Shown here: piece by piece, positions 1 through 64,000 of the stretch
Layout: the number at the start of each line of letters is the position of its first letter
Numbering within the stretch: the stretch's first letter is position 1
Assembly: GCA_965367245.1 (NCBI GenBank)
Contig: CBDUIC010000003.1
Coordinates: forward strand, 74,622 to 138,621
Reading direction: 5' to 3'
Origin: an uncultured bacterium
GTDB taxonomy: Bacteria; Myxococcota_A; UBA796; GCA-2862545
DNA: 64,000 nt
The notes under the pieces: model-generated
Databases searched by the model: none
Told to the model about the DNA's origin: nothing
What the model saw: only the letters and a program-made list of their open reading frames with translations
Made by a program: the position numbers and the translations under genes

Positions 1-3000
1 AGCCCGAAGATGACGGCGACCGCCATCGGCCCCCACCACTGCGCCGACGCCGAGCCCACGATGAGCTTGAACTTCAGGAAGTCGTAGGCGATCCCGATGG
101 CCATAGGCACCAACCCCAGGGTGGTGGTGACGGCGGTGAGCATCACCGGGCGGAAGCGGGTGAGCCCGGCCTCCACCAGCGCGTCGGTGGTCGACAGCCC
201 ACGCGCCAGGAGCTGCTGCACATAGTCGAGCAGCACGATGGCGTTGTTCACCACCACCCCGGCGAGGCTGATGACCCCCAGCCCGGTCATGATGATGCCG
301 AAGGGCGTGCCGGTGAGGAGCAGCCCCCACAGCACCCCGACCAGCGACAGGATCACGGTCGCGAGGATGATGAACGGCATCGCCAGGCTGTCGAACTGCG
401 TCACCAGCACCAGCAGGATCAGGCAGACCGCGATGGCAAACGCCCGCAGCAGAAAGATCATCGACTCCTCTTGCTCCTGGTTGGCGCCGGTGAGCTCCAG
501 AGCGATGCCCGGGGGCCGCTCCACCTCTTCCATCAGCTCGGCGACGGCGGCACGCACCTCGTTCTCGTTGAAGCCATCGAGGACGTCGCCCACGATGGTC
601 ACGACCAGGTCTTGGTCGATGTGCTGGATGCTCCCCGACCCACCGACGAGCTCGTAGGACGCCACCGTGCTGATGGGCACGGGAAAGGTCTGCGGCGACG
701 TGTCTTCACGGCCCGGAAGCCGCAGGTCGAGCACCATCTGCACGTCTTCGCGGTACTCGGGGGCAAGCTCGACCACCACGTCGATCTCCTCTTCCCCATC
801 GCGAAGGCTGGTGGCCACCGCCCCTGCGATGGCCGTGCGCACGGCATCCCCCACAGCGGAGGTGCTCACCCCCACGCGCGTGGCGGCCCCACGGTCGATG
901 CGGAGGCGCAGCTCGGGCCGGCCGACCACGTAGTCGTCTCGCAGGTCGGTGGTACCTGGCACCTGGGCCATCTGACGACGCAGCTTCTGGGCGAACAGAC
1001 CCACCTGGTCGTAGTCGTCCCCGCTCACTTCCACCTTGATGGGGTCACCGACGGGGGGACCCATCCCCGCCGGCTCCACGGTGATCCGCGCCCCCGGCAG
1101 CTGCTGGGCGACCCCTCGGAGCCGGTCGACGGTGAGCTTGGTGTTCTCCTTTCGGATCGTGTCACCAGGCTCGGCGTTGTTGGCGCTGGGAAGGAAGTCG
1201 ACGGTGATCCGAGCTTCACTGGGCCGGGTAGACGTACCCGACAGCGCGTCGCCCCCTGCCGAGACGCCCGACTCCGCCACCCAGGTGTCGACGTTGGGCT
1301 CGGTGGCCAGCATGGCCTCGAGCTCGCGAACGACCCGGTCGGTGGACTCCACCGTCGTGCCCTCGGGGAGTCGCAGCCCGATGACCGCGCGATCGGGCTC
1401 GGACTCCGGAAAGAACTCCGTGCCGTGGTTCAACGGCACGTAGATGGCGAAGGTGACGATGAACAGCACCACCCCGAGGGCAGCGCTCGCGTAGCGCCAG
1501 CGGATGCTGGCCTTGAGCAGGCTTCGGTAGGCCCCCATCACCCTGCCCAGCGGCGCCTCGCGCAGCTTGGGGTCGACCGCGTCGGCCCCCTCTCGCACGG
1601 CCATCTTGGGCATCAGCTTGCTCATGACCACGGGCAACACCCCGACCGCCACGAACAGCGACATCGTGAGCACGATGATGATGGTCTTGGGCATGAAGCC
1701 CATGAACTCGCCCATGATCCCGGTCCAGAAGACGAGGGGGAAGAAGGCGGCCACGGTGGTGGCGGTGGAGGCGGCGACGGCGACGGCGACCTCGGCCGTT
1801 CCATCGATGGAGGCCTCGCGCGGGTCTTTGCCCATCTCCGCGTGGCGGTAGACGTTCTCCACCACCACGATGGCGTTGTCGACGAGCATGCCCAGCGCCA
1901 GGATCAGCGCGAACAACACCACCATGTTCAGCGTGAAGCCCAGGCTCTGCAGCACCAGCATCGCCCCGAACATCGACAGCGGAATGGAGATGGCCACGAA
2001 CAGGCTCGAGCGCACGCCCATGAAGAACACGATCACGCCGACCACCAGGATCAACGCGGTGATGATGTTGTTCTGCAGGTCGGACACCGACTGCTCGATG
2101 GCCTTCGACTCGTCGCCCAGGGCACGGAAGTACACCCCCTCTGGCCAGCCCTCGGCGTGCTCTGCCGAGATCTCCTTGGCCTTCGACGCCACCTCCAGGA
2201 TGTTCGCCCCGGCTCGCTTCGTCACCGCCAGCGTGACCGACGACTGGCCCGCCATGCGGCTGTAGGTCTCGCGCTCGGCGAAGCCGTCGACCACCCGAGC
2301 CACGTCGCGCACGAACACCGGCGCGTCGCCTACCCGCTTGATCGCCACACCCTCGATCTCCCGAGGATCGTCGAACTCTCCGGGCACCCGAAGCAAGACG
2401 TTGCCCCGCCCGAGATCGACGTTGCCGCCTGGGATGTTGACGTTCTCGTCGCCGATCGCCCCCACCACGTCGCGCAGCGACAGCCCGTAGTGGGCCAGCC
2501 GCTCCGGGATCACGTGAACCTGCACCTCGCGCTCTTTGCCGCCGGTGAGCTTCACGTCGAGCACCCCGTCGACCCGGGTGAGGTCTTCCTCCAAGTCTTC
2601 CGCGAGCTTCTTGAGGTGCTCCTCGTCGACGGAGCCGGCGATGTTGATCAACACCACCGGAATGTCGGAGAAGCTGATCTCCCGCACCGAGCTGTCTTCC
2701 ACGTCGGTCGGCAGCTTGGGCCGTGCTCGACTGACCCGGTCGCGCACCCGCTGCAGCGCGTCTTCGATGTTCGACTCGGGCTCGAACTCCACCGCGACGA
2801 TGGAGACGCCCTCGGCCGAGGTCGACGTCAGCTTCTCGATGCCACGCAGCGAAGCGAGCTCGTTCTCGATCGGCACCGAGACGAGGTTCTCCACGTCGGC
2901 GGGCGACACCCCCACGTAGGGCGTCGACACGATCACCACCGGGATGGTGATGTCGGGACTCGACTCGCGCGGGAGCGTGACCCACGCGAGCACCCCGAAC

Positions 3001-3071
3001 ACGAACACGGCCATGGCCGCAATGAACACCGTGGTGCTGTGATCGACCAGCCAGCGGATGACGGAACGCAT
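1..3071 (-). CDS. RND (HAE1/AcrB-like) efflux transporter permease. Partial: the 3' end runs past the window start.
   Basis: The reverse translation begins MRSVIRWLVDHSTTVFIAAMAVFVFGVLAWVTLPRESSPDITIPVVIVSTPYVGVSPADVE. This family-typical sequence then continues for more than 1000 aa. It includes the C-terminal AcrB-like TM region that reaches position 1. The ATG (reverse complement) lies at 3069-3071, 5 nt after the stop of the adaptor gene. The ORF track shows no Met-to-stop ORF here because no stop falls inside the window. Confidence 0.9.
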   Translation of the reverse strand, partial: MRSVIRWLVDHSTTVFIAAMAVFVFGVLAWVTLPRESSPDITIPVVIVSTPYVGVSPADVENLVSVPIENELASLRGIEKLTSTSAEGVSIVAVEFEPESNIEDALQRVRDRVSRARPKLPTDVEDSSVREISFSDIPVVLINIAGSVDEEHLKKLAEDLEEDLTRVDGVLDVKLTGGKEREVQVHVIPERLAHYGLSLRDVVGAIGDENVNIPGGNVDLGRGNVLLRVPGEFDDPREIEGVAIKRVGDAPVFVRDVARVVDGFAERETYSRMAGQSSVTLAVTKRAGANILEVASKAKEISAEHAEGWPEGVYFRALGDESKAIEQSVSDLQNNIITALILVVGVIVFFMGVRSSLFVAISIPLSMFGAMLVLQSLGFTLNMVVLFALILALGMLVDNAIVVVENVYRHAEMGKDPREASIDGTAEVAVAVAASTATTVAAFFPLVFWTGIMGEFMGFMPKTIIIVLTMSLFVAVGVLPVVMSKLMPKMAVREGADAVDPKLREAPLGRVMGAYRSLLKASIRWRYASAALGVVLFIVTFAIYVPLNHGTEFFPESEPDRAVIGLRLPEGTTVESTDRVVRELEAMLATEPNVDTWVAESGVSAGGDALSGTSTRPSEARITVDFLPSANNAEPGDTIRKENTKLTVDRLRGVAQQLPGARITVEPAGMGPPVGDPIKVEVSGDDYDQVGLFAQKLRRQMAQVPGTTDLRDDYVVGRPELRLRIDRGAATRVGVSTSAVGDAVRTAIAGAVATSLRDGEEEIDVVVELAPEYREDVQMVLDLRLPGREDTSPQTFPVPISTVASYELVGGSGSIQHIDQDLVVTIVGDVLDGFNENEVRAAVAELMEEVERPPGIALELTGANQEQEESMIFLLRAFAIAVCLILLVLVTQFDSLAMPFIILATVILSLVGVLWGLLLTGTPFGIIMTGLGVISLAGVVVNNAIVLLDYVQQLLARGLSTTDALVEAGLTRFRPVMLTAVTTTLGLVPMAIGIAYDFLKFKLIVGSASAQWWGPMAVAVIFG

Positions 3072-3075
3072 GTGC

Positions 3076-4161
3076 CTAGTCCTCGAAGGTGGGGCGGCCT
3101 GCCGTGCAGCAGCGGCCTTCACGGGACACGATCAACGGGTCGCCGTCGACCAGATCGCGGTGCCCGGTGATCACGACGCGGTCGCCTCGGGACAGCCCCT
3201 CGGTGACCACGACCTTGTCGTGGATGACATCCCCGAGGGTCACGTCGCGCCAGGTGGCCACATCGCCACTGGTGACGAACACCCCGCGGCGCTCTCGCTG
3301 CGTGACCAGCCAGTCTTGTGGGATGACCATCACCGACTCGGCGAGGTCGCGTTCGGCACGCACCCGAGCGATCATCCCCGGCAGCAGCGCCCCGTTGGGA
3401 TTGGGGACCTCGACTTCGACCGGAAACGCGCGGGTGCGTGGGTCGGCCGCTGGCGAGACCCGCTGCACCGCGCCCTCCAGCCGCTGCGAGTTGGCCGCCG
3501 TGGTCACCGACACCGGCATGCCCACCGCCAAGCTGACCACGTCGCGATCCGACACCGACAGGGTGACCACCGCGGGGTCGAGCTGGATCAGCCGCGCGAC
3601 CGGTGAGCCCGGCGAGGCCACTTCGCCCTCCTCCACCATCACGGTGGCTACGACGCCGCTGAACGGTGCGCGGACCACGGCGCGCGACATCCGCGCCGAG
3701 GCGAGGGAGCGGTTCGCCTCCGCGACCCGCAGCTGCGTGCGCGCCTGCGCCAGCTGAGCATCCGAGCCGAGGTCGCCCAGCTTCTCCAGCCGACCCACAT
3801 CGACCTTCGCCTGCTCCAGCTGCGCGTCAGCCTGCTCGAGCTGTGCCGCGTAGATGGCGCTGTCGACGCTCATCAGCGAGTCACCCTTCTTCACCACCTG
3901 GCCCTCGACCACGCGCACACGCTCCACGAAGCCACCGTTGGCGGCGGCGAGGTTGGCGTCGCGCTGGCCGCTGACCTCCCCAGGCAGGTCGAGCTCGAGG
4001 GTGGCAGCGGAAGGTTCCAGCTCGACCACCTCCACCCGCACCGCGCGGGACGGCGGCGGGGTCTTCGCGGCCGCCTGAGCCGACTCGGCATCGGACGCAC
4101 CGCACCCCCACAGCAGGGACATCAACAGCGACACCATCATGCGGACACTCCGTGCAGCCAT
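3076..4161 (-). CDS. RND efflux periplasmic adaptor (membrane fusion protein, HlyD/AcrA family)
   Basis: 361-aa ORF. It has a signal-peptide/lipobox-like N-terminus (LLMSLLWGCGAS), coiled-coil segments (AQLEQADAQLEQAKVD) and beta-barrel/lipoyl-like segments typical of this family. It sits immediately upstream of the RND pump on the same strand. Confidence 0.85.
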   Translation of the reverse strand: MAARSVRMMVSLLMSLLWGCGASDAESAQAAAKTPPPSRAVRVEVVELEPSAATLELDLPGEVSGQRDANLAAANGGFVERVRVVEGQVVKKGDSLMSVDSAIYAAQLEQADAQLEQAKVDVGRLEKLGDLGSDAQLAQARTQLRVAEANRSLASARMSRAVVRAPFSGVVATVMVEEGEVASPGSPVARLIQLDPAVVTLSVSDRDVVSLAVGMPVSVTTAANSQRLEGAVQRVSPAADPRTRAFPVEVEVPNPNGALLPGMIARVRAERDLAESVMVIPQDWLVTQRERRGVFVTSGDVATWRDVTLGDVIHDKVVVTEGLSRGDRVVITGHRDLVDGDPLIVSREGRCCTAGRPTFED

Positions 4162-4742
4162 GCGTCGATCAGTGCGTCGACCAGGCCATCGTCAAACGGT
4201 TGGCCCTTCAGAAGGGCCATCAGCTGGAAGTTGAGCGACCCCATCAGGGCCATCACGGCGACCCGCGGGTCGACCTCGGCGCGAAACGTGCCGCGTGCCT
4301 GGCCATCGGCGATGAGCTGCGCCAGTGGCTCGATGCTCTGCAGGTGACGCGACATCAGGTCGACCTCCGGCTCGTCGGCCATCGGCAGCCCACAAGTGAG
4401 GATCAAGCGCACGCCATCGAGGTCTTGGGCCGCACCCGCGCACCAGCCCTTCATCACGCGACGGAGCACGTCGACGGCACCACCGCCCTCCGACAGCGCA
4501 CTCTGGAGCACGTGCGCTCCCCCCTCGAGCTTCGACGAGATGACCTCGCGAAACAGCGCTTCCTTGGAGTCGAAGTAGTAGTAGAGCGTGGGCTTGGTGA
4601 CCCCCGCAGCCTCCACCACCTCACGCACGCTGGTCGACCCGTAGCCCTTGTGGGCAAACAGGTGCGCGGCAGCGGCGAGAATGTCGGAGCGTCGATCGCT
4701 ATCGTCGTCCACGGGGACCCCTACCGATCGGTATGCAGGCAC
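4137..4742 (-). CDS. TetR/AcrR-family transcriptional regulator
   Basis: N-terminal HTH signature ILAAAAHLFAHKGYGSTSVREVVEAAGVTKPTLYYYFDSKEALF. It overlaps the adaptor start by 25 nt, giving a tetR-MFP-RND operon layout. The exact start codon is uncertain. Confidence 0.8.
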   Translation of the reverse strand: MPAYRSVGVPVDDDSDRRSDILAAAAHLFAHKGYGSTSVREVVEAAGVTKPTLYYYFDSKEALFREVISSKLEGGAHVLQSALSEGGGAVDVLRRVMKGWCAGAAQDLDGVRLILTCGLPMADEPEVDLMSRHLQSIEPLAQLIADGQARGTFRAEVDPRVAVMALMGSLNFQLMALLKGQPFDDGLVDALIDAWLHGVSA

Positions 4743-4858
4743 CTACCGACCGGTAGGTCAGGCTTTACCGACCCCTCTTCGGCGCGACCACCCCGAGCTA
4801 TGTCATGGGATGTCACGAATCCCGACACCATCGGATGGAGGACCTTTCTCGGCCGCGA

Positions 4859-5695
4859 TCACCCGCGCTTTCCCTTCGCCTTGCCTCGGCCCTTCGCCTT
4901 GCCCCGGCCACGACTCCCCTCCACGGGGGCCTCGCAGTCGGGCGGCTCCCCGTAGCGGGTGATGGCGCACGCCTGCAGCGCATCGGTTCGCAACAGCGCC
5001 TCCCCCCTCTCGTAGCTGGCGAGGTCGGCGTCGGGCCCGGTCGTCCAGGCGACGGGCCGCTTCGGACGGAACACGACCACCTCGGACCGCGCCTTGAACC
5101 AGCGCACGTCGAACCGCTCGAAGCCCTTCTTGGGCTGGGGCACGTCGAGGATCAGTCGCACCACCTTGGCCTTGGGCCGCTCGGCCGCCCAGTGGAGGAG
5201 CTGCTCCACCACCACCGTGCTGACCATCTCACCGCCTCGTGCTGCCGGCGACACCGACTTCCAGTGGCCGTTGTGCAGCGTCAGCTCCCCCGGCGGCACG
5301 TGCAGGTACACATCGGCTCGCCCCTTGACCGTCTCCACCCGCGGCTCCGCCCAGTTGGCAGCGACCCGGGCACGAACGGCCTCCGGCTCCTCCTTCATCT
5401 CGGTGTTCCACGCAGCCCGTGCCCGGCCGATGTGCTCATCGAGCCACCGCTCGTTGGTCGGCATGCGCCCATGGTGATGCAGATCGAGGTCGAGCTGGAT
5501 GGCCGCATCGACCAACGCCTCGTCGGTCAGGCAGTAGGCAGGCACGTCGGCGAGGCATGCCCTCGCCTTCACCAGCCCTTCGCGGGCGCGCCGCCACCCC
5601 TCCTCGGGCGCCACGTAGGCCCCGCCATCGACTGGCACGCGCGGCACGTCGTAGGGCACGTCGCAGGCGAACAGCAGGAGCAGGAGCGAGCGCAT
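4859..5695 (-). CDS. hypothetical lipoprotein with a lysine/glycine-rich C-terminal tail
   Basis: 278-aa ORF. The N-terminus MRSLLLLLFACDVP resembles a lipoprotein signal (LFAC lipobox). Composition is plausible. The C-terminus is GRGKAKGRGKAKGKRG. Confidence 0.5.
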   Translation of the reverse strand: MRSLLLLLFACDVPYDVPRVPVDGGAYVAPEEGWRRAREGLVKARACLADVPAYCLTDEALVDAAIQLDLDLHHHGRMPTNERWLDEHIGRARAAWNTEMKEEPEAVRARVAANWAEPRVETVKGRADVYLHVPPGELTLHNGHWKSVSPAARGGEMVSTVVVEQLLHWAAERPKAKVVRLILDVPQPKKGFERFDVRWFKARSEVVVFRPKRPVAWTTGPDADLASYERGEALLRTDALQACAITRYGEPPDCEAPVEGSRGRGKAKGRGKAKGKRG

Positions 5696-5783
5696 GCCGG
5701 GCGACTATCCCGTCTGGGGACCCCTCGGAAGTGGTGCTTCGCCGGATCGTCGGATAGAGCGCGCGCTCTTCGGGAGTCCTCCA

Positions 5784-6626
5784 ATGATCGCAGTCATCCT
5801 GGCCACCTTGGCGTGGGCCGCCGACCTCCCCGGGCACGTCACCGAGTCCAGCCCCCACTACGACATCGAGCAGATGTACGGAGCCGGCGACTTCGATGGA
5901 GGCTTCTCCGAGGTGACGCAGCGGATCGCCAGCACCCCCGACGATGCCGACCTGTACTGGCTCGCAGCCCGGTTCATGTACGAGCAGGGCGAGCTGATGG
6001 GCGACCGGCCGACCTCGGAGCGCATCGCGCACTACACGCAGATGGGCGCCCTCGCCAACAAGGGGCTCGACCTGCGCCCCGACGACCCGCACATCCGGTT
6101 CGCGCGTGGGCTGGCCACGGCGCGACTCGGCACCACCAAGGGCGTGCTGTCGAGCCTGTTCCTGGCACGCTCGGTCGAGGCCGACTGGCTCGCCGCCGCC
6201 AACAGCGGCATGACTTACGCGTCGGTGGGCGAGCGGGAAGTCCTCCCGACCGACGCCTACCAGGCCCTCGGCGTGTTCTACCGGCTGGTGCCCGACTGGT
6301 GGATCGTGCAGGTGATCGCGGGAACCCGCGGCGATCTCGACAAGAGCCTGTCCTACCTCGAGAAGGCAGCTGCCGGCCGGGTGAACATCGCGATCTACAA
6401 GGAGCTCGGGGTCATCCGAGCCTGCATCGCCACCCAGCGCGACCAGCCCGAGCTGCTGGAGAAGGCCAACGACGCCTACGACAAGGCCCTGGCCATGAAG
6501 CCGGAGAACGAGAAGCATCGGATCGACCACAAGCACATCCAGATGCTGAAGGCCGACCCATCGATGGCCTGCGAATACAGCCGCGACGGCCAGCAAGACC
6601 TCGACAAGAAGAAGCTCAAGAACTGA
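5784..6626 (+). CDS. hypothetical secreted protein (TPR-like helical)
   Basis: The internal Met at 5784 gives a signal-peptide-like N-terminus, MIAVILATLAWAADLPG. The remainder is helical and TPR-like (LEKAAAGRVNIAIYKELGVIRACIATQRDQPELLEKANDAYDKALAMKP). The upstream 30 codons of the track ORF look non-coding. Confidence 0.5.
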   Translation: MIAVILATLAWAADLPGHVTESSPHYDIEQMYGAGDFDGGFSEVTQRIASTPDDADLYWLAARFMYEQGELMGDRPTSERIAHYTQMGALANKGLDLRPDDPHIRFARGLATARLGTTKGVLSSLFLARSVEADWLAAANSGMTYASVGEREVLPTDAYQALGVFYRLVPDWWIVQVIAGTRGDLDKSLSYLEKAAAGRVNIAIYKELGVIRACIATQRDQPELLEKANDAYDKALAMKPENEKHRIDHKHIQMLKADPSMACEYSRDGQQDLDKKKLKN

Positions 6627-6628
6627 GC

Positions 6629-7360
6629 TCAGGCCAGCGCCACCCGCCACACGCCGGCGGGGGAGTGCCCCTCGTCATCCACTGCCAGGGAGTCGTCGGC
6701 CCGGGTGACCAGCAGCCGCGGGCCCGTGCGGCCGGGCTGCAGCATCTCGCCCCCCACCAGCCCCGGACCACCTGCCAGCCGCTGCCCCAGCGCATCGAGC
6801 ACATCGTAGGCGTAGGGCTCCGCCACGGTGCCGTCGACGACGACCTCTCGGTGCCCCAACAGCGGCATACCGCGGGTGCGCCAGTGGCCCTCTGCGCGGA
6901 CCAGCGGGTGCACGAAGGCACGGAACAGGGCCAGGCCTTCGTCATCGTGGAGGTCTTCGGCCAGCGACTGCCACCGCTCGGCACCGTGAGCGAGGCCGCT
7001 CGACACCCACACGGCCTGCGCGCCGGCATCGATGAGCGCATCGCCACAGCGAAGCAGCGCACGGCAGGCCGCAAGCCCGGTCAGGCCCTCGGACGGCTCG
7101 ACCGCCACCACCGACTTGTGGCTGCGCACCCCGTCGATGCGCTCCGGCGTGAGCGACGGGTAGACCGGGTCGTCGTCGGCCTCGAGGCGGGCTGCCATCC
7201 CCTCGTCGGGGGGGCCCATCCGCAGCTGACACACGTCGCCCGAGCCTCGATCGACGAGGCCGCGCTCGGTGAGGTCCCACTCGCTACCGATGGTGTAGAG
7301 GATCCGCACCAACAGACGCGGGCTCGTCCAGTCACCCGGAAGTAGCAGAGAGGGTGTCAA
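6629..7360 (-). CDS. hypothetical protein
   Basis: 243-aa ORF with protein-like composition and no family motif I recognise. It sits tightly between neighbours: its stop is 3 nt from the end of the upstream gene, and its start is 5 nt from the aspS stop. Confidence 0.45.
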   Translation of the reverse strand: MTPSLLLPGDWTSPRLLVRILYTIGSEWDLTERGLVDRGSGDVCQLRMGPPDEGMAARLEADDDPVYPSLTPERIDGVRSHKSVVAVEPSEGLTGLAACRALLRCGDALIDAGAQAVWVSSGLAHGAERWQSLAEDLHDDEGLALFRAFVHPLVRAEGHWRTRGMPLLGHREVVVDGTVAEPYAYDVLDALGQRLAGGPGLVGGEMLQPGRTGPRLLVTRADDSLAVDDEGHSPAGVWRVALA

Positions 7361-7364
7361 CCGA

Positions 7365-9131
7365 TCAGCCCTCGGCCGTGGACTGGATGTGCAGCTCGTC
7401 GAGATCGGCCTCCGGAACCCCCGACGGCGCGCCGCTCATCAGGTCTTGTGCCGAGGTCGTCTTCGGGAACGCGATCACGTCGCGGATCGACGCGGCGCCC
7501 GTCATCAGCATGATCAGCCGATCGAGCCCCATGGCGAACCCGCCGTGGGGCGGCGCTCCGTGGGCGAGGGCCTCGAGGAGGAAGCCGAACTTCTCCTGCT
7601 GCTCCGCCTCGTCGATGCCGAGGGTCTCGAACACCTTCTCCTGCACGTCGGGCTGATGGATACGGATGCTCCCTCCCCCCGCCTCGAGCCCGTTGCACAC
7701 CAGGTCGTAGGCATCGGCGTAGATCGCTCCCATCTCGGCCGTGCCCAGCTTGGGGATGTCTTCGTCGCGGGGCTTGGTGAAGGGGTGGTGCATGGCGTAC
7801 CACCGGTCGGTATCCTCGTCGTACTCGAAGGCAGGGAAGTCGACGACCCAGCAGAAGGCCCAGCCCTCCCCGATGAGGTCGCGCTCCTTGGCGATCTGCA
7901 CCCGCAGCCGGCCCATGCCGGGGTTGACGTGGCTCGGCGAGCCTGCCCCCACCAGCACCAGGTCGCCCACCGCCGCGCCGCTCGACGCCAGGAAGCCATC
8001 GAGGTCGTCGCCGACAGCCTTGCCCAGCGGGCCGCTCATCGACCCCTCAGACACCTTGCCCCACAGCAGCCCACCCATGCGGTAGTTGCGCACGAAGTCG
8101 GTGTAGCGGTCGATCACCTTCCGCGAGGTGTCGCCCGCGCCGCCCTTCACGACCATGCCGCGCAGGATGCCGCCGGCGTCGAGGGCGTTGCGCACCGGGG
8201 GGAACGACGTGGTGGCGAGGGCATCGCCCAGATCGATCAGCTCCATGCCGAAGCGCAGATCCGGCGCGTCGACACCGAAGCGGGCGATGGCCTCGTCGTA
8301 GCGCATCACCGGGAAGGTGGGCAGCTCGACATCGAGCACCTGCTTCCAGATGCCTCGGATCAGCGACTCCCCCACTTCGGTGACCATCGCCTGGGTGCAG
8401 AAGCTCATCTCGACATCGATCTGCGAGAACTCCGGCTGCCGGTCGACGCGGAGGTCTTCGTCGCGGAAGCAACGACAGATCTGGAAGTAGCGGTCGAAGC
8501 CACCGACCATCAGGATCTGCTTGAAGATCTGTGGACTCTGCGGAAGCGCGTAGAACTGGCCGGGGTGCACGCGGCTGGGCACGAGGTAGTCGCGCGCCCC
8601 CTCGGGCGTGGCCCGGGTGAGGATCGGCGTCTCCACCTCGAGAAAGCCCAGCTCGTCGAGGACCTTGCGTGCGGCCAGCATCGCGCGATGGCGCACGACG
8701 AGGTTGTGCTGCAGCGTCGGACGCCGCAGATCGAGGTAGCGATACTGCAGCCGCACCTCTTCGCCGGCCTCTGCCTTGTCGCTGATGGCGAAGGGCAGCG
8801 GCTTCGTGGTGGACAGGATCTCCAGGCTGTCGGGGAGCACCTCGATAGCCCCCGTCGCCTGGTCGGCCTTCCGCGCGCTCTCCGCGCGCAGCGCCACACG
8901 ACCCGTCACCTGCACCACGTACTCGAGGCGCACGTTCTTGGCCTCGGCGCGCACGTCGTCGCTGCAGCGATCGTCGGCCGTGACCTGGACCACGCCGTGT
9001 CGATCACGCAGCACGAGGAAGGTGACGCCCCCTCGGTCGCGGACGGCGTCGGCCCATCCCTGAATCACGACGGTGGCGCCCTCGTCGGCTTCGCGGAGCG
9101 ATCCACAGGTGTGGGAGCGGCGGGTCAGCAT
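7365..9131 (-). CDS. aspS: aspartate--tRNA ligase
   Basis: 588 aa. Class II aaRS motifs and AspRS-specific stretches are present: QSPQIFKQILMVGGFDRYFQICRCFRDEDLRVDRQPEFSQIDVEMSF, FAMGLDRLIMLMTGAASIRDVIAFPKT, and an N-terminal OB-fold anticodon-binding domain. Confidence 0.95.
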   Translation of the reverse strand: MLTRRSHTCGSLREADEGATVVIQGWADAVRDRGGVTFLVLRDRHGVVQVTADDRCSDDVRAEAKNVRLEYVVQVTGRVALRAESARKADQATGAIEVLPDSLEILSTTKPLPFAISDKAEAGEEVRLQYRYLDLRRPTLQHNLVVRHRAMLAARKVLDELGFLEVETPILTRATPEGARDYLVPSRVHPGQFYALPQSPQIFKQILMVGGFDRYFQICRCFRDEDLRVDRQPEFSQIDVEMSFCTQAMVTEVGESLIRGIWKQVLDVELPTFPVMRYDEAIARFGVDAPDLRFGMELIDLGDALATTSFPPVRNALDAGGILRGMVVKGGAGDTSRKVIDRYTDFVRNYRMGGLLWGKVSEGSMSGPLGKAVGDDLDGFLASSGAAVGDLVLVGAGSPSHVNPGMGRLRVQIAKERDLIGEGWAFCWVVDFPAFEYDEDTDRWYAMHHPFTKPRDEDIPKLGTAEMGAIYADAYDLVCNGLEAGGGSIRIHQPDVQEKVFETLGIDEAEQQEKFGFLLEALAHGAPPHGGFAMGLDRLIMLMTGAASIRDVIAFPKTTSAQDLMSGAPSGVPEADLDELHIQSTAEG

Positions 9132-9280
9132 CAGTCCTCCAGGGCGCCTTGGCTAACCGTGCCTCCCCAAGGAACCCAACACGAAACCCGTTGGACACCC
9201 CGCCCGGTTAGAATGTGCTAGCCGGCTCGGTACTGACTCCGAGCACCGGTTTTCCACGTGTCACCGTAGCCCGCCCCCCG

Positions 9281-10888
9281 ATGCAGCCACTTCAGCTCAT
9301 GCCAGGTACCGGCCCACGCCCGCCACGACTCGGCGGGCGCTACGTGGCTGTTCGCCTTCTTGGCAAGGGCGCCCAAGCCCGCGTCTACCTGGCCTTCGAC
9401 CAGCGTGAACGCCGCTGGGTCGCGGCCAAGGTCCTCGATCGCAAGTACCTGAAAGACCGTGAGGTCCGACAGCGTTTCTTGAACGAGGCGCAAACGATGC
9501 AGCGCCTCAAGCATCCGTTCATCCTTCGGGTGCTCGACGTGGGCGACGACGGCCCGATCCCCTGGATCATCCTCGAGCTGGCCCGCGGTGGCGCCGTCAC
9601 TCAGTGGGTGCGGCGCAATGGTCCGATGCCCCCCGCCCTGGCTGCGGAGGTCACCCTGCAGGCCGCCCGCGGCCTGCACCACGCGCACCAGGCCGGCGTG
9701 ATCCACCGCGACGTGAAGCCGCACAACCTGCTCATCGCCGAGGCCGAGCGGGTCGTCGTCACCGACTTCGGGGTCGCACAGGCCGCCGACGCCTCCATGA
9801 CGGCTACGGGCACGGTGATGGGCACCTTCGCCTACATGGCGCCCGAGCAGCGCCACGATGCCAAGGCCGTCGACGTGCGCGCCGATGTCTACAGCCTCTC
9901 CGTCACGCTCTACTCGCTGATCACCGGCAAGCCCAGCGCCGAGCTGTTCTACGCCGAGGCCGACGACGACATCATGCGGAGCATCCCCGAGGTCCTCCGG
10001 CCGGTGCTGATCAAGGGAGCGGCCTACCGCCGTGAAGACCGCCACCGCGACATGGAGGCCTTCGCCCGTGAGCTCCACGGCGCCCGTCAGCACCTCGGCG
10101 CCGAGCTGCCGCGCCTCGACGACGACTGGCTGGCCCTCGCCGCTGGCCCTCCGGAGCGGTTGGCCGACGGTGCCCTCGAAGACCTCCGCGACGAGATGGG
10201 GCTCGACGACGAGCAGCCCACCTACGTCCCTTCGTCGGGGGTCGCCCTCGACCAGCTCTACGAGGGCCAGCAGACGGTGCTGCAGCACAGCTCCTCTGCG
10301 GGAGAGGGCTACGAGGATGCAGCCACCGTGCACATCCGGCCGGGCGACTCGCAGTCGGGCTTCGTCGACTACGCCTCGGAGGAGGCCTCGACGATGCGCC
10401 CCGCGCCGAGCATGCCGCACGGCGCCAACATCTCGCAGCCGGTGGCCACCATCGACGATGCGCCGTCGATGCTGGGCTCGGTGCTCACGGCTTCGGCCAT
10501 CGGCATCGCCCTCGCGGCGACCATATGGCTGGGTGCGGTGGGCACCAACCTGGCGGCCGGCTGGTCGCTGGAGCGGGCCGAGAGCGACCTCGCGGCCACG
10601 ATCGCCACCGCCGAGACGGCGCTGGTCCCCCTACGGGAAGCGGGGATCGATCCCGCTCCCCTCCTCGCCGACTTCGAGCGCTACCAGCAGTCGGGCGACA
10701 CCCGCGACGCCCTGGCCTTTGCAGAGGCCCTGAGCACCGTCGCCACCGACGGCGCCATCGACGATCTGTCGCGCAGCCGCGTAGAGCCGCTGCTGCAGGC
10801 AGCCGACCGCTACCGGCAGGCCGAGACCAGCCTCGCGGCCCAGCGTCGGTCGGTCATGGGTCGCCTGTCGCTGGGCGTGGGGCTCTAG
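9281..10888 (+). CDS. serine/threonine protein kinase (Hanks-type) with a C-terminal TM segment
   Basis: Kinase subdomains are present: GKGAQARVYLAF...AAKVL, HRDVKPHNLL, DFGVA, and GTFAYMAPEQ. A predicted TM helix (LTASAIGIALAATIWLGAV) lies near the C-terminus. The start may be 9215 (first Met) or 9281 (MQPLQLMPG). Confidence 0.85.
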   Translation: MQPLQLMPGTGPRPPRLGGRYVAVRLLGKGAQARVYLAFDQRERRWVAAKVLDRKYLKDREVRQRFLNEAQTMQRLKHPFILRVLDVGDDGPIPWIILELARGGAVTQWVRRNGPMPPALAAEVTLQAARGLHHAHQAGVIHRDVKPHNLLIAEAERVVVTDFGVAQAADASMTATGTVMGTFAYMAPEQRHDAKAVDVRADVYSLSVTLYSLITGKPSAELFYAEADDDIMRSIPEVLRPVLIKGAAYRREDRHRDMEAFARELHGARQHLGAELPRLDDDWLALAAGPPERLADGALEDLRDEMGLDDEQPTYVPSSGVALDQLYEGQQTVLQHSSSAGEGYEDAATVHIRPGDSQSGFVDYASEEASTMRPAPSMPHGANISQPVATIDDAPSMLGSVLTASAIGIALAATIWLGAVGTNLAAGWSLERAESDLAATIATAETALVPLREAGIDPAPLLADFERYQQSGDTRDALAFAEALSTVATDGAIDDLSRSRVEPLLQAADRYRQAETSLAAQRRSVMGRLSLGVGL

Positions 10889-10890
10889 AG

Positions 10891-12759
10891 CTAGCCGTCG
10901 AGGCGCGGGCCCCGCACCCGCTCGTCGCCCTCGCGGCGCGTCCAACCCCGTGCGTCGAGCCACTCCAGCCAGGGAATCGCCGCCCGCCGGGTGAGCGACG
11001 TGAGGTCTTTGAACGCCCCTGTGCTGAGCGCCGCACTCGACGCGAAGTGGCCCGCCACCAACGACCGCAGGCGCGTGATGGTGTCGGGGACGACCCAGCC
11101 CACCTTGTCGACGCTGACGATGCGCCCCGCCGCCTCCAGCACCCGCAGCAACGCCGCCACCTCCGGCTCGGGATGGGCCGTATGCAGCTCCTTGGGTCGC
11201 AGCCCCTCGAGGCCCGCTCGTTCGATGCTGGCGACGACCGCGTCGGCGAGGGCCTGCTGCCCCGGCTCCAGGGCCACCGCGAAGCCCGACGCTCGCACCA
11301 GCGCCCCGTCGACCTCCACGGCTCCCTGGGACGCGAGCCGCGCCAGCACCGCATCGAACACCCGCTCCGGCAGGTGCGCCAGCCGCCCGCGGTGCAGCTC
11401 GCGCCGGTGGGCCCCCAGCGCCAGGGGCTGCGCCGCATGGAACGCCGCCAGGGCCTCCAGCAGCGCCCCACACAGCCGCGCCACCACCGTCGGCGCGAAG
11501 CAGCGCCCGCCGAGCTGCGCCGCATCCACCCCTGGTGCGCGCGCCGCCCAGTCCGCCGGAGCGAGCCCCGCCTCCCCCGCGCGAACGAGCCACACCCCGA
11601 CATCGCCTGACGCCAGCTTGGCCAGCTCCTTTCCCGCTTCTTCCCGTCGCTTGCGGTGCAGCTTCGGCGCCCACGGATCGAGCACCTCCCCTCCCCCCAG
11701 CGTCTCGACCGGGCTCGTGCGCCGCAGGATGAAGCGGTCCCCCGGCAGGCAGGGAAGCGGTGCATCGACCCGCAGCTGGGCGTAGGCCCTGCCTCCGCCC
11801 GGCAGCTCCGACCGCACGTCGGCCAGCACGATGCGCCCGATCCGCTCCGCGGTGCCGAGCAGCACCCTCACTCCGTCACCATCGTGCAGCACCGGCGCGC
11901 CCGCCAGGTGGCGGTAGGCCACGTCGAGCATGTGCGGACAGGGCACGCCCTCGGTCGCCACCACCGTGCCCCGTGGGACCTCACTCGTGTCGACGCCGGC
12001 GAGGTTGAGCGCCGTGCGGCGACCCGGCTCCGCGACCTCGACCGCCTCGCCGTGCACCTCGATGCCTCGCACCCGCGCCGTGCGATCCGACGGCAACAGC
12101 TGCACCGTCGCGCCGTCGGACAGGGTGCCCGACCACGACGTGCCGGTCGCTACCGTGCCGAAGCCTGGCCGGCTGAAGGTGCGGTCCACCGGGAGTCGAA
12201 ACGGACCATCTCGCCGTCGCGGTCGCGGCGACAGGGCCTGCAGGTAGGTGCGGAGGGCGTCGAGCCCCTGCCCCTCGGTCGCCGACGTCGCCAGCACGGG
12301 GGCCCCCTCGAGGAAGGTGCCCGCCACCGCGTCGCGAGCGTCTTCCACCGCCAGCTCCAGCATCTCCTCATCGACCAGATCGGCCATCGTCACCACGACC
12401 GCGCCCGCCGGCACGCCCAGCAGCTCGAGGATCGCCAGGTGCTCCCGCGTCTGGGGCATCGCGCCGTCGACCGCGCTGACACACAGCAGCACGGCGTCGA
12501 TCCCGGTCGCCCCTGCAATCATGGTGCGTACCAGGCGCTCGTGACCCGGCACGTCGACGAAGCCCACTGTGCGGCCATCGGGCAGCGTGAGCGGCGCAAA
12601 GCCCAGGGCGATCGTTATGCCTCGCTCCTGCTCTTCGGGCAGGGTGTCGAGGTGGGTGCCCGTGAGCGCCCGCACCAGGGTGGTCTTGCCGTGGTCGATG
12701 TGACCTGCGGTACCGATGACCAGGCCGTAGTCCATGCGTCCTCCGCGGGTCGCCCGCAC
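10891..12759 (-). CDS. selB: selenocysteine-specific translation elongation factor SelB
   Basis: N-terminus [25 protein letters not shown], then [15 protein letters not shown], a ~620-aa length and C-terminal winged-helix repeats typical of SelB. The start is probably the internal Met at 12735. Confidence 0.9.
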
Positions 12760-12808
12760 GCCGCTGGCAGGGTAACCAGGGGCCTGGACTCGTTCGCGAT
12801 CGGAGTCG

Positions 12809-13663
12809 ATGATGCCGCTTCAACGCCTGACCTCTCTCATGGCCGTGCTCGCGGTGGGCTGTGCGCCGGGCTCGGTGAGTATCGACACCACCGCGCCACC
12901 CGCCATCGTCGACACCACCATCCCCGACGTGCCGCCCCCCGCCACGGGCTGGACCGACGCGCCCTACGCCACCTGGTCCGAGCCCGACCCCACCGACGAC
13001 TTCACCGAGTACGACGGCGCATGGGCGAGGATCGTCGAGCCCATGCCGGGGGATGTCGTGCCGTGGGGCGAGGTCCAACACTACGAAGTCATCGTGCGCA
13101 ATCCCGCAGGCGACGAGCTCGCGCCCCAGGCCGTGTTCTGGCAGTCGAGCGTCGATCCCGACTTCTACGGCGATGCCGCGAGCTTCGACAGCGACACGCT
13201 GGAGCTCGGCACCCACGACCTCACCGTCCTGGTCGACCTGCCCAACGGCGTGCGGGTCGCCCACAGCGTGAGCGAGGTGCGGGTGCAGAGCCCCTACACC
13301 GGGGTCTACGCAGGGCTGTTCTCCGTCGACGGCACCGTGCAGAACATCACCATCACCTGCACCGGTGCGGCCCTCGTCGACTTCGGTGAGCAGGGCGTGA
13401 TCGGAACTGGCGACGCCGACTGCCTCGTGTCGCTGCTCGGGATCGATGTGCCGATGAACTGGCTGTTCGAGCTGGAGAACATCGACGGCGAGATCACCGG
13501 AACCGGGGGGGTCGACCTGCTCGGCTTCTTCACCTACGACATCCCCGTCACCGGCGGCAGCCTCGAGCCCGACGGAAGCGGGCTGCAGGTCGACTTCGCC
13601 GGGCCCATCCCCTTCGTCGGAGAGCTCTCCGCCTTCCTCGACGCGTCGAGGGTGTCGCTGTAG
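12809..13663 (+). CDS. hypothetical lipoprotein
   Basis: N-terminus MMPLQRLTSLMAVLAVGCAPGS (lipobox LAVGC). The 284 aa have plausible composition. Confidence 0.6.
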   Translation: MMPLQRLTSLMAVLAVGCAPGSVSIDTTAPPAIVDTTIPDVPPPATGWTDAPYATWSEPDPTDDFTEYDGAWARIVEPMPGDVVPWGEVQHYEVIVRNPAGDELAPQAVFWQSSVDPDFYGDAASFDSDTLELGTHDLTVLVDLPNGVRVAHSVSEVRVQSPYTGVYAGLFSVDGTVQNITITCTGAALVDFGEQGVIGTGDADCLVSLLGIDVPMNWLFELENIDGEITGTGGVDLLGFFTYDIPVTGGSLEPDGSGLQVDFAGPIPFVGELSAFLDASRVSL

Positions 13664-13672
13664 CCAAGGCGG

Positions 13673-14665
13673 TCAGTCGCGCTCGGCGCGCCGCTCCCGG
13701 CCCATCAGGTCGCGCACCGCGTCGTGCACTGGCTTGTCTTCGTAGAGCATCGCGTAGATCTGCTCGGTGATCGGCATCTCGATGCCCAGCTTGTGGCCCA
13801 GCTGGTGGGCCGACTTCGCCGTCGTGACCCCCTCAGCGACCTCGCCCAGCTCTTCGAGGATGTCGGCGAGGGTGCGCCCCTCACCCAGCGCCAGCCCGAC
13901 CCGCCGGTTTCGCGACAGGTTGCCGGTGCAGGTGAGCACCAGGTCGCCCATCCCTGCGAGGCCCGACATGGTGAGCGGGTGCGCCCCCATCGCCACTGCC
14001 GCCCGGGTGATCTCCGCGAGCCCACGGGTGATCAGCCCAGCGCGCGCGTTGCTGCCGAGGCCGACGCCATCACTGACCCCACACGCAATGGCCATGACGT
14101 TCTTCAGCGACCCCCCGACACAGACGCCTACGACGTCTTCGGTGTGGTAGGCCCGGAACATGTCGCCGTGGAAGGCCTCGGCCGCCTCGTGGGCGGCAGG
14201 GTCGGCCCCGGCCACCACGACCGCCGTCGGTAGCCCGCGGGTGACCTCCAGCGCGAACGACGGCCCGTACAGCATGCTCACCCGCTCGGCACCGCCGAGG
14301 GTCTCCACACACACGTCGAACATCGTGTCGAGCGTCTCGTTCTCGATGCCCTTGGTGGCGCAGCACACCAGCGTGTCGCTGCCCAGGTGCGGAGCCGCTC
14401 GCTCCAGCACCGACCGCAGCGCGTGGGAGGGCACCACCGGCACCAGCAGCTCGGCCCGCGACACCGCCTCGGCCAGGTCGGGGCTGGCACGTAGGCTCTC
14501 AGGCAGATCCTCGCCCTTGAGGTAGCGAGGGTTCTGGTGGTGCGTGTTGATGTGCTCGCACCGCTCGGGATTGCGATCCCACATCACTGTGTCGTGACCG
14601 ATCCGCGCCAGCTGGGTCGCCAGCGCCGTTCCCCACGAACCACCCCCGAGCACCGTCGCACGCAT
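13673..14665 (-). CDS. gpsA: NAD(P)H-dependent glycerol-3-phosphate dehydrogenase
   Basis: MRATVLGGGSWGTALA (Rossmann motif), then NVMAIACGVSDGVGLGSNARAGLITRGLAEI and TTAKSAHQLGHKLGIEMPI. These match the GpsA family. Confidence 0.95.
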   Translation of the reverse strand: MRATVLGGGSWGTALATQLARIGHDTVMWDRNPERCEHINTHHQNPRYLKGEDLPESLRASPDLAEAVSRAELLVPVVPSHALRSVLERAAPHLGSDTLVCCATKGIENETLDTMFDVCVETLGGAERVSMLYGPSFALEVTRGLPTAVVVAGADPAAHEAAEAFHGDMFRAYHTEDVVGVCVGGSLKNVMAIACGVSDGVGLGSNARAGLITRGLAEITRAAVAMGAHPLTMSGLAGMGDLVLTCTGNLSRNRRVGLALGEGRTLADILEELGEVAEGVTTAKSAHQLGHKLGIEMPITEQIYAMLYEDKPVHDAVRDLMGRERRAERD

Positions 14666-14686
14666 CCCGACCTCCGTGGCGGGATG

Positions 14687-15181
14687 CTACCCCAGGCGCG
14701 CGCGGATCTTCGCCACCGCCCGCATCACCGAGGCGTCGGAGGCATCCAGCGACACCTCCTCGAGGGGGACCCAGCGTGCCGCCTTCGCATCCGAGCCCGC
14801 CTCGAACGACCAGTCGGGCGCACGGAACAAGGCGCGCACGTCGAAGTGGGCGTGCCCCGGATCGCCCTTCAAGGGGGGAATGTCGTGCACATCGACATCG
14901 AACAGCCCCGCCACCAGCGGCTCGAGCTCGCTCAGGCCGACCTCCTCGGCGACCTCACGACGGCAGGCGGCCAGCACATCGACATCGCCAGGCTCCACAT
15001 GGCCACCCGGCTGGAGCCATCGATGCAGCTTGCTGTGCTCGATCAGCAGCACCTGGGCGCCGTCGGGCGACACCACAAAGGCGGAGGCCGTGACGTGCCC
15101 AGGCACGAAGTGGTCGCGCGACAGCGCATCCCCCTCCCCCGCGAGCAAGGCATCGAAGCGGTCGAGATAGGCGGCCTCCAC
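14687..15181 (-). CDS. NUDIX hydrolase
   Basis: Nudix box GHVEPGDVDVLAACRREVAEEVGL. The track ORF extends upstream with an Arg/Pro-rich non-protein-like N-terminus that overlaps the neighbouring gene. A GTG at 15181 or TTG at 15199 is the more likely true start; this was not verified. Confidence 0.7.
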   Translation of the reverse strand: MEAAYLDRFDALLAGEGDALSRDHFVPGHVTASAFVVSPDGAQVLLIEHSKLHRWLQPGGHVEPGDVDVLAACRREVAEEVGLSELEPLVAGLFDVDVHDIPPLKGDPGHAHFDVRALFRAPDWSFEAGSDAKAARWVPLEEVSLDASDASVMRAVAKIRARLG

Positions 15182-15237
15182 CGCGTCGGCGGGGGCCAAC
15201 GCGTCGAGGAGGCGCCGGAGGTGGTCGACCCGGCGGC

Positions 15238-18183
15238 TCAATGCACCCGCCGACCGTCGTGGTACCAGGCCCCGGCCGGCATCCGCAGCTTGGCGCTCAC
15301 CCACCAGGCGCGCCAGGCACGCAGGTGGTGCTGCTGCACGCGCCACGGGCCATCGGCGTCGAAGGGCAGGTCGTGGCCGGTCGTGATCACCAGCTCGTCG
15401 TAGCTGGTGCGCCGCACCCACGGGTCGTGGTGCGCCATCTTGTCGATGAGCAGGCCGGCATCGAACACCCTTCCGTCGCGGTGCCGTACACCCTCGGGGT
15501 AGCGACCGGCCTCTTCTTCCCACCACTGGTGCCAGCGGCTGCGCACCCCGGGCTGCTCGATGTCGTCGACGCGACCCGACAGGATCTGCAGCGCCCCCGA
15601 GGCGACCTCCATGACCCGACGGCTACGCGAGTGCAGTGCCTCGAGGAGGGTGGGGACTCCGCGGGCGTCGCCCAGCAGGCCCAAGCCCTGCAGCGCCCCC
15701 AGAGCCTGCTCGCTCTCGCCCTTCGCAGCGCGCACGAGGAGGAGCAGGTGGTCGGGCCCGCCGTAGCGCCCGACGATCTCGCCCGGGTGCCCCGACAGGT
15801 CGGTGCGCTCCTGCATCAGGGCGCGCCCGTGGAAGTCGACGCCACGCCGGTCACCCAGCATCAACAGGGCCAGCGCAGCGACCTCGGCGAGCTTCACCTC
15901 GTCGAGACAGGGCACCAGACCATCGACCGCACGGCGGTCGCCGATGCGACCCAGGGCGATGACCGCAGCCCGGCGGCGAACGGGTGAGCCCCCGCTAGCG
16001 AGCTTCAGCAGCGCCCCCACCGCGCAGCGCTCCCGACGAAGGCCCAGCAGCTCGGCGGCCGCAGCCACCGCCTGGCTCGGCACCGAGCGGGGGTCTTCCA
16101 CACAGCGGAGCAGCCCGTCGACCAGCGCGGCGTTCGGCGACCGGGCGATGGCCCCCTGCAGGGCGCGAAGGGGCACCCCGTCGACCCGCTGCAGCAGCAG
16201 GTGGTCGAGGAGGACCCTGGCCGCCTCGTAGCTACGGTGGCCCGAGAGCAGGTCGACCGCCGCCACGTACTGCAGCACCGGCGGATCGGTGGCCCGACCA
16301 CGCCCCAGGATGGCCCGCGCCGAGCGCTCCATCTGCTGCGACAAGGCGCGCACCACCCCATCGTCGCAGGCCGCGATGGCCAGGCGATGGGCGCCCAGGC
16401 GACGCTCCGGGCGATCGGCATCGCACCGCTCCAAGGGAGGCCGGGCCCGCTGCGCGTCGTGTCGCGCTCGGGCCTGTGCCGTCGAGCGCTCCAGGTGCCA
16501 GGCCAGGCTCGCTCCAGGGTCGCCGGTCAGCGAGTCGAGGGCGGCGACCCCGGCCGACAGGTCGGCCGCGACGAAGCGCTCCCTCGCCATCTGGACCAGC
16601 CGCAGGTCGAGGCCATCGTCGCACGCCCGAAGCCGCGCCAGCCGCAGCAGGCCCCAGGCCTCTCGGACCGGCAGCTCGGCCGCGCCGAAGCCCCGCACCG
16701 CGGTCGCACAGGCCTCCTCCGCTCCCGCCACATCACGACGCTGCAGCAGCACGTCGGCCCGGCGCAGGTGGAGGCGATCGCGCGCCTCGGGGGCCCGGTC
16801 ACCCACCCGCTTCAGCCCCTCGTCGTAGGCAGCGGCGGCGGCGTCGAGGTTCCCCTTGAGGCGCTCTACGTCACCGGCCGCCAGGCACACCAGGCCCTCC
16901 AGCTCGACGCGCCCCAGCCGACGCGCCTTGCGCGGCAGCCCTTCGAGGTGGGCCTCGGCCTCGGTCACCCGCTGACCGCGCACCGCACGCTCGACCCTCA
17001 GCAGCCCCAGCCGGAGCTGCTCCTCGGCACCCAGCTCGCAGGCGGCCGCCTCGGCGAAGATGTCTTCTGCCCAGGGCTCCTGCCGCGTGGTCGCCACCTC
17101 GGCCAGCAGCACCAGCGCCTTGCCCCGTGCCTCCGGCGGGCCATCTCGTCGGGCGCGCCGCAGCAGCGCCTCCGCCTCATCGTGGTGGCCGAGGCCGACC
17201 TCGACCCGCACCAGCTCCAGCAGCGCATCCCAAGGCGTGTGCCGGTAGGTGGCCGAGCGGCAGGTCGCCAGCAGGGACTGCAGCGCGAGGCGCGCGTCGG
17301 TACGCCGCCCACGGGCCACCAGGCTCAGCGCCAGCTGCCGCGACACGGCGACCACCAGCTGGGCCCCCTCTTCGCCGTGGATGTCTCCCACCCGCTCGTC
17401 GAGGAAGCGCTGCAGCTCACGCTCCCAGGCCTCCGCGTCGTGCAGGGTGCGCCCCAGGCTCCGCACCACCTCGGGCGCGATGCACGGAGCGCCCGGGTAG
17501 GGGCCGGGCAGCGCGCAGCGCCGGAAGGCCTCCATCCACGCCTTGCGTGCTGCGCCGCGGTCGCGAACCGCCACCGCGTCGCCCAGGTACTGCCACGCCT
17601 CGACGTGGTCGGCGTCGAGCTGGGTGGCCCGCTGTAGGAAGGTCTCGGCGAGCTCTGGCTGCCCACGCTCCAGCGCACGACGCCCCGCGGCCGTCAGCTG
17701 AAAGGCATCGTCGGGGTCGGCCTCGTGCCGAAGCTCCAGCATGTCGTCGGGGGCGGCGACCCGCGTCTCGATGACCGCGATGCCTCCAGCCAGCCACCCC
17801 GCGAAGCCACGATGCAGCGGCTCGAGGGTATCGCCGTTCCACACGCCGAACACCGCCCCGCGGGTGTCACGGGTGAAGGCCCAGCGGCTGCCGTCGTTGC
17901 TGTCGGCGAACAGCACGACCTGCGGTGCATGACCGCTGGCAGCGCTCATCTCCGAGGAGCTGCGCAGCCTCAGGGCTCCCCGAAACAGCGACGCGCCGTT
18001 GTGCTCGAGCAAGAAGCGCCGAAGCCCCAGGGGCAGGCGCATCTGCAGGTGCGCCTCCAGGGCGGTGAGCGCCTCGGCCGTCGCCCCGGGGGCGAGACGA
18101 TGCACATCACGCCGGTACTTGGCGACGACGCGAGCAAGGGGCGCAGGAACAGCCGACGGCTGCGAGGGGATCGAAGCTTCCAT
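15238..18183 (-). CDS. large multidomain protein: N-terminal SMI1/KNR4 (SUKH-type) domain, central TPR repeats, C-terminal HEAT/PBS-lyase-like repeats
   Basis: 981 aa. The N-terminus LTALEAHLQMRLPLGLRRFLLEHNGASLF resembles SMI1/KNR4. Helical TPR-like repeats occupy the middle. C-terminal repeats RRRAAVIALGRIGDRRAVDGLVPCLDE are HEAT/PBS-lyase-like. Confidence 0.7.
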   Translation of the reverse strand: MEASIPSQPSAVPAPLARVVAKYRRDVHRLAPGATAEALTALEAHLQMRLPLGLRRFLLEHNGASLFRGALRLRSSSEMSAASGHAPQVVLFADSNDGSRWAFTRDTRGAVFGVWNGDTLEPLHRGFAGWLAGGIAVIETRVAAPDDMLELRHEADPDDAFQLTAAGRRALERGQPELAETFLQRATQLDADHVEAWQYLGDAVAVRDRGAARKAWMEAFRRCALPGPYPGAPCIAPEVVRSLGRTLHDAEAWERELQRFLDERVGDIHGEEGAQLVVAVSRQLALSLVARGRRTDARLALQSLLATCRSATYRHTPWDALLELVRVEVGLGHHDEAEALLRRARRDGPPEARGKALVLLAEVATTRQEPWAEDIFAEAAACELGAEEQLRLGLLRVERAVRGQRVTEAEAHLEGLPRKARRLGRVELEGLVCLAAGDVERLKGNLDAAAAAYDEGLKRVGDRAPEARDRLHLRRADVLLQRRDVAGAEEACATAVRGFGAAELPVREAWGLLRLARLRACDDGLDLRLVQMARERFVAADLSAGVAALDSLTGDPGASLAWHLERSTAQARARHDAQRARPPLERCDADRPERRLGAHRLAIAACDDGVVRALSQQMERSARAILGRGRATDPPVLQYVAAVDLLSGHRSYEAARVLLDHLLLQRVDGVPLRALQGAIARSPNAALVDGLLRCVEDPRSVPSQAVAAAAELLGLRRERCAVGALLKLASGGSPVRRRAAVIALGRIGDRRAVDGLVPCLDEVKLAEVAALALLMLGDRRGVDFHGRALMQERTDLSGHPGEIVGRYGGPDHLLLLVRAAKGESEQALGALQGLGLLGDARGVPTLLEALHSRSRRVMEVASGALQILSGRVDDIEQPGVRSRWHQWWEEEAGRYPEGVRHRDGRVFDAGLLIDKMAHHDPWVRRTSYDELVITTGHDLPFDADGPWRVQQHHLRAWRAWWVSAKLRMPAGAWYHDGRRVH

Positions 18184-18382
18184 GGCGGGCTCACAGGGGG
18201 GAGAGGAGGGGGGCGGGCGGGAGGGGGGGAAGGGGCCCCTACCATACCACGATCGCCGCCGGGCGGGGCCGACAAAGGCGCGGCCGGCTCCGACGCCGCC
18301 TCACTGGGCTCGCAGATGGTGCTATCTGGCAGACCGCAAGGATCACGTAGTGCCCATCGAGCTTTCTGACCGCCTGGCCACA

Positions 18383-19462
18383 ATGCACGCGGATCGACAA
18401 CAGGCTAATGCGCCGCATGATGTGGAGGTGCAGATGAACGCCGACGAACGCAGGGCAGGAGCGGCGCTGATTCGCCAATCCAAGCCGTTCTCGGAAGAGC
18501 AGGCCTCCACCACGTGGCGCCTGTGGGCGACCACCGTGGCCGTGTGGGCTGCCTCCCTCACCGTCGCCCTGTTCTCCCCGTGGTGGCCGGTGCAGCTGCT
18601 CGGCAGCCTCGTGTGCGGTCTGACCAACGTGCGCATGTTCATCTTCTTCCACGACTGGAAGCACGGTGCGGTGTTCCGCGACAGCCCCCTCGGCGCCGCG
18701 ATGATGAACGTCTACGGGTGGTACACCCTCGTGCCGCCGCCCGTCTGGAAGGAGACCCACGACTACCACCACCGCAACAACGCGCGGATGCTCGGGGCGT
18801 CGATCGGCTCCTACCCGGTCGTGACGACCTCGATGTGGCGGATGATGACGCCCACCCAGCGTCGCTGGTATCGGTTCGCCCGCAATCCCCTCACCATCCT
18901 GTTCGGCTACTTCACGCTGTTCATCGGCGGCATGTGCACCGCGGCCTTCGTTCGCGCGCCGCGTGAGAACTGGCAGGGCCCCGCCGCCCTCGCCGTGCAC
19001 TTCGCGTTCATGGGCCTGGTGGGCTGGCTCCTCGGGCCCTTCGCCGCCTTCGCAGGCGTGCTCCTCCCGGCGTTCATCTCGTGCGCGCTGGGCGCCTACC
19101 TGTTCTACGCCCAGCACAACTTCCCCGGCATCGAGCTTCGCGACCGCCGCTCGTGGACCTACCACCACGCGGCGCTCCGCTGCTCCAGCATGTTCGACAT
19201 GCCGGCTGTGATGCACTGGTTCACCGGCAACATCGGCTACCACCACGTGCACCACCTCAACCACAAGATCCCGTTCTACCGTCTCCCCGAGACCATGGCG
19301 GCGATGCCCGAGCTGCAGAACCCCCACCGCACGTCGTGGCGCCCCTCCGACGTGGCGGCCTGCCTCCGTCTCAAGCTGTGGGACTCTGCTTCTGAGCGCC
19401 TCATCGGGTGGAGCGAGCTCGAGCAGCTCCAGTCGGAGCAGAAGGCGGCAGCGGCCAAGTAG
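18383..19462 (+). CDS. fatty acid desaturase (membrane, di-iron, histidine-box)
   Basis: Three histidine boxes are present: HDWKH, HDYHHRNN, and HHVHHLNH. TM segments are hydrophobic. The track ORF starts at 17999 but its first ~128 codons are Arg/Gly-rich and overlap the divergent gene. The Met at 18383 is the most plausible start; the Met at 18434 is an alternative. Confidence 0.85.
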   Translation: MHADRQQANAPHDVEVQMNADERRAGAALIRQSKPFSEEQASTTWRLWATTVAVWAASLTVALFSPWWPVQLLGSLVCGLTNVRMFIFFHDWKHGAVFRDSPLGAAMMNVYGWYTLVPPPVWKETHDYHHRNNARMLGASIGSYPVVTTSMWRMMTPTQRRWYRFARNPLTILFGYFTLFIGGMCTAAFVRAPRENWQGPAALAVHFAFMGLVGWLLGPFAAFAGVLLPAFISCALGAYLFYAQHNFPGIELRDRRSWTYHHAALRCSSMFDMPAVMHWFTGNIGYHHVHHLNHKIPFYRLPETMAAMPELQNPHRTSWRPSDVAACLRLKLWDSASERLIGWSELEQLQSEQKAAAAK

Positions 19463-19530
19463 CGGCAGCGGCCAAGTAGCGGTGGTGGTTGGCTAGCGGT
19501 GGTGGTTGGCTAGCGGTGGTGGTCGAGCAC
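19446..19530. repeat. 17-nt tandem repeat array, five units in two sequence variants, each unit ending in TAG
   Basis: Units: cggcagcggccaagtag, cggcagcggccaagtag, cggtggtggttggctag, cggtggtggttggctag, then cggtggtggtcgagcac. The desaturase stop (19460-19462) and the minus-strand ORF stop (19510-19512) both lie inside units. Confidence 0.8.
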
Positions 19531-19734
19531 GACCACCTCGGCCAGCGCCGCGACCGGCTGCGCCGAGCCCGGGGCCCCCACAGCTCGTGCTACCGCCCCC
19601 GCTCCCCACGACAGGGCGCCACGCGTGGCCCCCAGCTCGTCGGACGACCACGGCAGGGCCACGATGCCCAACCCGGCCACGGCAATGATTCCCCAGCAAG
19701 CGCTCAGTGTCGTGATCATCTCGGTCCAGTCCAT
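19510..19734 (-). CDS. possible small membrane protein (74 aa)
   Basis: The internal Met at 19734 is preceded by a strong SD (GGAGG, 8-nt spacer). Translation: MDWTEMITTLSACWGIIAVAGLGIVALPWSSDELGATRGALSWGAGAVARAVGAPGSAQPVAALAEVVVLDHHR, with one clear TM helix. It is divergent from the WYL regulator. Weak call. Confidence 0.35.
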   Translation of the reverse strand: MDWTEMITTLSACWGIIAVAGLGIVALPWSSDELGATRGALSWGAGAVARAVGAPGSAQPVAALAEVVVLDHHR

Positions 19735-19812
19735 GGTGAAAACCTCCGGGCCGTAGGTCGAACGCTCTGTGAGCAGAGGTGCCTGCCGGCGGGGTGGAGC
19801 AGCGATGAGAGA

Positions 19813-19885
19813 GAGGTTACTGAACTTCCGTTCACCTGTCAACTGTTCAGGGGTGCCTGGCGCCCGCCCCGCTGACAGGTGAAGG
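19813..19885. promoter_or_regulatory. inverted-repeat-rich region in the WYL-gene leader: an 11-bp perfect inverted repeat TTCACCTGTCA(N31)TGACAGGTGAA, with CTGAAC(N19)GTTCAG overlapping it
   Basis: Read directly. It lies 60-130 nt upstream of the WYL regulator start in a locally lower-GC 209-bp intergenic segment. Confidence 0.45.
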
Positions 19886-19943
19886 ATGGCCCGCATGCAG
19901 GCCAGAAAGTGTCCGCCCCCTCCACGCGATCCTCGAGGTCCCG

Positions 19944-20909
19944 GTGAACAAGTCCCAGAAGCTGGTCAAGATGGTCGAGCTGATGACGCGCCGTGGAGGC
20001 GTGCAGGCGTCCGAGCTGTGCGACCGCTTCGACCTCGATGCGCGTAGCCTCCGCCGCTACCTCGCCGACCTGCGTGAGCTCGATCTGCCGCTGCACGACG
20101 AGGGGCGCGGTGACGATCGCCTGATCAGTCTCGACGCGCGCTGGCGGCGCACAGGCGTGCAGCTGTCCCTCGCCGAGGTGCTGTCGCTGCACTTCGGTCG
20201 CAAGCTGTTCAACTTCCTCGAGGGCACGCAGTTCACTGACGACCTCGATGGAGCGATCGAGCGGCTCGAGCCCGCGATCTCCCGTGCCCATCGCAACCTC
20301 ACGCGCCACCTCGACACCAAGTTCCTGGCGGTCCCCGAGCCCGCGAAAGACTACCGGCTCGCCAGCGACGTGCTCGACGACGTCGTCACCGCACTCGTCT
20401 ACAACAACCCGCTGGAGGCCCGCTACCGGAAGGCCAGCGGCGTCGAGAGCCAGAAGCTGCTCCACCCCTACACCCTCGCCACGTTCCGGCAGGGGCTCTA
20501 CCTGTTCGCCAAAGATGTGGAGGCCAACCTGGTGAAGACCTACGCCGTCGAGCGCTTCGTCGCCGTCGCGCGGCGGCGCGAGAGCTTTCCCGCGCCCCAC
20601 GGATGGCGGCCCGAGGCCCACATCGCTCACGCCTTCGGCATCATCAGCGGCCCTCCCGAGCACGTGGCCATCGCCTTCGCCGAGCGGGTGATCTCCTACG
20701 TGCGCGAGCGCACGTGGCACCCCACCCAGACGTTCGGCACGCTGCCCGACGGCCGGCTCGAGCTGCGGATGAGCGTCGCCACCACCGTCGAGCTGCAGAC
20801 ATGGGTGCAGGGCTTCGGAGCCGACGCCGAGGTGCTTCAACCCGAGGAGTTCCGAGGTCGCGTCGCCTCGTCGCTCCGTCGCGCCGCCACGCAATACCCG
20901 TCCGCATGA
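19944..20909 (+). CDS. WYL-domain transcriptional regulator (N-terminal HTH, WYL and C-terminal WCX-like region)
   Basis: GTG start. HTH-like N-terminus (VQASELCDRFDLDARSLRRYLADLRELDLPL). WYL-domain signature HPYTLATFRQGLYLFAKDVEANLVKTYAVERF. 321 aa. Its stop TGA (20907-20909) overlaps the next ATG (20906-20908). Confidence 0.8.
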   Translation: MNKSQKLVKMVELMTRRGGVQASELCDRFDLDARSLRRYLADLRELDLPLHDEGRGDDRLISLDARWRRTGVQLSLAEVLSLHFGRKLFNFLEGTQFTDDLDGAIERLEPAISRAHRNLTRHLDTKFLAVPEPAKDYRLASDVLDDVVTALVYNNPLEARYRKASGVESQKLLHPYTLATFRQGLYLFAKDVEANLVKTYAVERFVAVARRRESFPAPHGWRPEAHIAHAFGIISGPPEHVAIAFAERVISYVRERTWHPTQTFGTLPDGRLELRMSVATTVELQTWVQGFGADAEVLQPEEFRGRVASSLRRAATQYPSA

Positions 20910-21820
20910 CCCGCCCGCCCGAGCGGCCCGTGAGCCGAGAGCCGTGGCCAGGCCCGACCGATGATCGCGCCCCCTTCGACGAGCCGCCGCACTTCGACAT
21001 CGACGAGGCGTGGCGCAACTACGTCGCCGCCGGTGGGCTCCTCGACCGGGTCGCTCACGATGAGGCGGTGGCGGCCTGCCGCGTCGCGCTCCGCCAGGCC
21101 TGGGCCACCGGAGAGGTGGCCCCCGTCGAGCCCTGGCTGGGTCCCCTGCTGCTGGGCGCGGAGCGGCAGCCCGAGCACCGGCGATTTGCGGCGATCGAGT
21201 CGGTCGCCTCCATCGACACCGTCGTTCGGCTGGCGACCGATCTCGTGCCGGGCCTCGGCAACAGCGCGCCCGACCGGCTGCTGGGCCCGTGGGCCCACGC
21301 CACTAACACCCGATGCCACCCTGCCCTCTTTCGAGCTGCGACAGCCCACGGTGCCTTCCTGGTACCCGACGACCTGCCCCTGTCGGCCTTCCAGCGCTGG
21401 GCCGGTCGCAGCCCGGTGCCGCTGGCAGAGCTCCGCGCGGCCGTGCGGGCCATCGCCCAGGCACCCCTCACCGCGTGGCCCATCCTCTCGGTGGGGGCGA
21501 CGTGGTCGCTAGGCCCCGCGGTCGGCCTGGGCACCTCGGCCCCCGACGTGGCCGTCACGGGTCCCGCGCTACTGCCCGGCGTCGACGTGCCGCAGCCTGG
21601 AGATGTGCTGGTCGGCCGGGTGGTCGCGGCCCCCGGTCAGGCCGTCGCCTTCGCGCCGATCGTGTGCCCTGGGCCTCTCCCCCCATCGTGCGAGGCGTGG
21701 GTCGATCTGCTCACCGTCGAGCACCGCCTCACGGATCGGCGTGGGAGTACCGAAGACGTGCTACGCAGGAACGGACACCTGCTGGTGCAGCGTGTGCTGG
21801 AGGCCGCGTGGCTCCCTTGA
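20906..21820 (+). CDS. hypothetical protein (304 aa) coupled to the WYL regulator
   Basis: The ATGA overlaps the upstream stop. Translation begins MTRPPERPVSREPWPGPTDDRAPFDEPPHFDIDEAWRNYVAAGG. Composition is protein-like, but I recognise no family motif. Its 3' end overlaps the start of the downstream methyltransferase. Confidence 0.5.
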   Translation: MTRPPERPVSREPWPGPTDDRAPFDEPPHFDIDEAWRNYVAAGGLLDRVAHDEAVAACRVALRQAWATGEVAPVEPWLGPLLLGAERQPEHRRFAAIESVASIDTVVRLATDLVPGLGNSAPDRLLGPWAHATNTRCHPALFRAATAHGAFLVPDDLPLSAFQRWAGRSPVPLAELRAAVRAIAQAPLTAWPILSVGATWSLGPAVGLGTSAPDVAVTGPALLPGVDVPQPGDVLVGRVVAAPGQAVAFAPIVCPGPLPPSCEAWVDLLTVEHRLTDRRGSTEDVLRRNGHLLVQRVLEAAWLP

Positions 21821-22569
21821 GCGACGACCCCTACCGCGATCCCCACCTGTACGATCTCGAGTACGCCGACCACGACGAAGACATCGCCTACTACAAGGCG
21901 ATGGCGTGGCAGGCGGAGGGCCCCGTGCTCGAGCTCGGCTGTGGCACCGGTCGCCTCACCCTCCCGATGGCCTCCGTGGGCGCCCATGTCACCGGCGTCG
22001 ACCTGTCGGAGGGCATGCTCACCGGGCTTCGCGCACGCCTGGCCGACATGCCATCCGACGTGCGCGGCCGCGTCGAGGTCCTCCAGGGAGACTTCCGAGT
22101 GCTGGCCCTGGGCCGCCGCTTCGCCACCGTGCTGTGGCCCTTCAACGCGCTGCATCACTGCCGCACCGACGAAGAGCTCGACGCAAGCCTCGAGGTGCTC
22201 CTCGCCCACCTCGCTCCAGGCGGCGTCATCGGGCTCGACGCCTACCTACCCGACATCGAGCTGTACGACCGCGACCCCAACGAGCGCTACGAAGAGCGGC
22301 ACCTCATCGACCCTGTCCGCGGCGAGGCCGTGAAGAGCTGGGAGCAGGGCTGGTGGGATGCCCCGACCCGCACGCATCACGTGGTCTACACCTACGCGTC
22401 GGCGAGCGGCACCCGCAAGGCCCACCTGCGGTTCACGATGTGGGAGCTGCCCGAGCTACGCGCGGCCTTCGCCCGCCACGGCCTGCGCGTGCTGCACGAA
22501 GCTGAAGACTTCCGCAGCACGCCCCTCAACGACAGCTCACTCAAATACGTGGCGCAGCTGTCGCGCTGA
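21808..22569 (+). CDS. class I SAM-dependent methyltransferase (small-molecule/protein type, not a DNA MTase)
   Basis: Motif I VLELGCGTGRLT and motif II-like EVLQGDF. It has no DPPY/NPPW-type motifs. The start is a GTG at 21808 or TTG at 21814 (about 35 aa before motif I). The track ORF begins earlier, in an Arg/Pro-rich stretch that overlaps the preceding gene. Confidence 0.75.
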   Translation: MAPLSDDPYRDPHLYDLEYADHDEDIAYYKAMAWQAEGPVLELGCGTGRLTLPMASVGAHVTGVDLSEGMLTGLRARLADMPSDVRGRVEVLQGDFRVLALGRRFATVLWPFNALHHCRTDEELDASLEVLLAHLAPGGVIGLDAYLPDIELYDRDPNERYEERHLIDPVRGEAVKSWEQGWWDAPTRTHHVVYTYASASGTRKAHLRFTMWELPELRAAFARHGLRVLHEAEDFRSTPLNDSSLKYVAQLSR

Positions 22570-22575
22570 CCGAGC

Positions 22576-24105
22576 TCAGTAGGCGCAGTAGGTAACGCCC
22601 GACTCCTCGCGCTTCTCGGCGCGGAGGTCTTGCGGAGCCCACTTGTCGGACTTGATCTCGGGGATCGTGAACTGACCCTTCAGGTAGACGCGGGTGGTGG
22701 AGTCTTCCCCATCGAGGACGAGGGTGAACGCGCCCTCGGCACTGCCGCCGATACGGAGATCGGAGTTCTCGGAGAACACGACGTAGCTGTAGTTCAGCTC
22801 GCCCCAGCCGTCGTAGCCCGACTCGGTGCCGTCGAGGGCACGCCACTCGTTCATGTGGGTGATGGGCCGGTAGGCGAAGACATCATCGTCTTCGTCAGCA
22901 CGGGCACTGCCCTCGAACTCGATGCGAGCCTGGTCGGCCACACGAGCAATCCGCTCCTCCAGAACGGCCAGGCAATCCGAGTCTTCGTTCAGGTCGCCCG
23001 CATCTTGCTCACACCACCACAGGTAGTCGGCCGTGAAGGCATCACCGAGGCCACCCGCGAGGTCGTCTTCCGACAGGCCGAGGCGCTGGAACAGATCGCC
23101 AAGCTCGGGCTCGGCGTAGGTCGGCGGGCGATGCGAGATGCGCTCTTCGCCGAAGAAGCCCTGGGCAGCCCCTGCAGACCACTGCTCGGGCGTGTACCAC
23201 CAGTCGCTGTTCTCTTCGGGGTTGAACTGGTAGCCGTTGGCGTTGAGGAAGAACAGACGGCCGCCGTCGAGGTAGGGCTCGAGGTGCGCGTAGGGCGCAA
23301 AGGCCTCGTCGTCGCCCTCCAGCGCGGCGATGCGGTCGAGCTCGGTGGACCACTCGTCGATCCAGTCGCCATCGAGGGCCGAGGCCACCACGTCGCCGTT
23401 GTCTTGCACCACGCACTCGGTGGGCTGGAAGAAGCGGTCGACCGCGAACTGGAACCGGATGTCGGCGCCACCTGGCATCGAGTGGTGGAAGCCCACCAGC
23501 AGGTCGCCTTCGTGGGTGACGATGCCCTCGCCCCGCCAGGGGTCGAGCTCGCCGGAGACCACGTGGAAGCCGTCGCGGGACAGCCACGGCTCCTGAATGG
23601 GAGGCCAGAAGCCGTCGCCGTTGTCGTCGCAGTTGGAGGGAGGCAGGTAGAACTCTGCGACCTCGCCGCTCGGCAGCGTGACGACCTCGGTGCCTGCAGC
23701 GCCCACGTTGGGGTCGCTGTCGTCACAGTCGTAGTAGTCGGTGATGCCGTCGTCGTCGTCGTCGAGGTCGGCGATGTCGAGGACAGGGTCGCCGTCGTAC
23801 TCTTCGCGGTTGCCGTCGGTGTCGCGGAAGAAGTGCGCCTCGTCGTCGCCCTCGTCGCCCCAGCCGCAGACGGCCTCCCGATCCTCCAGACGCTGCACCT
23901 CACCGGCCTGCTCATCGACGAAGAATCGGCAGTCGATCTGGTGATAGGTCGCGAAGTTGTCGAGCTTGAGCTGCTCTTTGCGGAGCGTGACCGAGTTGGA
24001 GTCGGCCACGAAGGCAATGAACTCGCCGCTGATCAGCTCGGCGCTCTGCGGGGCGCAGGCGCCAGCGAGCAATGCGGTGACGACGAGAATCTGGGAGGTG
24101 CGCAT
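22576..24105 (-). CDS. hypothetical acidic lipoprotein
   Basis: MRTSQILVVTALLAGACAPQ (lipobox LAGAC). 509 aa, strongly acidic with Asp-rich stretches (DLDDDDDGITDYYDCDDSD). No family recognised. Confidence 0.6.
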   Translation of the reverse strand: MRTSQILVVTALLAGACAPQSAELISGEFIAFVADSNSVTLRKEQLKLDNFATYHQIDCRFFVDEQAGEVQRLEDREAVCGWGDEGDDEAHFFRDTDGNREEYDGDPVLDIADLDDDDDGITDYYDCDDSDPNVGAAGTEVVTLPSGEVAEFYLPPSNCDDNGDGFWPPIQEPWLSRDGFHVVSGELDPWRGEGIVTHEGDLLVGFHHSMPGGADIRFQFAVDRFFQPTECVVQDNGDVVASALDGDWIDEWSTELDRIAALEGDDEAFAPYAHLEPYLDGGRLFFLNANGYQFNPEENSDWWYTPEQWSAGAAQGFFGEERISHRPPTYAEPELGDLFQRLGLSEDDLAGGLGDAFTADYLWWCEQDAGDLNEDSDCLAVLEERIARVADQARIEFEGSARADEDDDVFAYRPITHMNEWRALDGTESGYDGWGELNYSYVVFSENSDLRIGGSAEGAFTLVLDGEDSTTRVYLKGQFTIPEIKSDKWAPQDLRAEKREESGVTYCAY

Positions 24106-24270
24106 GCGGTCCTCGAGCGGGAAGCCAGTGAGCGGACCTTATAGGCGACCCGCAAGGGGGTGGTCAACCCGATCTGACAAGGTTGTCGGTGAGGCAGGAC
24201 AAATGGCGGTGACCCCGCCTTGCACGATGTGAGTGCAACGTCGCGGTTGGTCGTTAACCCACGCCGCGGT

Positions 24271-26646
24271 TCATCGGGCTCCGGTGTCAGCGGTGCTCCC
24301 GGTGCCGGCGGCCGTTCCTACGCCTGTATCCGCGGTCGGCCCGGTCGCCGTGGTGGGGGTGGAGGTGGACCCCTCGGGAGGGTCGGGCACGAGGAAGCGC
24401 AGCGACCCAGAGTCGGTGTCGATGCCGGCGAAGTCGGGCACACCGTCGCGATCGCCGTCGAAGACCAGCACCCCACCCTCCCAGGCGATGGGGTTGTGCC
24501 ACAGCTGCGGAGGCGACACCGCCACCCCGAGGTCACGGTACAGACCGATCACACCCGAAGCGGCGTCGTGGGTCACGAGCTCGGTGACGCCGTCGAGGTC
24601 GATGTCGGCGAAGGTGAGGGTGTCGGCACGACCACCGATCACCGCGAAGGTTCCGTCGGGCGCCACCGAGCGCACGCCGCTGTCTTCCGCCACGATGTAC
24701 CGCGTCACGCCGTCGCCCAGGCGCCACGGAGCGATGGCGCAGCCGGGCGAGCCACACACCTTCACCTCGGGGCCAGCACCGACATCACCGAAGGTGAGCC
24801 CGTAGGCGCCCGCTGCAGTGGTCCGCGACAGCTCACCGAGGGTCGGCCCCAGGAGCAAGACGGTCTCCCCGTCGAGCACGCCCACCGCGGCGCCGGCAGG
24901 ACCCACACCGCAGGTCACCCCACGAGGCTGTGCGATGGGCAGCGTGGCCGACACGATCGGGAAGGTGCGGTCGGACAGGTCGATCGACACCAACGCACTG
25001 TCGAGGAGTGCATAGGCTCGACGGTCGCAGACCACCAGGTCGCGGGGGCTCCCACCGTCGTCGAGGAACGCGTAGCCCACCCGTTCGGAGCGGTCTCCGC
25101 CGACGTCTTCGAGGACCAGGAACTGCAGGCGCCCCGCGTCTTCGTGGAAGGCCAGGAACTCTTCGGTCGCTGGGTCGCCGTCGAGGGTCACGTGCCGCGC
25201 GGGGGGAACCAGCGCCTCACGAAGGAAGGACTCCGAGGGCTTCCGCGGCTCCCAGAAGCGCGTCTCGTCGCCGCGGAACACCCGACCGCGGGTCCATGAC
25301 CAGACGCCCTCGCTGGCGAGGAAGAAGTCGTTGGCGCCGTCTTCGTCGATGTCGTCCACGGCGATGGGGCCGAGATCTTGAAGGTCGGACAGCAGGTTCA
25401 TCCGCGGATAGGTCGCGGTCGCCCCCCGGCCCTGGTTCGACAGCGCCTGAAGCTGCCCGGTCTCCTGAAGGAGCCAGAGGTCGTCGATGAGGTCGCCATC
25501 GCCATCCCCTGCCGCGACATAGGCGGCCTGCTCGTTGTCGAACGACAGGATCAGGATGCCGTCGTCGATGTCGAACAGGTGCACCTGCCGGAGCTGACCG
25601 GGGGTTCGTGGCCCCACCACATGGATCTCATCGGCGCCATCGCCGTCGAGGTCGATGGCGGGCCCCATGGAAGCGCCCGGGGGAAGCAGCACGTTGAGGG
25701 GCGTGTCGGGACCGATGGGCATGTAGCGGGAGGGCGCCCCCTCGATGAACCGCCGCCACGTGCCGTTCGCGAGCAGCACCGTGCCCTGTTGCCGCCCCTC
25801 TGCCGTGTTGTCGCCCACCGCTACGTCGATGGGGATTCCGCCGAGCAGCCGAGGCTCGGCGGCGATGAACCCGAACAGCCCATCCCCGTTCCACACATCG
25901 AAGACGCCGCCGTCGTCACCGCCTGCCCAGGCGATCGCGACATCGGGGAGGTTGTCGCCCGACAGGTCGCCGATGTCGGCTCCGCCCACCGTGTAGCCGG
26001 GGGCCGTGAAGCCTCCTCCCCACGACATCCCGCCGCCATTGCGGCCCCGTAGCAGGAACACGGTCTTCGAGGTCCACGCGATGGCGTCGTCAAACCCGTC
26101 GACGTCGACCTCTCCGGCGCGCAAGCCCAGCACGGGCTCCGACAAGCTCAGCACCTTGTGGGGGCGCAGGCCCTCGTGGTCGACCCACCACACGTCGTTG
26201 CCGTCGATGGCCAGCGCACCGGTGGTGACCCCCACGACCTCTTCCACACCGGCGAGGGGCGCTGCGGCTGACGGCACCAGGCCCGGTGGCTCGTACCAGC
26301 TGGCCAAGCCGTTCATCTGCACCAGGGAGGACCCCGCGCTCACCTCGGTCACGCCTACGGAGTCGATGGTCACGCCGCCGTAGCCGACGCCATCGAACGA
26401 CACCAGGGACGGCACGTCGCCGACCGAGACCGACTGAGGATTGGACGCGACCGCAGCGCCGTACTGGTTGACGGCTCGCACCCAGCCTACCAGCGGCACC
26501 GGCCCCGTAGAGGGCACCGCCTCTACCTGGACCGCCGCCGCGTCGCTGAGCACCTGCGCCGGCGTCACCGAGGGCACCCGCTCTCGGGCGTCGCAGGCGG
26601 CCGAACCAGCAGCCAGGATCACGCTCAGCACTGCGCTCCGACGCAT
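24271..26646 (-). CDS. FG-GAP/VCBS-repeat beta-propeller lipoprotein
   Basis: N-terminus MRRSAVLSVILAAGSAACD (lipobox). It carries repeated FG-GAP-like motifs (GDLSGDNLPDVAIAW, IDLDGDGADEIHVVG, VDDIDEDGANDFFLAS, ADIDLDGVTELV, FDGDRDGVPDFAGI) and a Thr/Gly-rich C-terminal tail. Confidence 0.7.
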   Translation of the reverse strand: MRRSAVLSVILAAGSAACDARERVPSVTPAQVLSDAAAVQVEAVPSTGPVPLVGWVRAVNQYGAAVASNPQSVSVGDVPSLVSFDGVGYGGVTIDSVGVTEVSAGSSLVQMNGLASWYEPPGLVPSAAAPLAGVEEVVGVTTGALAIDGNDVWWVDHEGLRPHKVLSLSEPVLGLRAGEVDVDGFDDAIAWTSKTVFLLRGRNGGGMSWGGGFTAPGYTVGGADIGDLSGDNLPDVAIAWAGGDDGGVFDVWNGDGLFGFIAAEPRLLGGIPIDVAVGDNTAEGRQQGTVLLANGTWRRFIEGAPSRYMPIGPDTPLNVLLPPGASMGPAIDLDGDGADEIHVVGPRTPGQLRQVHLFDIDDGILILSFDNEQAAYVAAGDGDGDLIDDLWLLQETGQLQALSNQGRGATATYPRMNLLSDLQDLGPIAVDDIDEDGANDFFLASEGVWSWTRGRVFRGDETRFWEPRKPSESFLREALVPPARHVTLDGDPATEEFLAFHEDAGRLQFLVLEDVGGDRSERVGYAFLDDGGSPRDLVVCDRRAYALLDSALVSIDLSDRTFPIVSATLPIAQPRGVTCGVGPAGAAVGVLDGETVLLLGPTLGELSRTTAAGAYGLTFGDVGAGPEVKVCGSPGCAIAPWRLGDGVTRYIVAEDSGVRSVAPDGTFAVIGGRADTLTFADIDLDGVTELVTHDAASGVIGLYRDLGVAVSPPQLWHNPIAWEGGVLVFDGDRDGVPDFAGIDTDSGSLRFLVPDPPEGSTSTPTTATGPTADTGVGTAAGTGSTADTGAR

Positions 26647-26666
26647 GCATCCTCCGTCAGCGAACC

Positions 26667-28205
26667 CTAGCACGGCCCGCCACGCCATCGCGCCCCCTCA
26701 CGTGGGTCGAGCCGACGAAGCGTGCGTCGACGCCACCACAGCCCCGGGAGCAGCACCATCAACAGCGGACCGCGCCCGCAGCCCCCGGGGGCAGGATGAC
26801 GCTGCGGGAGGCGTGCCTTGCCAGCACCCCAGCGCGGGTCGGGTGTCAGTGAGGGCTGATCGGACCTCGCCCAGCCCTGCAGACGCGTCGCGGCCTCCCT
26901 CGGCGACAGCGATGGGTCGTCGCTCATCACCAACGCGATCATGCCCGCCACGGCAGGCGTGGACGCCGAGGTCCCGAAAAAGCCCACCGGACCGTACGTG
27001 TCGGTGCTCAGCCCATCGGGGCCGGCGATGTCGGGCCGCGAGACCCCCGCGTGATTCGGCCCCCATGACGAGAAGCCCTCCACCGTGCCCGTGGCGTAGT
27101 CACTGGCCCGCACCGCCCCCACCGCGAAGGCCCTAGGGTGCGCCGCGGGGTCGTTGACCGAGCTGTTCTTCACCATCGGCGCGATCACGCCATCGCGACT
27201 CAGAACGTCGACCGACACCCCCACGGCCGCCCCCGCGCGTGCCGACACCTCCACTCGGTACCACCCCTCCACCGCGACCGTGGCGCGCAGGCGCTCGTAG
27301 GCCTCGCATCCCTCGTCGTCAGGCAGCTGCTCGTCGTCGGCTCGGTCGAGCACCCATCCACGCTCGTCGATGAGCTCTGCGTCGAGGTCGACCTCCCCGC
27401 ACCGGTCCCACCCGTCCCAGTTCACGTAGAGGGTGGCCGACCCCGGTGTCAGGTAGACCCACAGCCCGTTGTCACCGTCGCCATCCATGCGGCCGTCGTG
27501 GTCGACGTCGAGGTAGCGCCCCGCCCAGTGCTGGTCGGCGTTGTTGCCTGCCGACGTGACCAGAAGCACCCCCGCATCATCGAGGCGCTCCACCAGCTCC
27601 GCCTGCGGCCCCGTGCCGTCGTAGTGGGACTGGTTGTAGTACGACAGCGACATGCTGATCACGTCGATGCCCTCGCGGATGGCCCAGTCCACCGCGTTCT
27701 CGTAGGCCGTGACCGAGTTCACCCGCACCAGGTGCAGCTCTGCATCTGGAGCCACGTCTCGGACCACCTCGGCACAGGCCCACCCGTGGGCGCCCGCCTC
27801 GAAGGTCAGCGCAGGTCGTGACAGATCGAAGGGGACCTCGCACGTCGCCGACGCAAAGCAGTCGTGGGTGACCACCGGAGCCGTCTCCACCGGGTCGGTC
27901 TCGCCGACGAACCAGTTGCTGTCGAAGACCGCGACCTTCACGCCCCGCCCCCGGACGCCGTCGGCATGCCATCCGGCCGCTCCGATCGTGCCGAGGGTCT
28001 CCGTCGCCGCGAAGGGCAGCTCCACACGGTCGGTGGACGGCACCACGATGGGCCGCCAGGGCGTACCGTCTCCGGGGGGGCCCTCGAGGATCGACCCGAA
28101 ACGCGAGGTCGCCACGGCCTCGGGGTGATCGGGCACGTCGACCCGCACCAGGTCATCGAGGCCCCACCCTCCGGCCAGCGCCAGCGTCGCCCACCACCAG
28201 GTCAC
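26667..28205 (-). CDS. S8-family (subtilisin-like) serine peptidase, secreted
   Basis: Catalytic-triad context: KVAVFDS (Asp), HGWACAEV (His), and GTSASTPAVAGMIAL (Ser). 512 aa. Confidence 0.85.
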   Translation of the reverse strand: MTWWWATLALAGGWGLDDLVRVDVPDHPEAVATSRFGSILEGPPGDGTPWRPIVVPSTDRVELPFAATETLGTIGAAGWHADGVRGRGVKVAVFDSNWFVGETDPVETAPVVTHDCFASATCEVPFDLSRPALTFEAGAHGWACAEVVRDVAPDAELHLVRVNSVTAYENAVDWAIREGIDVISMSLSYYNQSHYDGTGPQAELVERLDDAGVLLVTSAGNNADQHWAGRYLDVDHDGRMDGDGDNGLWVYLTPGSATLYVNWDGWDRCGEVDLDAELIDERGWVLDRADDEQLPDDEGCEAYERLRATVAVEGWYRVEVSARAGAAVGVSVDVLSRDGVIAPMVKNSSVNDPAAHPRAFAVGAVRASDYATGTVEGFSSWGPNHAGVSRPDIAGPDGLSTDTYGPVGFFGTSASTPAVAGMIALVMSDDPSLSPREAATRLQGWARSDQPSLTPDPRWGAGKARLPQRHPAPGGCGRGPLLMVLLPGLWWRRRTLRRLDPREGARWRGGPC

Positions 28206-28284
28206 GGCTACCCCCTCGAGGTCTTGACGCCTCCTGCACTCGGCTCGGAGGTCGAGACGCTACAGTAGCGCCACGGGAGGGTCC

Positions 28285-29964
28285 ATGCGATCGATGTGGT
28301 GGCTCATGCTGACGGCACTCGTTGCCTGCAGCGGGGGCGGAACGGAAGGAAGCGGCTCGGCGACGGGCGACGACGACGACGACACCTCGGTCGGCGACGA
28401 CGACGACGACGCCACCATCATCGGCGACGACGACGACGACACCACCATCGGCGACGACGACGACGACACCACCGGGCCCATCGTCGACATCACCAGCCCC
28501 GAGGTCGTCTACGGCCTCCGCAACGTCGACAACGACAACGACTTCCGCGACGCCGACCCCACCGACGACGACCTCGTCGCGTTCGAGATCACCCCGAGCG
28601 AAGTCCCAGCCGACGAGATCCGGCTGACCATCAACGGCACCAGCAATGCTCGGCTGTACTACGACGGCGCCATGCTGCTCGACGACGAGGAAGGCGCCAC
28701 CGCCAACATCCCGTGGAGCGCGACCCCCATCGAGCTGATGGTCGAGTTCGGCGAGTTCAACGTCGATGGAACCCTCCTCGTCGAGGAGCTCCTCGGCGGC
28801 GCAGCGGCCAGCAGCTCCGAGACCCGCCTCCGGTCGGCGCCTCTGATCCTCAACCACCACCTGCAGCCCGCCGAGACGGTGATGTCGGTGGAGGTGTCGG
28901 CCTACGGCTCGAACAACATTGCGTTCATTGATGGCTACACCGCTGCCCTCGGGGCAGCGTTCGAGCCCATCCCCGGCAGCCCCTACTTCATGGACCCATG
29001 GGTCCAAGACGAGATCGAGTTCGCCACGAGCCACACCCCCGATCTGATGGTGATGGACACCGTCATCGACTCCATCCGCGACCGCGGGCTCGACGACTAC
29101 CCCGAAGACCGCTGGCAGGGCGAAGACTTCGGCGTGCTCCGGTTCTCCCCCCTCGCCTATGCCAACAGCCTCGACTCCTTCGGCAACCTCGAGGTCAGCC
29201 CCCCTGTCGACGGCTACCCCTTCGGCCGCATCTACTACGGCGCCACGCCGTTCTACGCCCCCGAAGACGACAAGCTGTTCGACTACCTCGAAGACATGAC
29301 CCTGCAAGACCCGTTCACCGTCGACACCAGCTGGCTGTGCGTGGGCCACGTCGACGAGTTCATGTCGTTCATCCCCGACCCCACCGCTCCCCGCGGCTTC
29401 CGTCTGCTCTACACCGACACGCAGACCGCCTGGGACATCCTCGAGTCGATGGACCCAGCCACCCAGCTGCCCCGCTACGCCGGCGCCGGGAACCACGGCT
29501 ACAGCACGGTGGGCCAGATCCTGGCCGACCAGGGCCTGCGCGACCTCAACGACGACCTGCAGGCCGACTACCTCGACGGCGAGCTCGACAAGATGATCAC
29601 CGAGCTCGGTCTGCTCCCCGAGGAGGTCGTGCTCTTCCCCGGCATCTTCGAGGAGGTGCGCTTCTGCGGCACCTACGTGGCCGCCCTCATCCCCGGCATG
29701 GTCAACCTGGTGGTCACCGACTTCTACGGCGGCACCCAGCTCTTCATGGCCGACCCCTTCCTTCGGGAAGACCTCGACGACCAGAGCAGCGACGCGATGA
29801 TCGACGCCGTCAACGCCCTGCTCCCCCCCTTGGTCACGCCGATCTACCTCGACGACTGGGAGATCTACCACCTGGGCCTGGGTGAGGTGCACTGCGGAAG
29901 CAACGTCGTGCGCACCCCCTCGAACGAAGACTGGTGGACCAACGACATCGGAGGCAACAAGTGA
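28285..29964 (+). CDS. peptidylarginine deiminase (eukaryotic-type PAD) homologue, lipoprotein with an N-terminal poly-Asp repeat region
   Basis: Lipobox MLTALVACSGGG. Repeats GDDDDDTSV/GDDDDDATII/GDDDDDTTI/GDDDDDTT. The C-terminal catalytic-Cys motif GEVHCGSNVVR matches the GEVHCGTNV active site of mammalian PAD4. The region upstream of it shares the PAD catalytic-domain layout (FGNLEVSPP..., SWLCVGHVDEFMSF). 559 aa. Confidence 0.75.
   Translation: MRSMWWLMLTALVACSGGGTEGSGSATGDDDDDTSVGDDDDDATIIGDDDDDTTIGDDDDDTTGPIVDITSPEVVYGLRNVDNDNDFRDADPTDDDLVAFEITPSEVPADEIRLTINGTSNARLYYDGAMLLDDEEGATANIPWSATPIELMVEFGEFNVDGTLLVEELLGGAAASSSETRLRSAPLILNHHLQPAETVMSVEVSAYGSNNIAFIDGYTAALGAAFEPIPGSPYFMDPWVQDEIEFATSHTPDLMVMDTVIDSIRDRGLDDYPEDRWQGEDFGVLRFSPLAYANSLDSFGNLEVSPPVDGYPFGRIYYGATPFYAPEDDKLFDYLEDMTLQDPFTVDTSWLCVGHVDEFMSFIPDPTAPRGFRLLYTDTQTAWDILESMDPATQLPRYAGAGNHGYSTVGQILADQGLRDLNDDLQADYLDGELDKMITELGLLPEEVVLFPGIFEEVRFCGTYVAALIPGMVNLVVTDFYGGTQLFMADPFLREDLDDQSSDAMIDAVNALLPPLVTPIYLDDWEIYHLGLGEVHCGSNVVRTPSNEDWWTNDIGGNK
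28366..28478 (+). repeat. in-frame tandem repeats encoding G-D5-(T/A)-x-x, in about 4 units
   Basis: ggcgacgacgacgacgac repeated with short variable linkers; lies inside the PAD-like CDS. Confidence 0.8.
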
Positions 29965-30632
29965 GCCGCTCCCTGCTGATCCTCGCCGCTCTGCTCCCTG
30001 GCCTCGCCCATGCCGGCTGGCGCGACGATGTCGCCGCCTCCCGCGCGGCGTGCGCCACCGACCCCGCCCCGTGCGAGGTCGCCGACACGCTGCGCATCCG
30101 CGAGTCGCGGGCGGGCCTGTGGTTTGCCCAAGACGACCGCCTCGACCAGACGGTGCTGGGTCCCCTCCTCGACCGCCTGCTCACCGAGCCGGAGCCGCAG
30201 CTGCGCCCGGCCATCGCCCACGGCGTGGTGATGCTCCTCGAGGAGTCCGACGCTCAGTGGCACCCCGCGTGGGCCGAGCTCGCTGCCACCGACCGCGACG
30301 CCGAGGTCCGCTCCGTGCTGCTCAGCGGCCTGCGCCGGGCTCCGTTGACCGCTGCAGGCCCGGGCTTGCGCGGCGCGCTAGCCCACGAGCATGCGCCCAC
30401 GCGCCTGCTGGCTGCCGCCAAGATGGGGGGCCATCCCGAAGCGGCCGCCTTCGTCGACGACCTGCTTCCCGCCCTGTCCGACCCCGACCCCAGCGTTCGC
30501 CAGCGAGTCATCCGTGCGCTGGGCTCCGCCCGCGACGCCCGCGCGCTCCCGGCCCTTCAGGCCCTCGACACCAGCGACGAGGTCATCGCTCGTGAGGTCG
30601 AGCGGGCGGTTCGTCGCATCCAGGAAGGCTGA
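29961..30632 (+). CDS. secreted HEAT/PBS-lyase-like repeat protein
   Basis: The GTG start overlaps the PAD-like stop (GTGA), and a GGAGG sits 6 nt upstream. The signal peptide is VSRSLLILAALLPGLAHA. Repeats of the type DAEVRSVLLSGL, DPSVRQRVIRALGSARDARALPAL are HEAT-like. Confidence 0.6.
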   Translation: MSRSLLILAALLPGLAHAGWRDDVAASRAACATDPAPCEVADTLRIRESRAGLWFAQDDRLDQTVLGPLLDRLLTEPEPQLRPAIAHGVVMLLEESDAQWHPAWAELAATDRDAEVRSVLLSGLRRAPLTAAGPGLRGALAHEHAPTRLLAAAKMGGHPEAAAFVDDLLPALSDPDPSVRQRVIRALGSARDARALPALQALDTSDEVIAREVERAVRRIQEG

Positions 30633-31167
30633 CGCGCTCCCAGTCGCCGTCGAAGCGCACCGAGCGCCCGACGGCGATACCGCCAACGAACTGGCCCTCA
30701 CGCACGTCGTGGGGGCCAATGTGCACTTGGGCCTCCTCCTCGCCCACCGCGACCGTCACCCGGTAGGCCCCTGCCTCCTCGGGCTCCAGCGTGGTGAACA
30801 CGAAGGGCCCACACACCAGGTCGCACGGCAGCTGCACCTCGAGGTCACGGGGGACCCCACCTTCCGGCTCGAACGACACCGACACCCGGGGCCGACAGGC
30901 TCGCCCCAGGCCGAGGCACGCCCGAAACCGCACCACCGACCGCCCATCGACCCGCGAGCGCGCAGCCACCGGCGCTACCCGCAGGGGAAGCTGGTCGAGC
31001 TGCCTCCGCGCCACGGTCGCGGCCGCCATCGTGGTGCCCGCCAGCAGCGCCACGGCCACGAGCAGCCCATCGAGCCACCCGGTCGCGACAAACGTAGCCG
31101 CCAGGGGCACCGCCGTGACCCCTACTCCGACCGCCGCCAACCGCTTCACCGGATGGTGGGCCACCAT
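30583..31167 (-). CDS. possible membrane protein (hypothetical)
   Basis: From the internal Met (MVAHHPVKRLAAVGVGVTAVPLAATFVATGWLDGLLVAVALLAGTTMAA) there are two TM helices followed by a soluble domain. It overlaps the HEAT gene end convergently by 50 nt. Weak call. Confidence 0.35.
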   Translation of the reverse strand: MVAHHPVKRLAAVGVGVTAVPLAATFVATGWLDGLLVAVALLAGTTMAAATVARRQLDQLPLRVAPVAARSRVDGRSVVRFRACLGLGRACRPRVSVSFEPEGGVPRDLEVQLPCDLVCGPFVFTTLEPEEAGAYRVTVAVGEEEAQVHIGPHDVREGQFVGGIAVGRSVRFDGDWERVSLPGCDEPPARPHER

Positions 31168-31327
31168 GTCTTGCAGCGCACCCACGGTGCCCACGCTCCC
31201 ATGCAATGATCCATCCGTGCAGGCCGTACCTCGCACGGACCGCGAGGGCGCTTTGCACCCGCTCGTCAGCGGTGTACCTTCTCCAACCCCACCGGGCCAC
31301 GCCCGGACACTCGCTGGAGGCTCTCGG

Positions 31328-32674
31328 ATGTCGCTCTGGAACATGCTCAAGCAGCACGCTGGTGCCCAGTTCATGGAGGTCATCGACTGGACCGATGACA
31401 CCAACGACACCATCGTCTTCCGCTACCCGACCTTCAACCAGGCCATCACCGACAACTCCAAGCTGGTGGTGCGCGAGTCGCAGGCCGGGGTGTTCGTCGC
31501 CGAGGGCAAGCTGTCGGAGGTGTTCGGCCCGGGCAGCTACGCACTCGACACGCGCAACGCGCCGATCATGCGGTTCCTGCAGTCGATCGCCTACAAGTTC
31601 GAGGAGCCGTACAAGGGCGACATCTACTTTGTGAACACCAAGCAGTTCACCGACAACAACTGGGGCACCCCGCGCCCCATCACGGTGCGCGACGCCGAGT
31701 TCGGCATGGTGCGGCTGCGCGCCTTCGGCATCTACAGCTTCCGCATCACCGATCCGGCGACCTTCCTGCGCCAGATCGTCGGCACCGACGGCCTGTTCAC
31801 CACCGACGAGATCTCCGGGCAGCTCAAGAAGAAGCTGGTCTCGTCGGCGTCGGCCACCATCGCCAAGAGCCGGATGTCGATCCTCGACCTCGCCACCGCC
31901 TACATGGAGCTCGGTGATCAGCTGCGCGAGGAGATGAACCCCACGTTCCAGGAGTCGTACGGCATCACCATCACCGACTTCACGATCTCCAACATCAGCC
32001 TGCCCGACGAGGTCGAGCAGGCCCTCGACAACCGCTCCAAGATGGGCATCCTCGGCGACCTCAACGCCTACACCCAGCTCAAGTCCGCTGACGCCATCGA
32101 GAAGGCCGCCAGCAACCAGGGCATGGGCGGCATCGGCGTGGGTATGGGCGTGGGGCTGGGCATGGGCAACCAGGTCGGCAACATGATGGGCCGTGCGGCG
32201 CAGGGCAACGGCACGTTCAACCCCCACACCGGCCTGCAGGCACCCGCCGCCGCTGCGCCGCCTCCCCTGCCCGGGCAAGACACCTGGCACTACAACGGCG
32301 CCGCCGGCCAGGGTCAGTTCACCACCGAGCAGATCGTGGGCCACATCCTCGCCAACCGCGACGCCAGCCATCTGGTGTGGAAGGCAGGCTGGCCCGCGTG
32401 GAAGCCCTACACCGAGGTCACCGAGCTCACGTCGCAGCTGCCGCCTCCCGCCGCAGCGCCCCCGCCACTCCCCGGGGCCGAGAAGCTGCACTACAACGGC
32501 CCCGGCGGTCAGGGTGAGCGCACCATCGCCGAGATCGTTGCCGCCGTGAAGTCCGACCCCGACGCCACCCACCACGTGTGGAAGCAGGGCTGGCCCGGCT
32601 GGAAGCCGGCGGCTGAGGTGGAGGCCATCGCCGCCCAGCTGTCGAGTGGTCCTCCCCCCCTGCCCCCGGCGTAG
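31328..32674 (+). CDS. SPFH/band-7 domain protein with two C-terminal DUF4339 (GYF-like) repeats
   Basis: From the Met at 31328: MSLWNMLKQHAGAQFMEVIDWTDDTNDTIVFRYP, with a typical SPFH N-terminal region. It ends in two tandem 45-aa repeats, WHYNGAAGQGQFTTEQIVGHILANRDASHLVWKAGWPAWKPYTEV and LHYNGPGGQGERTIAEIVAAVKSDPDATHHVWKQGWPGWKPAAEV. The upstream part of the track ORF is non-protein-like. Confidence 0.8.
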   Translation: MSLWNMLKQHAGAQFMEVIDWTDDTNDTIVFRYPTFNQAITDNSKLVVRESQAGVFVAEGKLSEVFGPGSYALDTRNAPIMRFLQSIAYKFEEPYKGDIYFVNTKQFTDNNWGTPRPITVRDAEFGMVRLRAFGIYSFRITDPATFLRQIVGTDGLFTTDEISGQLKKKLVSSASATIAKSRMSILDLATAYMELGDQLREEMNPTFQESYGITITDFTISNISLPDEVEQALDNRSKMGILGDLNAYTQLKSADAIEKAASNQGMGGIGVGMGVGLGMGNQVGNMMGRAAQGNGTFNPHTGLQAPAAAAPPPLPGQDTWHYNGAAGQGQFTTEQIVGHILANRDASHLVWKAGWPAWKPYTEVTELTSQLPPPAAAPPPLPGAEKLHYNGPGGQGERTIAEIVAAVKSDPDATHHVWKQGWPGWKPAAEVEAIAAQLSSGPPPLPPA

Positions 32675-32679
32675 TCGTC

Positions 32680-33114
32680 ATGGGCATGGAAGACATCAAC
32701 CAGCTCATGCAGCGCGCGCAGGCCGAGGCCGCGCGCAAGCTCGCCATCGACCGAGCCAAGGAGGCCGAGGCTGAGGAGGCCGGCGCCGAGGTCGAGGTCG
32801 ACATCGAGCTGCCGAGCGGCACGGGCATCCTGCAGGTGGTCAAGCGGCAGGGCCGCTGGCGGTGCTACCTCGCCGACCAGCGGATCCGGTCCGGCGACGA
32901 GCTCGATGTCTACGTCAACGCCACCATCGGGTGGGTGCGAGGCCGCCTGCAGTGGGCCCGTAGCCCCCACACCCCGCCCTCCATCCGGGTGGGTGCCGAG
33001 CATCCCACCGCCGAGGGGCGCGACGGCGGCCCACTCAACCTCGGTGAGATCGAGCTGCAGCTGCCCGAAGAGGCACTGTGCCGCTGGCCCGTGGCATCCA
33101 AAGACGCCTCGTGA
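32680..33114 (+). CDS. hypothetical protein (144 aa), likely co-transcribed with the SPFH gene
   Basis: It starts 6 nt after the SPFH stop. The charged coiled-coil-like N-terminus is INQLMQRAQAEAARKLAIDRAKEAEAEEAGAE. Confidence 0.5.
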   Translation: MGMEDINQLMQRAQAEAARKLAIDRAKEAEAEEAGAEVEVDIELPSGTGILQVVKRQGRWRCYLADQRIRSGDELDVYVNATIGWVRGRLQWARSPHTPPSIRVGAEHPTAEGRDGGPLNLGEIELQLPEEALCRWPVASKDAS

Positions 33115-33242
33115 CGAACACAGCGGCCCTCTCGCACGTCTGACCTTCACACGCAGCGTCGCTCCGACACTGGGGCGAGCGTGGGAGGAAGCATGCGCCT
33201 GATCGTGCAAGAGTAGAAAGAGCTGGCCGGCTATAGGGCCCC

Positions 33243-33767
33243 ATGCGACCCAACCCCGTCTGGGCCGAGGCCCTTCAGCTGGTCCCGGTGCTCGTGCTGG
33301 CCTTCCCGATCATCGCCCGCGGCGAGGTCGAGCTGTCGTCACTGGGCGTGGCCTTCGGGCTCGCGGCCTCGCTCGCGCTGGCGGTAGCGGCGGGCATTCG
33401 TGCCGCGGGGCACCTGCTCAACCCCATCCTCGTCGGCACGTACGTGTGGCTGGGCCTGGGAGCCTTGGGCTTCGCCATCGGCGTGCCCGCCCTCGCCGAG
33501 GTCCTCGCCGAGACCCAGGGCTTCGCCCTGTTCGCCATCGTGGGCATGGTGCTCCTCGCCTTCCTTCCCACCGAGACGGGCAGCATCGGGGCACGGGCCG
33601 AGCCCGCGTGGGTGCGCCGCGCTTCGCTGGGCCTGCTCGCCATCGCGGCCCTGGCCCTCGCGTGGTCGTGGGCCTTCCGGCACGACGTGCGCCTCGGCGG
33701 CGGGCTGCCGTTCATCGTGCTCAACGTCGTTCGGCGGGTGGCCATCGCCCGCCAGGGTCGCAGCTGA
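33243..33767 (+). CDS. hypothetical integral membrane protein
   Basis: 174 aa with 4-5 hydrophobic helices. Its stop overlaps the LOG-family start (TGATG). Confidence 0.55.
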   Translation: MRPNPVWAEALQLVPVLVLAFPIIARGEVELSSLGVAFGLAASLALAVAAGIRAAGHLLNPILVGTYVWLGLGALGFAIGVPALAEVLAETQGFALFAIVGMVLLAFLPTETGSIGARAEPAWVRRASLGLLAIAALALAWSWAFRHDVRLGGGLPFIVLNVVRRVAIARQGRS

Positions 33768-34351
33768 TGCGCCGCTTCCGCCGGCTGTGCGTCTACTGCG
33801 GCTCCTCCACCGGGGTCGACCCGGCCTATGCCCAGGCTGCCGAGGCCACCGGCCGGCTGCTCGCCGAGCAGGGCATCGGCCTGGTCTACGGCGGAGGCTC
33901 CGTCGGGCTGATGGGCACCGTCGCGGCCGCCGCGCGCGCGGCCGGAGGGGAAGTCATCGGGGTCATTCCCGAGAAGCTGCAAGACCTCGAGCTGGGCATG
34001 GAGGGGCTCACCGAGCTCCGGATCGTGCCCGACATGCATGCGCGAAAGCAGCAGATGGCCGACCTGTCCGACGGCTTCATCGCGCTGCCGGGGGGCTACG
34101 GCACGCTGGAGGAGCTGTTCGAGGCCATCACCTGGCTGCAGCTGGGCTACCACGACAAGCCCGTGGGGCTCCTCGACGTCGCCGGCTACTACCAGCCGTT
34201 GGTGGCCTTCCTGCAGCACACCGTCGCCCAGGGCTTCGTCCGCCCCCTCCACGCCCCTCTGGTGCAGGTGGCCGATCGCCCCGAGGCCCTGCTGCACCAG
34301 CTTGCCACGGTCGACCTGCCGCGCCTCGAGCAGTGGATCGACGAAGTCTAG
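33767..34351 (+). CDS. LOG-family protein (TIGR00730; cytokinin riboside 5'-monophosphate phosphoribohydrolase-like / lysine-decarboxylase-like)
   Basis: MRRFRRLCVYCGSS...GLVYGGGSVGLMG...PGGYGTLEELFEAITWLQLGYHDKPVGLL. These are diagnostic LOG motifs (GGGxGxMG, PGGxGTxxE). Confidence 0.85.
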   Translation: MRRFRRLCVYCGSSTGVDPAYAQAAEATGRLLAEQGIGLVYGGGSVGLMGTVAAAARAAGGEVIGVIPEKLQDLELGMEGLTELRIVPDMHARKQQMADLSDGFIALPGGYGTLEELFEAITWLQLGYHDKPVGLLDVAGYYQPLVAFLQHTVAQGFVRPLHAPLVQVADRPEALLHQLATVDLPRLEQWIDEV

Positions 34352-35251
34352 CTACAGCTCCAGGGCGCGGGCCTGGCGCTCCATGGTCGCCCACCGCTCG
34401 GGCCACAGCGTCGCCAGCTGCTGCTCCCGCCCGCGCTTCAGGGCCCGAAGCATCAGCCGCCGCGCTTCCACCACGTCGCCCGCCGCCTCCTCCACCGTCG
34501 CCAGGTCGGCGAGCACCAGCGCCAGCAGGTCGTCGCAGTCATCCGCCGCCTCCGCCCCACGAAGCGCCTCCCGCAGGGCATCACGCGCGCGGGCCCAGTC
34601 TTCCAGCTGGCTCGCGGTGGCTCCTACGGCCCACGCGGCCGCTACCACGTCGCGGGGGCGCCCTGAAGCCAGGTGCCAGTGATGGGCACGGGAGTAGGCC
34701 TCGACCGCATCGGCCAGCTCGTCGATGGCCTCCCAGGCCGCCGCCAGGCTCATGTGGGCCTCGCCCAGCCGCTCGGTCGCTCCCAGCGCCAGCGCCTGCT
34801 CGATGCCGCGCTGCAGCCACGTGACCCGCTCGAGGGCCGACACCTGGGAGGCGAGCAACAGCGACGCGTCGAGCACCTCTTCGCCCTGTCGCTCGTCTTC
34901 GGCCCACTGCAGGTAGCGGGTCAACTCCTCACGAGCGGTTGCCGCAGGCCCCTCCTCCACCGCCAGGCGGGCCAGTGCCGCGCGGTAGCGACGATGGCTG
35001 GGCAGGTGGTGTGGGTCGAGGGCGCGGCCCGCCGACGCGAGCAGCGAGCGCGCCTCATCGAGGTCGTGCAGCTGCAGCGCCATCCGCGCGAGGGTCGCGC
35101 GGGCCAGCACCTCCATGCCTCGATCGGCGCGGTCCTGGGCAGCCTGAAGGAGCTGCTCGAAGGCCTGGCGAGCCTGCTTGGACCGGCCGGCAGCGAGCAG
35201 ACCGTCGGCCCGCTCGAGGTGCTTGTGGAGGGTGGGAACCAGCGACGCCAT
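34352..35251 (-). CDS. TPR-like helical repeat protein (hypothetical)
   Basis: 299 aa, all-helical and Ala/Leu/Arg-rich with repeated helix-turn-helix units. It is convergent with the LOG gene and abuts it (TAG/CTA back to back). Confidence 0.55.
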   Translation of the reverse strand: MASLVPTLHKHLERADGLLAAGRSKQARQAFEQLLQAAQDRADRGMEVLARATLARMALQLHDLDEARSLLASAGRALDPHHLPSHRRYRAALARLAVEEGPAATAREELTRYLQWAEDERQGEEVLDASLLLASQVSALERVTWLQRGIEQALALGATERLGEAHMSLAAAWEAIDELADAVEAYSRAHHWHLASGRPRDVVAAAWAVGATASQLEDWARARDALREALRGAEAADDCDDLLALVLADLATVEEAAGDVVEARRLMLRALKRGREQQLATLWPERWATMERQARALEL

Positions 35252-35296
35252 CGCCCGTAGCCTACAGCACGGGACCCGGCGTCGCTGCCTCTCCGA

Positions 35297-35839
35297 TCAG
35301 CGAGCGGCGGCCACCGACTCGGGCATGCAGTAGCCGAAGTCGTTGCCCCACGAGTGCCGCTCGTAGGAGATCACCGCGGCGATCTGCACGTCGTTGAGCA
35401 TCGCGCCCTGAGGGGTCATCACGCCGTTGTAGGTGACGCCATCCACCACCAGCTCGCCCTGCATCCCGTTGATCACGATGCCGGCGTGCTTGGCGCAGTC
35501 GCCCATGTGGTCTTTCTGGCCCACGAGCGGAGGGAAGGCGCCCGGCGTTCCCTTGCCCTCGGCGCCGTGGCACGTCATGCAGGCGATGCCGCCGTCGCCG
35601 GTCTTGTAGACCTTCTCGCCGAGCTCCATGAGGAACGCGTGCTTCTCCTCGTCGGTGGCGAGCTTGTTGAACGCCTCCGCGGGATCCACCTTGGCCTTGG
35701 CCTTGCCCTTGGCCTTGTTCTTGGCGGGCTCGGGGGCCGGCTCGGCCTTCTTCACGGGGGCGGGGGCGGGGGCCGGAGCGGGCTCGCTGCCGCCGCAGGC
35801 GGTCAAACAAGCGAGGGAGAGCAGGGTCACGAAGCGCAT
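35297..35839 (-). CDS. c-type cytochrome, lipoprotein
   Basis: MRFVTLLSLACLTACGG (lipobox). Ala/Pro/Lys-rich linker. Heme motif CMTCHGAEG (CxxCH) with a downstream Met ligand region. Confidence 0.85.
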   Translation of the reverse strand: MRFVTLLSLACLTACGGSEPAPAPAPAPVKKAEPAPEPAKNKAKGKAKAKVDPAEAFNKLATDEEKHAFLMELGEKVYKTGDGGIACMTCHGAEGKGTPGAFPPLVGQKDHMGDCAKHAGIVINGMQGELVVDGVTYNGVMTPQGAMLNDVQIAAVISYERHSWGNDFGYCMPESVAAAR

Positions 35840-35915
35840 GGATGTCTCCTAGGTTGAGCATCCCGTATCGACTCCTCCCTGCTCTCCGACACGCAACATG
35901 ACGTTGCTCGGCCCG

Positions 35916-36713
35916 CTACCGCAGCGCTACGCGGGTCGAGCCACCCGAGCAGCTGCCCGACGGACGCTGCGGCGAAGGCGGGGGCGGCGGCACGACCGAG
36001 GCGACCACCGCGGTCTTCTGGCCCTTGTCGGCGTGCACATCGCGCACCTCGACCAGGCGGCCGTGCCGGTCATAGAACCGCACCGTCACCCGACCGGGCG
36101 ACACCGCGACCGACCGGCGCTCTCCGGGGTCCACAAACCCCACTTCCACCCCATCCACGACCGCCCTGAGCCGCTCGTGCCCCTGATTGCGGACCGACAG
36201 CCGGGTGTGGGCCACCGGCCGGTAGTCGAGGACCGTCTCGGCTCGCTGCCCCGGCTCGACCCACAGCGTGCGCACGGTCACCCGCTCGATGTGGCCCGCC
36301 TCCCGCACCCGCGCCTCGAGGTCGACCGTACCCGCCGTGACGACGAGCTCGACGGCCGTGTTCGGCGAGATCCACACCCCATCCCCCGGCCCCACGTCGA
36401 CCTGTAGGGGGACTGCGCTGGTGTTGCGCACCATCAGCGGAGCCTTGGGCGCAGCGATGGGCAGCACCGCCGTGATGCCCTTGTGGAAGTGCAGCGTGCG
36501 CGAGGCCAGCACGGCCCCACCGGGACGCTGCAGCACCACGTCGCGCTTGCCGGGCTTCACCTCGACGCGAGTGCGCGCGTCACCCCTCGCGGTGCCCTCG
36601 TAGCGACCATCGACGTAGATCGTCAGCTCGCCCTCGAAGTCGTTGTCGACCTCGAGCACGGCGTCGGCATGACCAGCGTAGGCCGCAGCGGCCAGCATCA
36701 GTGCGAAGTTCAT
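35916..36713 (-). CDS. hypothetical secreted protein with a Pro-rich C-terminus
   Basis: From the internal Met: MNFALMLAAAAYAGHA signal peptide. The body is beta-rich. The tail is VVPPPPPSPQRPSGSCSGG. Confidence 0.5.
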   Translation of the reverse strand: MNFALMLAAAAYAGHADAVLEVDNDFEGELTIYVDGRYEGTARGDARTRVEVKPGKRDVVLQRPGGAVLASRTLHFHKGITAVLPIAAPKAPLMVRNTSAVPLQVDVGPGDGVWISPNTAVELVVTAGTVDLEARVREAGHIERVTVRTLWVEPGQRAETVLDYRPVAHTRLSVRNQGHERLRAVVDGVEVGFVDPGERRSVAVSPGRVTVRFYDRHGRLVEVRDVHADKGQKTAVVASVVPPPPPSPQRPSGSCSGGSTRVALR

Positions 36714-36800
36714 GGGTCCTCCATTCTCTGCTGGCAGCCGACGGCCGCCACCGGAGGACCATTCGCCCGATGACACATCGTGAAGGGGACCCTACACGCA

Positions 36801-36837
36801 GCAAGCCCCCGGAACCGTAGGGTTGCCGGGGGCTTGC
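36801..36837 (-). terminator. strong GC hairpin (12-bp perfect stem) 3' of the TlpA-like gene. Possible intrinsic terminator or attenuator without a U-tract.
   Basis: GCAAGCCCCCGG-aaccgtagggttg-CCGGGGGCTTGC, lying between two minus-strand genes. Confidence 0.4.
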
Positions 36838-36858
36838 ATCACATCGTCGAGGCGATGA

Positions 36859-37593
36859 TCAGCCGGAGATCCAGCCGTCGATCATCTCGTCGGTCAGCCG
36901 GGCCGGGTGACCCCGCCACACGACCTTGCCGTCTTTGACCACCGCGGCCGCGGGGATGCCGCGCACACCGAAGTGCTTCGACATCGCGTCGCCCTTCTCC
37001 TTGGCGATGGGGTAGCCCACCTTGTTCTCAGCCAGGAAGGAGGTGACCTGCTCTTCGGTGATGTCGCGGGTCATCTTCGTGAGGCCGACCATGTTCAGGC
37101 CCTTGCCGTTGTACTTGGTGTAGGTCTCGGTGAGCTTGGGCACTTCGCGCTTGCAGTGGGGGCACCAGACCTCCCAGAACACGAGCAGCGTGGTGCCATC
37201 GTCGAGGCTCGCCAGGTCGCCCTGGAACCACTTGTCGACCTCGAGCTGGCCGGCATCCTTGCCGATCACTTCGAGCTCGGACTCGAGGCGGGCAGCGGCA
37301 CGCGCGGCGCGGGTCGCACCGTACTTGCTCTTCAGCTCGGCGAGCTTGGCCTTCGCCTGGTCGTACTCCATCTTCTCGGCGTGGGCGCTGGCAGCCTTCA
37401 GCAGGTCGGCGGCCGCCTGCTCCTCTTCTGCGTTCGCGGCGGCGGGGGCGCCACCCTTGGGCGCAGCCTCGAGGGCCTCGACCTTCTTCTCCAGGGCTTC
37501 GAGGCGGTTGGCCATCTCGGGATCGGCGCAGCCGCCGAGGGCAATGGCACCGATCAGGACGGTGAGAGCACTGCGAATCAAAGGGGCCTCCAT
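36859..37593 (-). CDS. TlpA/ResA-like thiol-disulfide oxidoreductase (thioredoxin fold), lipoprotein
   Basis: IALGGCADPE (lipobox), a coiled-coil linker, then the thioredoxin active site VFWEVWCPHCKREVPKL. Adjacent to the cytochrome c gene. Confidence 0.85.
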   Translation of the reverse strand: MEAPLIRSALTVLIGAIALGGCADPEMANRLEALEKKVEALEAAPKGGAPAAANAEEEQAAADLLKAASAHAEKMEYDQAKAKLAELKSKYGATRAARAAARLESELEVIGKDAGQLEVDKWFQGDLASLDDGTTLLVFWEVWCPHCKREVPKLTETYTKYNGKGLNMVGLTKMTRDITEEQVTSFLAENKVGYPIAKEKGDAMSKHFGVRGIPAAAVVKDGKVVWRGHPARLTDEMIDGWISG

Positions 37594-37704
37594 CAGACCG
37601 AAAGGATCAGGGAGGGGCCTATAACGCCCATCCTGAGGTTCGGCCGCCAGGGGCCGACGACCGACGACCTATCGCGCCACACCCTGATCACTTGTCGGGA
37701 GATG

Positions 37705-38391
37705 TCAGGCGTCGTCGGGCTTCTTCTTCAGCCGGGCCATGACCTCGGCGGCGTAGGCCTCTTGCTTCGACAACACCTTCTCCAGCGCCTGCATGTGCTC
37801 GGCCCGCGTGGCCTGGGCCAGGGGAAGGCAGAGCAGCGACACCTCGGCCATGAGCCCCGGCTCGGTGACGCGAAACACGTCGCGGTGGTCGCGGATGACC
37901 TCGATCCACCGTGCGCGCGGGCGCTCCTTCATCAGCAACAGCCCGACCCGGGGGGCCTTGGGGGCCAGCTCGGCCACCAGATCGTCGATGCGGGGATCCT
38001 CGCCCCCCGCGGTCACCACCATGCCCACCAGGGTGAGCCGACCCGCGGGCAGATAGGCCTCGCGGCTCGCGCCCTCCAGGATCACCGGGTGGGCCGCCGC
38101 TCCGTAGGCGCGGATGGCCGACCCGAGGGCTCGGGTGATGCTCGGGTCGGGGGGGGCCGAGGCGAACGCGTGGATGAGTGGCACCAGCGCCTCGTCGGCC
38201 TGGATTCGCCCCAGCGCCTGCGCGGCATGGCGCTGCTGGTGCATGGGGCGCTCGGGGTCGAGGCGCTCCAGCAGGCCCGGCAGGGCGTCGTCGCCGCACA
38301 TCACCAGACCCGACATCACCGATGACGGGAGCTCACCCTCGCCAGCAGCAGCGTCGAGCTCTTGCAGGAACTGTAGGGCAACCGGATCCAT
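37705..38391 (-). CDS. HEAT/PBS-lyase-like repeat protein (hypothetical)
   Basis: From the Met at 38391: MDPVALQFLQELDAAAG...RHAAQALGRIQADEALVPLIHAF..., a HEAT-like pattern. Confidence 0.5.
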   Translation of the reverse strand: MDPVALQFLQELDAAAGEGELPSSVMSGLVMCGDDALPGLLERLDPERPMHQQRHAAQALGRIQADEALVPLIHAFASAPPDPSITRALGSAIRAYGAAAHPVILEGASREAYLPAGRLTLVGMVVTAGGEDPRIDDLVAELAPKAPRVGLLLMKERPRARWIEVIRDHRDVFRVTEPGLMAEVSLLCLPLAQATRAEHMQALEKVLSKQEAYAAEVMARLKKKPDDA

Positions 38392-38419
38392 GGGACCTCC
38401 GTGGAGGCCGGACGATACC

Positions 38420-39295
38420 TCAGCGCCCGGCGCCGGAGCCCACCGCGACAGCGACCAGCACGTCGGCGCTGCCACCAGCGATCCGCAGCTTGGGCTCGGC
38501 GAACACGAACAGCCGCCGCCCCACTCGCGTCCAGGTCTGCGACCAGCCGACGCGGGCTGCGACGCTGGGACCGACGCCGAAGGCGCGCTCGTTGATCTGC
38601 GTGGAGTTGTCGCTCCAGTACATCAATGCAGGGCCACCCGACACGCCCAGCTGCATGCCGAACGGCGTGACCAGGTCGTAGGCCAAGGCAGGCTCCGTCA
38701 CGAGCAGCGTGTGGATGCCCATGTCACCCTCGGAGGTGAAGCTGAGCTGGCCGCCGATCCGGTGCAGGCCGAAGTTCTTGCCCCAGGCTCCCCGAAGGCC
38801 GAAGCCGACCCAGGGCGGCACGGTGTCGCGGAAGTAGGACACCTGGCCGTAGCTCACCTGCACCGCGAACTCGTAGCTGGTGGAGGGAGGGATCCGGTCG
38901 ATGGTGAGGGTGGGGATGGGCAGCTCGTCTTCCGGCGGCGGCGGCGGCGGCAGCATCATCGGGGCCGACGACAGCTTGCGAGCCTCGGGCGCCTCGGCCG
39001 GCTCCTTGGTCGCCGTAGCTTCCGCCTCGGGCGCCTCCGCAGGCTCCTTGGTCGCCGTGGCCTCCGCCTCGGGCGCCTCCGCAGGCTCCTTGGTCGCCGT
39101 GGCCTCCGCCTCGGGCGCCTCGGCGGGCTTCTTGGTGGCCGTGGGCTCGGCAGGAGCCGCCTTCGTGGCCTCGCCTGCGTCTTCCTCAGCCGCGCCCTTC
39201 GTGGCTTCCTCGGCTTCGGGGGCCGCCGCATCCTGAGCCAGCGCAGGCCCGGACCACCATCCGCCCACAATCAACAAGGCGATCGTTCGAGTCAC
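38420..39295 (-). CDS. secreted repeat protein (Ala/Glu/Pro/Thr-rich 14-aa tandem repeats) with a C-terminal beta-rich domain
   Basis: The GTG start at 39295 is preceded by GGAGG (5-nt spacer). Signal peptide VTRTIALLIVGGWWSGPALA. The unit ATKEPAEAPEAEAT occurs 3.5 times. The C-terminal domain has alternating hydrophobic and aromatic residues. Confidence 0.55.
   Translation of the reverse strand: MTRTIALLIVGGWWSGPALAQDAAAPEAEEATKGAAEEDAGEATKAAPAEPTATKKPAEAPEAEATATKEPAEAPEAEATATKEPAEAPEAEATATKEPAEAPEARKLSSAPMMLPPPPPPEDELPIPTLTIDRIPPSTSYEFAVQVSYGQVSYFRDTVPPWVGFGLRGAWGKNFGLHRIGGQLSFTSEGDMGIHTLLVTEPALAYDLVTPFGMQLGVSGGPALMYWSDNSTQINERAFGVGPSVAARVGWSQTWTRVGRRLFVFAEPKLRIAGGSADVLVAVAVGSGAGR
38970..39145. 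repeat. 42-nt tandem repeat, about 3.5 copies, in-frame within the secreted repeat protein
   Basis: ggctccttggtcgccgtggcctccgcctcgggcgcctccgcag repeated with 1-3 substitutions per copy. Confidence 0.8.
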
Positions 39296-39372
39296 TGTGT
39301 CCTCCGTACCTGTCGACTCGTCGAGAGCCTGCCACTGCGATCGTAATCTCCACCGATACGTGGAGCCACCGC

Positions 39373-39942
39373 TTGGACACGCCAGCCGACGAGCCCATCG
39401 CACCTCGTACCCTCCTGTGGAGGGCCGCGGTCGGTCTGTTAACGCTGTTCGCCGGCGTTGCGGCCCTGGGCTTCCTCCTGCGCGAGCCCCTCGAGTGGCT
39501 CGCCGCGTGGTTCGTCGGCAACCTCGGCCTCCCCGGCGTCGTGCTCGCGGTCACCATCGTCGACACCCTCCCCCTCACCCACGAGCCCGTGCTCCTGCTC
39601 GCGTGGTCGGGCGGCATTCCCTTCTGGCACATCTGGGCAGCGGCCAGCGCGGGCTCCGTCGCCGCGGGGGTCATCGGCTGGTTCCTCGGGCGAGCCCTCG
39701 GCGGGCGACCGACCGTGCAGCGCTTCTTCGATCGCTACCGGCTCAGCAGCTTCCTCGATCGCTACGGGGCCTGGGCCGTCGCCGTCGCCGCCCTCACCCC
39801 CTTCCCCTACGCCGTGGCCACCTGGGCCGCTGGCGCCGCGCGGGTTCCCCTCGTCCTCGTGTTCGCCGGCAGCCTCGTGCGGCTGCTCAAGGTGTGGATC
39901 TACCTGTCGCTCATCGTGCTGGGCTGGTCGGCGGGAGGGTGA
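39373..39942 (+). CDS. DedA/VTT-domain (SNARE-associated) membrane protein
   Basis: 189 aa, multi-TM. Motif F(x)GxxxGxxxG-like region GWFLGRALGGRP with a C-terminal re-entrant pattern typical of DedA. Confidence 0.75.
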   Translation: MDTPADEPIAPRTLLWRAAVGLLTLFAGVAALGFLLREPLEWLAAWFVGNLGLPGVVLAVTIVDTLPLTHEPVLLLAWSGGIPFWHIWAAASAGSVAAGVIGWFLGRALGGRPTVQRFFDRYRLSSFLDRYGAWAVAVAALTPFPYAVATWAAGAARVPLVLVFAGSLVRLLKVWIYLSLIVLGWSAGG

Positions 39943-40855
39943 GGGTGCGGGCGAGGTCGGCCGCCCCCTCCTCCAGGAGAGCCTCGACCCGGGCCAGCTG
40001 CTCGACCGGCCATCCCGCGTGGCGCGGGCGGCAGCCATCGAGCCACAGCCGCCGTAGCGCCGCCGCATCCACCGGCCGCGCCGATGGGTCGACCTGCAGG
40101 GCCGCCTCCACCGCGTGCTTCAGCCTCAGGGGGACCACCCTCTCAGGGGGCAGCGCGGGGGCCCTGCCGCTCCCCATCCGCCCGCTCGGCCTCGCCCCCT
40201 CGGGAAACGCGCGGGTGCCCGCCACCAGCTCGAACAGGATGGCGCCCAGCGCGAACACATCGGCCCGCGTGTCGACCCGTGCCCCCATCACCTGCTCGGG
40301 TGCCATGTACGACGGCGTGCCCGCGATCTCGGGTCGCGAGCCGTCGAGCACGTGCACCAGCCCGAAGTCTGCCACCTTGGCCCGCACCCGGTCCCCGTCC
40401 ACCTCCACGAGGATGTTCGACGGCTTCAGATCTCGGTGGACCACCCCTGCCGCGTGGGCCGCCCCTACGCCATCGAGCACATCGAGGGCCAGCCCGTCGA
40501 TCGCGTCGAGGCCCAGCCGCTCCTGGGCGAGCAGCGTCGCCAGTGACACGCCTCGCACGAGGTCCATCACCAACCCCAGGGTGTCGCCCACGTCGATCAC
40601 GTCGGTCACCGGCACCACCTGCGGATGGCGCAGCGACGCCTGCACCCGACCTTCCGACAGCAGCCGCGCCTCCAGCGACGGGCTCGCCCGGCGCAGCACC
40701 TTCAGCGCGTGGCTCGTGCCCAGCCGCGTGTGCACCACCTCGTACACCACCGCCATCCCGCCCTGCCCCACCACGCGGACCACCCGGTAGCGCTCCACCT
40801 CGTCGCCCGGGGCGAGGATCACGTCAGGCCCACCCGCGCCTTGGCGCGGTACCAC
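39911..40855 (-). CDS. serine/threonine protein kinase (Hanks-type)
   Basis: YRVVRVVGQGGMAVVYEV...ALKVL, HRDLKPSNILV, DFGLV, and GTPSYMAPEQ. Its start overlaps the upstream activator by 37 nt. Confidence 0.8.
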   Translation of the reverse strand: MVPRQGAGGPDVILAPGDEVERYRVVRVVGQGGMAVVYEVVHTRLGTSHALKVLRRASPSLEARLLSEGRVQASLRHPQVVPVTDVIDVGDTLGLVMDLVRGVSLATLLAQERLGLDAIDGLALDVLDGVGAAHAAGVVHRDLKPSNILVEVDGDRVRAKVADFGLVHVLDGSRPEIAGTPSYMAPEQVMGARVDTRADVFALGAILFELVAGTRAFPEGARPSGRMGSGRAPALPPERVVPLRLKHAVEAALQVDPSARPVDAAALRRLWLDGCRPRHAGWPVEQLARVEALLEEGAADLARTLTLPPTSPAR

Positions 40856-42531
40856 GCCCCGTGGGACAGCCCCAGCGCCTCGCGGGCCTTCGTCTGGTGG
40901 CCGTCATGGGCCGCCAGGGCGGCCTCCAGCAGCGCCCGCTCGTAGTCGCGCATCGCCTGCCCGTGGTCGGCCACCGGCACCGACGGAATCGGCGTGCCTG
41001 ACGGCGCCACCACCCCCGGCTCCGGCAGGTGGGCGACCTCGATCTGCCCTGCCCCCTGGTGCAGGGCGGCGACAAGGGCCTGGCGCACGTCGGCCTCGAG
41101 GCCCCGCACGTTGCGGCCCGGGTACTGGCGGCGCCCCAGCTGCCACAGCGCCGCATCCGACCACCCCGGCCCCCCTGGCAGCCCCAGCCGCGCCAGCTCC
41201 CGGGTACGCAGTGCCTGCGCCAGAGCGGGGATGTCTTGCGGGTGATCAGACAGCGGAGGTACCCTCAAGACCACCTGAGCGAGCCGATCATACAGGTCAC
41301 GGCGAAGAACGCCTTGGTCGATCGGGCGGTTGGTCGCGGCCACGATGCGCCCCTCGAACCGACGCTCGGTCTCTCCACCGACCCGACGGAAGGCGCCACG
41401 GTCGAGGAGTACCAGCAGCTTGGCCTGCACGGCATCGGGGAGGTCGCCCACCTCATCGAGGAACAGCGTGCCGCCTGCAGCCTGCTCCACCCATCCCAGG
41501 TGGACCTCCCCCGCGCCCGTGAACGCCCCCGCCTCGTGGCCGAACAGCGTGCTCTCGGCCGTGCCTTCGGCCAGCGTAGCCGCGTTGACGTGCACGAAGG
41601 GCCCCTCACGCCCCGAGAGGCGATGGAGCGCCTCGGCGAGGTGGGTCTTGCCGGTACCGCGCTCGCCCAGCAACAGCACCGCATAGGGAAAGGGAGCGAA
41701 GGCCTCCAGCCGGTCGAACAGCGCCGACATCGCCGGCCCCGTGCCCACCAGGCCGTCGGCACGCGGGGGGGCCTCGGCAGCCGCCTCGGCCGGCAGGTCG
41801 ATCACCTGGGACGCCAGGAAGCACAGCGCCTCTACCCGTTCCCGACAGCTCGCTCCGAACCGCCCTGCGCCGCGGCGGTCAGACAGGAACAGCGCTCCCC
41901 CTGGCCCCAGCGGGAGGCAGCCCACCGACCGGAGCCCCTGCACCGAGCCGGCCGCCTCCCACTCTGGCTGCCCATGGGCATCATCGGCCCACCAGGGCCG
42001 CCCGCTGGCCGCCACATCCGCCACGATGGAGCGGCTGATCCGACCCGGCGGCGGCACCGTCGACAGGTCACCCGATGCCGACGCCAGCCCGATCAGCTCG
42101 TCGGCTTCCCAGCGAACCGCCCACACGTCGGGGGCCCGACTCACCTGGGCCACCGCCTCCACCAGAGCCTGCAGCCGCGCCTGCTGCGACCCCCGTGCGA
42201 TCGATGCGAGGTGCCGCGCCGCCCACCGCCAGGGCGCCTCCGCCACCCCCGCCAGCCGCAGCGCCACCGTGCCCACCTGCACCCGCTGCCCCTCCCCCAC
42301 CACCGCCTCGCTCACCCGCTCCCCGTCGACCTTCAGGCCGTTCTTGGAGCCGAGATCCCGCACCTGCATGCCCCGGGGGTGAGGGTGGACCTCGGCGTGC
42401 ACCTTCGACACGCCCTCGGCATCGACCACCACGTCACAGCGCGTGGGGTCGCGCCCCACGACCAGGTGCCCGGTCAGGGGCCGAACCCCGACGACCTCGC
42501 CGTCTCGCCACACCTCGACACGCCATGCCAT
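40819..42531 (-). CDS. sigma-54-dependent transcriptional activator (NtrC/Fis family) with an N-terminal FHA domain and a GAF-like middle domain
   Basis: FHA: RPLTGHLVVGRDPTRCDVVVDAEGVSKVHAEV. AAA+ region: LLLGERGTGKTHLAEALH, GAFTGA, GGTLFLDEVGDL. C-terminal Fis-type HTH: TKAREALGLSHGAWYRAKARVGL. Confidence 0.85.
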   Translation of the reverse strand: MAWRVEVWRDGEVVGVRPLTGHLVVGRDPTRCDVVVDAEGVSKVHAEVHPHPRGMQVRDLGSKNGLKVDGERVSEAVVGEGQRVQVGTVALRLAGVAEAPWRWAARHLASIARGSQQARLQALVEAVAQVSRAPDVWAVRWEADELIGLASASGDLSTVPPPGRISRSIVADVAASGRPWWADDAHGQPEWEAAGSVQGLRSVGCLPLGPGGALFLSDRRGAGRFGASCRERVEALCFLASQVIDLPAEAAAEAPPRADGLVGTGPAMSALFDRLEAFAPFPYAVLLLGERGTGKTHLAEALHRLSGREGPFVHVNAATLAEGTAESTLFGHEAGAFTGAGEVHLGWVEQAAGGTLFLDEVGDLPDAVQAKLLVLLDRGAFRRVGGETERRFEGRIVAATNRPIDQGVLRRDLYDRLAQVVLRVPPLSDHPQDIPALAQALRTRELARLGLPGGPGWSDAALWQLGRRQYPGRNVRGLEADVRQALVAALHQGAGQIEVAHLPEPGVVAPSGTPIPSVPVADHGQAMRDYERALLEAALAAHDGHQTKAREALGLSHGAWYRAKARVGLT

Positions 42532-42540
42532 CGGAGCACC

Positions 42541-43182
42541 TTACCCTGTGCGACCGAGGGAGCGCCCCACCTGCGCCAGCCGTACCGCGGCGTCCACCGC
42601 CTCACATCGCTCGGTACCGACGTGCACCCAGCGCCGGCCCTCGAGCAGCGCCTGATCGACCGCGGCCTGCTGCATCGCCAGCCAACCTCGCACCACGCGC
42701 ACCTGCAGCGGCCACTCCTCCAAGGTCGCGAAGGCCACGAATCCCTCCACCGCGACCAGCTCCAGCCCATGGGGGGTGCACATCATCCGGGCATACACAT
42801 CTTCGGGACCCCGCACACCGCGCGGGTCGCGCCAGAACGCCCGAGCACGGCGCACCACCTCCCCCAGCCTCCCCAAGGCCAGCTTCCCTCGCCACAGCCC
42901 CACGAGCAGCAGCGGCCCCACCCCCACGACCCCCGCCCATCGCAGCCGGTGCAGGGCCGGGGCAAGGTCGACCGGGGGCACGTCCACTCCCAACACCGCC
43001 AGCAAGAACGACAGGTACAGCTCGTCGAGCTGCAGCTGCCAGGCCGCCGACAGCGCAACGCCGACCGACAGCAGCCCGCCACACACCACCGCCCACGACC
43101 ACCGCGGCGCCAGCCGCTGCTGCACGGCCAGCCGCGCCCCCGAAGGCGGCACCGCCAGCCCCAGACCCAACCACCACCGCAT
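42541..43182 (-). CDS. hypothetical membrane protein
   Basis: From the internal Met: MRWWLGLGLAVPP, then two or three hydrophobic helices. Moderate composition quality. Confidence 0.4.
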   Translation of the reverse strand: MRWWLGLGLAVPPSGARLAVQQRLAPRWSWAVVCGGLLSVGVALSAAWQLQLDELYLSFLLAVLGVDVPPVDLAPALHRLRWAGVVGVGPLLLVGLWRGKLALGRLGEVVRRARAFWRDPRGVRGPEDVYARMMCTPHGLELVAVEGFVAFATLEEWPLQVRVVRGWLAMQQAAVDQALLEGRRWVHVGTERCEAVDAAVRLAQVGRSLGRTG

Positions 43183-43326
43183 GCGACCTCCCGGCCCCAT
43201 GCACTGCACTGTTCGTGCCTCCCAGGACGCGGGTCGCGCCGTGCGGGCCTTGTCCGGAATCCGGACAACGAACATTCGCTCCCCCATGCGAGCGATACGT
43301 ACTTGATGTATGAGCAGCTCTTACTT

Positions 43327-44109
43327 CTAGGGGCGAGCGATGGGCGCGCCGTCGCCGCCGTACACCGGCTGGTGCGAGGCCCCGTAGTGCGTCGGCGCCC
43401 ACGCCGTGGCGCGCTTCTCCACCCCACGCAGCACCGACTCGAGGCGCATCATCACCAGCTTCGAGACCATCCAGTCGGGGATGGCCCCGCCGACCACGCT
43501 GCTGGCCTGGTAGGCGAGCAACACCTTGTCTTCCACCTCGATCATCATCCACGACCCCCGGTTCACCGGGGTGAAGATCGCGTGCTCCAGATGGTCGACG
43601 CCGATCCCCTCCACCGGCGTCGGGCTCACCATGCCCCGCACCTGCTCCAGCCCGTCGGGCACCAGCGACCACACGTGCTCCCACGCCTGCCCCTCGGTGG
43701 CCCGTGCCAGCTCGTGGTTGTTGTAGCTGTCGACCACCCACTGCCGATCCTTCACCGGTCGGGGGAGGTCCCAGTAGCCATACCAGGTGGCCGCATCCGG
43801 GCCCTTGTGGGTGACCACGAACTCCGTGAGATCGGGGTCGACCTGGGCGTGGGGGTCCTGGGCAGCGAGCCACAGCGCATCCCGCTCCACCGTCGTGAGC
43901 AGCAAGCCCGTCGCCGCCGAGGCCCCTCCGGGGTCGGCGCTGGGGGCGAGCACCCTCACGCAGTCGCCGTCGATCAGCTGCTGGAGCTGGGCAGGCGTGA
44001 GGGAGGGCAGCCGGTGGACGGCACCTTCGTCGTAGGCATCGATGGACGCCTGCAGCGCCGCGACCGAGGGGGCGGCGGCGGCCATCGAGATCAGCACGGT
44101 CCACATCAA
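43327..44109 (-). CDS. hypothetical secreted protein
   Basis: MMWTVLISMAAAAPSVAAL signal peptide. 260 aa with balanced composition. No family recognised. Confidence 0.5.
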   Translation of the reverse strand: MMWTVLISMAAAAPSVAALQASIDAYDEGAVHRLPSLTPAQLQQLIDGDCVRVLAPSADPGGASAATGLLLTTVERDALWLAAQDPHAQVDPDLTEFVVTHKGPDAATWYGYWDLPRPVKDRQWVVDSYNNHELARATEGQAWEHVWSLVPDGLEQVRGMVSPTPVEGIGVDHLEHAIFTPVNRGSWMMIEVEDKVLLAYQASSVVGGAIPDWMVSKLVMMRLESVLRGVEKRATAWAPTHYGASHQPVYGGDGAPIARP

Positions 44110-44190
44110 GACGATCCTCCCATGTCAGCAGCGTACTCAACATCTGCCGACCTTGTGTCGAAGGGGGGTCCACACGCCCAGGGGGCCCTG

Positions 44191-44547
44191 ATGTACGCAT
44201 CCCGTCGAGAGCACGTCCGCATTCCCACCAACGTCGAGGTCACGGTCGGTAGCGACCACAACTTCTTCGTAGGCTGGTCCGAGAACATCAGCGAGGGCGG
44301 GCTGTTCATCGCCACCCACCAGCTGCACCCGCTGGGCACCCGCTTCGACGTGACCCTGTCGGTGCCCCCGCTGCTGCCCGAGACCACGATCACCTGCGAA
44401 GTGCGGTGGCTTCGGCAGACCGACGAGCTCACCAGCGACTGCAGCCCGGGCATGGGGATGTCGTTCGTCGACCTCTCCCCCAGCGACGAGGCAGCCATCC
44501 AGCGCTTCCTCGCCGAGCAGCGCGAGGCCCTGTTCGTCGACATCTGA
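44191..44547 (+). CDS. PilZ-domain protein (c-di-GMP-binding type)
   Basis: 118 aa: MYASRREHVRIPTNVEVTVGSDHNFFVGWSENISEGGLFIATHQ. The RxxxR...(D/N)xSxGG PilZ signature is present. The gene lies inside a long spurious ORF (41029-44547). Confidence 0.7.
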   Translation: MYASRREHVRIPTNVEVTVGSDHNFFVGWSENISEGGLFIATHQLHPLGTRFDVTLSVPPLLPETTITCEVRWLRQTDELTSDCSPGMGMSFVDLSPSDEAAIQRFLAEQREALFVDI

Positions 44548-44595
44548 CGGTCGACAACTCGCCGATGGGCAGGCATAGGTGGTGCAGGAGGTACC

Positions 44596-45957
44596 TTGCT
44601 GTGGACCACCCTGTGGCTGCTCGCGTGCGGCGGTGACGAGCCCGAGCCGACCCCCGACCCCGGGGTCGACACCGGCACCTTCGTCGCCCCCGAGCCCGGC
44701 GAGCCCCTCCTGAGCTTCGACGGGCCTCCCCCCCGCAACGTGCTGATGATCAGCATCGACACCTACCGGCGCGACAACGTCGGCCGCTTCGGCGACCGTG
44801 ATCTCACCCCGTTCTTCGACCAGCTCATGAACGAGGGCGTCGTGGCCGAGCACCACCGGCAGTGCTCGAACTGGACGTGGCAGTCCACCAGCTGCACGCT
44901 GCAGGGCCAGTACCCCGAAGACATCGGGCACATGCCCCGCCTCGAGCCCGAAGGTCGCACCCCGATCCCCCCCGGGCAGACCACCCTGGCCACCCTGCTG
45001 TCCGACGCCGGCTTCGGCACCTCGCTGCAGTCCACCAACATGTGGCTGGGCCCTGAGTGGGGCAACGCTCAGGGCTACGACATCATCAACCCGCTGGCCC
45101 TGCCCAGCGCGGCCAACCTCCTCGACGTGGCGAGCAGCGAGGTGGTGCACGACCTCGACGAATACAGTGCCGATGGCCGCTGGTTCATGCACGTGCACCT
45201 GATGGAGGCCCACGCTCCCTACACGCCGCCGGAGGAGCTGCGGGTCGGAGCCGACGAGCTCGAGCCGCTCCCGTTCGACCTCGACACCCAGCCCGGCCAC
45301 TACGAAGCCACCGGCCAGTGGCCCGACCTCACCGACGAGGAGCAGGAGCTGCTGTTGGCCCACCTACAGGTGCGCTACGACGGCGAGATCCGGTGGATCG
45401 ACCAGCAGCTCGCGACGGGCTGGCCCATCCTCGAGGAGCGAGGCATCCTCGACGACACGCTGGTGGTGGTGTGGTCCGACCACGGCGAGGCTTTCTTCGA
45501 GCACGGTCAGCAGACCCACGCCCACTACCTGTTCGGCGAAGAGACCGACGGCCTGCTGTTCTTCTGGGCCGACAACCTGCAGTCCGCGAGCTGGTCGGAG
45601 CCTACGCACGCCATCGACGTGGTCCCCACCATCCTCGACGCGGTCGGGGTCGACATCCCCGAGGAGCTCCCCGGCGCGCCGCTGGGTGCGGCCCCCCTCG
45701 ATCGCACGCTGTTCAGCAGCACCTACACCCGCCAGGGCGTGCTCCATGCCGCTGCCTGGCGCGACTACGTGCTGCACTACCGCTGGGACGACGGCCAGCG
45801 ACGCCTGTACGACCGGTCCGTCGACCCGACCGAGCTCACCGACCTGCTCCTCGACCAGCCCGGCCACTACATGCTCGACCGCCTCTGGGCCGAGATGGAG
45901 CCCCGGGTGCAGCGGATGGATCCGCTCATCGCCGACCAGAGCCCCACCCTGCCCTGA
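44596..45957 (+). CDS. sulfatase-like hydrolase/transferase (alkaline-phosphatase superfamily), lipoprotein
   Basis: The TTG start has GGAGG 7 nt upstream. Lipobox LLACGG. The AP-superfamily core is NVLMISIDTYRRDNVG...VVVWSDHGEAFFEHGQQTHA. No canonical C/S-x-P-x-R sulfatase motif was seen, so it may be a phosphotransferase- or phosphodiesterase-type member. Confidence 0.7.
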   Translation: MLWTTLWLLACGGDEPEPTPDPGVDTGTFVAPEPGEPLLSFDGPPPRNVLMISIDTYRRDNVGRFGDRDLTPFFDQLMNEGVVAEHHRQCSNWTWQSTSCTLQGQYPEDIGHMPRLEPEGRTPIPPGQTTLATLLSDAGFGTSLQSTNMWLGPEWGNAQGYDIINPLALPSAANLLDVASSEVVHDLDEYSADGRWFMHVHLMEAHAPYTPPEELRVGADELEPLPFDLDTQPGHYEATGQWPDLTDEEQELLLAHLQVRYDGEIRWIDQQLATGWPILEERGILDDTLVVVWSDHGEAFFEHGQQTHAHYLFGEETDGLLFFWADNLQSASWSEPTHAIDVVPTILDAVGVDIPEELPGAPLGAAPLDRTLFSSTYTRQGVLHAAAWRDYVLHYRWDDGQRRLYDRSVDPTELTDLLLDQPGHYMLDRLWAEMEPRVQRMDPLIADQSPTLP

Positions 45958-45963
45958 TCCCCA

Positions 45964-46365
45964 TCACACCACCGTGTAGCCGATGGCGAGCATGGCCAGC
46001 AGGGAGGTCATGAAGCAGAGCGTTCGCAGGAAGGGCACCCCGGCGAGGTACATCGGCAGGTAGGCGCACCGTGCCGCGAAGTAGACCCAGCCCGCCGTCA
46101 CCGCCAGCGGATCCGCCTGCTCTACGTGGGCCAGCACCGCCAGGACGAAGAAGGCAGGCAACGTCTCGAGCAGGTTGCGCTCCGCACGTATCGCCCGCTC
46201 GACCAGCGGACTCGTGGGCTCGCCCTCGTCGCGCGGGCCCGCCGTGTAGCGTAGGTTGTCGGCCACTGACCGCTCGGACACCAGCCCGTAGCGAAGCGCC
46301 GGCACCAGGAACACCTGTACCAGCAGCAGCCCCACCACCGCCACGATCACCAACACCATGCCCAC
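45964..46365 (-). CDS. MAPEG-family membrane protein
   Basis: 133 aa with 3-4 TM helices. It resembles MAPEG in RAIRAERNLLETLPAFFVLAVLAHV...YFAARCAYLPMY. Confidence 0.7.
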   Translation of the reverse strand: MGMVLVIVAVVGLLLVQVFLVPALRYGLVSERSVADNLRYTAGPRDEGEPTSPLVERAIRAERNLLETLPAFFVLAVLAHVEQADPLAVTAGWVYFAARCAYLPMYLAGVPFLRTLCFMTSLLAMLAIGYTVV

Positions 46366-46453
46366 CTCCGGCCGGGTTGTACCACCGTTTCACGAGCCGT
46401 CGTCGGGATTGACAGGCGGTACCACCGGGGTACCGGCCCGACCGGAGGATCCG

Positions 46454-48268
46454 ATGGACCACGCGCCCAGGCCCCCTGACAACGCATCACCGCCGCCCCC
46501 TGCAGATGGTTGGGACCTCACCCACATCTACGCGACCCTGGAGCACTTCGAGGCGGCCCTGGCGTCGGCCGCCCAGCAGGTCGAGAGCCTCGCGGCCTTG
46601 CAGGCCACCCTCCACCGAGGGCCGGGCAGCCTGCTTGCCGTGCTCCGCACCTTCTGGAGCGCGCACCAGGCCATCGGCACCCTGCGCACCTACACGCACA
46701 ACCACAGCAACGCCGACACCCGCCACGACGGCTGGCAGCAACGCAAGGGCCGCGCCGACCACCTCTACGCGTCCTTCGAGGCCGCCAGCGCGTGGCTCGA
46801 TCCCGAGCTGCTCGCCGCCGGCGACGACGTGCGCAGCTGGCTGCGCGACGAGCCCGAGCTCGCGCCCTACCGAGTGCCCGTCGAGCGAACCCTGCGCAGG
46901 GGCCCCCACACCCTCGACGCCGACCAGGAGAAGCTCCTCGCCCTGACCAGCGAGCCCCACCGCGCCGCCTTCGAGACCTTCGTCACCTTCACCTCGGCCG
47001 AGCTCGCCTTCGACCACATCGATGTCGACGGCAACTCCACTCAGCTCACTCCCTCGACCTTCCAGCGCCTGCGCCTGCACCCCGACCGCGCCGTCCGTCG
47101 CCAAGCCTTCGACGGGTTCTACGGCAGCTTCGGCCGGCACCAGGCCACCCTGGGCAGCTTGCTCACCACCACCGTGCGCTCCCACTGGGGCCTCGCCCGG
47201 GCCAGGGGCTTCTCCTCGTGCCTGGAGCAGGCCCTGCACGCCGAGTTCCTTCCCCGCGCCGTGGTCGACACGCTGATCTCCGAGGTGCACGCCGGCCGCC
47301 CGACGCTGCACCGCTACCTGCGGCTCCGCGCGCGGCGCATGCAGCTCGACGACCTCGGCTACCACGACCTGTACATGCCTCTGGTCGCTACCGAGCGTTC
47401 CTTCGACTACGCGACCGCGAAGCGCTGGGCGCTGGCATCGACCGCACCGCTGGGCAGCGCCTACCAACAGGCGGTGGCCGAGGGCCTGAACGGCGGCTGG
47501 ATCGATGTCTACCCGCGCCCCGGCAAGGTGTCCGGCGGCTACATGTCGGGCGGTGCCTTCGGCGTGCACCCCTACATCCTGCTCAACCACAACGACACCT
47601 GGGGCTCCGTGCGCACCCTCGCCCACGAGATGGGCCACGCCATGCACACCGCCCTCAGCCAGGCGCACCAGCCCTACCCCGCCTCGCACTACGCCATCTT
47701 CGTGGCCGAGGTCGCCAGCACCTTCCACGAGCACCTCCTCCTGCACCACCTCCGCGCCCAGGCGTCGTCACGCGCCGAGCGGTTGTTCTTCCTCGGGGAG
47801 CAGCTCGAGAACCTCCGGAGCACCTTCTTCCGCCAGGCGATGTTCGCCGAGTTCGAGCTGCAGCTGCACGAAGCCCAGGAGCGAGGCGAGCCCCTCACCG
47901 GAGCCTCCATCACCGAGCGCTACCGCGAGCTGCTCCACACCACCTTCGGCCACGACGAGGGCGTGGTGCGCATCGCCGACGCCGACGCCTTCGAGTGGGC
48001 CTACATCCCCCACCTGCACCTCGACTTCTACGTCTACCAATACGCCACCTCCCTCGCCGCATCGTCGCAGCTCGCCCAGGAGGTCATCGATGGGGTGCCA
48101 GGCGCCCTCGACCGCCACCAGGCGCTGCTGCGAGCGGGGGGCTCCGACGACGCACATCAGCTCCTCGTCTCGGCGGGCATCGACCTCACCCAGCCCGAGC
48201 CCTACCGTGCCCTGGTCCGCCAGATGGGCTCTCTCCTCGACGAGATGGAGCAGCTCCTCGAAGAGTAG
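46454..48268 (+). CDS. pepF: oligoendopeptidase F (peptidase family M3B)
   Basis: HEMGH zinc motif (TLAHEMGHAMH) with a downstream E, and an overall M3B layout. The start was set at the Met at 46454 (MDHAPRPPD), after a Gly/Pro-rich leader in the track ORF. Confidence 0.9.
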   Translation: MDHAPRPPDNASPPPPADGWDLTHIYATLEHFEAALASAAQQVESLAALQATLHRGPGSLLAVLRTFWSAHQAIGTLRTYTHNHSNADTRHDGWQQRKGRADHLYASFEAASAWLDPELLAAGDDVRSWLRDEPELAPYRVPVERTLRRGPHTLDADQEKLLALTSEPHRAAFETFVTFTSAELAFDHIDVDGNSTQLTPSTFQRLRLHPDRAVRRQAFDGFYGSFGRHQATLGSLLTTTVRSHWGLARARGFSSCLEQALHAEFLPRAVVDTLISEVHAGRPTLHRYLRLRARRMQLDDLGYHDLYMPLVATERSFDYATAKRWALASTAPLGSAYQQAVAEGLNGGWIDVYPRPGKVSGGYMSGGAFGVHPYILLNHNDTWGSVRTLAHEMGHAMHTALSQAHQPYPASHYAIFVAEVASTFHEHLLLHHLRAQASSRAERLFFLGEQLENLRSTFFRQAMFAEFELQLHEAQERGEPLTGASITERYRELLHTTFGHDEGVVRIADADAFEWAYIPHLHLDFYVYQYATSLAASSQLAQEVIDGVPGALDRHQALLRAGGSDDAHQLLVSAGIDLTQPEPYRALVRQMGSLLDEMEQLLEE

Positions 48269-48318
48269 TTGGCCCTTCTTACATGCTGTGCAATCCCTGC
48301 TTACATCTGGAGCGCCCG

Positions 48319-48981
48319 ATGGCGATCACCGTCCACCACCTGGAGCAGAGCCGCTCCCATCGCATCCTCTGGTTCCTCGAGGAGGTCGGAGCCGACTACC
48401 AGGTGCGCCGCTACCAGCGCGACCCGAAGACCTGGCGAGCCCCTCCCGAGCTCACCCGCGTCCATCCTCGCGGGCGGGCCCCGGTGGTCGAGATCGACGG
48501 CCGGGTGCTCGCAGAGTCGGGCGCCATCCTCGAGACCCTCGCCGAGGAGTTCGGCAGCGAGCTGCTTCCGTCGCGCGACAGCGAAGACTTCGCCCACCAT
48601 CGGTTCTTCCTCCACTACGCCGAGGGCTCGCTGATGACGCCCCTGCTGGTCGGGCTGATCATGAGCAAGGTGTCGAAGGCGAAGGTGCCCTTCTTCGTTC
48701 GCCCCGTCGTGCAGGGCATCGTGCGCAACGTAAACACCTCTTACACGTGGCCGGAGATCTCCGGCCACGCCACCTTCCTGGAGGGTCACCTGGCCGAGCA
48801 CCCGTGGTTCAGCGGGGAGCAGTTCGGCATCGCCGACATCCAGATGTCCTACGGCGTGGTCGCTGCCATCGAGCGTGACGCCATCCGCGACGACGTGCCC
48901 AAGGTGCACGACTGGGTCGCCCGCATCCGGGCTCGGCCTGCCTACGAGCGTGCCGTGGAGCGCGGTGGGCCACCAGTGTAA
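48319..48981 (+). CDS. glutathione S-transferase
   Basis: MAITVHHLEQSRSHRILWFLEEVGADYQV... is a thioredoxin-like GST N-domain. A helical GST C-domain follows (HPWFSGEQFGIADIQM). Confidence 0.85.
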   Translation: MAITVHHLEQSRSHRILWFLEEVGADYQVRRYQRDPKTWRAPPELTRVHPRGRAPVVEIDGRVLAESGAILETLAEEFGSELLPSRDSEDFAHHRFFLHYAEGSLMTPLLVGLIMSKVSKAKVPFFVRPVVQGIVRNVNTSYTWPEISGHATFLEGHLAEHPWFSGEQFGIADIQMSYGVVAAIERDAIRDDVPKVHDWVARIRARPAYERAVERGGPPV

Positions 48982-49046
48982 GTCCTGCTCATGCCTCTGC
49001 GCGTGAATGCGACCTCCCCCACCCCGTCCCTGGGGTAGGAGGACTC

Positions 49047-49940
49047 ATGCGCCGCATCCTCACCCTGTGCCTCCTGTGGCCGACCCTCGCCCTGGCCAAG
49101 CAGACGAGCTTCGAGCGCGTCGAGACCGCCAAGCGCTGGTCGTTCGACGTGGGGTGGCGCGACGACGCCGGCCGCTACGAGGTCCACTACAAGGTCGACC
49201 GCGACCTCATCGACGGCGACCGGGCCGAGCTGACCTTCCTCCCCCGCCGTCAGCTCAACCAGCACGCCGTGGCGGCCATCGAGGCCTACGGGGCCACGCT
49301 GCGCAGTGTCACCGTCACCGCCTCCATCGAGCGCGGCGGCGTGCGCATCGGCGTGTCGGGCCCCCCCGACGCTGCCCGCGCCGCGCTGGCCGAGGCGGAG
49401 GCCGTTCGAGATCGGGCCATCGACGGGTGGCTGGCCGACAACCGGTTCTTCCGCATGGCCAGCGGCAGCCTGAGCTTCGACCACGCCCGCCTCGTCGGCG
49501 ACTACGCGCCGGGGCTCGCACCCGTGGCCGCGGCCCTGACCGAGGGCGTGGGCAAGCGCCGCCAGGCCATCAGCCAGGTGCTGTCCTTCGTGCAGTCCAT
49601 CCCCTACGAGAAGCGCACTCGCAAGGGCGACGACCCCGGCTACCGGCGGCCCCTCGCCTTGCTGTTCCGCAACCGCGGCGACTGCGACTCCAAGGCGGTG
49701 CTGTTCCTCGGGCTGCTGCGCGCCGAGAACCCCGAGCTGCCCACGGCCGTGATCTACATCCCCGGCCACGCCCTCGTCGGCCTCGGCATCACCCCCCGCC
49801 CGGGCGACACCACCCTCGAGCACGACGGCCAGACCTACGTGCTCGCCGAGCCCGTCGGGCCCGCCGAGCATGCGCTGGGGGTCATCGACGACGCCAGCCG
49901 CAAGGGGCTCAAGCGCGCCGAGGTCTACGCCGTTCCGTAG
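49047..49940 (+). CDS. hypothetical secreted protein (possible transglutaminase-like Cys-protease fold)
   Basis: GGAGG lies 6 nt upstream. Signal peptide MRRILTLCLLWPTLALA. The segment RNRGDCDSKAVLFLGLLRAENPELPTAVIYIPGHALVG resembles the Cys...His arrangement of transglutaminase-like cores; this is a tentative resemblance. Confidence 0.5.
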   Translation: MRRILTLCLLWPTLALAKQTSFERVETAKRWSFDVGWRDDAGRYEVHYKVDRDLIDGDRAELTFLPRRQLNQHAVAAIEAYGATLRSVTVTASIERGGVRIGVSGPPDAARAALAEAEAVRDRAIDGWLADNRFFRMASGSLSFDHARLVGDYAPGLAPVAAALTEGVGKRRQAISQVLSFVQSIPYEKRTRKGDDPGYRRPLALLFRNRGDCDSKAVLFLGLLRAENPELPTAVIYIPGHALVGLGITPRPGDTTLEHDGQTYVLAEPVGPAEHALGVIDDASRKGLKRAEVYAVP

Positions 49941-50485
49941 ATGGTCGCCCGCATCGAGGCGCGCTGGCACTGCTCCGCCTGCCACGCCGCCAGCGCGGGA
50001 GCGTGGGCCTGCCAGCCCAGCGCGGGGAGGCGAAAGTCGAGGTAGGCCATGGCGCAGCCCAGGGTGAGCGCACCCGCCGAGTCGGCCTCGGGCGGCAGGC
50101 ATCCCTCCACCGCATCGACGATCCGGTGCAGGCGGACCTGCTGGCGTGCCATCCACGACGGCGACTGCTCCGAAGCCGGCCGCCGGCCCTCCAGCACCAC
50201 CACCAGCGCCGCCTCCATCAGCCCGTGGGCCATCGCCTCGTGCCATCGGTCGACCCGCGACCGCGGCCGCGGATCGAGGGCGGCCACGATCGACCGGGAG
50301 TCGCACAGCGGCATCGCGCCGGCTGCCACCAGCGCCGGCACCTTGCCGATGGGGTTGTGGGCCAGCAGCTCCGGGTCGTCGTCGAGGGGCGACACGTAGC
50401 GGAGCTCCAGCTCGATGCCCCGCTCGTGGGCGAGCACCCGAACGGCTCGGGTGAACGGGGACGTGGGCGACGCGAGCAACACCAT
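49925..50485 (-). CDS. glutathione S-transferase-like protein
   Basis: From the internal Met: MVLLASPTSPFTRAVRVLAHERGIELELRYVSPLDDDPELLAHNPIGKVPAL, a GST N-domain with a helical C-domain. The upstream part of the track ORF is Arg/Pro-rich junk. Confidence 0.7.
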   Translation of the reverse strand: MVLLASPTSPFTRAVRVLAHERGIELELRYVSPLDDDPELLAHNPIGKVPALVAAGAMPLCDSRSIVAALDPRPRSRVDRWHEAMAHGLMEAALVVVLEGRRPASEQSPSWMARQQVRLHRIVDAVEGCLPPEADSAGALTLGCAMAYLDFRLPALGWQAHAPALAAWQAEQCQRASMRATIYGTA

Positions 50486-50563
50486 GAGACCTCCGGCGCA
50501 TCGAGTGTGGGACGCTGCCTCGCGCGTATCCGGGATAGGAGCACCGTCCACCCAGGACGACCC

Positions 50564-51082
50564 ATGAAGCTGATCGACCTCGATGGCGACACCAACCTCC
50601 TCCGAATGGCGTGGGACCGGCTGTCTCCTCTTCCCGGTGGCAACCGCGTCTTCTCGCGGCTCGTCGGCAGGATGGCTCCCTACACGGGCACCATTCGGGC
50701 TCGGGTCGTGCAGCTCGAGCCGGGCCACAGCCGGGTCCGCATGAACGACCGCCCCGCCCTGCGCAACCACCTCCGGTCGGTGCACGCTGTCGCCCTCGCC
50801 AACCTCGCCGAGCTCACCGGCAACGTCGCCCTCGCCTACAGCATGCCCGACGACGCACGGTTCATCGTCGCCGGGATGAGCTTCGACTACGTCAAGAAGG
50901 CGCGGGGCACCATCGAGGGGCGCTGCGACTGCCCCGTGCCCACCGACAGCCGCCGCACCGAGTACGAGGTGCCCGTCACCCTGCACGACCCCACGGGGGA
51001 GGTGGTGGTGAAGGCCACGCTGCGCACGCTGGTGGGGCCGAAGCCACCCCGTGGGGCCTCCCACGGTGGGGCACGCACGTGA
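50564..51082 (+). CDS. hotdog-fold thioesterase-like protein (DUF4442/PaaI-like)
   Basis: MKLIDLDGDTNLLRMAWDRLSPLPGGNRVFSRLVGRMAPYTGTIRARVVQLEPGHSRV. 172 aa. Its stop overlaps the next gene's GTG (GTGA). Confidence 0.65.
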   Translation: MKLIDLDGDTNLLRMAWDRLSPLPGGNRVFSRLVGRMAPYTGTIRARVVQLEPGHSRVRMNDRPALRNHLRSVHAVALANLAELTGNVALAYSMPDDARFIVAGMSFDYVKKARGTIEGRCDCPVPTDSRRTEYEVPVTLHDPTGEVVVKATLRTLVGPKPPRGASHGGART

Positions 51083-52611
51083 GCCAGGGGCCCCCCGACG
51101 AGGGAGCGCGCCGTGCCCAGCGATACATGCAGGCCTTCCGCGACGCCCCCATCGGCATGGCCGTGGTCGGCACCGACGAGCGCATCCTCGAGGCCAACGA
51201 CGCGCTGTGCCGCATGCTCGGCTACTCCCAGGAGGAGCTGCTCGCACGCACGGTGATCGACATCACCCATCCCGACGACCTGCAGGTGGAGACCGAACAC
51301 AAGGCCGCCGCCTACCACGACCGCGTTGGCTCCTTTCAGGTGCAGAAGCGCTACGTGCGCGCCGACGGCAGCGTGCTGATGGGCCGCTTGTCGGTGTCGA
51401 CGACCTATGGGCCTGATGGGTCGCCATCCTACTTCGTCGGCCAGCTCGAAGACGTCACCGAGCAGCAGCGGCTGCACACGCAGCTGAGTCAGCTGCAGCG
51501 GCTCGAGAGCCTCGGGCAGCTCGCCGGCGGCGTCGCCCACGACTTCAACAACATGCTGGCGGTGATCCTCGGCTTCGGCGAGATACTGGGCGAGACCCTG
51601 CAGGCCGACGCCCAGCGCCGCGACCTCGACGAGATCATGCGAGCGGCAGAGCGCGCCAGAGACCTCACCCGGCAGCTCCTCGCCGTGGGCCGACGTGGGC
51701 AGCTCGGCCCCGACGTCATCGACATCAACCAGAGCGTCCGCGACACGGCGCGCATGCTCGACCGGGTGCTCGGCAGCGACGTGCAGGTCGCCCTCGACCT
51801 CGAAGCCAGCGTTGGGGCAGCCCGCATCGACGAAGTCCACCTCGAGCAGATCCTGCTCAACCTGGCCGTGAACGCACGCGACGCGATGCCCACGGGCGGC
51901 ACCTTCCGGATCTCCACCACCATCGAGCACGTCGCCACGCAGCGTCCTGGCCTGTCGCCGGGCGCGTACGTGCGGCTCGAGATTCGCGACGACGGCGTGG
52001 GGATGAGCGACGACACCACCGCCCATCTCTTCGAGCCCTTCTTCACGACCAAGGCTGCCGGCCACGGCACCGGCCTGGGGCTTGCTACGGTCTATGGCAT
52101 CGTCCGCCAGACGCAGGGGCACATCACGGTCGCATCCGCGCCCGGCCGTGGCACCACCTTCACCCTGTGGATCCCCGCCAGCAAAGCGGCGACGCGCCCC
52201 GACGAGCCAGGCCATCCCGTGGAAGCGACCCGACCGGGTCGCATCCTGTTCGCCGAAGACGAGCCCGCCCTTCGCTCTCTGTGCCAACGGGTGCTCGCAG
52301 GAGCCGGCTACGAGGTGCTCGTCGCCTCCGATGGGGGGGAGGCGCTCCATCACGCCGCTGCCGCGGAGCCCCTCGATCTGCTCATCACCGATGTCACGAT
52401 GCCCGACATGCACGGCCCCAGGCTCGCCGACATCCTGCATCAGAGCCGGCCCGACCTGTCGGTGCTGTTCATCTCCGGCCACGCCAGGGGCGCGGTGCCG
52501 TCTGGCGGCGACGGCGCCCACGTAGACTTCCTGGCCAAGCCCTTCCGGCCCGACGACCTGCTGCAGCGGGTGCAGGGGCTGCTGGAGCGCCGACACCTCA
52601 CGAAGCGCTGA
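51079..52611 (+). CDS. hybrid sensor histidine kinase / response regulator with a PAS domain
   Basis: PAS: ILEANDALCRMLGYSQEELLARTVIDITHPDD. HisKA H-box: LAGGVAHDFNNML. HATPase N/G boxes: LNLAVNARDAM, DDGVGMSDD, GHGTGLGLATV. C-terminal REC: RILFAEDEPALR...DLLITDVTMPDMHG...KPF. Confidence 0.85.
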   Translation: MSQGPPDEGARRAQRYMQAFRDAPIGMAVVGTDERILEANDALCRMLGYSQEELLARTVIDITHPDDLQVETEHKAAAYHDRVGSFQVQKRYVRADGSVLMGRLSVSTTYGPDGSPSYFVGQLEDVTEQQRLHTQLSQLQRLESLGQLAGGVAHDFNNMLAVILGFGEILGETLQADAQRRDLDEIMRAAERARDLTRQLLAVGRRGQLGPDVIDINQSVRDTARMLDRVLGSDVQVALDLEASVGAARIDEVHLEQILLNLAVNARDAMPTGGTFRISTTIEHVATQRPGLSPGAYVRLEIRDDGVGMSDDTTAHLFEPFFTTKAAGHGTGLGLATVYGIVRQTQGHITVASAPGRGTTFTLWIPASKAATRPDEPGHPVEATRPGRILFAEDEPALRSLCQRVLAGAGYEVLVASDGGEALHHAAAAEPLDLLITDVTMPDMHGPRLADILHQSRPDLSVLFISGHARGAVPSGGDGAHVDFLAKPFRPDDLLQRVQGLLERRHLTKR

Positions 52612-52636
52612 TCCAAATACTTGCCCGTCCTGTTCG

Positions 52637-52652
52637 TTCAGTTATTACTGAA
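52637..52652. promoter_or_regulatory. perfect 16-bp palindrome TTCAGTTATTACTGAA in the AT-rich leader, 22 nt upstream of the GbsR/MarR start, nested inside a CCCGTC...GACGGG inverted repeat (52624-52669). Candidate operator.
   Basis: Read directly from the sequence. It is a local AT-rich island in a 70% GC genome. Confidence 0.5.
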
Positions 52653-52673
52653 TGACTAAAACTGACGGGTACG

Positions 52674-53135
52674 ATGCAGCAGCGAGCGCAAGAACTGGCA
52701 GACCGGATCAGCCTCGTCTTCGAGGGGGCGGGGCTGTCACCCGTGGCGGGGCGCATCGTCGGCCACCTGCTGCTGTGCGAGCCGCGCGAGCAGTCGAGCG
52801 CCGAGCTCGCGGCCTCCACCCACGCCTCCAAGGGCTCGATCAGCACCCAGACGCAGCTGCTCGCCACCATGGGTCTCATCGAGCGCACCCGAAAGCCGGG
52901 GAGCCGCGCGGCCTTCTACCGGATTCGCCCTCACGTGTGGACCGACCTGCTGCAGCTCGAGGTCGCTCGCACCCAGCAGCTGCACGAGCTGGCCAAGGAG
53001 GCCATCACCCTCAAGCGGGCCATGGGCGAGCCCATCGACGACCGCTTGTCTGACTTCCGCGGATTCACCGAGTTCTTTCTCGCGCGCCTGCCCGCCCTCA
53101 TCGACGAGTGGCGCGCGCTGCAGATGGAGAGTTGA
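52674..53135 (+). CDS. GbsR/MarR-family winged-helix transcriptional regulator
   Basis: The motif AGRIVGHLLLCEPREQSSAELAASTHASKGSISTQTQLLATMGLIERTRKPGSRAAFYRI is GbsR/MarR-type wHTH. 153 aa. Its stop overlaps the next start (TGATG). Confidence 0.7.
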   Translation: MQQRAQELADRISLVFEGAGLSPVAGRIVGHLLLCEPREQSSAELAASTHASKGSISTQTQLLATMGLIERTRKPGSRAAFYRIRPHVWTDLLQLEVARTQQLHELAKEAITLKRAMGEPIDDRLSDFRGFTEFFLARLPALIDEWRALQMES

Positions 53136-53872
53136 TGCGACGTTTCCTGCCCCTGTTGCTCCTCGTGGCCACCACGGCCCTCGCCGGCGACAAGCCCACC
53201 ATCGAAGAGCTGCTCGACGCCACCGACGACGTCAACCGAGGAGCCTCCTCCACGGCGGTGATGTCGATGCAGGTCAAGACCGACCGCTACGAGCGGTCGA
53301 TGAAGATGAAGGCCAAGTCCCAGGGGGAGGAGAACAGCCTCATCGTCATCCTCGAGCCGGCCAAGGACGCAGGCATCGCCACGCTGAAGGTCGGCGACAA
53401 CCTGTGGAACTACATGCCCAAGGTCGACCGCACGATGAAGATCCCCGCGGGGATGATGTCGGGCAGCTGGATGGGCAGCCACCTGTCGAACGACGACCTG
53501 GTGCGCAACAGCCGCCTTCGCGACGACTTCACCTACCAGATGGTCTCCGAGCCCGCCGACGACGGCACGGGCGAGTGGGTCATCGAGCTGGTGCCCAAGC
53601 CCGATGCCGCGGTGGTGTGGGGCAAGGTCGTGGTGACGATCCGCCCCGACAAGGTCCCCACCAAGATCGAATACTTCGACGAGAAGGGCAACCTGGTGCG
53701 CACCCTCGGCTTCGACCGCATCGAGCAGGTCGGCGAGCGGCAGGTGCCGATGGAGATGTCGGTCATCCCCGGTGACAAGCCCGACGAGTTCACCCGCATC
53801 ACCTACGACGAGCTCAGTTTCGACGTCGAGCACGACGCGAGCACGTTCAGCCTCCAGGCCCTCAAGAAGTAG
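53135..53872 (+). CDS. LolA-like outer-membrane lipoprotein-sorting / lipoprotein-carrier-like protein
   Basis: Signal peptide MRRFLPLLLLVATTALAG. LolA-like beta-rich fold cues: GEWVIELVPKPDAAVVWGKVVVTIRPDKVPTKIEYFDEKGNLVRTLGFDRIEQV. Confidence 0.65.
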   Translation: MRRFLPLLLLVATTALAGDKPTIEELLDATDDVNRGASSTAVMSMQVKTDRYERSMKMKAKSQGEENSLIVILEPAKDAGIATLKVGDNLWNYMPKVDRTMKIPAGMMSGSWMGSHLSNDDLVRNSRLRDDFTYQMVSEPADDGTGEWVIELVPKPDAAVVWGKVVVTIRPDKVPTKIEYFDEKGNLVRTLGFDRIEQVGERQVPMEMSVIPGDKPDEFTRITYDELSFDVEHDASTFSLQALKK

Positions 53873-53880
53873 GAGGCGCT

Positions 53881-55113
53881 GTGCGCACCCTCATTGCCAT
53901 CGCGTGGCGCAACCTGTGGCGCCACAAGCGTCGGTCGCTGATCACTGCCACTGCGATGGCCGTGGCGGTGGCCATGTGCATGAGCCTCATCGCGTTCACC
54001 GACGGCATGTACGGCAAGATGTTCGAGATCATGGTCGGCCAGCAGCTGGGGCACGTGCAGGTGCACCACCCCGACTACCCGGCCGGCAAGAAGCTCCTCG
54101 ACACCATCCCCGACGCGCAGGCCACCCTCGGCGCCATCGAGGCAGCCCCTGGCGCCCTCGGGGCCACGGGGCGGCTCAACGGCTTCGCCCTGCTCGGCGG
54201 CGCCAAGATGTCGACCGGCGCCCAGCTGCAGGGCATCGAGCCCGCGCGGGAGCTGCCCCTCACCCACATCGATCAGCGCATCATCGAGGGGCGCTTCCTC
54301 GGCGACGAGGCCAACCTCGAGGTAGTCGTCGGCGTGGGGCTGGCCGAGGAGCTCGACATCGGGGTCGGCGACGAGGTCGTCGGGTTCACGCAGTCGGCCG
54401 ACGGGTCGCTGGGCAACGAGCTGTACACGGTGGTCGGCCTGTCGAGCACCGGCAACGCCGCGATGGACAAGGGCGGCGCCTGGATGCACCTGCACGACCT
54501 GCAGGAGCTGTTGGTCCTGCCGGATCAGGTGCACGGCATCACGGTGCTGTCCACCGACCCCGACGCCCTGCAGCCCTTCGTCGACCAGCTCGAGGGCGTG
54601 GTCCCCGACACGGTGCAGGTGCAGACCTGGCAAGAAGCGAGTCCCCAGACCGCAGAGCTGATGGGCATGCAGAGCTTCGCGAGCCTGTTCATGCTCGGCA
54701 TCGTGTTCGCCGTCGCCAGCTTCGGCGTGCTCAACACCATGATGATGTCGGTCTTCGAGCGCACCCGCGAGCTGGGCGTGCTCAAGGCCATCGGCCTCAA
54801 GCCCCAGCAGATGATCGCCATGGTGCTCGTCGAGAGTGCGTTCCTCGCCGGCCTCGCCGGTGGGATCGGGCTCGTGATCGGCGGGCTGCTCGACCTGCTG
54901 GTGGTCTTCTACGGGTTCGACATGACGGCGGGCAACCCCGACGGCTTCGAGATGATGGGCGTGCGCCTCGACCCCGTCATCTACGGCGAAGTCACCCCAT
55001 TCAGCCTCTTCGCGCCCATCTCGGCCCTCGTGGTCGTGTCGGTGGGCGCGTCCCTCTGGCCGGCGTGGCGGGCGGCTCGTCTGCAGCCCGTCGAAGCCAT
55101 CCGCACGGAGTAG
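53881..55113 (+). CDS. ABC transporter permease, FtsX/MacB-LolCE family (1 of 3 tandem paralogues)
   Basis: The N-terminus VRTLIAIAWRNLWRHKRRSLIT contains TM1, followed by a large periplasmic domain. The C-terminal segment has three TMs with the family motif MMMSVFERTRELGVLKAIG. Confidence 0.85.
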   Translation: MRTLIAIAWRNLWRHKRRSLITATAMAVAVAMCMSLIAFTDGMYGKMFEIMVGQQLGHVQVHHPDYPAGKKLLDTIPDAQATLGAIEAAPGALGATGRLNGFALLGGAKMSTGAQLQGIEPARELPLTHIDQRIIEGRFLGDEANLEVVVGVGLAEELDIGVGDEVVGFTQSADGSLGNELYTVVGLSSTGNAAMDKGGAWMHLHDLQELLVLPDQVHGITVLSTDPDALQPFVDQLEGVVPDTVQVQTWQEASPQTAELMGMQSFASLFMLGIVFAVASFGVLNTMMMSVFERTRELGVLKAIGLKPQQMIAMVLVESAFLAGLAGGIGLVIGGLLDLLVVFYGFDMTAGNPDGFEMMGVRLDPVIYGEVTPFSLFAPISALVVVSVGASLWPAWRAARLQPVEAIRTE

Positions 55114-55116
55114 GCC

Positions 55117-56343
55117 ATGTGGCGACTCGCCTTCCGAAACCTGGTGCGCCACACCCGACGCACCCTGATCACCGGCAGCGCCATCGCTGTCGGCATCGCC
55201 CTCGCCATCCTGATGTGGAACGTGCAGGCCGGGCTCTACGCCGACATGCTCGCGCAGGCGATCAGCAGCCAGGCTGGCCACGTCGTGGTGCAGGCCACGG
55301 GCTGGCAGGCCGAGCAAGAGACGGAGATGCTCCTCGCCGACGCGAGCGCCCTGCAGCAGCGGCTGTCCGACGCGGTGCCCAACGCGACCATCAGCCGCCG
55401 GGTGTTCGCAGGGGGGCTGCTGGTCGCCCCCGGCTCGTCGGTGGGGGTCGGCCTCAAGGGTCTCGACCCGGCCGTCGAGGCCGACATCGACCGCTTCGAC
55501 GAGCTCATCGTCGACGGCACCTGGCTCGTCCCTGGCGACGACCGCGGCCTGGTGATCGGTCGGGCCCTCGCTGAGCGCCTGTCCGTCGAGGTCGGCGACA
55601 AGGTCGTGTTCATGACCCAGCCCCCCGGGTCCGACGAGATGGTCAGCCAGCTCCACCGCATCACCGGGCTGTTCCACACCGGCGCGGCCAGCGTCGACGG
55701 CAGTCTGGTGCTCTCCACGGTGGAGGCAGCTCAGGCGGCGCTGCACGCCGAAGACAAGGTCCACCAGCTGGCGCTCCACCTCGACGACCCCGACCAGACC
55801 GATCGGGCGCTGGGGGCGGTGGCCGCCCTGGGCGTGGCCGATGCCGAGGTGCTGCCCTGGACGATGGCGGTGCCCAACCTCCTCGGCTTCATCGACATGA
55901 AGATGTCGGGCACCCACACGATGAACGCCTTCCTGCTGATCATCGTCGCCCTGGGCATCGCCAACACGGTGCTGATGAGCGCGCTGGAGCGCACCCGCGA
56001 GTTCGGGGTCCTCCTCGCCCTCGGCATGCGCCCCAGCCAGCTGATGGCCCTGCTGATGGCTGAGGCGGCGCTGATCGGAGCCCTCGGTGGGGTTCTCGGC
56101 GTGCTCCTCGGCGCCATCGGCACCTACCCCTTCGTGCGATGGGGGCTCGACTACAGCTCGTTCATGGGCGAGTCGATGGAGGTCGCTGGCGTCATCACCT
56201 CGTCGCTGATCATCGGCACCTACGACTGGCCGGTCATGGTGCTGTACGGGCTGGGCGGCGTCCTGGTCGCTATGGCCTCTGCCGTCTACCCCGCCATGAC
56301 GCTGCGCACCCTCACCCCCGTCGACGCCATGAGAGGCACCTGA
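55117..56343 (+). CDS. ABC transporter permease, FtsX/MacB-LolCE family (2 of 3)
   Basis: MWRLAFRNLVRHTRRTLIT...LMSALERTREFGVLLALG. Same architecture as its neighbours. Confidence 0.85.
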   Translation: MWRLAFRNLVRHTRRTLITGSAIAVGIALAILMWNVQAGLYADMLAQAISSQAGHVVVQATGWQAEQETEMLLADASALQQRLSDAVPNATISRRVFAGGLLVAPGSSVGVGLKGLDPAVEADIDRFDELIVDGTWLVPGDDRGLVIGRALAERLSVEVGDKVVFMTQPPGSDEMVSQLHRITGLFHTGAASVDGSLVLSTVEAAQAALHAEDKVHQLALHLDDPDQTDRALGAVAALGVADAEVLPWTMAVPNLLGFIDMKMSGTHTMNAFLLIIVALGIANTVLMSALERTREFGVLLALGMRPSQLMALLMAEAALIGALGGVLGVLLGAIGTYPFVRWGLDYSSFMGESMEVAGVITSSLIIGTYDWPVMVLYGLGGVLVAMASAVYPAMTLRTLTPVDAMRGT

Positions 56344-57578
56344 TGCGTCTCGCGAAGCTCGCCCTGCGCAACCTGTTCCGCAACCTGCGCCGCACGCTGA
56401 TCACCACGGCCGCCATCGCCTCGGGCCTGGCGCTGGTCTTGATGATGGTCTCGATGCAGGCCGGCCAGTATGCCGACATGCTGCGCATCGGCATCTCCAC
56501 CATGGCGGGCCACGTGGTGGTCCAGGCCGACGGGTGGCAAGAGGAGCGGGAGACCGAGCAGGTGCTCGCCGATGCCGGCGCCGTCACCGCACAGCTGCGC
56601 GAGGCCTTCCCCGAGGGCGTGGTCACCCCGCGGCTGTATCTGGGGGGCCTGCTCACCTCGCCCCGCAGCTCCGCGGGCATCGCCCTGCGCGGGGGCCACC
56701 CCAGCCAGGAAGCCCTGATCGACACCCTCGACGACAAGCTGGTCGCGGGGGAGTGGCTCGCCGACGACGACGACCGCGGCCTGATCATCGGCGCAGGGCT
56801 CGCCGACGCCCTGTCGGTCGAGGTCGGCGACAAGGTCGTCTACATGGGCCAGACGAGCGAGCAAGACGAGATGGTGTCGCGGATGCTGCGCGTGCGCGGC
56901 ATCTACCGCACCGGCGGATCGGAGCTCGACGGGATGGTGGCGCTGGTCACGCTGGCCACCGCGCAGGAGCTGATGGAGCGCGAAGACGTAGTCCACCAGG
57001 TCGCCCTGCACATCTCCGACCCCGAGAACAGCCCCCAGGCCGCCGAGAAGGCCCAGGCCCTGCTGGCCGCCCCCGGTCGCGACGTGCTGGAGTGGCCCGA
57101 GGCCCTCCCCAGCTTGGTGAACTTCATCGAGATCGACCGTGTCTCGGGCGACGTGATGATGGCGGTGATGGGCCTCATCGTAGCGATGGGGGTGCTCAAC
57201 ACCGTGCTCATGAGCGTCCTCGAGCGCACCAAGGAGTTCGGGGTGCTGCTGGCCATCGGCATGAAGCCGTATCGCCTGGGCATGCTCGTGCTGCTCGAAG
57301 CCACCTTCCTCGGCGTGCTCGGCACCATCGTCGGCAGCGTGTTCGGCGGCCTCATCGCCGCCTACCTCGTCGCCTACGGCATCGACTACTCCGCCTACAT
57401 GGGGGAGAGCATCGAGATGGAGGGGCTCGTCATCTCCACGCTGATGCGTGGAGGCTGGGATGCCGACCGCATGGGCGCCTACCTGCTGGCCACCGTGGTC
57501 GTCACCATGCTCGCCGGGGTCTACCCCGCCTGGCACCTCACCCGCCTGCAACCCGTCGACGCCATGCGCGCCCCATAA
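56343..57578 (+). CDS. ABC transporter permease, FtsX/MacB-LolCE family (3 of 3)
   Basis: MRLAKLALRNLFRNLRRTLIT...LMSVLERTKEFGVLLAIG. Its start overlaps the previous stop (TGATG). Confidence 0.85.
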   Translation: MRLAKLALRNLFRNLRRTLITTAAIASGLALVLMMVSMQAGQYADMLRIGISTMAGHVVVQADGWQEERETEQVLADAGAVTAQLREAFPEGVVTPRLYLGGLLTSPRSSAGIALRGGHPSQEALIDTLDDKLVAGEWLADDDDRGLIIGAGLADALSVEVGDKVVYMGQTSEQDEMVSRMLRVRGIYRTGGSELDGMVALVTLATAQELMEREDVVHQVALHISDPENSPQAAEKAQALLAAPGRDVLEWPEALPSLVNFIEIDRVSGDVMMAVMGLIVAMGVLNTVLMSVLERTKEFGVLLAIGMKPYRLGMLVLLEATFLGVLGTIVGSVFGGLIAAYLVAYGIDYSAYMGESIEMEGLVISTLMRGGWDADRMGAYLLATVVVTMLAGVYPAWHLTRLQPVDAMRAP

Positions 57579-57595
57579 TCAAGGAAGTCCGCATC

Positions 57596-58279
57596 ATGTC
57601 CATCGTCAGCGTGCGCAACCTCGTCCGGCACTACCAGCAGGGCGACATCACCGTGAAGGCCCTCGACGGGGTCGACCTCGACATCGAGCCCGGCGAGTTC
57701 ACCACCCTCATGGGCCCGTCGGGCTCCGGCAAGACCACCCTCCTCAACCAGATCGGCGGTCTCGACCAGCCCACCTCGGGCACCATCACCATCGACGGCG
57801 TGGAGATCAGCAAGCTGTCTTCTTCGCAGCTCGCCGACGTGCGGCTGCGCAAGCTGGGCTTCGTGTTCCAGTCGTACAACCTCGTGCCGGTGCTGTCGGC
57901 CTACGAGAACGCCGAGTTCGTGCTCCTGCTGCAGGGCATGCCCGCCAAGGAGCGCAAGGAGCGGGTGATGAAGACCCTCGCCGACGTGGGGCTCACTGGG
58001 ATGGAGCACCGCCGCCCCGGCGAGCTGTCCGGCGGGCAGCAGCAACGGGTGGCTGTCGCCCGAGCCATCGCCGGTCGCCCTGCGCTGGTCCTCGCCGATG
58101 AGCCCACCGCCAACCTCGACTCCAAGACCAGCGAGTCGCTCATCGACCTGATGCGGTCGCTCAACGTCGACCACGGCATCACCTTCCTGTTCTCGACCCA
58201 CGATCCGCGCATCATGGACGCCGCTCGCCGCGTGGTCCACATGCAGGACGGCCGCATCTACGAGGACACCACCAAGTGA
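57596..58279 (+). CDS. ABC transporter ATP-binding protein (LolD/MacB-ATPase-like)
   Basis: SD aaggaag upstream. Walker A GPSGSGKTT, Q-loop, signature LSGGQQQRVAVARA, Walker B LVLADEPT, H-loop STHD. 227 aa. Confidence 0.9.
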   Translation: MSIVSVRNLVRHYQQGDITVKALDGVDLDIEPGEFTTLMGPSGSGKTTLLNQIGGLDQPTSGTITIDGVEISKLSSSQLADVRLRKLGFVFQSYNLVPVLSAYENAEFVLLLQGMPAKERKERVMKTLADVGLTGMEHRRPGELSGGQQQRVAVARAIAGRPALVLADEPTANLDSKTSESLIDLMRSLNVDHGITFLFSTHDPRIMDAARRVVHMQDGRIYEDTTK

Positions 58280-59484
58280 TGATCTGGTGGCTGGCGACGG
58301 CGCTGGCGGCCGACGAGCCCGTCACGCTGCATGGCGACCTGAAGAGCTTCTTCACCGCCACCATCCCCTACGACAGCCCCCTGCTCCCCGACGACCCGAC
58401 GGGGCAGGGCGTGGCCGACCTCCGCCTCAAGCTGCGGGTGCAGCCTACCGAAGACCTCCGCTTCGACGTGCATCACGCCACCACCGCCCTCACCGCCTCC
58501 GCCACCGGCGCCCTGGGCGGCACCAGCACCGGCGTCGGGCTGCAGGCCCCCGAGATCGTCGACCTGTCGTGGGTCGCCACCGACGCCGACCTCACCCTCC
58601 GCGGCCGCGTCGACCGCCTCTCCGCCCGCTACACCGCCGGGCCCCTCACCCTCACCGCCGGCCGCCAGCCCGTCTCCTTCGGGGCCGGCATGGCCTTCAC
58701 CCCCCTCGACCTGGTCAACCCCTTCACCCCCGCTGTCATCGACCAGGAGTACAAGCCCGGGGTCGACGCCCTGCGAGTCGATGCCTACCAGGGCATGAGC
58801 CAGCTCACCGTCGTCGCGGCCTACGCCGGCGACCTCGACCTCGACGGCACCGTGCTCGCGGCCTACGGCCAGACCACCGCCGGCGTCACCGATCTCGGCC
58901 TGTTCTTGGGCAGCATCCAGGGCGATCTGGTCGCCGGCACCTCGGTCGTCAGCTCCATCGGCCCCATCGGCGTGCACAGCGACCTGGCCGTCACCGTGCC
59001 CACCGACGACACCACCGACCCCTTCTTCCGCGGCGTGGTCGGCAGCCTGTGGCGCCCCGCCGCCGACACCACCCTCACCGGTGAGCTCTACCTGCAGACC
59101 CTCGGCGCCGCCGACCCCGCCGACTACCTCGACACCGCCCAGGATCCCCGCTTCGCCCGCGGCGAGCTGTGGCTGTTCGGCCGTGCCTACGCCGCCCTCA
59201 CCGCGTCTCAGCAGATCACCCCGCTGATCGCAGGCAGCGCGGCCCTGATCACCAACATCGAAGACGGCTCGGCCTTCGTCGCCCCCAGCCTGTCGTGGAA
59301 CGCCTCCGACAACACCGTAGTCGCTGCCGGCGGCTTCGTCGGCCTCGGCAAGCGACCCACCGAGTCCGTCAGCACCATCACCCTCCCCGACGGTGGCACC
59401 CTCGCCGTCGATCTGCCCGTGCTCGCCAGCGAGTTCGGCACCTACCCTGCCGTCGCCTTCCTGCAGATGCGCACCTACTTCTAG
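58276..59484 (+). CDS. probable outer-membrane beta-barrel protein (hypothetical)
   Basis: The GTG/ATG start overlaps the ATPase stop (GTGATGA). Signal peptide MMIWWLATALAA. Beta-strand alternation runs throughout. The C-terminus ...AVAFLQMRTYF ends in Phe, as typical for OMPs. Confidence 0.55.
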   Translation: MMIWWLATALAADEPVTLHGDLKSFFTATIPYDSPLLPDDPTGQGVADLRLKLRVQPTEDLRFDVHHATTALTASATGALGGTSTGVGLQAPEIVDLSWVATDADLTLRGRVDRLSARYTAGPLTLTAGRQPVSFGAGMAFTPLDLVNPFTPAVIDQEYKPGVDALRVDAYQGMSQLTVVAAYAGDLDLDGTVLAAYGQTTAGVTDLGLFLGSIQGDLVAGTSVVSSIGPIGVHSDLAVTVPTDDTTDPFFRGVVGSLWRPAADTTLTGELYLQTLGAADPADYLDTAQDPRFARGELWLFGRAYAALTASQQITPLIAGSAALITNIEDGSAFVAPSLSWNASDNTVVAAGGFVGLGKRPTESVSTITLPDGGTLAVDLPVLASEFGTYPAVAFLQMRTYF

Positions 59485-59527
59485 GCTCTTGCACAGCCCC
59501 TGCACAGCGGCAGGCCACATTGCCTTC

Positions 59528-60754
59528 ATGTGGACTACCCTCTTGCTCGCCGCCGCCGCCGCCCCCGTCGAGACTGCCACCGTGCAGCACCTCGGCCAGG
59601 CCTACCATGTCGTCACCGTCGACCTGCGCGAGGCGGAGCTCCGCCTGGTTGGCCAGGCCCCCGGCGAAGCCCACCGCTTCGCCGACCTGCCTGACGACGT
59701 GCTCGCCGCCACCAACGCGGCCCTGTTCCACACCCCGGATGACCCCGTCGGGCTGTGGGTGCAGCGAGGCCGGGAGCACAGCCCCCTGGAGCGCGGCACC
59801 GGCGCCGGCAACTTCTTCCTGCAGCCCAACGGCGTGCTCGCCCTCGATGCCCGTGGGACCTCGATCATCGCGACGCCTGACTGGACGCCCGGGCCCGGCC
59901 TTCAGCTAGCGGCCCAGTCGGGGCCGCTGTTGCTCGCCGCTGGCGACGTCCACCCGCACATTGGGCCGTCGTCTACCAGCCTGAAGCTACGTAATGCCGC
60001 TGGCGTGTGCGGGCCGTGGACCGTCGCGCTGGTCGCGTCCGCCGCGCCGGTACGCCTGCACGACCTCGCCACCCTGTTCCGCGACACCCTGGGCTGCGAC
60101 GACGCGCTGTACCTCGACGGCAGCCTGTCCGGCATCCGAGCCGACGGCCTGCCGCCCCCCGCCGACGACCACGACGTCGCCGGCTTCCTCGTGGTCACCG
60201 AGCGGGAGACCCCACGAGGACTCCGCGACGGCGACGTCGTGTTCCAGCGCTCCCGGTCGGCCCAGGCAGCCGCCATCGCCGCAGCGACCGGATCGCGGTT
60301 CACCCATGTCGGTCTGGTGCGCATCATCGACGGGCAGCCCTGGGTGTTCGAGGCCGTGCAGCCCGTACGACGCACCCCCTTCGAGGCCTGGGCCGCCCGC
60401 GGCATCGACCAGGTCGTCGAGGTTCGGCGACCGAGGGCCGAGGGTCTGTGGACCCCGAATGCGCTGGCCCGCCTCGATGCGCTGCAGGAGGCCTGGCTCG
60501 GTCGCCCCTACGACCTCGCCTTCGCCCCCGGCGACGACGCCCTGTACTGCAGCGAGCTCGTCCGCGAGGCCTACCTGCGTGCGACGGGGCTCGAGCTCGC
60601 TCCTCTGCGCCCCGTCGGCAGCTACCGCGTCGACGAGCCGGAGGCGCGCAGGGCGATGCTCGCGCGCTGGGGCGAAGTCCCCCTGGAACGACCCGTGGTG
60701 GCCCCTTCCGACCTGCTCGAGGCACCGGCACTGGAGCCCGTCACGTCGTTCTGA
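59528..60754 (+). CDS. fusion protein: N-terminal phosphodiester-glycosidase-like (NAGPA/DUF2233-like) domain plus C-terminal YiiX/YaeF-type permuted papain-like (C92) domain
   Basis: Signal peptide MWTTLLLAAAAAPVETA. The C-terminal half contains DGDVVFQRSRS...THVGLV...DDALYCSELVREAYL, the YiiX-family conserved core (YCSELV). The N-terminal domain assignment is less certain. Confidence 0.55.
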   Translation: MWTTLLLAAAAAPVETATVQHLGQAYHVVTVDLREAELRLVGQAPGEAHRFADLPDDVLAATNAALFHTPDDPVGLWVQRGREHSPLERGTGAGNFFLQPNGVLALDARGTSIIATPDWTPGPGLQLAAQSGPLLLAAGDVHPHIGPSSTSLKLRNAAGVCGPWTVALVASAAPVRLHDLATLFRDTLGCDDALYLDGSLSGIRADGLPPPADDHDVAGFLVVTERETPRGLRDGDVVFQRSRSAQAAAIAAATGSRFTHVGLVRIIDGQPWVFEAVQPVRRTPFEAWAARGIDQVVEVRRPRAEGLWTPNALARLDALQEAWLGRPYDLAFAPGDDALYCSELVREAYLRATGLELAPLRPVGSYRVDEPEARRAMLARWGEVPLERPVVAPSDLLEAPALEPVTSF

Positions 60755-61879
60755 TCAGTTGAAGTCGACGGTTCCGTCGATGTGGCGCGTGAGGTCGACC
60801 AGGGTGAACCCCGGGCCCGCGACCGCCCCGTGGCACGTCTCGCAGGCGCTGTTCTGCGGGTGGGGGCTGGGAGGTGGCGCGCCATGGCAGGCCTGGCAGG
60901 ATCGGTCGGTGTCGCCCGCCCACTCCGGCTCGGGGGTGCGCCCACCGGGGCGACCGGCGTGGCAGTAGGTGTTGGTGCAGGTGGACCCCGTCCATGCCGG
61001 CGTCGCGCCACCGCTGACGGCCAAGCCCCCGAAGGGCACCTCCGCGGGGGCGGCGTCGAGGTGCCCCGCGTCGCCCACCGCTGCGGGCACGACATGGCAG
61101 TCGGAGCAGGCGATGCCGTCGCTGAACACGCTGCCGTCGACGTGGGCCTCGTGGGCGCCGACGGTGATCAAGCTGGGATCGGTGCGCCCTTGGGTGTCGG
61201 GAGGCGGCGAGGGGTCGCCGTCGGCGCCGTGGCAGTCGGTGCAGCCCTGGGGCTGGGGCGTGCCGGTGTCGCCCGTCTCCCCCGTGAGCGCCGTCTCCGT
61301 CGGCACCGTCGTGCCCCCGAGCAGCTGCACCTGGCCGTCGACGTGGGTCTCCCGGCTCGATGGCGGGTGGCACAGCCCGCAGTCGTCGACCTGCGGATGG
61401 GGCTCCGCGGGTGGGACCCCGTGACAGCTGCCGCACCCCGCCTGCCCCTCGACCCAAGCAGGCGCATCGGTGCCGTGGCACCACACGGTGCAGGTGCCCG
61501 CCTCGCGGTCCCACGGAGCAGCGGCGCCCTGGGTCTTGGCGATGGGACCCCACGAGACCTCGGCCGGCCAGGGGGTATCGACATGCCCCTCCGCCTCCAG
61601 CGACTCGGGGAAGATGTGGCACTCCGCACAGCTCAGCGGCTTGGTGCTGGCGCCTCCTGCCAGGTGCACCTGGTGCGCTCCGACGCCGATGTAGGTCGGG
61701 TCGTCGATGCCCCCCAGCGCCGAGGGCGGCGCCGCGTTGGCCTCCGTGCCGTGACACTCGGCGCACGAGGGCGCCGGCGGAAGCTCCGCAGGGGTCACAC
61801 AGGCCCACAGCAACCAGACGAACACCACCCCTCCACCGAAAGGCCGCCACAGCGTGGCAGGCGCGCCCTCCGCCGTCAA
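60755..61879 (-). CDS. multiheme c-type cytochrome (about 9 CxxCH motifs), secreted
   Basis: Motifs: CAECH x2, CGSCH, CGLCH, CTDCH, CSDCH, YCH, CQACH, CETCH. N-terminal hydrophobic signal VVFVWLLWACVTPA. 374 aa. Confidence 0.8.
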   Translation of the reverse strand: MTAEGAPATLWRPFGGGVVFVWLLWACVTPAELPPAPSCAECHGTEANAAPPSALGGIDDPTYIGVGAHQVHLAGGASTKPLSCAECHIFPESLEAEGHVDTPWPAEVSWGPIAKTQGAAAPWDREAGTCTVWCHGTDAPAWVEGQAGCGSCHGVPPAEPHPQVDDCGLCHPPSSRETHVDGQVQLLGGTTVPTETALTGETGDTGTPQPQGCTDCHGADGDPSPPPDTQGRTDPSLITVGAHEAHVDGSVFSDGIACSDCHVVPAAVGDAGHLDAAPAEVPFGGLAVSGGATPAWTGSTCTNTYCHAGRPGGRTPEPEWAGDTDRSCQACHGAPPPSPHPQNSACETCHGAVAGPGFTLVDLTRHIDGTVDFN

Positions 61880-61929
61880 CCAGCAGACATCCCCTTGAAC
61901 GCCGCAGCCCCTTGGTTCATCCTGCGCGG

Positions 61930-63303
61930 GTGATCTGGTTGTTGACCGTGTGGAACGCGTCGGCGGGGGCCCTCGATGCCGAGGCGGCCCTCGACGTCTT
62001 CCACAGTGCCAGCCGCAGCGCCGAGCCCTTGTCGGGCCCCGACGAGGTGAGCGGCACCACCGACGTTGGCGCCCGGCTGCAGGCCGAGCTCGACGAGCTC
62101 GACGACCGCTTCCATGCTGAGCTCGACTACCGCGGCCGCCAGCCCATCGCCGGCCTCGCGCAGAACCGGCCCCTGCACCTGCTCACCGACGCCTTCGTCG
62201 CCTACGAGCTGGCCCCCGACCGGTTCACGGTCGCCGGAGGCCGCATGGTCGCCGACAGCTTCCAGTGGCTGCCCATCGACGGCCTCTCCGGCACCCTGCA
62301 CCTCGACGAGTCCACCGACCTCACCCTGTTCGGTGGCCGCCGCGCCATCAGCAGCTCGCGGGTCAACCTCGGGGGCTTCCTCCCAGCGGTGGGCGGAAGC
62401 TTTCAGCGCCGCCACGAGCGCTACCTGTTCTCCGCCATGGCCAGCTACGCCGAAGACCAGTTCCTCCTCGGCACTGCCGGCACCAGCCAGACGGTTGACC
62501 AAGGTGCCTTCTCCTCGCTGATCCGCACGTCGCTGCAGGCCGCCGACCCCTTGTGGATCGGGGGCCAGGTCTCCTTCGCCCAGCGCGCCAGCTACGTGCT
62601 CGGCACCAACCGGGCGCAGACCACGGTCGAGCTCGACGTGACAGGGTTCTCCAACGCCGTCGCCTGGGCCTCGTGGCGCCCCACCGACTGGCTGCGGGTC
62701 GACTACGACCTGCACGCCCAGCAGGCCGCGTTCGCCTACGGGGGCGACGGTGCCGCCGACGCCTCGCTGGTCGACCCCAACTTCGTCGACAACCGGCTGC
62801 GGCTCACCGGCTCCCACGACATCGGCGCGGCCCGAGCCGATGCCCGCCTCCGCCTGCGCCCGGGTCGCCAGGAGCGGCGCCTGGGCGGGCAGCTCGACGC
62901 CCACCGTCTCGTGGTCCCCGGCCTGTTCGCCCGCGCCCGCGCCTTCGTCGACGACATCGTCACCGACACCCCCGACACCGACGATGTCGCCGGCACCGAC
63001 CGGATGCTGTGGTCGGTGTCTGCGGGCTACGACCGCAACGGCCTGTCGCTGGAGGCGGGTGCTTCGTTCATCGAGCGGGCGGCGGTTCCGGTGTCGGGCC
63101 GTGTGGGCAACACCGTGGGCGCCGGCGCCCTGCAGGCCGACGACCTGTCGCCCTTCGTGCTCGAGGCGCAACGCATCGGGTTCCTCCGGGCCTTCTGGGT
63201 CAGCCGCCACGGCTTCGTCGGCGCCGATCTGGAGCGACAGCTGGGCGACAACGAGTGGCGGGCCTATGTGCAGGTCGGCACCTTCCTGGAGCGCACATGG
63301 TGA
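61930..63303 (+). CDS. hypothetical outer-membrane beta-barrel-like protein (possible porin-like partner of the adjacent cytochromes)
   Basis: GTG start at 61930 (VIWLLTVWNASAGA signal-like). 457 aa with alternating amphipathic beta-strand patterns. It ends ...FLERTW. Its stop overlaps the ATG of the downstream multiheme cytochrome. Confidence 0.5.
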   Translation: MIWLLTVWNASAGALDAEAALDVFHSASRSAEPLSGPDEVSGTTDVGARLQAELDELDDRFHAELDYRGRQPIAGLAQNRPLHLLTDAFVAYELAPDRFTVAGGRMVADSFQWLPIDGLSGTLHLDESTDLTLFGGRRAISSSRVNLGGFLPAVGGSFQRRHERYLFSAMASYAEDQFLLGTAGTSQTVDQGAFSSLIRTSLQAADPLWIGGQVSFAQRASYVLGTNRAQTTVELDVTGFSNAVAWASWRPTDWLRVDYDLHAQQAAFAYGGDGAADASLVDPNFVDNRLRLTGSHDIGAARADARLRLRPGRQERRLGGQLDAHRLVVPGLFARARAFVDDIVTDTPDTDDVAGTDRMLWSVSAGYDRNGLSLEAGASFIERAAVPVSGRVGNTVGAGALQADDLSPFVLEAQRIGFLRAFWVSRHGFVGADLERQLGDNEWRAYVQVGTFLERTW

Positions 63304-64000
63304 GCCTCCACGCCCTGCTGCTGTTCGCTGGCCTGGCCGCCGCCGAGCCCGCCGAGGCGGAGCCCGAGCCCCACGGCAGCGACGTGTCGTGTGCCACCTG
63401 CCACACCGACGCCCACGAGGGCGCGGTCGGCGACGCCTGCGACAGCTGCCACACGTCGGAGGCGTGGTCCCCCACCTCCTTCGACCTCGCTCGGCATGCC
63501 GACACCGCCTTCCCCTTGAAGGGCAAGCACACCGATCTGAGCTGCGACAGCTGCCATCCCGACGGCAAGCTGTCCGACCTGCCGCTGGAGTGTGCGGGCT
63601 GCCACGTCGATCGTCACCGCGGCAAGCTCGGCGAGGCGTGCACCGACTGCCACAGCGTCGAGGGCTTCCTCCCCGTCGAGGGCTTCGTGCACCTCGACCG
63701 CACCGGCTTCGCCCTCGCCGGTGTGCATGGCAACGCGGTGTGCGCCGACTGCCACCAGGGCGACAACGGCCGCGCCATGCGGCTCACGATGGATCCCGAC
63801 TGCGAGACCTGTCATACCGCTTCCCACGCCGCCTTTGGCGGACGCGCGTGCGACAGCTGTCACCAGCTCGACCAGGGCAGCTTCGCCGCCGCCGCCAAGC
63901 GCTTCGACCACCGGCCCACCGGCTTCGAGCTCGAGCGCCGGCACCGCGCCGTCGGCTGCGCGAGCTGCCACCCGGTGCAGGGCGCCGCCCCGGTGGCCCG
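63298..64000 (+). CDS. multiheme c-type cytochrome, partial (continues beyond the window end)
   Basis: MVSLHALLLFAGLAAAEPAEA signal peptide. Motifs CATCH, CDSCH, CDSCH, CAGCH, CTDCH, CADCH, CETCH, CDSCH, CASCH within 234 aa. There is no stop before position 64000, so it is absent from the ORF track. Confidence 0.75.

Follow-up and report, generated by a model that had tools for sequence, protein, structure and literature searches.

WYL-domain regulators have become known chiefly as switches that sense nucleic acids and act on DNA-damage and phage-defence genes, and BREX, CBASS and CRISPR loci are under their control. BrxR and CapW, the repressors of BREX and CBASS operons, are HTH-WYL-WCX proteins encoded at the 5′ end of the operon behind an upstream inverted-repeat operator, and PafB and PafC are an adjacent WYL pair that forms a heterodimeric DNA-damage regulator. 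CorZ/BytZ (biarylitide), MtfA (glycopeptide), CypM (cypemycin), the daptide methyltransferase and TylM1/DesVI are natural-product amine N-methyltransferases sharing a class I Rossmann fold, an N-terminal YDxxY-type segment and a PFNALHH-type motif; CorZ methylates the N-terminus of a peptide. In Mycobacterium smegmatis, the chromosomal WYL factor SiwR controls adjacent non-defence DinB/YfiT-like genes, its cargo being a pair of DinB-like metalloenzymes that are transcribed separately and its ligand ssDNA (PMC10693628).

The locus described here lies in a stretch of 64,000 nucleotides from an uncultured bacterium, analysed as a whole and referred to below as the window. It resembles that of SiwR in that a lineage-restricted chromosomal HTH-WYL regulator with a promoter-proximal site (predicted here) stands beside non-defence genes, and differs from it in the cargo, an orphan-fold protein (X) and an N-methyltransferase (MT), which is co-translated with the regulator. 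With BrxR and CapW the regulator has in common the HTH-WYL-WCX architecture, the position at the operon 5′ end and an upstream inverted-repeat operator, here a candidate; unlike their loci, the window locus carries no BREX, CBASS or other defence genes, is syntenic and apparently vertically inherited rather than placed in a variable island, and has no copies of X among 72,556 plasmids and 50,697 phage records. As in PafB-PafC, a WYL protein comes first in a pair of adjacent, translationally coupled genes with strong conservation inside one phylum, but X has no HTH, WYL or WCX match in Pfam, and Pup-proteasome genes are absent from the window locus. X was rejected as a degenerate WYL paralogue (hhalign of X against the WYL profile, probability 0.1%), and with this value and no Pfam domain in 52 family members it does not qualify as a PafBC-type second subunit by paralogy. 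MT shares the fold and the two motifs of the CorZ/MtfA/CypM/TylM1 group and differs from its members in lying outside a biosynthetic cluster and in being partnered or fused with X; no X-like partner is known for CorZ/BytZ, MtfA, CypM, the daptide methyltransferase or TylM1/DesVI.

The genes for the HTH-WYL-WCX transcriptional regulator (positions 19944-20909, GTG start, 321 aa), for X (20906-21820, 304 aa) and for the class I SAM-dependent methyltransferase MT (21808/21817-22569, 253 aa from GTG 21808) are all on the forward strand, and their stop and start codons overlap. At the first junction the ATGA at 20906-20909 combines the ATG of X with the WYL stop codon (TGA, 20907-20909), exactly as the sequence-only reading had it. 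At the second, the X stop codon TGA occupies 21818-21820, and two in-frame MT starts are available, GTG at 21808 (13-nt overlap with X, GGAGG 4 nt upstream) and TTG at 21817 (4-nt TTGA overlap); of the two starts named earlier, that at 21808 stands, and the TTG had been misplaced at 21814, where the codon is CCC, so that the overlap is 4 or 13 nt and not 7-13 nt. Stop/start overlaps of the same kind are present in related loci, the 4-nt overlap between X and MT being conserved among them, and the three genes are a translationally coupled operon unit conserved elsewhere, in agreement with the coupling first proposed. Promoter-like and terminator-like consensus sites were not found inside 19300-22800, and scanning the window for Rfam families and tRNAs gave no matches. 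The flanking cluster, which encodes a 509-aa lipoprotein, an 805-aa FG-GAP protein and an S8 peptidase, runs on the strand opposite to the operon; this accords with the neighbouring secreted-protein cluster noted before.

The regulator matches Pfam WYL (PF13280; 39.7 bits, cut-off 21.8, 5e-10) followed by WCX (PF25583; 59.7 bits, cut-off 23.9, 3.6e-16), and its N-terminus matches HTH_11 and HTH_PafC weakly (0.002, under the cut-offs); WYL then WCX behind an N-terminal winged HTH is the architecture of the HTH-WYL-WCX class, and it is common to all orthologues. Against the sequences of solved structures no match was obtained at E<=1e-3. Across related loci the protein is 45-99% identical and its gene is always immediately 5′ of X; with a dN/dS of 0.018 the WYL gene is under strong purifying selection, and it appears to be vertically inherited.

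Repeats upstream of the regulator had also been pointed out from the letters, and they were recovered as follows. A composite candidate operator of 31 nt, CTGAAC-N4-GTTCACCTGTCAA-N2-GTTCAG, with three GTTCA-type half-sites, occupies 19820-19850; the window contains one copy, against 0 expected from 100 shuffles, and a regulon search within the window gave no further copies. In an alignment of 11 upstream regions it is nearly invariant, including loci in which X is only about 30% identical, and it is conserved across loci whose synonymous sites are saturated; it is presumed to be the binding site of the WYL regulator. The left arm of a perfect 11-nt inverted repeat, TTCACCTGTCA-N31-TGACAGGTGAA (19831-19883), lies inside the operator. 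Its arms are the only two copies in the window, and 12 of 22 loci carry the motif in exact form, 8 of them as a pair. On the forward strand, about 30 nt 5′ of the WYL start, a AAAGTGTCCGC element (19906-19916) has a TGTCC core that is invariant in the upstream alignment and may have a promoter or leader function; the window contains it a single time, a frequency which for so short a pattern alone is not above chance. Divergently, on the reverse strand, a small ORF (19510-19734), whose 74-aa product has a TM-like helix at its N-terminus, has its promoter region in common with the WYL gene. Most related loci have a minus-strand ORF call of 68-90 aa in the corresponding place, with tblastn matches of 40% to 96% identity, and the 74-aa product has no match in Pfam or PHROG.

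By its sequence statistics X is a real coding gene: its codon-position GC1/2/3 of 0.80/0.56/0.85 resembles that of the neighbours, and its dN/dS is 0.16 against a 92%-identical orthologue. With no match in Pfam, NCBIfam, PADLOC or PHROGs, it is the genuine unrecognised protein that the sequence-only reading took it for; poor GC3 and a lack of conservation had been named as findings that would speak for a non-coding overlap, and the GC3 is 0.85 and the family comprises about 206 clusters. The family is unannotated, its named sources are solely Myxococcota/"Deltaproteobacteria" MAGs, and scans of metagenomes and genomes found only 2 and 5 loci. When 52 family members were searched against Pfam, 51 had no match and one had a spurious match; the X profile gave nothing at E<0.89 among the sequences of solved structures, and a second, word-indexed homologue search with the 52-sequence profile added no new members.

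The AF2 model of X is confident: a disordered N-terminal tail leads into a helical domain, which is followed by a CSD/OB-like barrel at about residues 188-254 and then by a helical hairpin at the C-terminus. Its structural matches are limited to the barrel of about 70 aa. The tail carries the motif WP-x(5-8)-DP[FYW], which is conserved with or without MT at the locus. The acidic or neutral character of the barrel, with no basic/aromatic surface, speaks against a nucleic-acid-binding OB/CSD protein: the barrel segment of the window protein has a pI of 4.05 and a single Arg/Lys, and in the family the median barrel net charge is 0 and the median whole-protein pI 6.5. Apart from G, P, L and three Arg, no residue reaches 90% conservation across the 52 diverse members; these share no invariant Cys, His, Ser or acidic residue and no conserved residue of catalytic type, and nuclease, ATPase, TIR or pore signatures were not found in X. 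Taken together, model and alignment show X as a predicted non-catalytic protein of orphan fold, in which the helical domain and the helical hairpin are combined with a small beta-barrel that is not basic. The evolutionary rate of X exceeds that of the neighbouring genes 3-12-fold, and no gene of the neighbourhood evolves faster; this would also fit a conflict-related role, and the dN/dS of 0.16 reads as relaxed, not positive, selection.

MT matches Pfam Methyltransf_25 with 67.8 bits (cut-off 27, 1.4e-18) as well as Methyltransf_12, Methyltransf_11 and Methyltransf_23, and its Gly-rich loop, LELGCGTGR (GCGTG), is that of a class I SAM methyltransferase. The motif IV of DNA (N6/N4/C5) methyltransferases, in the form [DNS]PP[YFW] or PCQ, is absent from the 253 aa, and the relatives are peptide and amino-sugar N-methyltransferases, which upholds the earlier assignment to a small-molecule or protein rather than a DNA type. 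The nearest solved relatives are CorZ (9SOT, 1.4e-29), MtfA (3G2M), CcbJ, DesVI, TylM1, CypM and CalS10, CorZ being the best, and the top 14 PDB sequence matches are all peptide or amino-sugar N-methyltransferases or close homologues of these; by sequence, MT thus falls in the amine N-methyltransferase clade as its nearest relation to characterised enzymes. The set of MT homologues comprises 561 sequences. Against the curated equivalogs of NCBIfam it remains below every cut-off, the best match being the daptide-type methyltransferase (NF041820, 106.9 bits, cut-off 175); an identity as a daptide-type RiPP methyltransferase was rejected on this score and on the absence of a daptide biosynthetic context.

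WYL and X are adjacent, with overlapping or abutting stop and start codons, in 27 of 27 related loci (L001-L027). The adjacency persists to 25% X identity, loci of 25-35% identity being included, and the pair is kept in L023, L025 and L026 despite unrelated flanks; inside the clade adjacency by itself carries little weight, since all closer loci have long stretches of gene order in common. MT is present in one subclade only and absent from ten of the 27 loci (L013, L014, L018, L019, L021 and L023-L027), its position being filled in five of the ten by a small lipoprotein. Of the conserved triad of WYL, X and MT that had been suggested for checking, the first two members hold throughout and the third does not; the WYL-gated two-gene effector module proposed from the letters is not fixed, the invariant unit being WYL plus X and MT being lineage-specific. 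Since X persists without MT in 10/27 loci, its primary role cannot be that of a methyltransferase subunit. X and MT are nevertheless fused in at least five divergent clusters (P0010, P0015/P0157, P0262, P0275 and P0288), found on several independent contigs, MT being joined to the C-terminus of X by a linker of 3-6 residues. The MT half of P0010 shares 51% identity with the MT of the window along its whole length, and the AF2 model of P0015 reaches pLDDT 89.8 and pTM 0.76 over 560 aa, the latter giving indirect, model-based support for a complex of X and MT. A single indel error could, given 4-nt gene overlaps, produce false fusions in metagenome assemblies; with five divergent clusters on multiple contigs this is an unlikely origin of the fusions in general and a possible one in individual cases. 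Among the 150 best members of the X family, X-MT fusions recur and WYL-X fusions were not found.

Tentatively favoured here, as a quite possible account of these observations, is a WYL-X core that regulates itself and has recruited an N-methyltransferase, the enzyme working in a complex with X. The invariant part of the operon is the HTH-WYL-WCX regulator followed by the translationally coupled X. The regulator would bind the GTTCA-type operator at 19820-19850 in the divergent promoter, thereby controlling its own operon and probably the divergent small membrane-protein gene, and binding of a ligand to the WYL domain would flip the switch. X would work by binding a partner or ligand. In the subclade of the window, an amine-type N-methyltransferase was added as a third coupled gene, fused to X in several relatives; the two proteins would form one complex with X as the targeting or regulatory subunit, and MT would N-methylate an amine on a peptide, protein or small molecule bound by X. 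Other lineages keep the WYL-X core with a small lipoprotein, or nothing, in third position.

The defence reading suggested at the outset, spelled out here as an anti-phage or stress module gated by the WYL protein, with X (alone or together with MT) as an effector released when that protein senses infection or DNA damage, draws on the control of BREX, CBASS and CRISPR loci by such regulators, on the matches of the WYL protein to PADLOC WYL profiles (1e-22 to 4e-25) and Cas3c-N-terminal profiles, on a partial match of the SAM-binding region of MT to PADLOC mad2 (8e-19) and on the fast evolution of X. It fares poorly against the genomic setting. Gene order over about 15 kb is common to relatives down to about 30% X identity, a chromosomal block with housekeeping-type neighbours (fatty-acid desaturase, SUKH-TPR-HEAT protein, NUDIX, FG-GAP protein and S8 peptidase); no known defence genes were found in the operon or within about 8 kb in related loci, and the operon has the GC content of its flanks, so that the patchy, island-like distribution of WYL-regulated defence systems is not seen. 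The lack of X from the plasmid and phage records, the strong purifying selection on an apparently vertical WYL gene and, for X, the relaxed rather than positive selection, the missing PADLOC and PHROG matches and the want of effector signatures or catalytic residues point the same way. The operon seems vertically inherited in Myxococcota and does not resemble a mobile anti-phage system, and the defence reading is considered improbable. That the triad is merely the conserved synteny of one clade, with MT functionally unlinked to X or WYL, would suit the gene order common to all closer loci and the loss of MT from ten of 27; it is barely credible in view of the fusions recurring in five divergent clusters, the conserved 4-nt overlap between X and MT and the fusion modelled as one body (pTM 0.76).

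X could instead serve the WYL factor as co-regulator or sensor subunit, the two forming a PafB-PafC-like hetero-complex in which X delivers or mimics the ligand, for instance via its conserved acidic-aromatic N-terminal tail, with the third-position MT or lipoprotein as a lineage-specific add-on modifying X or the signal. The stop/start overlap of WYL and X, invariant whatever the third gene, suggests 1:1 co-translation, the tail motif is kept with or without MT, X has no enzymatic signature, and PafB and PafC are themselves adjacent partner genes. X is, however, no detectable WYL paralogue, fusions join it to MT and not to WYL, and its rapid divergence beside a highly conserved WYL protein is unusual for a tight obligate complex, so that a co-regulator is judged unlikely. 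A minimal RiPP-like or natural-product pathway, in which a small peptide such as the divergent 74-aa product is recognised by X and N-methylated by MT, would explain why the nearest relatives of MT are CorZ, CypM, MtfA and the daptide methyltransferase and why a conserved small ORF adjoins. This ORF is membrane-protein-like with its N-terminal TM helix and is kept in the MT-less L013 and L024; other tailoring, protease or export genes are absent, the daptide score is under its cut-off, X is not RRE-like and has no Pfam match, and the module is apparently vertical and lineage-wide, unlike typical biosynthetic gene clusters. Such a pathway is very improbable. Within the same range as the co-regulator, and equally doubtful, is the bolder proposal that X represents a new class of obligate WYL-factor partner, a non-enzymatic orphan-fold co-sensor or adaptor relaying the state of an N-methylated peptide or metabolite to the WYL protein; if true, WYL signalling would here run via a protein-ligand relay and not via single-stranded nucleic acid.

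The practical value of the locus is modest pending a substrate or phenotype. What it presents is a WYL regulator locked, over a phylum-level lineage, to an unannotated family without structural relatives, and it offers a handle on the function of that family of about 206 clusters, on what may be an N-methyltransferase of two subunits, one of them dedicated to targeting, and on a WYL regulon beyond defence and the classical DNA-damage response.

The genes for the WYL/WCX regulator (WYL, 19944-20909, 321 aa, GTG start), the middle protein X (20906-21820, 304 aa from the ATG at 20906) and the third-position methyltransferase (MT, 21808-22569, 253 aa) lie head to tail as three open reading frames on the plus strand. 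Direct reading of the junction confirmed that the stop of WYL overlaps the ATG of X (ATGA, 20906-20909), as the sequence-only reading had described. The same reading had placed the start of MT at 21808 or 21814; the former is an in-frame GTG (GGAGG 4 nt upstream, 13-nt overlap with X), but the codon at 21814 is CCC, and the other in-frame start is the TTG at 21817, which gives a 4-nt TTGA overlap with the X gene, whose stop is the TGA at 21818-21820. Apart from this single coordinate, the observation as a whole was upheld, and the three genes form a translationally coupled operon. No sigma-70-like promoter or intrinsic-terminator consensus was detected within 19300-22800, and G+C content, about 70% throughout the window, showed no compositional break at the locus.

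X had been described as unrecognised, and no match was indeed obtained in Pfam, NCBIfam, PADLOC or PHROGs, nor any credible Pfam match for any of 52 diverse family members. Its coding status, which had been left to codon statistics and conservation, was settled by codon-position G+C values resembling those of neighbouring genes (0.80/0.56/0.85) and by a dN/dS of 0.16 against the 92%-identical orthologue of locus L001. X is under purifying selection, 3-12 times more relaxed than that on WYL (0.018), MT (0.055) and the other neighbours (0.013-0.075). Homologues numbered 8 by word-indexed search; exhaustive profile search gave 206 clusters at E<=1e-3 (154 of these at E<=1e-10), and the named sources were each a 'hypothetical protein' of Myxococcota or 'Deltaproteobacteria' MAGs. 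X is thus a real gene of a family without annotation.

Related loci (n = 27) were gathered, and the window proteins were mapped onto each. X lies directly 3′ of a WYL/WCX gene in 27/27, with overlapping stop and start in nearly all, and this adjacency is kept at only 25-35% X identity and with unrelated flanks (L023, L025 and L026). MT was confined to one subclade and was not found by this mapping in L013, L014, L018, L019, L021 and L023-L027. Of the WYL-X-MT triad, whose conserved co-occurrence had been suggested as a check, the WYL-X pair therefore stands as the invariant unit, and MT does not stand as a fixed member. In five of the MT-less loci the position after X is occupied by a conserved small lipoprotein, Y (119-157 aa; L014 10606-11049, L023 9903-10376, with L024, L025 9918-10355 and L026 10005-10364), copies of which are 31-43% identical to one another, often overlap the end of X and have no Pfam match. 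When WYL proteins were placed in a rough neighbour-joining tree, MT-bearing loci formed one clade with MT-less lineages nested within it, suggesting one gain of MT followed by one or more losses. The WYL protein, with Pfam WYL and WCX domains over cut-offs and a weak N-terminal HTH, is the most conserved product of the operon (64-99% identity within the MT-bearing clade, 45-55% beyond). A gene for an RluA-type pseudouridine synthase is found one or two genes past X, on the other strand, in L025 (10469-11305), L026 (11294-12337) and L027 (10748-11686), loci that otherwise differ. In L013 and L014, publicly titled 'uncultured Enterobacteriaceae/Enterobacterales' MAGs, the WYL-X genes share 45-68% identity with the Myxococcota-type genes of the window, and these labels are probably wrong.

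The AF2 model of X from the family alignment was confident (pLDDT 80.7, pTM 0.79) and comprised a disordered N-terminal tail (residues 1-28), a helical domain (32-184), a small beta-barrel (188-254) and a helical hairpin (261-302). Nucleic-acid binding is not favoured, because the barrel is not basic (pI 4.05 in the window protein; median net charge 0 across the family, with a whole-protein median pI of 6.5). Among the 52 members, only Gly, Pro, Leu and three Arg are conserved at >=90% of sequences, so X lacks a catalytic signature; it stands as a non-catalytic protein of orphan fold. A tail motif, W-P-x(5-8)-D-P-[FYW]-x-[DE], is conserved with or without MT downstream.

MT was assigned by Pfam to the class I SAM methyltransferases and contains no DNA-methyltransferase motifs, in agreement with the sequence-only reading. 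The best NCBIfam model, a daptide-type RiPP methyltransferase, scored 107 bits and thus fell below its cut-off of 175, which places MT outside that family. The nearest solved structures by sequence were all amine N-methyltransferases (CorZ, 9SOT, 1.4e-29; MtfA, 3G2M; CcbJ, DesVI, YunM, TylM1, CypM and CalS10), and the alignment with CorZ, the enzyme that methylates the N-terminus of the myxobacterial biarylitide myxarylin (PMC12951456), takes in the Rossmann core as well as the N-terminal segment. By sequence, MT is related to these enzymes and, like them, would methylate an amine. Its family is large, with 561 matches at E<=1e-20, mostly of about 254 aa, the named sources being Myxococcota/Myxococcales MAGs.

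Two representatives of the X family, 560 and 571 aa long, combine an N-terminal X with a C-terminal methyltransferase; in P0010 the methyltransferase half shares 51% identity with the window MT along its full length. When profiles of both families were run against all proteins collected, five fusion clusters were obtained (P0010; P0015 with P0156 and P0157; P0262 with P0323 and P0324; P0275; P0288), with a linker of 3-6 residues between '...EWAW' of X and 'DDPY..LYDLEY' of MT. Given the 4-nt overlap of X and MT, one indel error might be enough to mimic a fusion; the number of clusters and their divergence, at 48-53% identity both among themselves and to the unfused window MT, argue against this as a general explanation, and cluster members came from different samples. 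The X-MT fusion is recurrent. The AF2 model of P0015 (560 residues, pLDDT 89.8, pTM 0.76) suggests that the two halves are fixed relative to each other.

Conserved repeats were found upstream of WYL as a 31-nt element, CTGAAC-N4-GTTCACCTGTCAA-N2-GTTCAG (19820-19850), in the promoter region shared by WYL and a divergent, conserved 74-aa ORF (19510-19734, minus strand, TM-like N-terminal helix), and as a perfect 11-nt inverted repeat formed in the window's close relatives by its left arm and TGACAGGTGAA (19873-19883). The element occurs once in the window and in 0 of 100 shuffles, and is nearly invariant among 11 aligned upstream regions, including loci with X about 30% identical; synonymous sites are saturated in the distant loci where it persists. 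AAAnTGTCCGC (19906-19916) is a second invariant element of this alignment, and some loci have an extra GTTCAC..GTTCAG repeat. The 31-nt element, a putative operator, would be bound by the WYL protein. Just one other palindrome of the TGAAC-N(2-8)-GTTCA type occurs in the window (TGAACACCAAGCAGTTCA, 31632-31649), and there the rest of the operator is missing. An ORF of 68-90 aa occupies the site of the small ORF in most related loci, MT-less ones included. Two adjoining 17-nt tandem arrays (19445-19523; GCGGCAGCGGCCAAGTA x2.2 and TAGCGGTGGTGGTTGGC x2.8, 100% match each) run across the 3′ end of the small ORF and over the stop codon (19462) of a gene for a fatty-acid desaturase.

A gene order of about 15 kb is common to the closer loci: NUDIX, a 981-aa protein (15238-18183, minus strand) whose SMI1/KNR4 (SUKH) domain at the N-terminus precedes TPR and HEAT repeats, the desaturase (in some), the minus-strand small ORF, WYL, X, MT, lipoprotein, FG-GAP protein and S8 peptidase. 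The last three form the syntenic secreted-protein cluster (22576-28205, minus strand; a 509-aa acidic lipoprotein without a family match, an 805-aa FG-GAP protein and the peptidase), which adjoins on the opposite strand, as had been noted. The gene of the 981-aa protein, with the NUDIX gene behind it, keeps its place beside WYL-X at identities as low as 46% (L027); a peptidyl-arginine deiminase (PAD) gene follows the secreted-protein cluster in L001 and L005; and the distant locus L023 has, about 5 kb upstream of WYL-X, a gene (1-3503) for an eCIS_core protein of >1,900 aa (extracellular contractile injection system). X had 0 matches in 72,556 plasmid and 50,697 phage records, and the locus looks chromosomal and vertically inherited, not a mobile island.

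The WYL protein would regulate its own operon, and X and MT would form a complex, X being the part that targets or regulates MT; the substrate would be an amine of a peptide, protein or small molecule. The main rival is that X serves primarily as a co-sensor of the WYL factor, as the invariant WYL-X pairing would suggest; however, no WYL-X fusion was found among the 150 best family members, and X diverges fast beside a highly conserved regulator. That fast evolution, together with WYL precedent, could also be read as defence, the connotation given to the module by the sequence-only reading, but this is weakly supported: the genomic context is stable, no copy was found in the plasmid and phage records, and no effector signature is seen. 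Of described systems, the nearest in kind to this operon is SiwR, a chromosomal WYL factor controlling adjacent non-defence genes (PMC10693628).

The locus is genuine and well conserved. The theme of a WYL-regulated operon is already known, and the new part is the partner family X, previously without annotation; should X prove to be a protein partner relaying a signal to the WYL switch, the interest of the locus would rise.

Follow-up and report, generated by a model that had tools for sequence, protein, structure and literature searches.

A PAD (peptidylarginine deiminase) gene and the HEAT-repeat gene directly downstream of it apparently form a translationally coupled operon, which would encode an extracytoplasmic, Ca2+-dependent citrullination module typical of Myxococcota. 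We give this reading a probability of about 0.7. Its basis is the protein family of the enzyme, its active site and Ca sites, its domain architecture, the export signals and the pairing of the two genes. Positions below refer to the window, i.e., the whole 64,000-nucleotide stretch of DNA analysed here.

Identity and active site of the PAD

The PAD gene and the features discussed in this section are as follows.

28274..28280, + strand: Shine-Dalgarno-like GGGAGGG, 4 nt 5' of the PAD start codon, read from the sequence
28285..29964, + strand: PAD gene, 559 aa plus stop; two-domain bacterial PAD, lipoprotein precursor
28840..29961, + strand: catalytic PAD_C (pentein) domain, aa 186-559, from the alignment to PAD4
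29008-29010, 29347-29349, 29353-29355 and 29893-29895, + strand: catalytic codons of D242, H355, D357 and C537, respectively

We have compared the PAD ORF with Pfam and the PDB. It matches PF03068 (PAD) with an E-value of 2.3e-64 and 218.2 bits, far above the cut-off of 25, and the match is near full-length: profile positions 6-394 of 395 are aligned on aa 179-551. No other Pfam family was found at E<=0.01, and NCBIfam assigns no family to the protein. In the phmmer search, the best PDB matches are PAD1 and PAD4 (E~1e-44, aa 181-552), and the part aligned with them contains the motifs WVQDEIEF, DSIRDRGL, GNLEVSPP, VGHVDEF and GEVHCGSNV. At the C-terminus, ...GLGEVHCGSNVVRTPSNEDWW aligns with ...GEVHCGTNVRRKPFSFKWW of PAD4. 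The preliminary description of this DNA had recognised the GEVHCG cysteine motif and a PAD-like catalytic layout, and both are borne out by the PF03068 match and the PAD4 alignment. Judged by its sequence, the window PAD is a true relative, in a bacterium, of the human enzymes by which protein arginine is turned into citrulline.

The similarity is not confined to the Cys motif, since all of the catalytic Asp/His/Asp/Cys residues are present. D242, H355, D357 and C537 align to D350, H471, D473 and C645 of PAD4, and each of them is kept in 111 of 111 homologues. The equivalent of the peptide-binding R374 of PAD4 is R267, kept in 89 of the 111. Taking Q349, E353, E411 and E351, D369, S370, N373 of PAD4 as reference Ca ligands, we found the Ca1/Ca2 ligands to be 85-100% conserved across the same homologues (Q241 in 110, E243 in 110, E245 in 95, D262 in 111, S263 in 101 and E303 in 108). 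With the active site and the Ca sites intact, the window PAD is predicted to be catalytically competent. The same evidence keeps it apart from the Porphyromonas PPAD family, as had been proposed earlier: PF04371 (PAD_porph) gives no match in the window PAD, and the four catalytic residues and the Ca1/Ca2 ligands are present.

Two positions deserve separate mention. The position of PAD4 N373 is taken by Asp266, which is still an oxygen ligand. The calcium-switch position (D388 of PAD4, D389 of PADI2) is D281 in the window PAD, whereas the actinobacterial and fungal enzymes have Gly there. Across the 111 clade homologues this position is Asp in 59, Gly in 25, Glu in 12 and Ser in 6; that is, the clade is intermediate for the Gly feature. 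Since the N373 position is Asp and the calcium switch is variable, Ca regulation may differ from that of the animal enzymes.

Domain architecture and comparison with known PADs

The catalytic domain is preceded by a second folded domain.

28492..28839, + strand: all-beta domain, probable equivalent of PAD_M, aa ~70-185; starts with the acidic motif N80-x-D82-x-D84-x-D86

In the AF2 model of the PAD (pLDDT 89.3), DSSP assigns only strands to aa ~70-185. The acidic motif at the start of this domain is well kept among the 111 homologues (N80 in 107, D82 in 111, D84 in 90 and D86 in 105). Foldseek aligns the model with human PAD4 at E=5.6e-38 and TMq 0.76 over 520-547 columns, while PAD_C alone would account for ~380. 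In addition, the match of the family profile to the PDB reaches PAD4 residue ~207. The assignment as the middle, Ig-like domain PAD_M rests on this predicted fold and profile match because the Pfam PAD_M model gives no match to the window PAD. The cupredoxin-like PAD_N is absent, as the PAD_M-like domain is preceded by the signal peptide and a disordered linker alone; thus the window PAD is not of the three-domain PADI type of animals and late-diverging cyanobacteria.

A PAD_M-like domain followed by PAD_C without PAD_N is the bacterial two-domain PAD type already described, i.e., the PF03068 PADIs with two domains known from bacteria and fungi (Cummings et al. 2021, PMC8826395; Harris et al. 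2020, bioRxiv 10.1101/2020.07.16.207027). The window PAD resembles them in family, in the catalytic Asp/His/Asp/Cys, in the lack of PAD_N and in having PAD_C after what would be a divergent PAD_M, the 'divergent PAD_M' being reported for this type by Cummings et al. (PMC8826395). The likeness extends to the His-rich motif on the interdomain strand, where N190-H191-H192 aligns to residues 299-301 of PAD4 (300-302 of PADI2) and has two of the three His of the published H-H-H. On the other hand, a lipoprotein signal and a conserved partner are absent from the published descriptions, in which the gene contexts are called 'highly diverse', while the enzymes of the Myxococcota clade appear to be exported, are predicted to be lipid-anchored via an acidic tether, and have the HEAT gene beside them in 76 of 77 loci.

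Human PAD1-4 (PAD4; PDB 1wda, 5n1b) share ~26% identity with the window PAD, together with the PAD_C fold and, by the Foldseek alignment, a probable PAD_M fold, identical catalytic residues, largely identical Ca1/Ca2 ligands and the Arg374 equivalent. The differences are that the human enzymes are cytosolic or nuclear, while the window PAD has no PAD_N, is predicted to be extracytoplasmic and lipid-anchored, carries Asp for N373 and is accompanied by a dedicated partner gene. The P. gingivalis PPAD (PF04371) is likewise an exported bacterial guanidino-modifying (pentein) enzyme, and it citrullinates peptidyl arginine outside the cytoplasm. However, it belongs to another family, is Ca-independent, has no HEAT partner, and is exported via the T9SS and not as a lipoprotein.

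Export signal and acidic tether

The N-terminal part of the PAD consists of two segments.

28285..28329, + strand: type II (lipoprotein) signal peptide, aa 1-15; lipobox L-V-A-C15
28330..28491, + strand: acidic low-complexity tether, aa 16-69; four G-D5 units

The precursor starts with M-R-S-MWWLMLTALVA-C15, and the lipobox reads MRSMWWLMLTALVA-C15-SGGG. That is, a positive n-region, a hydrophobic h-region and a lipobox of the form [LVI][ASTVI][GAS]C are present and conserved in orthologues. The lipobox Cys is invariant in a smaller set (13 of 13), and at least 90% of the 111 homologues have it. A strict heuristic scores a lipobox in 52 of 80 loci and inspection by eye adds ~20 more, the rest ending at contig edges; ~72 of the 73 evaluable loci carry one. 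The lipobox LTALVACSGGG pointed out in the preliminary description is thus sound, and its Cys is a feature of the whole clade. From these conserved signals we infer the lipidation and the localisation of the enzyme. In the mature protein, Lys is absent at +2 and Ala is absent at +7, which by the +2/+7 rule of M. xanthus, as quoted in PMC5562445, predicts sorting to the outer membrane. The membrane in question is therefore probably the outer membrane. Among more distant PADs, we observed signal peptides or fusions to surface/extracellular domains (FG-GAP/TIG, Big/PKD, OmpA, S8).

The four G-D5 units of the tether occupy aa 28-61 (nt 28366-28467), and Tandem Repeats Finder reports a repeat at 28366-28473 with a period of 27 nt, 3.9 copies, 86% matches and a score of 161. 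The tether is predicted to be disordered, with pLDDT of 40-50 in the AF2 model. Linkers of homologues are acidic throughout, but each lineage has a linker length and a repeat type of its own. Accordingly, the G-D5 repeats are a lineage-specific version of an always-acidic tether that is predicted to be disordered. The repeats had been described earlier as a plausible Ca- or mineral-binding device; they are indeed present from 28366 onward, but a specific binding device does not follow, since the linkers have nothing but their acidity in common.

The HEAT-repeat partner gene

The second gene of the pair starts within the end of the first.

29950..29954, + strand: GGAGG ribosome-binding site for the partner, within the 3' end of the PAD gene, read from the sequence
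29961..30632, + strand: partner gene, 223 aa plus stop; exported HEAT-like alpha-solenoid, signal peptide aa 1-18

The PAD stop codon (TGA, 29962-29964) overlaps the GTG start codon of the partner at 29961, giving GTGA. In a contig of 97% identity, an independent gene call gives the same 223-aa partner and the same 4-nt overlap. The partner adjoins PAD in 76 of 77 loci. Together, the GTGA, the GGAGG and this count uphold the coupling to a secreted HEAT-repeat gene that had been noticed from the window alone. Actually, a 4-nt stop/start overlap is found at 36 of 75 PAD/partner junctions, and a gap of 0-10 nt at another 32. Consensus scans for promoters and terminators gave no site anywhere in 28000-31000, and hence none between the two genes; beyond the lack of an intergenic terminator, these scans are uninformative for this organism.

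The pairing holds in several further respects. When partner homologues were collected from metagenomes independently of PAD, all five had PAD upstream. One MAG with paralogous PADs has a separate partner beside each, and the partner is also retained beside longer PAD variants. Each of the 75 partners has a signal for export, 24 of them a lipobox and 51 an SPI-like signal. Apart from the partner, no family occurs in more than 15 of 79 loci, and no third conserved gene was found across them; an apparent third conserved family proved to be an antisense shadow ORF of the PAD gene. On the other hand, locus L006 has no partner and none is detectable for four more distant PADs, which means that the enzyme can exist without it. 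No HEAT partner was detectable in the neighbourhoods of the giant and other distant PADs. Overall, PAD and partner are almost always together, and the pairing is widespread in Myxococcota. It is a new point, as we found no description of it in the literature searched.

The partner matches HEAT_2 (PF13646) with E=9.4e-12 and 45.5 bits (cut-off 27.7), and its N-terminal signal is MSRSLLILAALLPGLAHA/G. Its AF2 model (pLDDT 93) consists of helices only, and the best fold matches are alphaRep, YibA and CpcE/F. It shares its repeat fold and the 'V-R...A...LG' repeat motif with the PBS-lyase/alphaRep HEAT-like proteins (CpcE/F, NblB, YibA and DOHH). However, those proteins are cytoplasmic. The partner differs from them in its export, in its conserved Cys pair and in occurring nowhere but beside PAD genes; in contrast to DOHH, it also lacks the conserved His-Glu metal motifs. 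The conserved pair, Cys31/Cys38, suggests a disulfide in the exported protein. We also considered the partner as a substrate of PAD on account of its nearly invariant arginines, and rejected this because these arginines are in the canonical V-R position of HEAT repeats. Such a generic fold says nothing about mechanism, and PADLOC yields only weak generic HEAT-ARM matches for the partner.

Proposed function of the module

In the reading that we prefer, the PAD would leave the cytoplasm via Sec, receive its lipid at Cys15 and stay on a membrane by way of the acidic disordered tether of ~50 residues, the G-D5 repeats being this lineage's version of it. The partner would be made in step with the enzyme and exported too. 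Its HEAT-like solenoid is a protein-binding fold, and it would bind PAD as a dedicated partner. The enzyme would then act on proteins or peptides that are exported, lie on the surface or are foreign, turning their arginine side chains to citrulline with release of ammonia. As to the role of the partner, we prefer that of a regulator which would restrain or target PAD, as an inhibitor or an adaptor. The reason is that Ca2+ should not be limiting in the envelope of a marine bacterium, so that it could not act as an off-switch as in the intracellular animal enzymes.

Citrullination has mostly been studied in animals, where it is intracellular, Ca-gated, regulatory and linked to disease. For bacterial PADs of PF03068, the documented functions that we found are the tailoring of a Streptomyces lasso peptide and the in-vitro activity of a cyanobacterial enzyme. 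In this work, a large, uncharacterised clade of Myxococcota emerges whose PAD would be lipid-anchored and extracytoplasmic and is co-inherited with a dedicated protein that would bind it. This raises the questions of which purpose extracellular citrullination serves in bacteria and by what means a PAD is kept in check where Ca2+ does not limit it. Should the partner turn out to inhibit the enzyme or to act as its specificity subunit, it would represent a new mode of PAD regulation and a useful reagent.

Alternative readings of the locus

A different function for the same pair would be that of toxin and immunity protein. PAD would be a weapon, either a predation factor or a SitA-like lipoprotein toxin passed on by outer-membrane exchange, which harms the envelope proteins of other cells by neutralising their arginines, and the HEAT protein would be the cognate inhibitor or immunity protein that shields the producer's own envelope. 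The layout is suggestive of this: a small gene directly downstream, frequent stop/start overlap, strict co-occurrence and a partner for each paralogue. Enzyme and partner would end up in one compartment, and the partner diverges faster than the enzyme (mean identity to the window proteins 32% vs 44%). Myxobacteria do deliver lipoprotein toxins with downstream immunity genes, and in SitA/SitI (Vassallo et al. 2017, PMC5562445) the toxin is, like PAD, a lipobox lipoprotein without Lys at +2 whose small cognate gene lies directly downstream. However, SitA toxins carry nuclease domains and work inside the cytoplasm, where their immunity proteins also reside, unlike the PAD with its exported partner. 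No delivery or escort domain is found on PAD, where Pfam finds the PAD family alone; PAD has no PADLOC match, and PADLOC links the pair to no known defence system. Nor is the enzyme hypervariable: it is well conserved and mostly present in a single copy. Citrullination is not known to be toxic to bacterial envelopes. Taken together, we regard the toxin reading as not very likely.

We also checked giant proteins ending in PAD as possible polymorphic toxins, which would have spoken for an immunity function of the partner. They do not belong to Rhs, CDI or any other kind of polymorphic toxin but are surface proteins of adhesin or hydrolase type, and their domains are FG-GAP/TIG, Big/PKD, OmpA with metalloprotease, S8 with amine oxidase, or lipase-like. 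A more specific proposal is that the partner is a dedicated inhibitor and that Myxococcota use an outer-membrane or extracellular PAD offensively, in predation or lipoprotein exchange, to neutralise arginines in the envelope proteins of other cells. We hold this to be unlikely; if true, PAD-family enzymes would gain their first natural protein inhibitor, and citrullination would for the first time be seen to serve as a bacterial weapon.

The second alternative enlarges the locus by three neighbouring genes.

26667..28205, - strand: Peptidase_S8 (Pfam)
24271..26646, - strand: FG-GAP lipoprotein, ...AAGSAAC/D
22576..24105, - strand: acidic lipoprotein, pI 4.05, 22% D+E

In the preliminary description these genes were joined with the pair into one extracellular locus, where, for example, citrullination might ready proteins for proteolysis within a common modification and degradation system. 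The genes are there, on the opposite strand to PAD, and all five proteins have export signals, but the joint functional locus is not sustained: the S8, FG-GAP and acidic lipoprotein genes are found beside PAD in 0 of 79 distant loci, compared with the 76 of 77 for the HEAT partner. In loci L082-L085, S8, and FG-GAP where the sequence reaches, are syntenic with PAD down to 56% identity. This synteny is limited to relatives with at least 56% PAD identity, and the unrelated Band_7 gene downstream is equally syntenic there, as shared ancestry alone predicts; the pattern thus fits ordinary lineage synteny. Among distant PADs, P0252 has a Peptidase_S8 domain and P0264 has FG-GAP repeats in the same polypeptide, but since both domains are very common in exported proteins, such fusions may reflect shared location alone. 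A five-gene system is accordingly quite improbable. A MYXO-CTERM sorting tag had been suspected at the end of the S8 protease, and NCBIfam detected none.

Finally, PAD might deiminate a specific ribosomal peptide encoded elsewhere, like the Streptomyces PF03068 enzyme that makes the citrulline of citrulassin lasso peptides. For no other bacterial two-domain PAD has a product been demonstrated, and the gene of this one is also unlinked to the substrate cluster; moreover, myxobacteria are rich in natural products. However, this reading is very hard to credit, as the clade enzymes appear exported and lipid-anchored and would meet such a peptide only after its export, no recurrent RiPP-like genes lie near PAD in 79 loci, and the citrulassin case has no counterpart of the dedicated HEAT partner.

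Distribution and origin

Two statements made earlier about this enzyme have to be given up. Bacterial homologues were said to be rare, whereas we found more than 1,300 in a metagenomic protein collection and members in 282 GTDB species genomes, almost all of them Myxococcota. The enzyme was also called 'eukaryotic-type', yet the bacterial two-domain type is already published and, in the published view, PADs were transferred from bacteria to animals and not the reverse (PMC8826395). The enzymes of this clade are native bacterial enzymes, and we have corrected the label. There is no evidence for recent horizontal transfer, with a GC content of 0.67 in the region and 0.67-0.75 in the rest of the window. 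According to Harris et al. (bioRxiv 10.1101/2020.07.16.207027), most proteobacterial members of the two-domain type come from uncultured aquatic and sediment bacteria. We found no characterised member of the present clade in the literature; its cultured members include Enhygromyxa salina and Paraliomyxa miuraensis.

A bona fide PAD of the two-domain type

The protein-arginine deiminase (PAD) and the exported HEAT-repeat protein adjoining it (hereafter the partner) are encoded as follows.

28285-29964, plus strand: PAD gene, ORF of 559 aa
29961-30632, plus strand: partner gene, 223 aa

Pfam PAD (PF03068) matches aa 179-551 of the PAD with E=2.3e-64 and a score of 218 bits (cut-off 25), covering nearly the full model (positions 6-394 out of 395). 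The Pfam search gave no family besides PF03068; the Porphyromonas PPAD family was not matched, in agreement with the preliminary description, which had set the protein apart from it. Of the solved structures, those closest in sequence belong to human PAD1 (E=3e-44) and PAD4 (E=4e-43), with alignments that span aa 181-552.

The catalytic His and Asp residues, on which the preliminary description had made the assignment depend, are found in the PAD4 alignment and are invariant in the homologues, so that the match goes beyond the short Cys motif. In this alignment, WVQDEIEF corresponds to PAD4 W347, Q349, D350, E351 and E353, DSIRDRGL to D369, S370, R372, N373 (Asp in the window) and R374, GNLEVSPP to E411, VGHVDEF to H471 and D473, and GEVHCGSNV to H644 and C645. 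Eight residues do not vary among 111 aligned homologues (D242, H355, D357, C537, H536, D262, R265 and W239), and conservation at the Ca1/Ca2 ligand positions is 85-100%.

We have also modelled the protein with AlphaFold2 (pLDDT 89.3), and the model has three parts.

aa 1 to ~65: disordered N-terminus (signal peptide and acidic linker)
aa ~70-185: all-beta domain
C-terminal to the beta domain: alpha/beta catalytic domain

Foldseek aligns the model to human PAD4 over 520-547 columns (E=5.6e-38, TMq 0.76). Since this far exceeds the ~380 residues of the catalytic domain PAD_C, the all-beta domain of the model is the predicted counterpart of the middle domain, PAD_M. A family profile also extends back to PAD4 residue ~207, and the beta domain starts with a conserved motif, N80-x-D82-x-D84-x-D86, which we take to resemble the Ca site N153-x-D155-x-D157 of PAD4. 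The N-terminal domain PAD_N is absent from the window PAD. Overall, the product is a genuine PAD, of the two-domain type already known from bacteria.

For a GC-rich genome the PAD is arginine-poor, with 19 R in 559 aa (3.4%), while the partner has 10.8% and the neighbouring S8 protease and FG-GAP lipoprotein have 7.6% and 5.3%, respectively. Speculatively, this could limit self-citrullination. Opposite the PAD gene lies an antisense ORF of 579 aa (28153-29892, minus strand). GC content is uniformly high in the window (0.67-0.75), and this ORF is a high-GC artefact able to mislead ORF-based scans: equivalent shadow ORFs form a 'family' in 75 of the 79 loci clustered all against all, solely because the PAD gene is conserved.

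Relation to known PADs

Cummings et al. (2021, PMC8826395) have divided the PADIs into a three-domain type, in animals and late-diverging cyanobacteria, and a two-domain type (divergent PAD_M and PAD_C) in fungi, actinobacteria and proteobacteria, and argue that the animal PADI gene came from cyanobacteria. The window PAD has N190-H191-H192 at PADI2 positions 300-302, which are a His triplet in the two-domain PADIs. Its 'calcium switch' residue is Asp, as opposed to Gly in the actinobacterial and fungal PADIs. Harris et al. (2020, bioRxiv 10.1101/2020.07.16.207027) gathered 837 bacterial PF03068 PADs, showed that the citrulline of citrulassin is made by a Streptomyces PAD, found the proteobacterial PADs mostly in uncultured aquatic and sediment bacteria, and termed the bacterial PAD gene contexts 'highly diverse'.

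Bacterial homologues had been described as rare, and this view has to be abandoned. In the protein collection, at least 1,322 sequences are homologous at E<1e-5. The best of them is 96% identical, and several from Myxococcales, Nannocystales and Paraliomyxa already bear the name 'protein-arginine deiminase family protein'. Homologues occur in 282 GTDB species genomes, and among 1.84 billion representatives there are 1,732 clusters (50% identity) with E<=1e-3, of which 242 reach E<=1e-30. As its relatives number in the hundreds and have names in the databases already, the PAD by itself is not novel. Our literature search found no paper on myxobacterial PADs.

Predicted lipid anchor and acidic tether

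The lipobox and the four G-D5 units of the PAD are present as first described, and Tandem Repeats Finder reports a period of 27 nt with 3.9 copies at 28366-28473. In the best 79 genome loci, essentially every PAD that is not cut off at its N-terminus by a contig end has a lipobox Cys (52 according to a strict rule and ~20 by eye), and the remaining PADs are truncated. The first 50 residues after this Cys are always acidic, with 6-21 D/E and 0-6 K/R. The G-D5 form of the linker occurs in the window and its 76%-identical relative, while other lineages have (GD)n, (GGD)n or D-T-D-x repeats, and some have nearly no linker. As the linker form varies by lineage while the acidity stays, the conserved feature is an acidic, disordered tether, and G-D5 is a local repeat expansion of it.

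Ca binding by the G-D5 tether, which the preliminary description had considered plausible, is possible. In two homologues (P0027 and P0032, loci L088 and L089), an Ig-like module and TSP3_bac Ca-binding repeats replace the plain acidic linker between the lipobox and the PAD_M-like domain, and this mildly favours a Ca-related role of the tether region. According to the M. xanthus sorting rule as quoted in PMC5562445, lipoproteins with no Lys at +2 and no Ala at +7 go to the outer membrane. By this rule, which comes from a different myxobacterium, the PAD would be sorted there.

Pairing with the HEAT-repeat partner

The PAD gene is coupled to the partner gene as originally noted, with a GTGA stop/start overlap and GGAGG upstream. 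We surveyed this pairing in the best 79 genome loci (of 282 GTDB genomes), which are almost all from Myxococcota MAGs and include Enhygromyxa salina DSM 15201 (L026) and Paraliomyxa miuraensis SMH-27-4 (L019). BLAST of the window neighbours detected the HEAT protein in 29 loci and no other neighbour anywhere, and an iterated HMM detected it in 70 of the 77 loci with sufficient downstream sequence. Inspection of the seven apparent exceptions revealed four downstream partners, two upstream partners (L003 and L008) and one true absence (L006), bringing the total to 76/77. All-against-all ORF clustering yields just two conserved families, the PAD in 79 loci and the partner in 77; the next real family is found in 15 loci.

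For the 75 downstream partners, the start overlaps the PAD stop by 4 nt in 36 cases and lies 0-10 nt after it in 32; six begin farther off and one overlaps by more. All 75 have a hydrophobic N-terminal signal (24 lipoboxes, 51 SPI-like). On a JGI contig of 167 kb, which comes from a relative with ~97% identity, independent gene calls give a PAD of 557 aa and a HEAT protein of 223 aa, again with a 4-nt overlap. A search that started from the partner recovered five homologues on metagenome contigs, and all five have a PAD directly upstream. The partner is also kept by PAD variants with additional N-terminal domains, and in two MAGs with two PAD loci each, every locus has a separate partner. Between these paralogous loci the partners are 35-38% identical and the enzymes 45-58%, that is, the partners diverge faster; likewise, in a set of 59 loci the partners average 32% and the PADs 44% identity to their counterparts in the window.

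In L006, the lipobox of the PAD (6198-8063) is followed by an additional Cys-rich module (CDPDDCGGKGSTGSCWCDDLCVQYGDCCSDKAAVC), and the next gene is a convergent one for a lipoprotein. Four cases were examined among the more remote PADs (31-35% identical) and the giant PAD fusions, and the partner was seen in none of them, so the pairing appears to be specific to this clade.

As for its role, we favour a regulatory binding partner, which might be an inhibitor or an adaptor. Coupled translation and export should bring PAD and partner to one compartment in linked amounts, and outside the cytoplasm there should be no shortage of Ca2+, with which PADs are usually switched. The papers searched contain no description of the clade-wide combination of predicted lipid anchor, acidic tether and obligatory, co-exported HEAT-repeat partner. 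What the partner does and which substrates are used could be addressed by experiments in cultured species.

Neighbouring genes and giant PAD fusions

The preliminary description had further suggested that the PAD and its opposite-strand neighbours could form one extracellular locus. The identities of these neighbours hold (S8 protease, FG-GAP lipoprotein, and acidic lipoprotein of pI 4.05). A shared functional locus is not supported, as all three genes are absent from the 79 distant loci by both BLAST and ORF clustering. In relatives whose PADs are 56-97% identical (L082-L085), the three genes are syntenic. Since the unrelated downstream Band_7 gene is likewise syntenic there, this is what shared ancestry predicts. 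A functional link may still exist, since distant PADs are fused to such domains. In sum, the original observation is confirmed and its interpretation partly supported.

These fusions are giant extracellular proteins with C-terminal PAD_M and PAD_C (loci L090 and L091).

P0252: PAD fused to S8 subtilase and flavin amine oxidase
P0264: PAD fused to FG-GAP and TIG
P0215: PAD fused to OmpA and reprolysin-like metalloprotease
P0271: PAD fused to Big/PKD
P0256: PAD fused to lipase-like domain

There is no HEAT partner near them, and the fusions form a separate group of surface PAD architectures that is apparently undescribed. At the least, they show that bacterial PADs have repeatedly been deployed as surface or extracellular enzymes, in agreement with the lipoprotein reading of the window PAD.

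In the C-terminus of the S8 protease (26667-26850, minus strand: ...PGGCGRGPLLMVLLPGLWWRRRTLRR...), a Gly/Cys motif precedes a hydrophobic helix with an Arg cluster. This arrangement presumably resembles a MYXO-CTERM-type sorting tag, and the NCBIfam search gave no match for it.

A minus-strand ORF of ~203 aa (30583-31194) lies in the ~690-nt gap (30633-31324) that separates the HEAT gene, whose 3' end it overlaps by 50 nt, from the Band_7/SPFH gene. Gene calls on the near-identical contigs L085-L087 include this ORF, which looks like a lineage-specific insertion, since L083 and L084 have just 110-160 nt at its position. It seems to have two hydrophobic helices and has no match in Pfam or NCBIfam. 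The Band_7/SPFH protein itself (31325-32674, plus strand) carries a ~45-aa repeat, WHYNG...GQ..T..EI......D....HVWK.GWP.WKP, in two C-terminal copies with proline-rich linkers on either side, and its L085 equivalent is annotated as Band_7_1 with a faint GYF_2 match. Visual inspection suggests HEAT-like repeats (…AAQALGRIQADEALVPLI…) in another ORF, at 37705-38475 (minus strand), which is unlinked to the PAD.

Follow-up and report, generated by a model that had tools for sequence, protein, structure and literature searches.

Seven tightly packed genes, all co-directional on the plus strand, lie at positions 52674-59484 of the window, the whole 64-kb stretch of DNA that was analysed (Table 1). 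Overlapping stop and start codons (TGATG) join the regulator gene to the LolA-like gene and P2 to P3, and GTGATGA joins the ATPase gene to the barrel gene; the remaining intergenic gaps measure 8, 3 and 17 nt. Gene coordinates and junctions thus agree with the head-to-tail operon given in a preliminary description, and Pfam domains bear out its LolA-like protein, three FtsX permeases and ABC ATPase. A MacAB-TolC-type tripartite pump was rejected, because neither an HlyD-type membrane-fusion adaptor nor a TolC-family duct is encoded by the seven genes, their neighbours or the related loci with called genes. The cluster contains no LolB-like gene, and no cargo gene was found in or near it.

Table 1. 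Features of the locus, in positions of the window
Feature	Position	Strand	Description
AT-rich leader	52612-52673		Follows a hybrid histidine kinase gene and precedes the regulator gene
-35-like hexamer TTGCCC	52621-52626	+	Putative promoter element
Outer inverted repeat CCCGTC (52624-52629) / GACGGG (52664-52669)	52624-52669		6 + 6 nt, 34 nt between arms
Candidate operator TTCAGT-TATT-ACTGAA	52637-52652		Imperfect palindrome, core TTCAG-N6-CTGAA
Half-site-like AACTGA	52660-52665		8 nt downstream of the operator, pairs with TCAGTT at 52638-52643
Regulator (REG)	52674-53135	+	153 aa, MarR superfamily, MmpR5 (Rv0678)-like
LolA-superfamily carrier	53135-53872	+	245 aa, PF17131 LolA_like / TP_0789-like, 'LolA3 type', periplasmic
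Permease P1 (a-type)	53881-55113	+	410 aa, MacB_PCD + FtsX
Permease P2 (extra b-type paralogue)	55117-56343	+	408 aa, MacB_PCD + FtsX
Permease P3 (canonical b-type)	56343-57578	+	411 aa, MacB_PCD + FtsX
ABC ATPase	57596-58279	+	227 aa, ABC_tran, LolD/DevA/MacB-NBD-like
Predicted outer-membrane beta-barrel	58279 (or GTG 58276)-59484	+	401 aa, uncurated family

The leader and its regulator

The 62-nt leader has a GC content of 43.5%, compared to 70.1% in the window, in line with the AT-rich island described earlier. When the 64 kb were scanned, equally AT-rich stretches made up 0.03% of all 62-nt stretches and every one of them was located at the leader. The 16-bp palindrome in this leader had been called perfect, but its reverse complement reads TTCAGTAATAACTGAA and only 14 of the 16 positions pair, with 6-bp arms flanking TATT. 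Within the window, one match stands against 0.43 expected and at least one match occurred in 35 of 100 shuffles, which is compatible with chance, so that the significance of the palindrome derives solely from its conservation in orthologous leaders. In 27 of 30 orthologous loci, the DNA upstream of the regulator contains TTCAG-N6-CTGAA half-sites with a variable spacer at a distance of 37-114 nt. The 31 regulator-upstream regions of 200 nt contain 28 matches in total, whereas about 0.5 would be expected from the 107 matches in 1.32 Mb. Alignment of the orthologous leaders yielded the extended consensus ctGAA.gTTCAGtaaTtACTGAAcGTTC.gAA. The TTCAG-N6-CTGAA pattern is missing from loci where a TetR regulator stands in for the MarR protein. 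As judged from its conservation and its co-occurrence with MarR-type regulators, the palindrome is very probably a genuine operator footprint, which supports the previously suggested control by repressor and operator. The CCCGTC/GACGGG repeat, in which the palindrome was described to be nested, is present, but the aligned orthologous leaders do not conserve it and lend no support to a functional element; it is probably a product of chance or specific to the lineage. Eleven of the 30 aligned leaders, including that of the window, show by eye a TTGAC/TTGCx hexamer that precedes the operator by 9-11 nt. Since a strict sigma-70 scan detected no promoter at the leader, we only infer that TTGCCC may act as a -35 element.

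The label GbsR initially given to the regulator is not supported, because its sole match to this type, the CudC model NF047500, reached 17.1 bits, with the cut-off at 218. Rv0678 (PDB 4NB5) matched with an E-value of 4.6e-17 over residues 7-126, the MarR_2 score of 26.4 bits was slightly below the cut-off of 27, and one ortholog carries a weak precomputed match to PF27059 (HTH_MmpR5). By sequence, the regulator is an MmpR5/Rv0678-like MarR protein. The type of regulator swaps among loci between an MmpR5-like MarR, a TetR and another MarR protein. Exchangeable local regulators are characteristic of efflux systems induced by their substrate, drug and solvent pumps typically have MarR and TetR repressors, and Rv0678 itself represses a lipid/drug exporter.

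Transporter, carrier and barrel

P1, P2 and P3 all matched PF12704 and PF02687 above cut-off and have the architecture of type VII (MacB/FtsX-type) permeases, with an N-terminal transmembrane segment, a MacB-like periplasmic core and a C-terminal FtsX bundle of three transmembrane segments. The closest solved relatives of all three are LolF, LolC and LolE, ahead of MacB, which supports their description as Lol-type permeases. The scores for LolC and LolE were 62.7 and 53.2 for P1, 48.1 and 38.9 for P2, and 42.5 and 58.4 for P3, with LolF being closer in each case. In the tree, the permeases divide into an a-type and a b-type subunit, both ancient, with no clear assignment to LolC and LolE. In every related locus, the first permease is an ortholog of P1. 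P3 falls into the b-type clade, and in 51 of 58 complete loci the second permease has P3 as its best match. P2 shares 49% identity with P3 and 30% with P1; it has 1:1 orthologs in close relatives and evolves fastest (68-73% identity, compared to 77-81% for P3 and 84-87% for P1). According to the tree, the third permease is a b-type duplication that arose independently in the clade of the window and in an Acidobacteriota MAG; three permeases are also encoded at locus L002, to which this assignment of origin does not extend. The ATPase matched ABC_tran with 123.6 bits (E 1.1e-35) and its sequence contains intact Walker A (GPSGSGKT), signature (LSGGQQQR), Walker B (LVLADEPT) and H-loop (THD) motifs. 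The top NCBIfam matches of permeases and ATPase were the lolCE and LolD models, but the permeases scored 133.9, 103.7 and 122.5 bits with TIGR02212 (cut-off 362.45) and the ATPase 227.5 bits with TIGR02211 (cut-off 307.75). As these scores are far under the equivalog cut-offs, the proteins do not qualify as canonical LolCDE components by these models.

The carrier matched PF17131 over the entire profile (positions 1-184 of 184, 165.3 bits with a cut-off of 30, E 1.6e-48) and no other Pfam family, which places it outside the canonical LolA families. It starts with a hydrophobic signal-peptide leader, read from the sequence as MRRFLPLLLLVATTALA followed by GD, without a lipobox cysteine. Its relatives in the PDB are 3BUU, 4Z48, 3BK5 and 9TP6, and the same four structures with the LolA-superfamily half-barrel fold were the best Foldseek matches; for 9TP6, which is LolA3 of P. 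gingivalis, the E-values were 7.6e-10 with phmmer and 2.9e-15 with Foldseek. Family and structural relatives thereby uphold the assignment as a LolA-superfamily periplasmic protein. Residues 95-124 are the most conserved stretch of the carrier, yet they are disordered in the model.

These similarities to Lol components raise the question whether the module serves accessory lipoprotein sorting, with a Lol paralogue that hands some of the lipoproteins over to the LolA3-type carrier and a barrel that replaces LolB or flips lipoproteins to the surface. The LolA fold of the carrier, the solved relatives of the permeases and the top NCBIfam models are consistent with such a function, which was also put forward for BBJ23-29 of Borrelia (PMC13078400). 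We nevertheless consider it quite unlikely, because the scores remain far under the equivalog cut-offs, the carrier belongs to PF17131 instead of canonical LolA, a ligand-type repressor that is a TetR protein in other lineages is unlike housekeeping sorting, and the clusters of related loci have no lipoprotein gene in common. Moreover, deletion of lolA3 in Flavobacterium johnsoniae caused no phenotype and left lipoprotein-dependent phenotypes intact (PMC11885536).

The last gene product was modelled by AF2 as a closed beta-barrel (pLDDT 89.5) with about 20 long strands by DSSP, and its C-terminus (RTYF) is of the OMP type with an aromatic terminal residue. It is predicted to form an outer-membrane barrel, in agreement with the preliminary description, with 18-20 strands and similarity to porins, AlgE and Wzi. 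It has no match in Pfam or NCBIfam, and no Pfam family reached E <= 0.01 in 11 proteins, comprising this barrel and ten distant members. Among 30 members scanned at E <= 5, one match to DUF1302 (0.1) and one to Porin_O_P (0.2) were the only ones. Membership in the OprD/Occ, AlgE (Alginate_exp) or DUF1302 Pfam families was rejected, as the similarity is one of fold only: the 18-stranded OprD/Occ, ChiP, AlgE and Wzi barrels are 6-14% identical to the barrel, share no Pfam match with it and have wholly different genomic partners.

The uptake channels OprD/Occ, ChiP and maltoporin are among the nearest folds, and the barrel could accordingly be a channel for a hydrophobic nutrient that the LolA-like protein ferries inward and the ABC transporter inserts into the inner membrane. 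The literature on DUF1302 and DUF1329 reportedly includes work on how P. putida metabolizes fatty acids and alcohols, which would fit uptake. MMPL and LolA-like proteins were also found to be induced on long-chain alkanes in Thalassolituus (PMC6304351). However, the export-related AlgE and Wzi score equally well as folds, catabolic genes are absent in and near the cluster, and no importing type VII ABC transporter is known, nor is there a transmembrane substrate path in these systems (PMC5985334, PMC8333309), which makes retrograde transport very unlikely.

Conservation of the five-gene core

The module has a wide distribution among uncultured bacteria. Of 80 species-level genomes, 58 have a complete core of LolA-like protein, permease a, permease b, ATPase and barrel. 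This core is also present in MAGs of Acidobacteriota and Gammaproteobacteria, and its permease-ATPase-barrel part is retained on a Planctomycetota contig that is cut. Among distant lineages, the core is found in L087, L088, L089, L090 and L092 and partially in L091. The flanks vary between loci, and the genes flanking the core in the window never adjoin it in the related loci examined. Two permeases are the norm and three are a minority state. Coupling to the barrel, which had been called unusual, is the rule and not an oddity, considering the 58 genomes and the occurrence in other phyla. The earlier reservation that the arrangement might prove widespread and be annotated as a Lol cluster applies to the two-permease core with respect to its distribution, but the annotation is generic ABC and 'hypothetical protein'.

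In rearranged loci (L020, L021, L025, L029-31, L038, L046, L076), the LolA-like gene is still directly upstream of the barrel gene. The close relatives L083/L084 have the order P1-P2-P3-ATPase-barrel without an adjacent LolA-like gene. The barrel occurs alone with a regulator in L032, L056, L074 and L019, and with only the LolA-like gene in L029, indicating that it can function without the ABC transporter, perhaps as a simple channel. Solitary barrels would also suit a generic pump that detoxifies amphipathic peptides, detergents or solvents, comparable to MacB, YbbAP or BceAB, with the LolA-like protein as periplasmic sponge and the barrel as co-regulated passive porin for exit or entry. Local repressors of the kind used by drug and solvent pumps agree with this function, and precedents exist in YbbAP-TesA, which extracts hydrophobic compounds including xenobiotics from the inner membrane (PMC12646458), and in AmeABCD, which was tied to monoterpene tolerance (PMC6394551). 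This explanation overlaps largely with the shuttle exporter proposed below and differs only in the origin of the cargo and the mechanistic coupling of the barrel. The adjacency of carrier and barrel is strictly kept across phyla and variants of gene order, which argues for coupling rather than coincidence, and we regard a generic pump as unlikely.

Proposed mechanism and comparison with known systems

The best reading of the locus, to which we would assign about even chances, is a self-contained, ligand-derepressed shuttle exporter that carries hydrophobic or lipidic cargo across the envelope. The lack of a cargo gene in or near the cluster, the solitary barrels, the L083/L084 loci with no LolA-like gene next to the others and the silent lolA3 deletion in F. 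johnsoniae (PMC11885536) speak against it. Without inducer, a dimer of the MmpR5-like MarR protein bound to TTCAG-N6-CTGAA would repress the entire operon, including its own gene, and accumulation of a hydrophobic ligand would lead to expression. P1 as a-type subunit may then pair with P3 or P2 as b-type subunit and with two copies of the ATPase to form a heterodimeric type VII (MacB/Lol-type) transporter. ABC systems of type VII work from the periplasmic side. Driven by ATP, the transporter would remove a greasy cargo from the inner membrane and load it onto the soluble LolA3-type carrier, similar to the extrusion of lipoproteins by LolCDE to LolA (PMC8333309). Candidate cargoes are lipids, glycolipids, pigments, xenobiotics and perhaps acylated proteins. 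After crossing the periplasm, the carrier would pass the cargo to the dedicated 18-20-stranded barrel for release into or across the outer membrane. With three permeases, a second a/b pairing would be available and thereby probably a second range of cargo. As a tentative and rather doubtful generalization, the core might constitute a third widespread ABC-powered route to the outer membrane beside Lol and Lpt, with a soluble periplasmic carrier, non-protein hydrophobic cargo, a barrel of an unnamed family as terminal component and repeated duplication of the b subunit to widen the cargo range.

With LolCDE-LolA-LolB of E. coli and its LolF variants, the system shares paired 4-TM permeases of the MacB type, an ATPase on its own polypeptide and a soluble LolA-superfamily carrier. 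The outer-membrane partner in the Lol system is the lipoprotein LolB, in contrast to the predicted integral barrel described here, and the PF17131 carrier, the repressor control, the third permease and the low scores with the Lol models are further differences. A MarR-type repressor beside an envelope exporter is shared with Rv0678 (MmpR5)-MmpS5/MmpL5 of M. tuberculosis, where the exporter is of the RND/MMPL and not of the ABC type. The carrier family is common to the Bacteroidota LolA3 or TetR-MMPL-'lipoprotein-sorting protein' operons (P. gingivalis PG1175-81, Prevotella intermedia), which likewise contain a local repressor and hypothetical genes (PMC10434189), but use an MMPL/RND transporter along with other ABC ATPases and are strongly induced by iron limitation.

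An inner-membrane transporter combined with a LolA-superfamily protein and a dedicated barrel is also characteristic of AmeABCD and the DUF1302-DUF1329-BNR-RND clusters of Castellaniella, Pseudomonas and Shewanella. AmeABCD, which was linked to monoterpene efflux (PMC6394551), combines an RND pump with a DUF1329 protein of the LolA superfamily and a DUF1302 barrel, and the clusters in general were tied to hydrophobic substrates or export of envelope components (PMC6394551; bioRxiv 10.1101/072470). They differ by the RND energizer, a DUF1302 barrel of about 600 aa and a BNR protein, whereas the present module has an ABC transporter, no BNR protein and a DUF1302 match in one barrel member only. 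Borrelia burgdorferi BBJ23-29, described in silico only, has an analogous architecture, although its barrel is an Omp85/BamA-TamA homologue, its permease is predicted to be a homodimer and TPR proteins are present (PMC13078400). By analogy, the module is best read as an ABC-powered counterpart of the RND-DUF1329-DUF1302 systems and of Borrelia BBJ23-29.

Gene order, leader and putative operator

The seven genes of the module lie head to tail on one strand (see table), with TGATG overlaps between the regulator and LolA-like genes and between the second and third permease genes (P2 and P3), a GTGATGA overlap between the ATPase and barrel genes, and remaining gaps of 8, 3 and 17 nt. These junctions read exactly as quoted in the preliminary description, which was also right about the AT-rich leader: its 62 nt have a GC content of 43.5%, compared with 70.1% in the window, and equally AT-rich stretches make up 0.03% of all 62-nt stretches in the 64 kb, every one of them at the leader. 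A strict sigma-70 promoter scan of the leader found no promoter, and 3' of the barrel gene there was no terminator. Neither the system nor the operator recurs within the window, and scans of it revealed no tRNA or tmRNA gene and no Rfam family reaching its gathering score.

Features of the module and its immediate surroundings (window coordinates)
Feature	Position	Strand	Remarks
Hybrid PAS/histidine kinase/receiver gene	50611-52611	+	ends 62 nt before regulator gene
Leader	52612-52673		62 nt
Hexamer TTGCCC	52621-52626		
CCCGTC	52624-52629		left arm of repeat
Operator 16-mer	52637-52652		TTCAG-N6-CTGAA
GACGGG	52664-52669		right arm of repeat
Regulator (REG)	52674-53135	+	
LolA-like	53135-53872	+	
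LolA-like residues 95-124	53417-53506		
Permease P1	53881-55113	+	a-type
Permease P2	55117-56343	+	b-type
Permease P3	56343-57578	+	b-type
ATPase	57596-58279	+	
Barrel	58279-59484	+	alternative GTG start 58276
Barrel signal peptide (predicted)	58279-58320		
NAGPA/Peptidase_C92 ORF	59393-60754	+	longest form

The downstream ORF combines NAGPA (phosphodiester glycosidase) and Peptidase_C92 (YiiX-like) domains. Because its longest form runs about 90 nt into the 3' end of the barrel gene, its true start is probably later. The flanking genes (hybrid kinase, NAGPA/C92 protein, M3 peptidase, MAPEG and sulfatase) were considered as clues to the cargo and rejected, since none is kept beside the module in other genomes; for the same reason the module is self-contained.

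The regulator belongs to the MarR superfamily, scores marginally under the cut-off of the MarR_2 model and has a single strong relative of solved structure, 4NB5 (E 4.6e-17). This protein is Rv0678/MmpR5, which represses the MmpS5-MmpL5 exporter. Searches with family models gave no support for the earlier label 'GbsR'. The leader had been credited with a perfect 16-bp palindrome, but two positions fail to pair when the 16-mer is compared with its own reverse complement, leaving 6-bp arms (TTCAGT/ACTGAA) around TATT. Taken alone, the 16-mer is within chance (0.43 matches expected, and at least one match in 35 of 100 shuffles). Across genomes, with one mismatch allowed, 27 of 30 loci with an MmpR5-like regulator, as well as the window, have TTCA[G/C]-N6-[G/C]TGAA at 37-114 nt before the start of the regulator gene. 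Of the 107 matches in 1.32 Mb, 28 fell inside the 31 regulator-upstream segments of 200 nt, in which about 0.5 would be expected. As the half-sites are fixed while the spacer varies among orthologous leaders, this conservation has the pattern of a putative protein-binding footprint, and the symmetry continues into the flanks (ctGAA.gTTCAG......CTGAAcGTTC.gAA). Of the TetR-led loci that were checked, L087 and L092, neither has the motif, and the 33 loci without the regulator contained six matches in 700-nt segments, mostly poor and perfect only in L055.

The L055 site (L055:2620-2635, TTCAGTAGTTACTGAA) lies 312 nt upstream of a LolA-like gene. An MmpR5-like regulator is not detectable in this locus, and the 128-aa ORF between site and gene has no Pfam match.

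A TTGAC/TTGCx hexamer, TTGCCC in the window, stands 9-11 nt upstream of the operator in 11 of 30 leaders; if it were a promoter element, the operator would cover the -10/+1 region. The CCCGTC/GACGGG inverted repeat reported around the palindrome is present in the window but is not conserved in orthologous leaders.

Transporter, carrier and barrel

MacB_PCD and FtsX domains were found in each of the three permeases. Among proteins of solved structure they are closest to LolF, LolC and LolE, with YtrF and MacB ranking lower, and all three remain far under the Lol equivalog cut-offs. The ATPase is LolD/DevA-like with intact catalytic motifs. Two permeases are the usual state, one of an a-type (P1) and one of a b-type (P2 and P3); both types are ancient and are paired across phyla. 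The three permeases noticed at the outset are thus real in the window, but they are a recurrent minority variant, found in four settings: the window itself, its close relatives L083-L086, locus L002 (on the 9.4-Mb record OZ245034.1) and the Acidobacteriota locus L092. The permeases of L083-L086 are 1:1:1 orthologous to those of the window, with identities of 68-73% for P2, the fastest evolving, 77-81% for P3 and 84-87% for P1. In L092 (L092:2117-9203, a MAG), TetR, LolA-like, three FtsX permease, ATPase and barrel genes occur together. Its two b-type copies share 70% identity and are sisters in the tree, so this duplication, and only this one, is clearly independent of that in the window's clade. 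In neighbor-joining trees, the extra copies of L002 and of the window's clade sit on long basal branches.

The additional copy is of the b-type in every case, and all copies are intact. Divergence between duplicated permeases is spread evenly over periplasmic and membrane parts, with no region-specific divergence. A single ATPase gene alongside two b subunits suggests that two alternative a/b complexes may form, and the repeated duplication of the b-type alone suggests which subunit sets specificity. An assignment of P1, P2 and P3, or of the a and b types, to LolC and LolE roles was discarded, as the best-match results were inconsistent.

The LolA-like protein is a full-length member of PF17131 (165 bits) whose N-terminal leader lacks a lipobox. 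Among solved structures it is related to structural-genomics 'LolA superfamily' proteins and to 9TP6, the LolA3 of P. gingivalis. PF17131/LolA3-type proteins are common and several structures have been solved, but to our knowledge none has an assigned function. The most conserved stretch of the carrier family, residues 95-124 (PKVDRTMK.P.GMMSGSWMGSH.SNDDLV), is rich in Met and Trp, has many invariant positions and is disordered in the AF2 model (pLDDT <50; mean of the model 77), making it a candidate for a movable lid or for a loop that docks a partner.

The barrel protein was modeled by AF2 as a closed barrel of about 20 long strands (pLDDT 89.5, pTM 0.84). An assignment to a curated family was tried and rejected: Pfam and NCBIfam searches returned none for the protein or for 10 distant members, and 30 family members scanned at E <= 5 gave none beyond single weak hits to DUF1302 (E 0.1) and Porin_O_P (E 0.2). 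The matches of a profile to the sequences in the PDB were no more than noise. At 50% identity, the family comprises 3534 representatives at E <= 1e-3 and 865 at E <= 1e-30, and all source names seen were 'hypothetical protein'. A large family of about 3500 clusters without a Pfam model is thereby defined. Its most strongly conserved motif, GRQP.SFG.G..FTPLDLVNPFTPAVIDQEYKPGVD (residues 128-164), occupies a long loop after strand 5 of the model, which would be external loop 3 if the N-terminus is periplasmic. External loop 3 is the constricting loop of classical porins. At the N-terminus a very short signal peptide without a basic n-region is predicted (MIWWLATALAA, followed by DEP), and the sequence upstream offers no in-frame start that would lengthen it. 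Close homologs share this short leader, whereas P0384, a distant member, has a normal one.

Distribution of the module

With the barrel as query, 80 species-level genome loci were retrieved, all but one labelled as MAGs and mostly labelled Myxococcota or Deltaproteobacteria. L062, 'Proteobacteria bacterium DTSAM18', does not carry the MAG label. LolA-like, P1-type, b-type, ATPase and barrel genes occur together in 58 of them; among the other 22, several lie on cut or too-short contigs and others have ample flanks yet lack the cluster. The usual order is regulator, LolA-like, a, b, ATPase, barrel. In both order variants, LolA-like-barrel before a-b-ATPase or after it, the carrier gene stands directly upstream of the barrel gene. 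Locus L087 reads TetR, LolA-like, FtsX, FtsX, ABC, barrel, and the same core is present in the distant members L088, L089 and L090 (Halieaceae, Gammaproteobacteria) and L092; on the cut contig of L091 (Planctomycetota), FtsX-ABC-barrel remains. Because distant family members retain the same core, coupling to the barrel is the defining state of the module and no anomaly, and the arrangement taken for unusual in the preliminary description is in fact common.

Some loci depart from this composition. L083:1-1170 and L084:1-1370, with barrels 82% identical to that of the window, contain P1-P2-P3-ATPase-barrel and, in place of the regulator and LolA-like genes upstream, an opposite-strand PDDEXK_3 gene, so that their carrier must either have its gene at another place or not be needed. 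Two-gene regulator-barrel units occur in L032:9447-11245, L074:9450-11257 and L056:9441-11254; the palindrome of the first two (TGACTGACCAGTCA) differs from the operator, and that of L056 is operator-like. In L019:8444-10647 the barrel accompanies a TrmB-like regulator with the motif TTCAATACAGACTGAA, and L029:8713-11191 is a LolA-like/barrel pair with ABC genes absent within about 9 kb.

Many contigs with the module, among them those of L007-L009, L012, L018, L023 and L029, are titled either 'uncultured Enterobacterales/Enterobacteriaceae/Rickettsiales bacterium' or, for isolates named ...MYXO-..., 'Alphaproteobacteria', in contrast to the Myxococcota or Deltaproteobacteria labels of most other records. 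The oddly titled loci that were checked, L029 and L032, have a GC content of 71-72%. These Enterobacterales, Rickettsiales and Alphaproteobacteria titles look like unreliable taxonomic labels.

Proposed function and relation to known systems

The best-supported hypothesis is that the module encodes a ligand-derepressed shuttle exporter. A type VII ABC heterodimer would draw hydrophobic cargo out of the inner membrane on its periplasmic side and load it onto the soluble LolA3-type carrier, which would hand it over to the barrel. LolCDE extracts its cargo from this side (PMC8333309), as does YbbAP-TesA with hydrophobic cargo (PMC12646458). The family relationships of each part argue for this reading. 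Further support for the shuttle exporter comes from the five genes being strictly inherited together, the position of the carrier gene next to the barrel gene even in rearranged loci, and the exchangeable local repressors (MarR or TetR), which by analogy resemble substrate-induced efflux more closely than housekeeping biogenesis. The reading is weakened by the barrels found with a regulator only (L032, L056, L074, L019) or a carrier only (L029), by the missing adjacent carrier gene in L083/L084, and by the lack of a phenotype after deletion of lolA3 in F. johnsoniae (PMC11885536). Its rivals are a specialised lipoprotein route, an uptake system, and a pump for generic detoxification whose porin is uncoupled. 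The interpretation from the first reading is partly supported: the exporter stays the best hypothesis, although its arrangement is common and its three permeases are a minority state.

Little is understood of how hydrophobic molecules beyond LPS and lipoproteins get to the outer membrane or pass through it. Here, a LolA3-type carrier gains fixed partners, with a Lol-like extractor on one side and a specific barrel on the other, in a module that is conserved in at least three phyla and has a readable regulatory switch, which makes a new envelope transport route a concrete, testable hypothesis. Nearly all organisms with this candidate for an unstudied route are uncultured.

Canonical LolCDE was ruled out because the equivalog scores were not reached, and a MacAB-TolC-type pump because there is neither an adaptor nor TolC. 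In the literature on PF17131, TP0789 and 'LolA-like' proteins with FtsX, we found no characterised system of this composition. The same logic is seen in RND-DUF1329-DUF1302 clusters such as AmeABCD (PMC6394551; bioRxiv 10.1101/072470), in TetR-MMPL-'lipoprotein-sorting protein' operons of Bacteroidota (PMC10434189) and in the in-silico BBJ23-29 cluster of Borrelia, which combines a MacB-like ABC transporter and an Omp85 barrel with a LolA-like protein (PMC13078400). These three architectures have been described but are themselves unresolved. What is new in comparison is that a Lol-like ABC transporter of heterodimeric type occurs together with both a LolA3-type carrier and a porin-like barrel whose family is uncurated, that the module extends so broadly across phyla, and that the b subunit has been duplicated recurrently.
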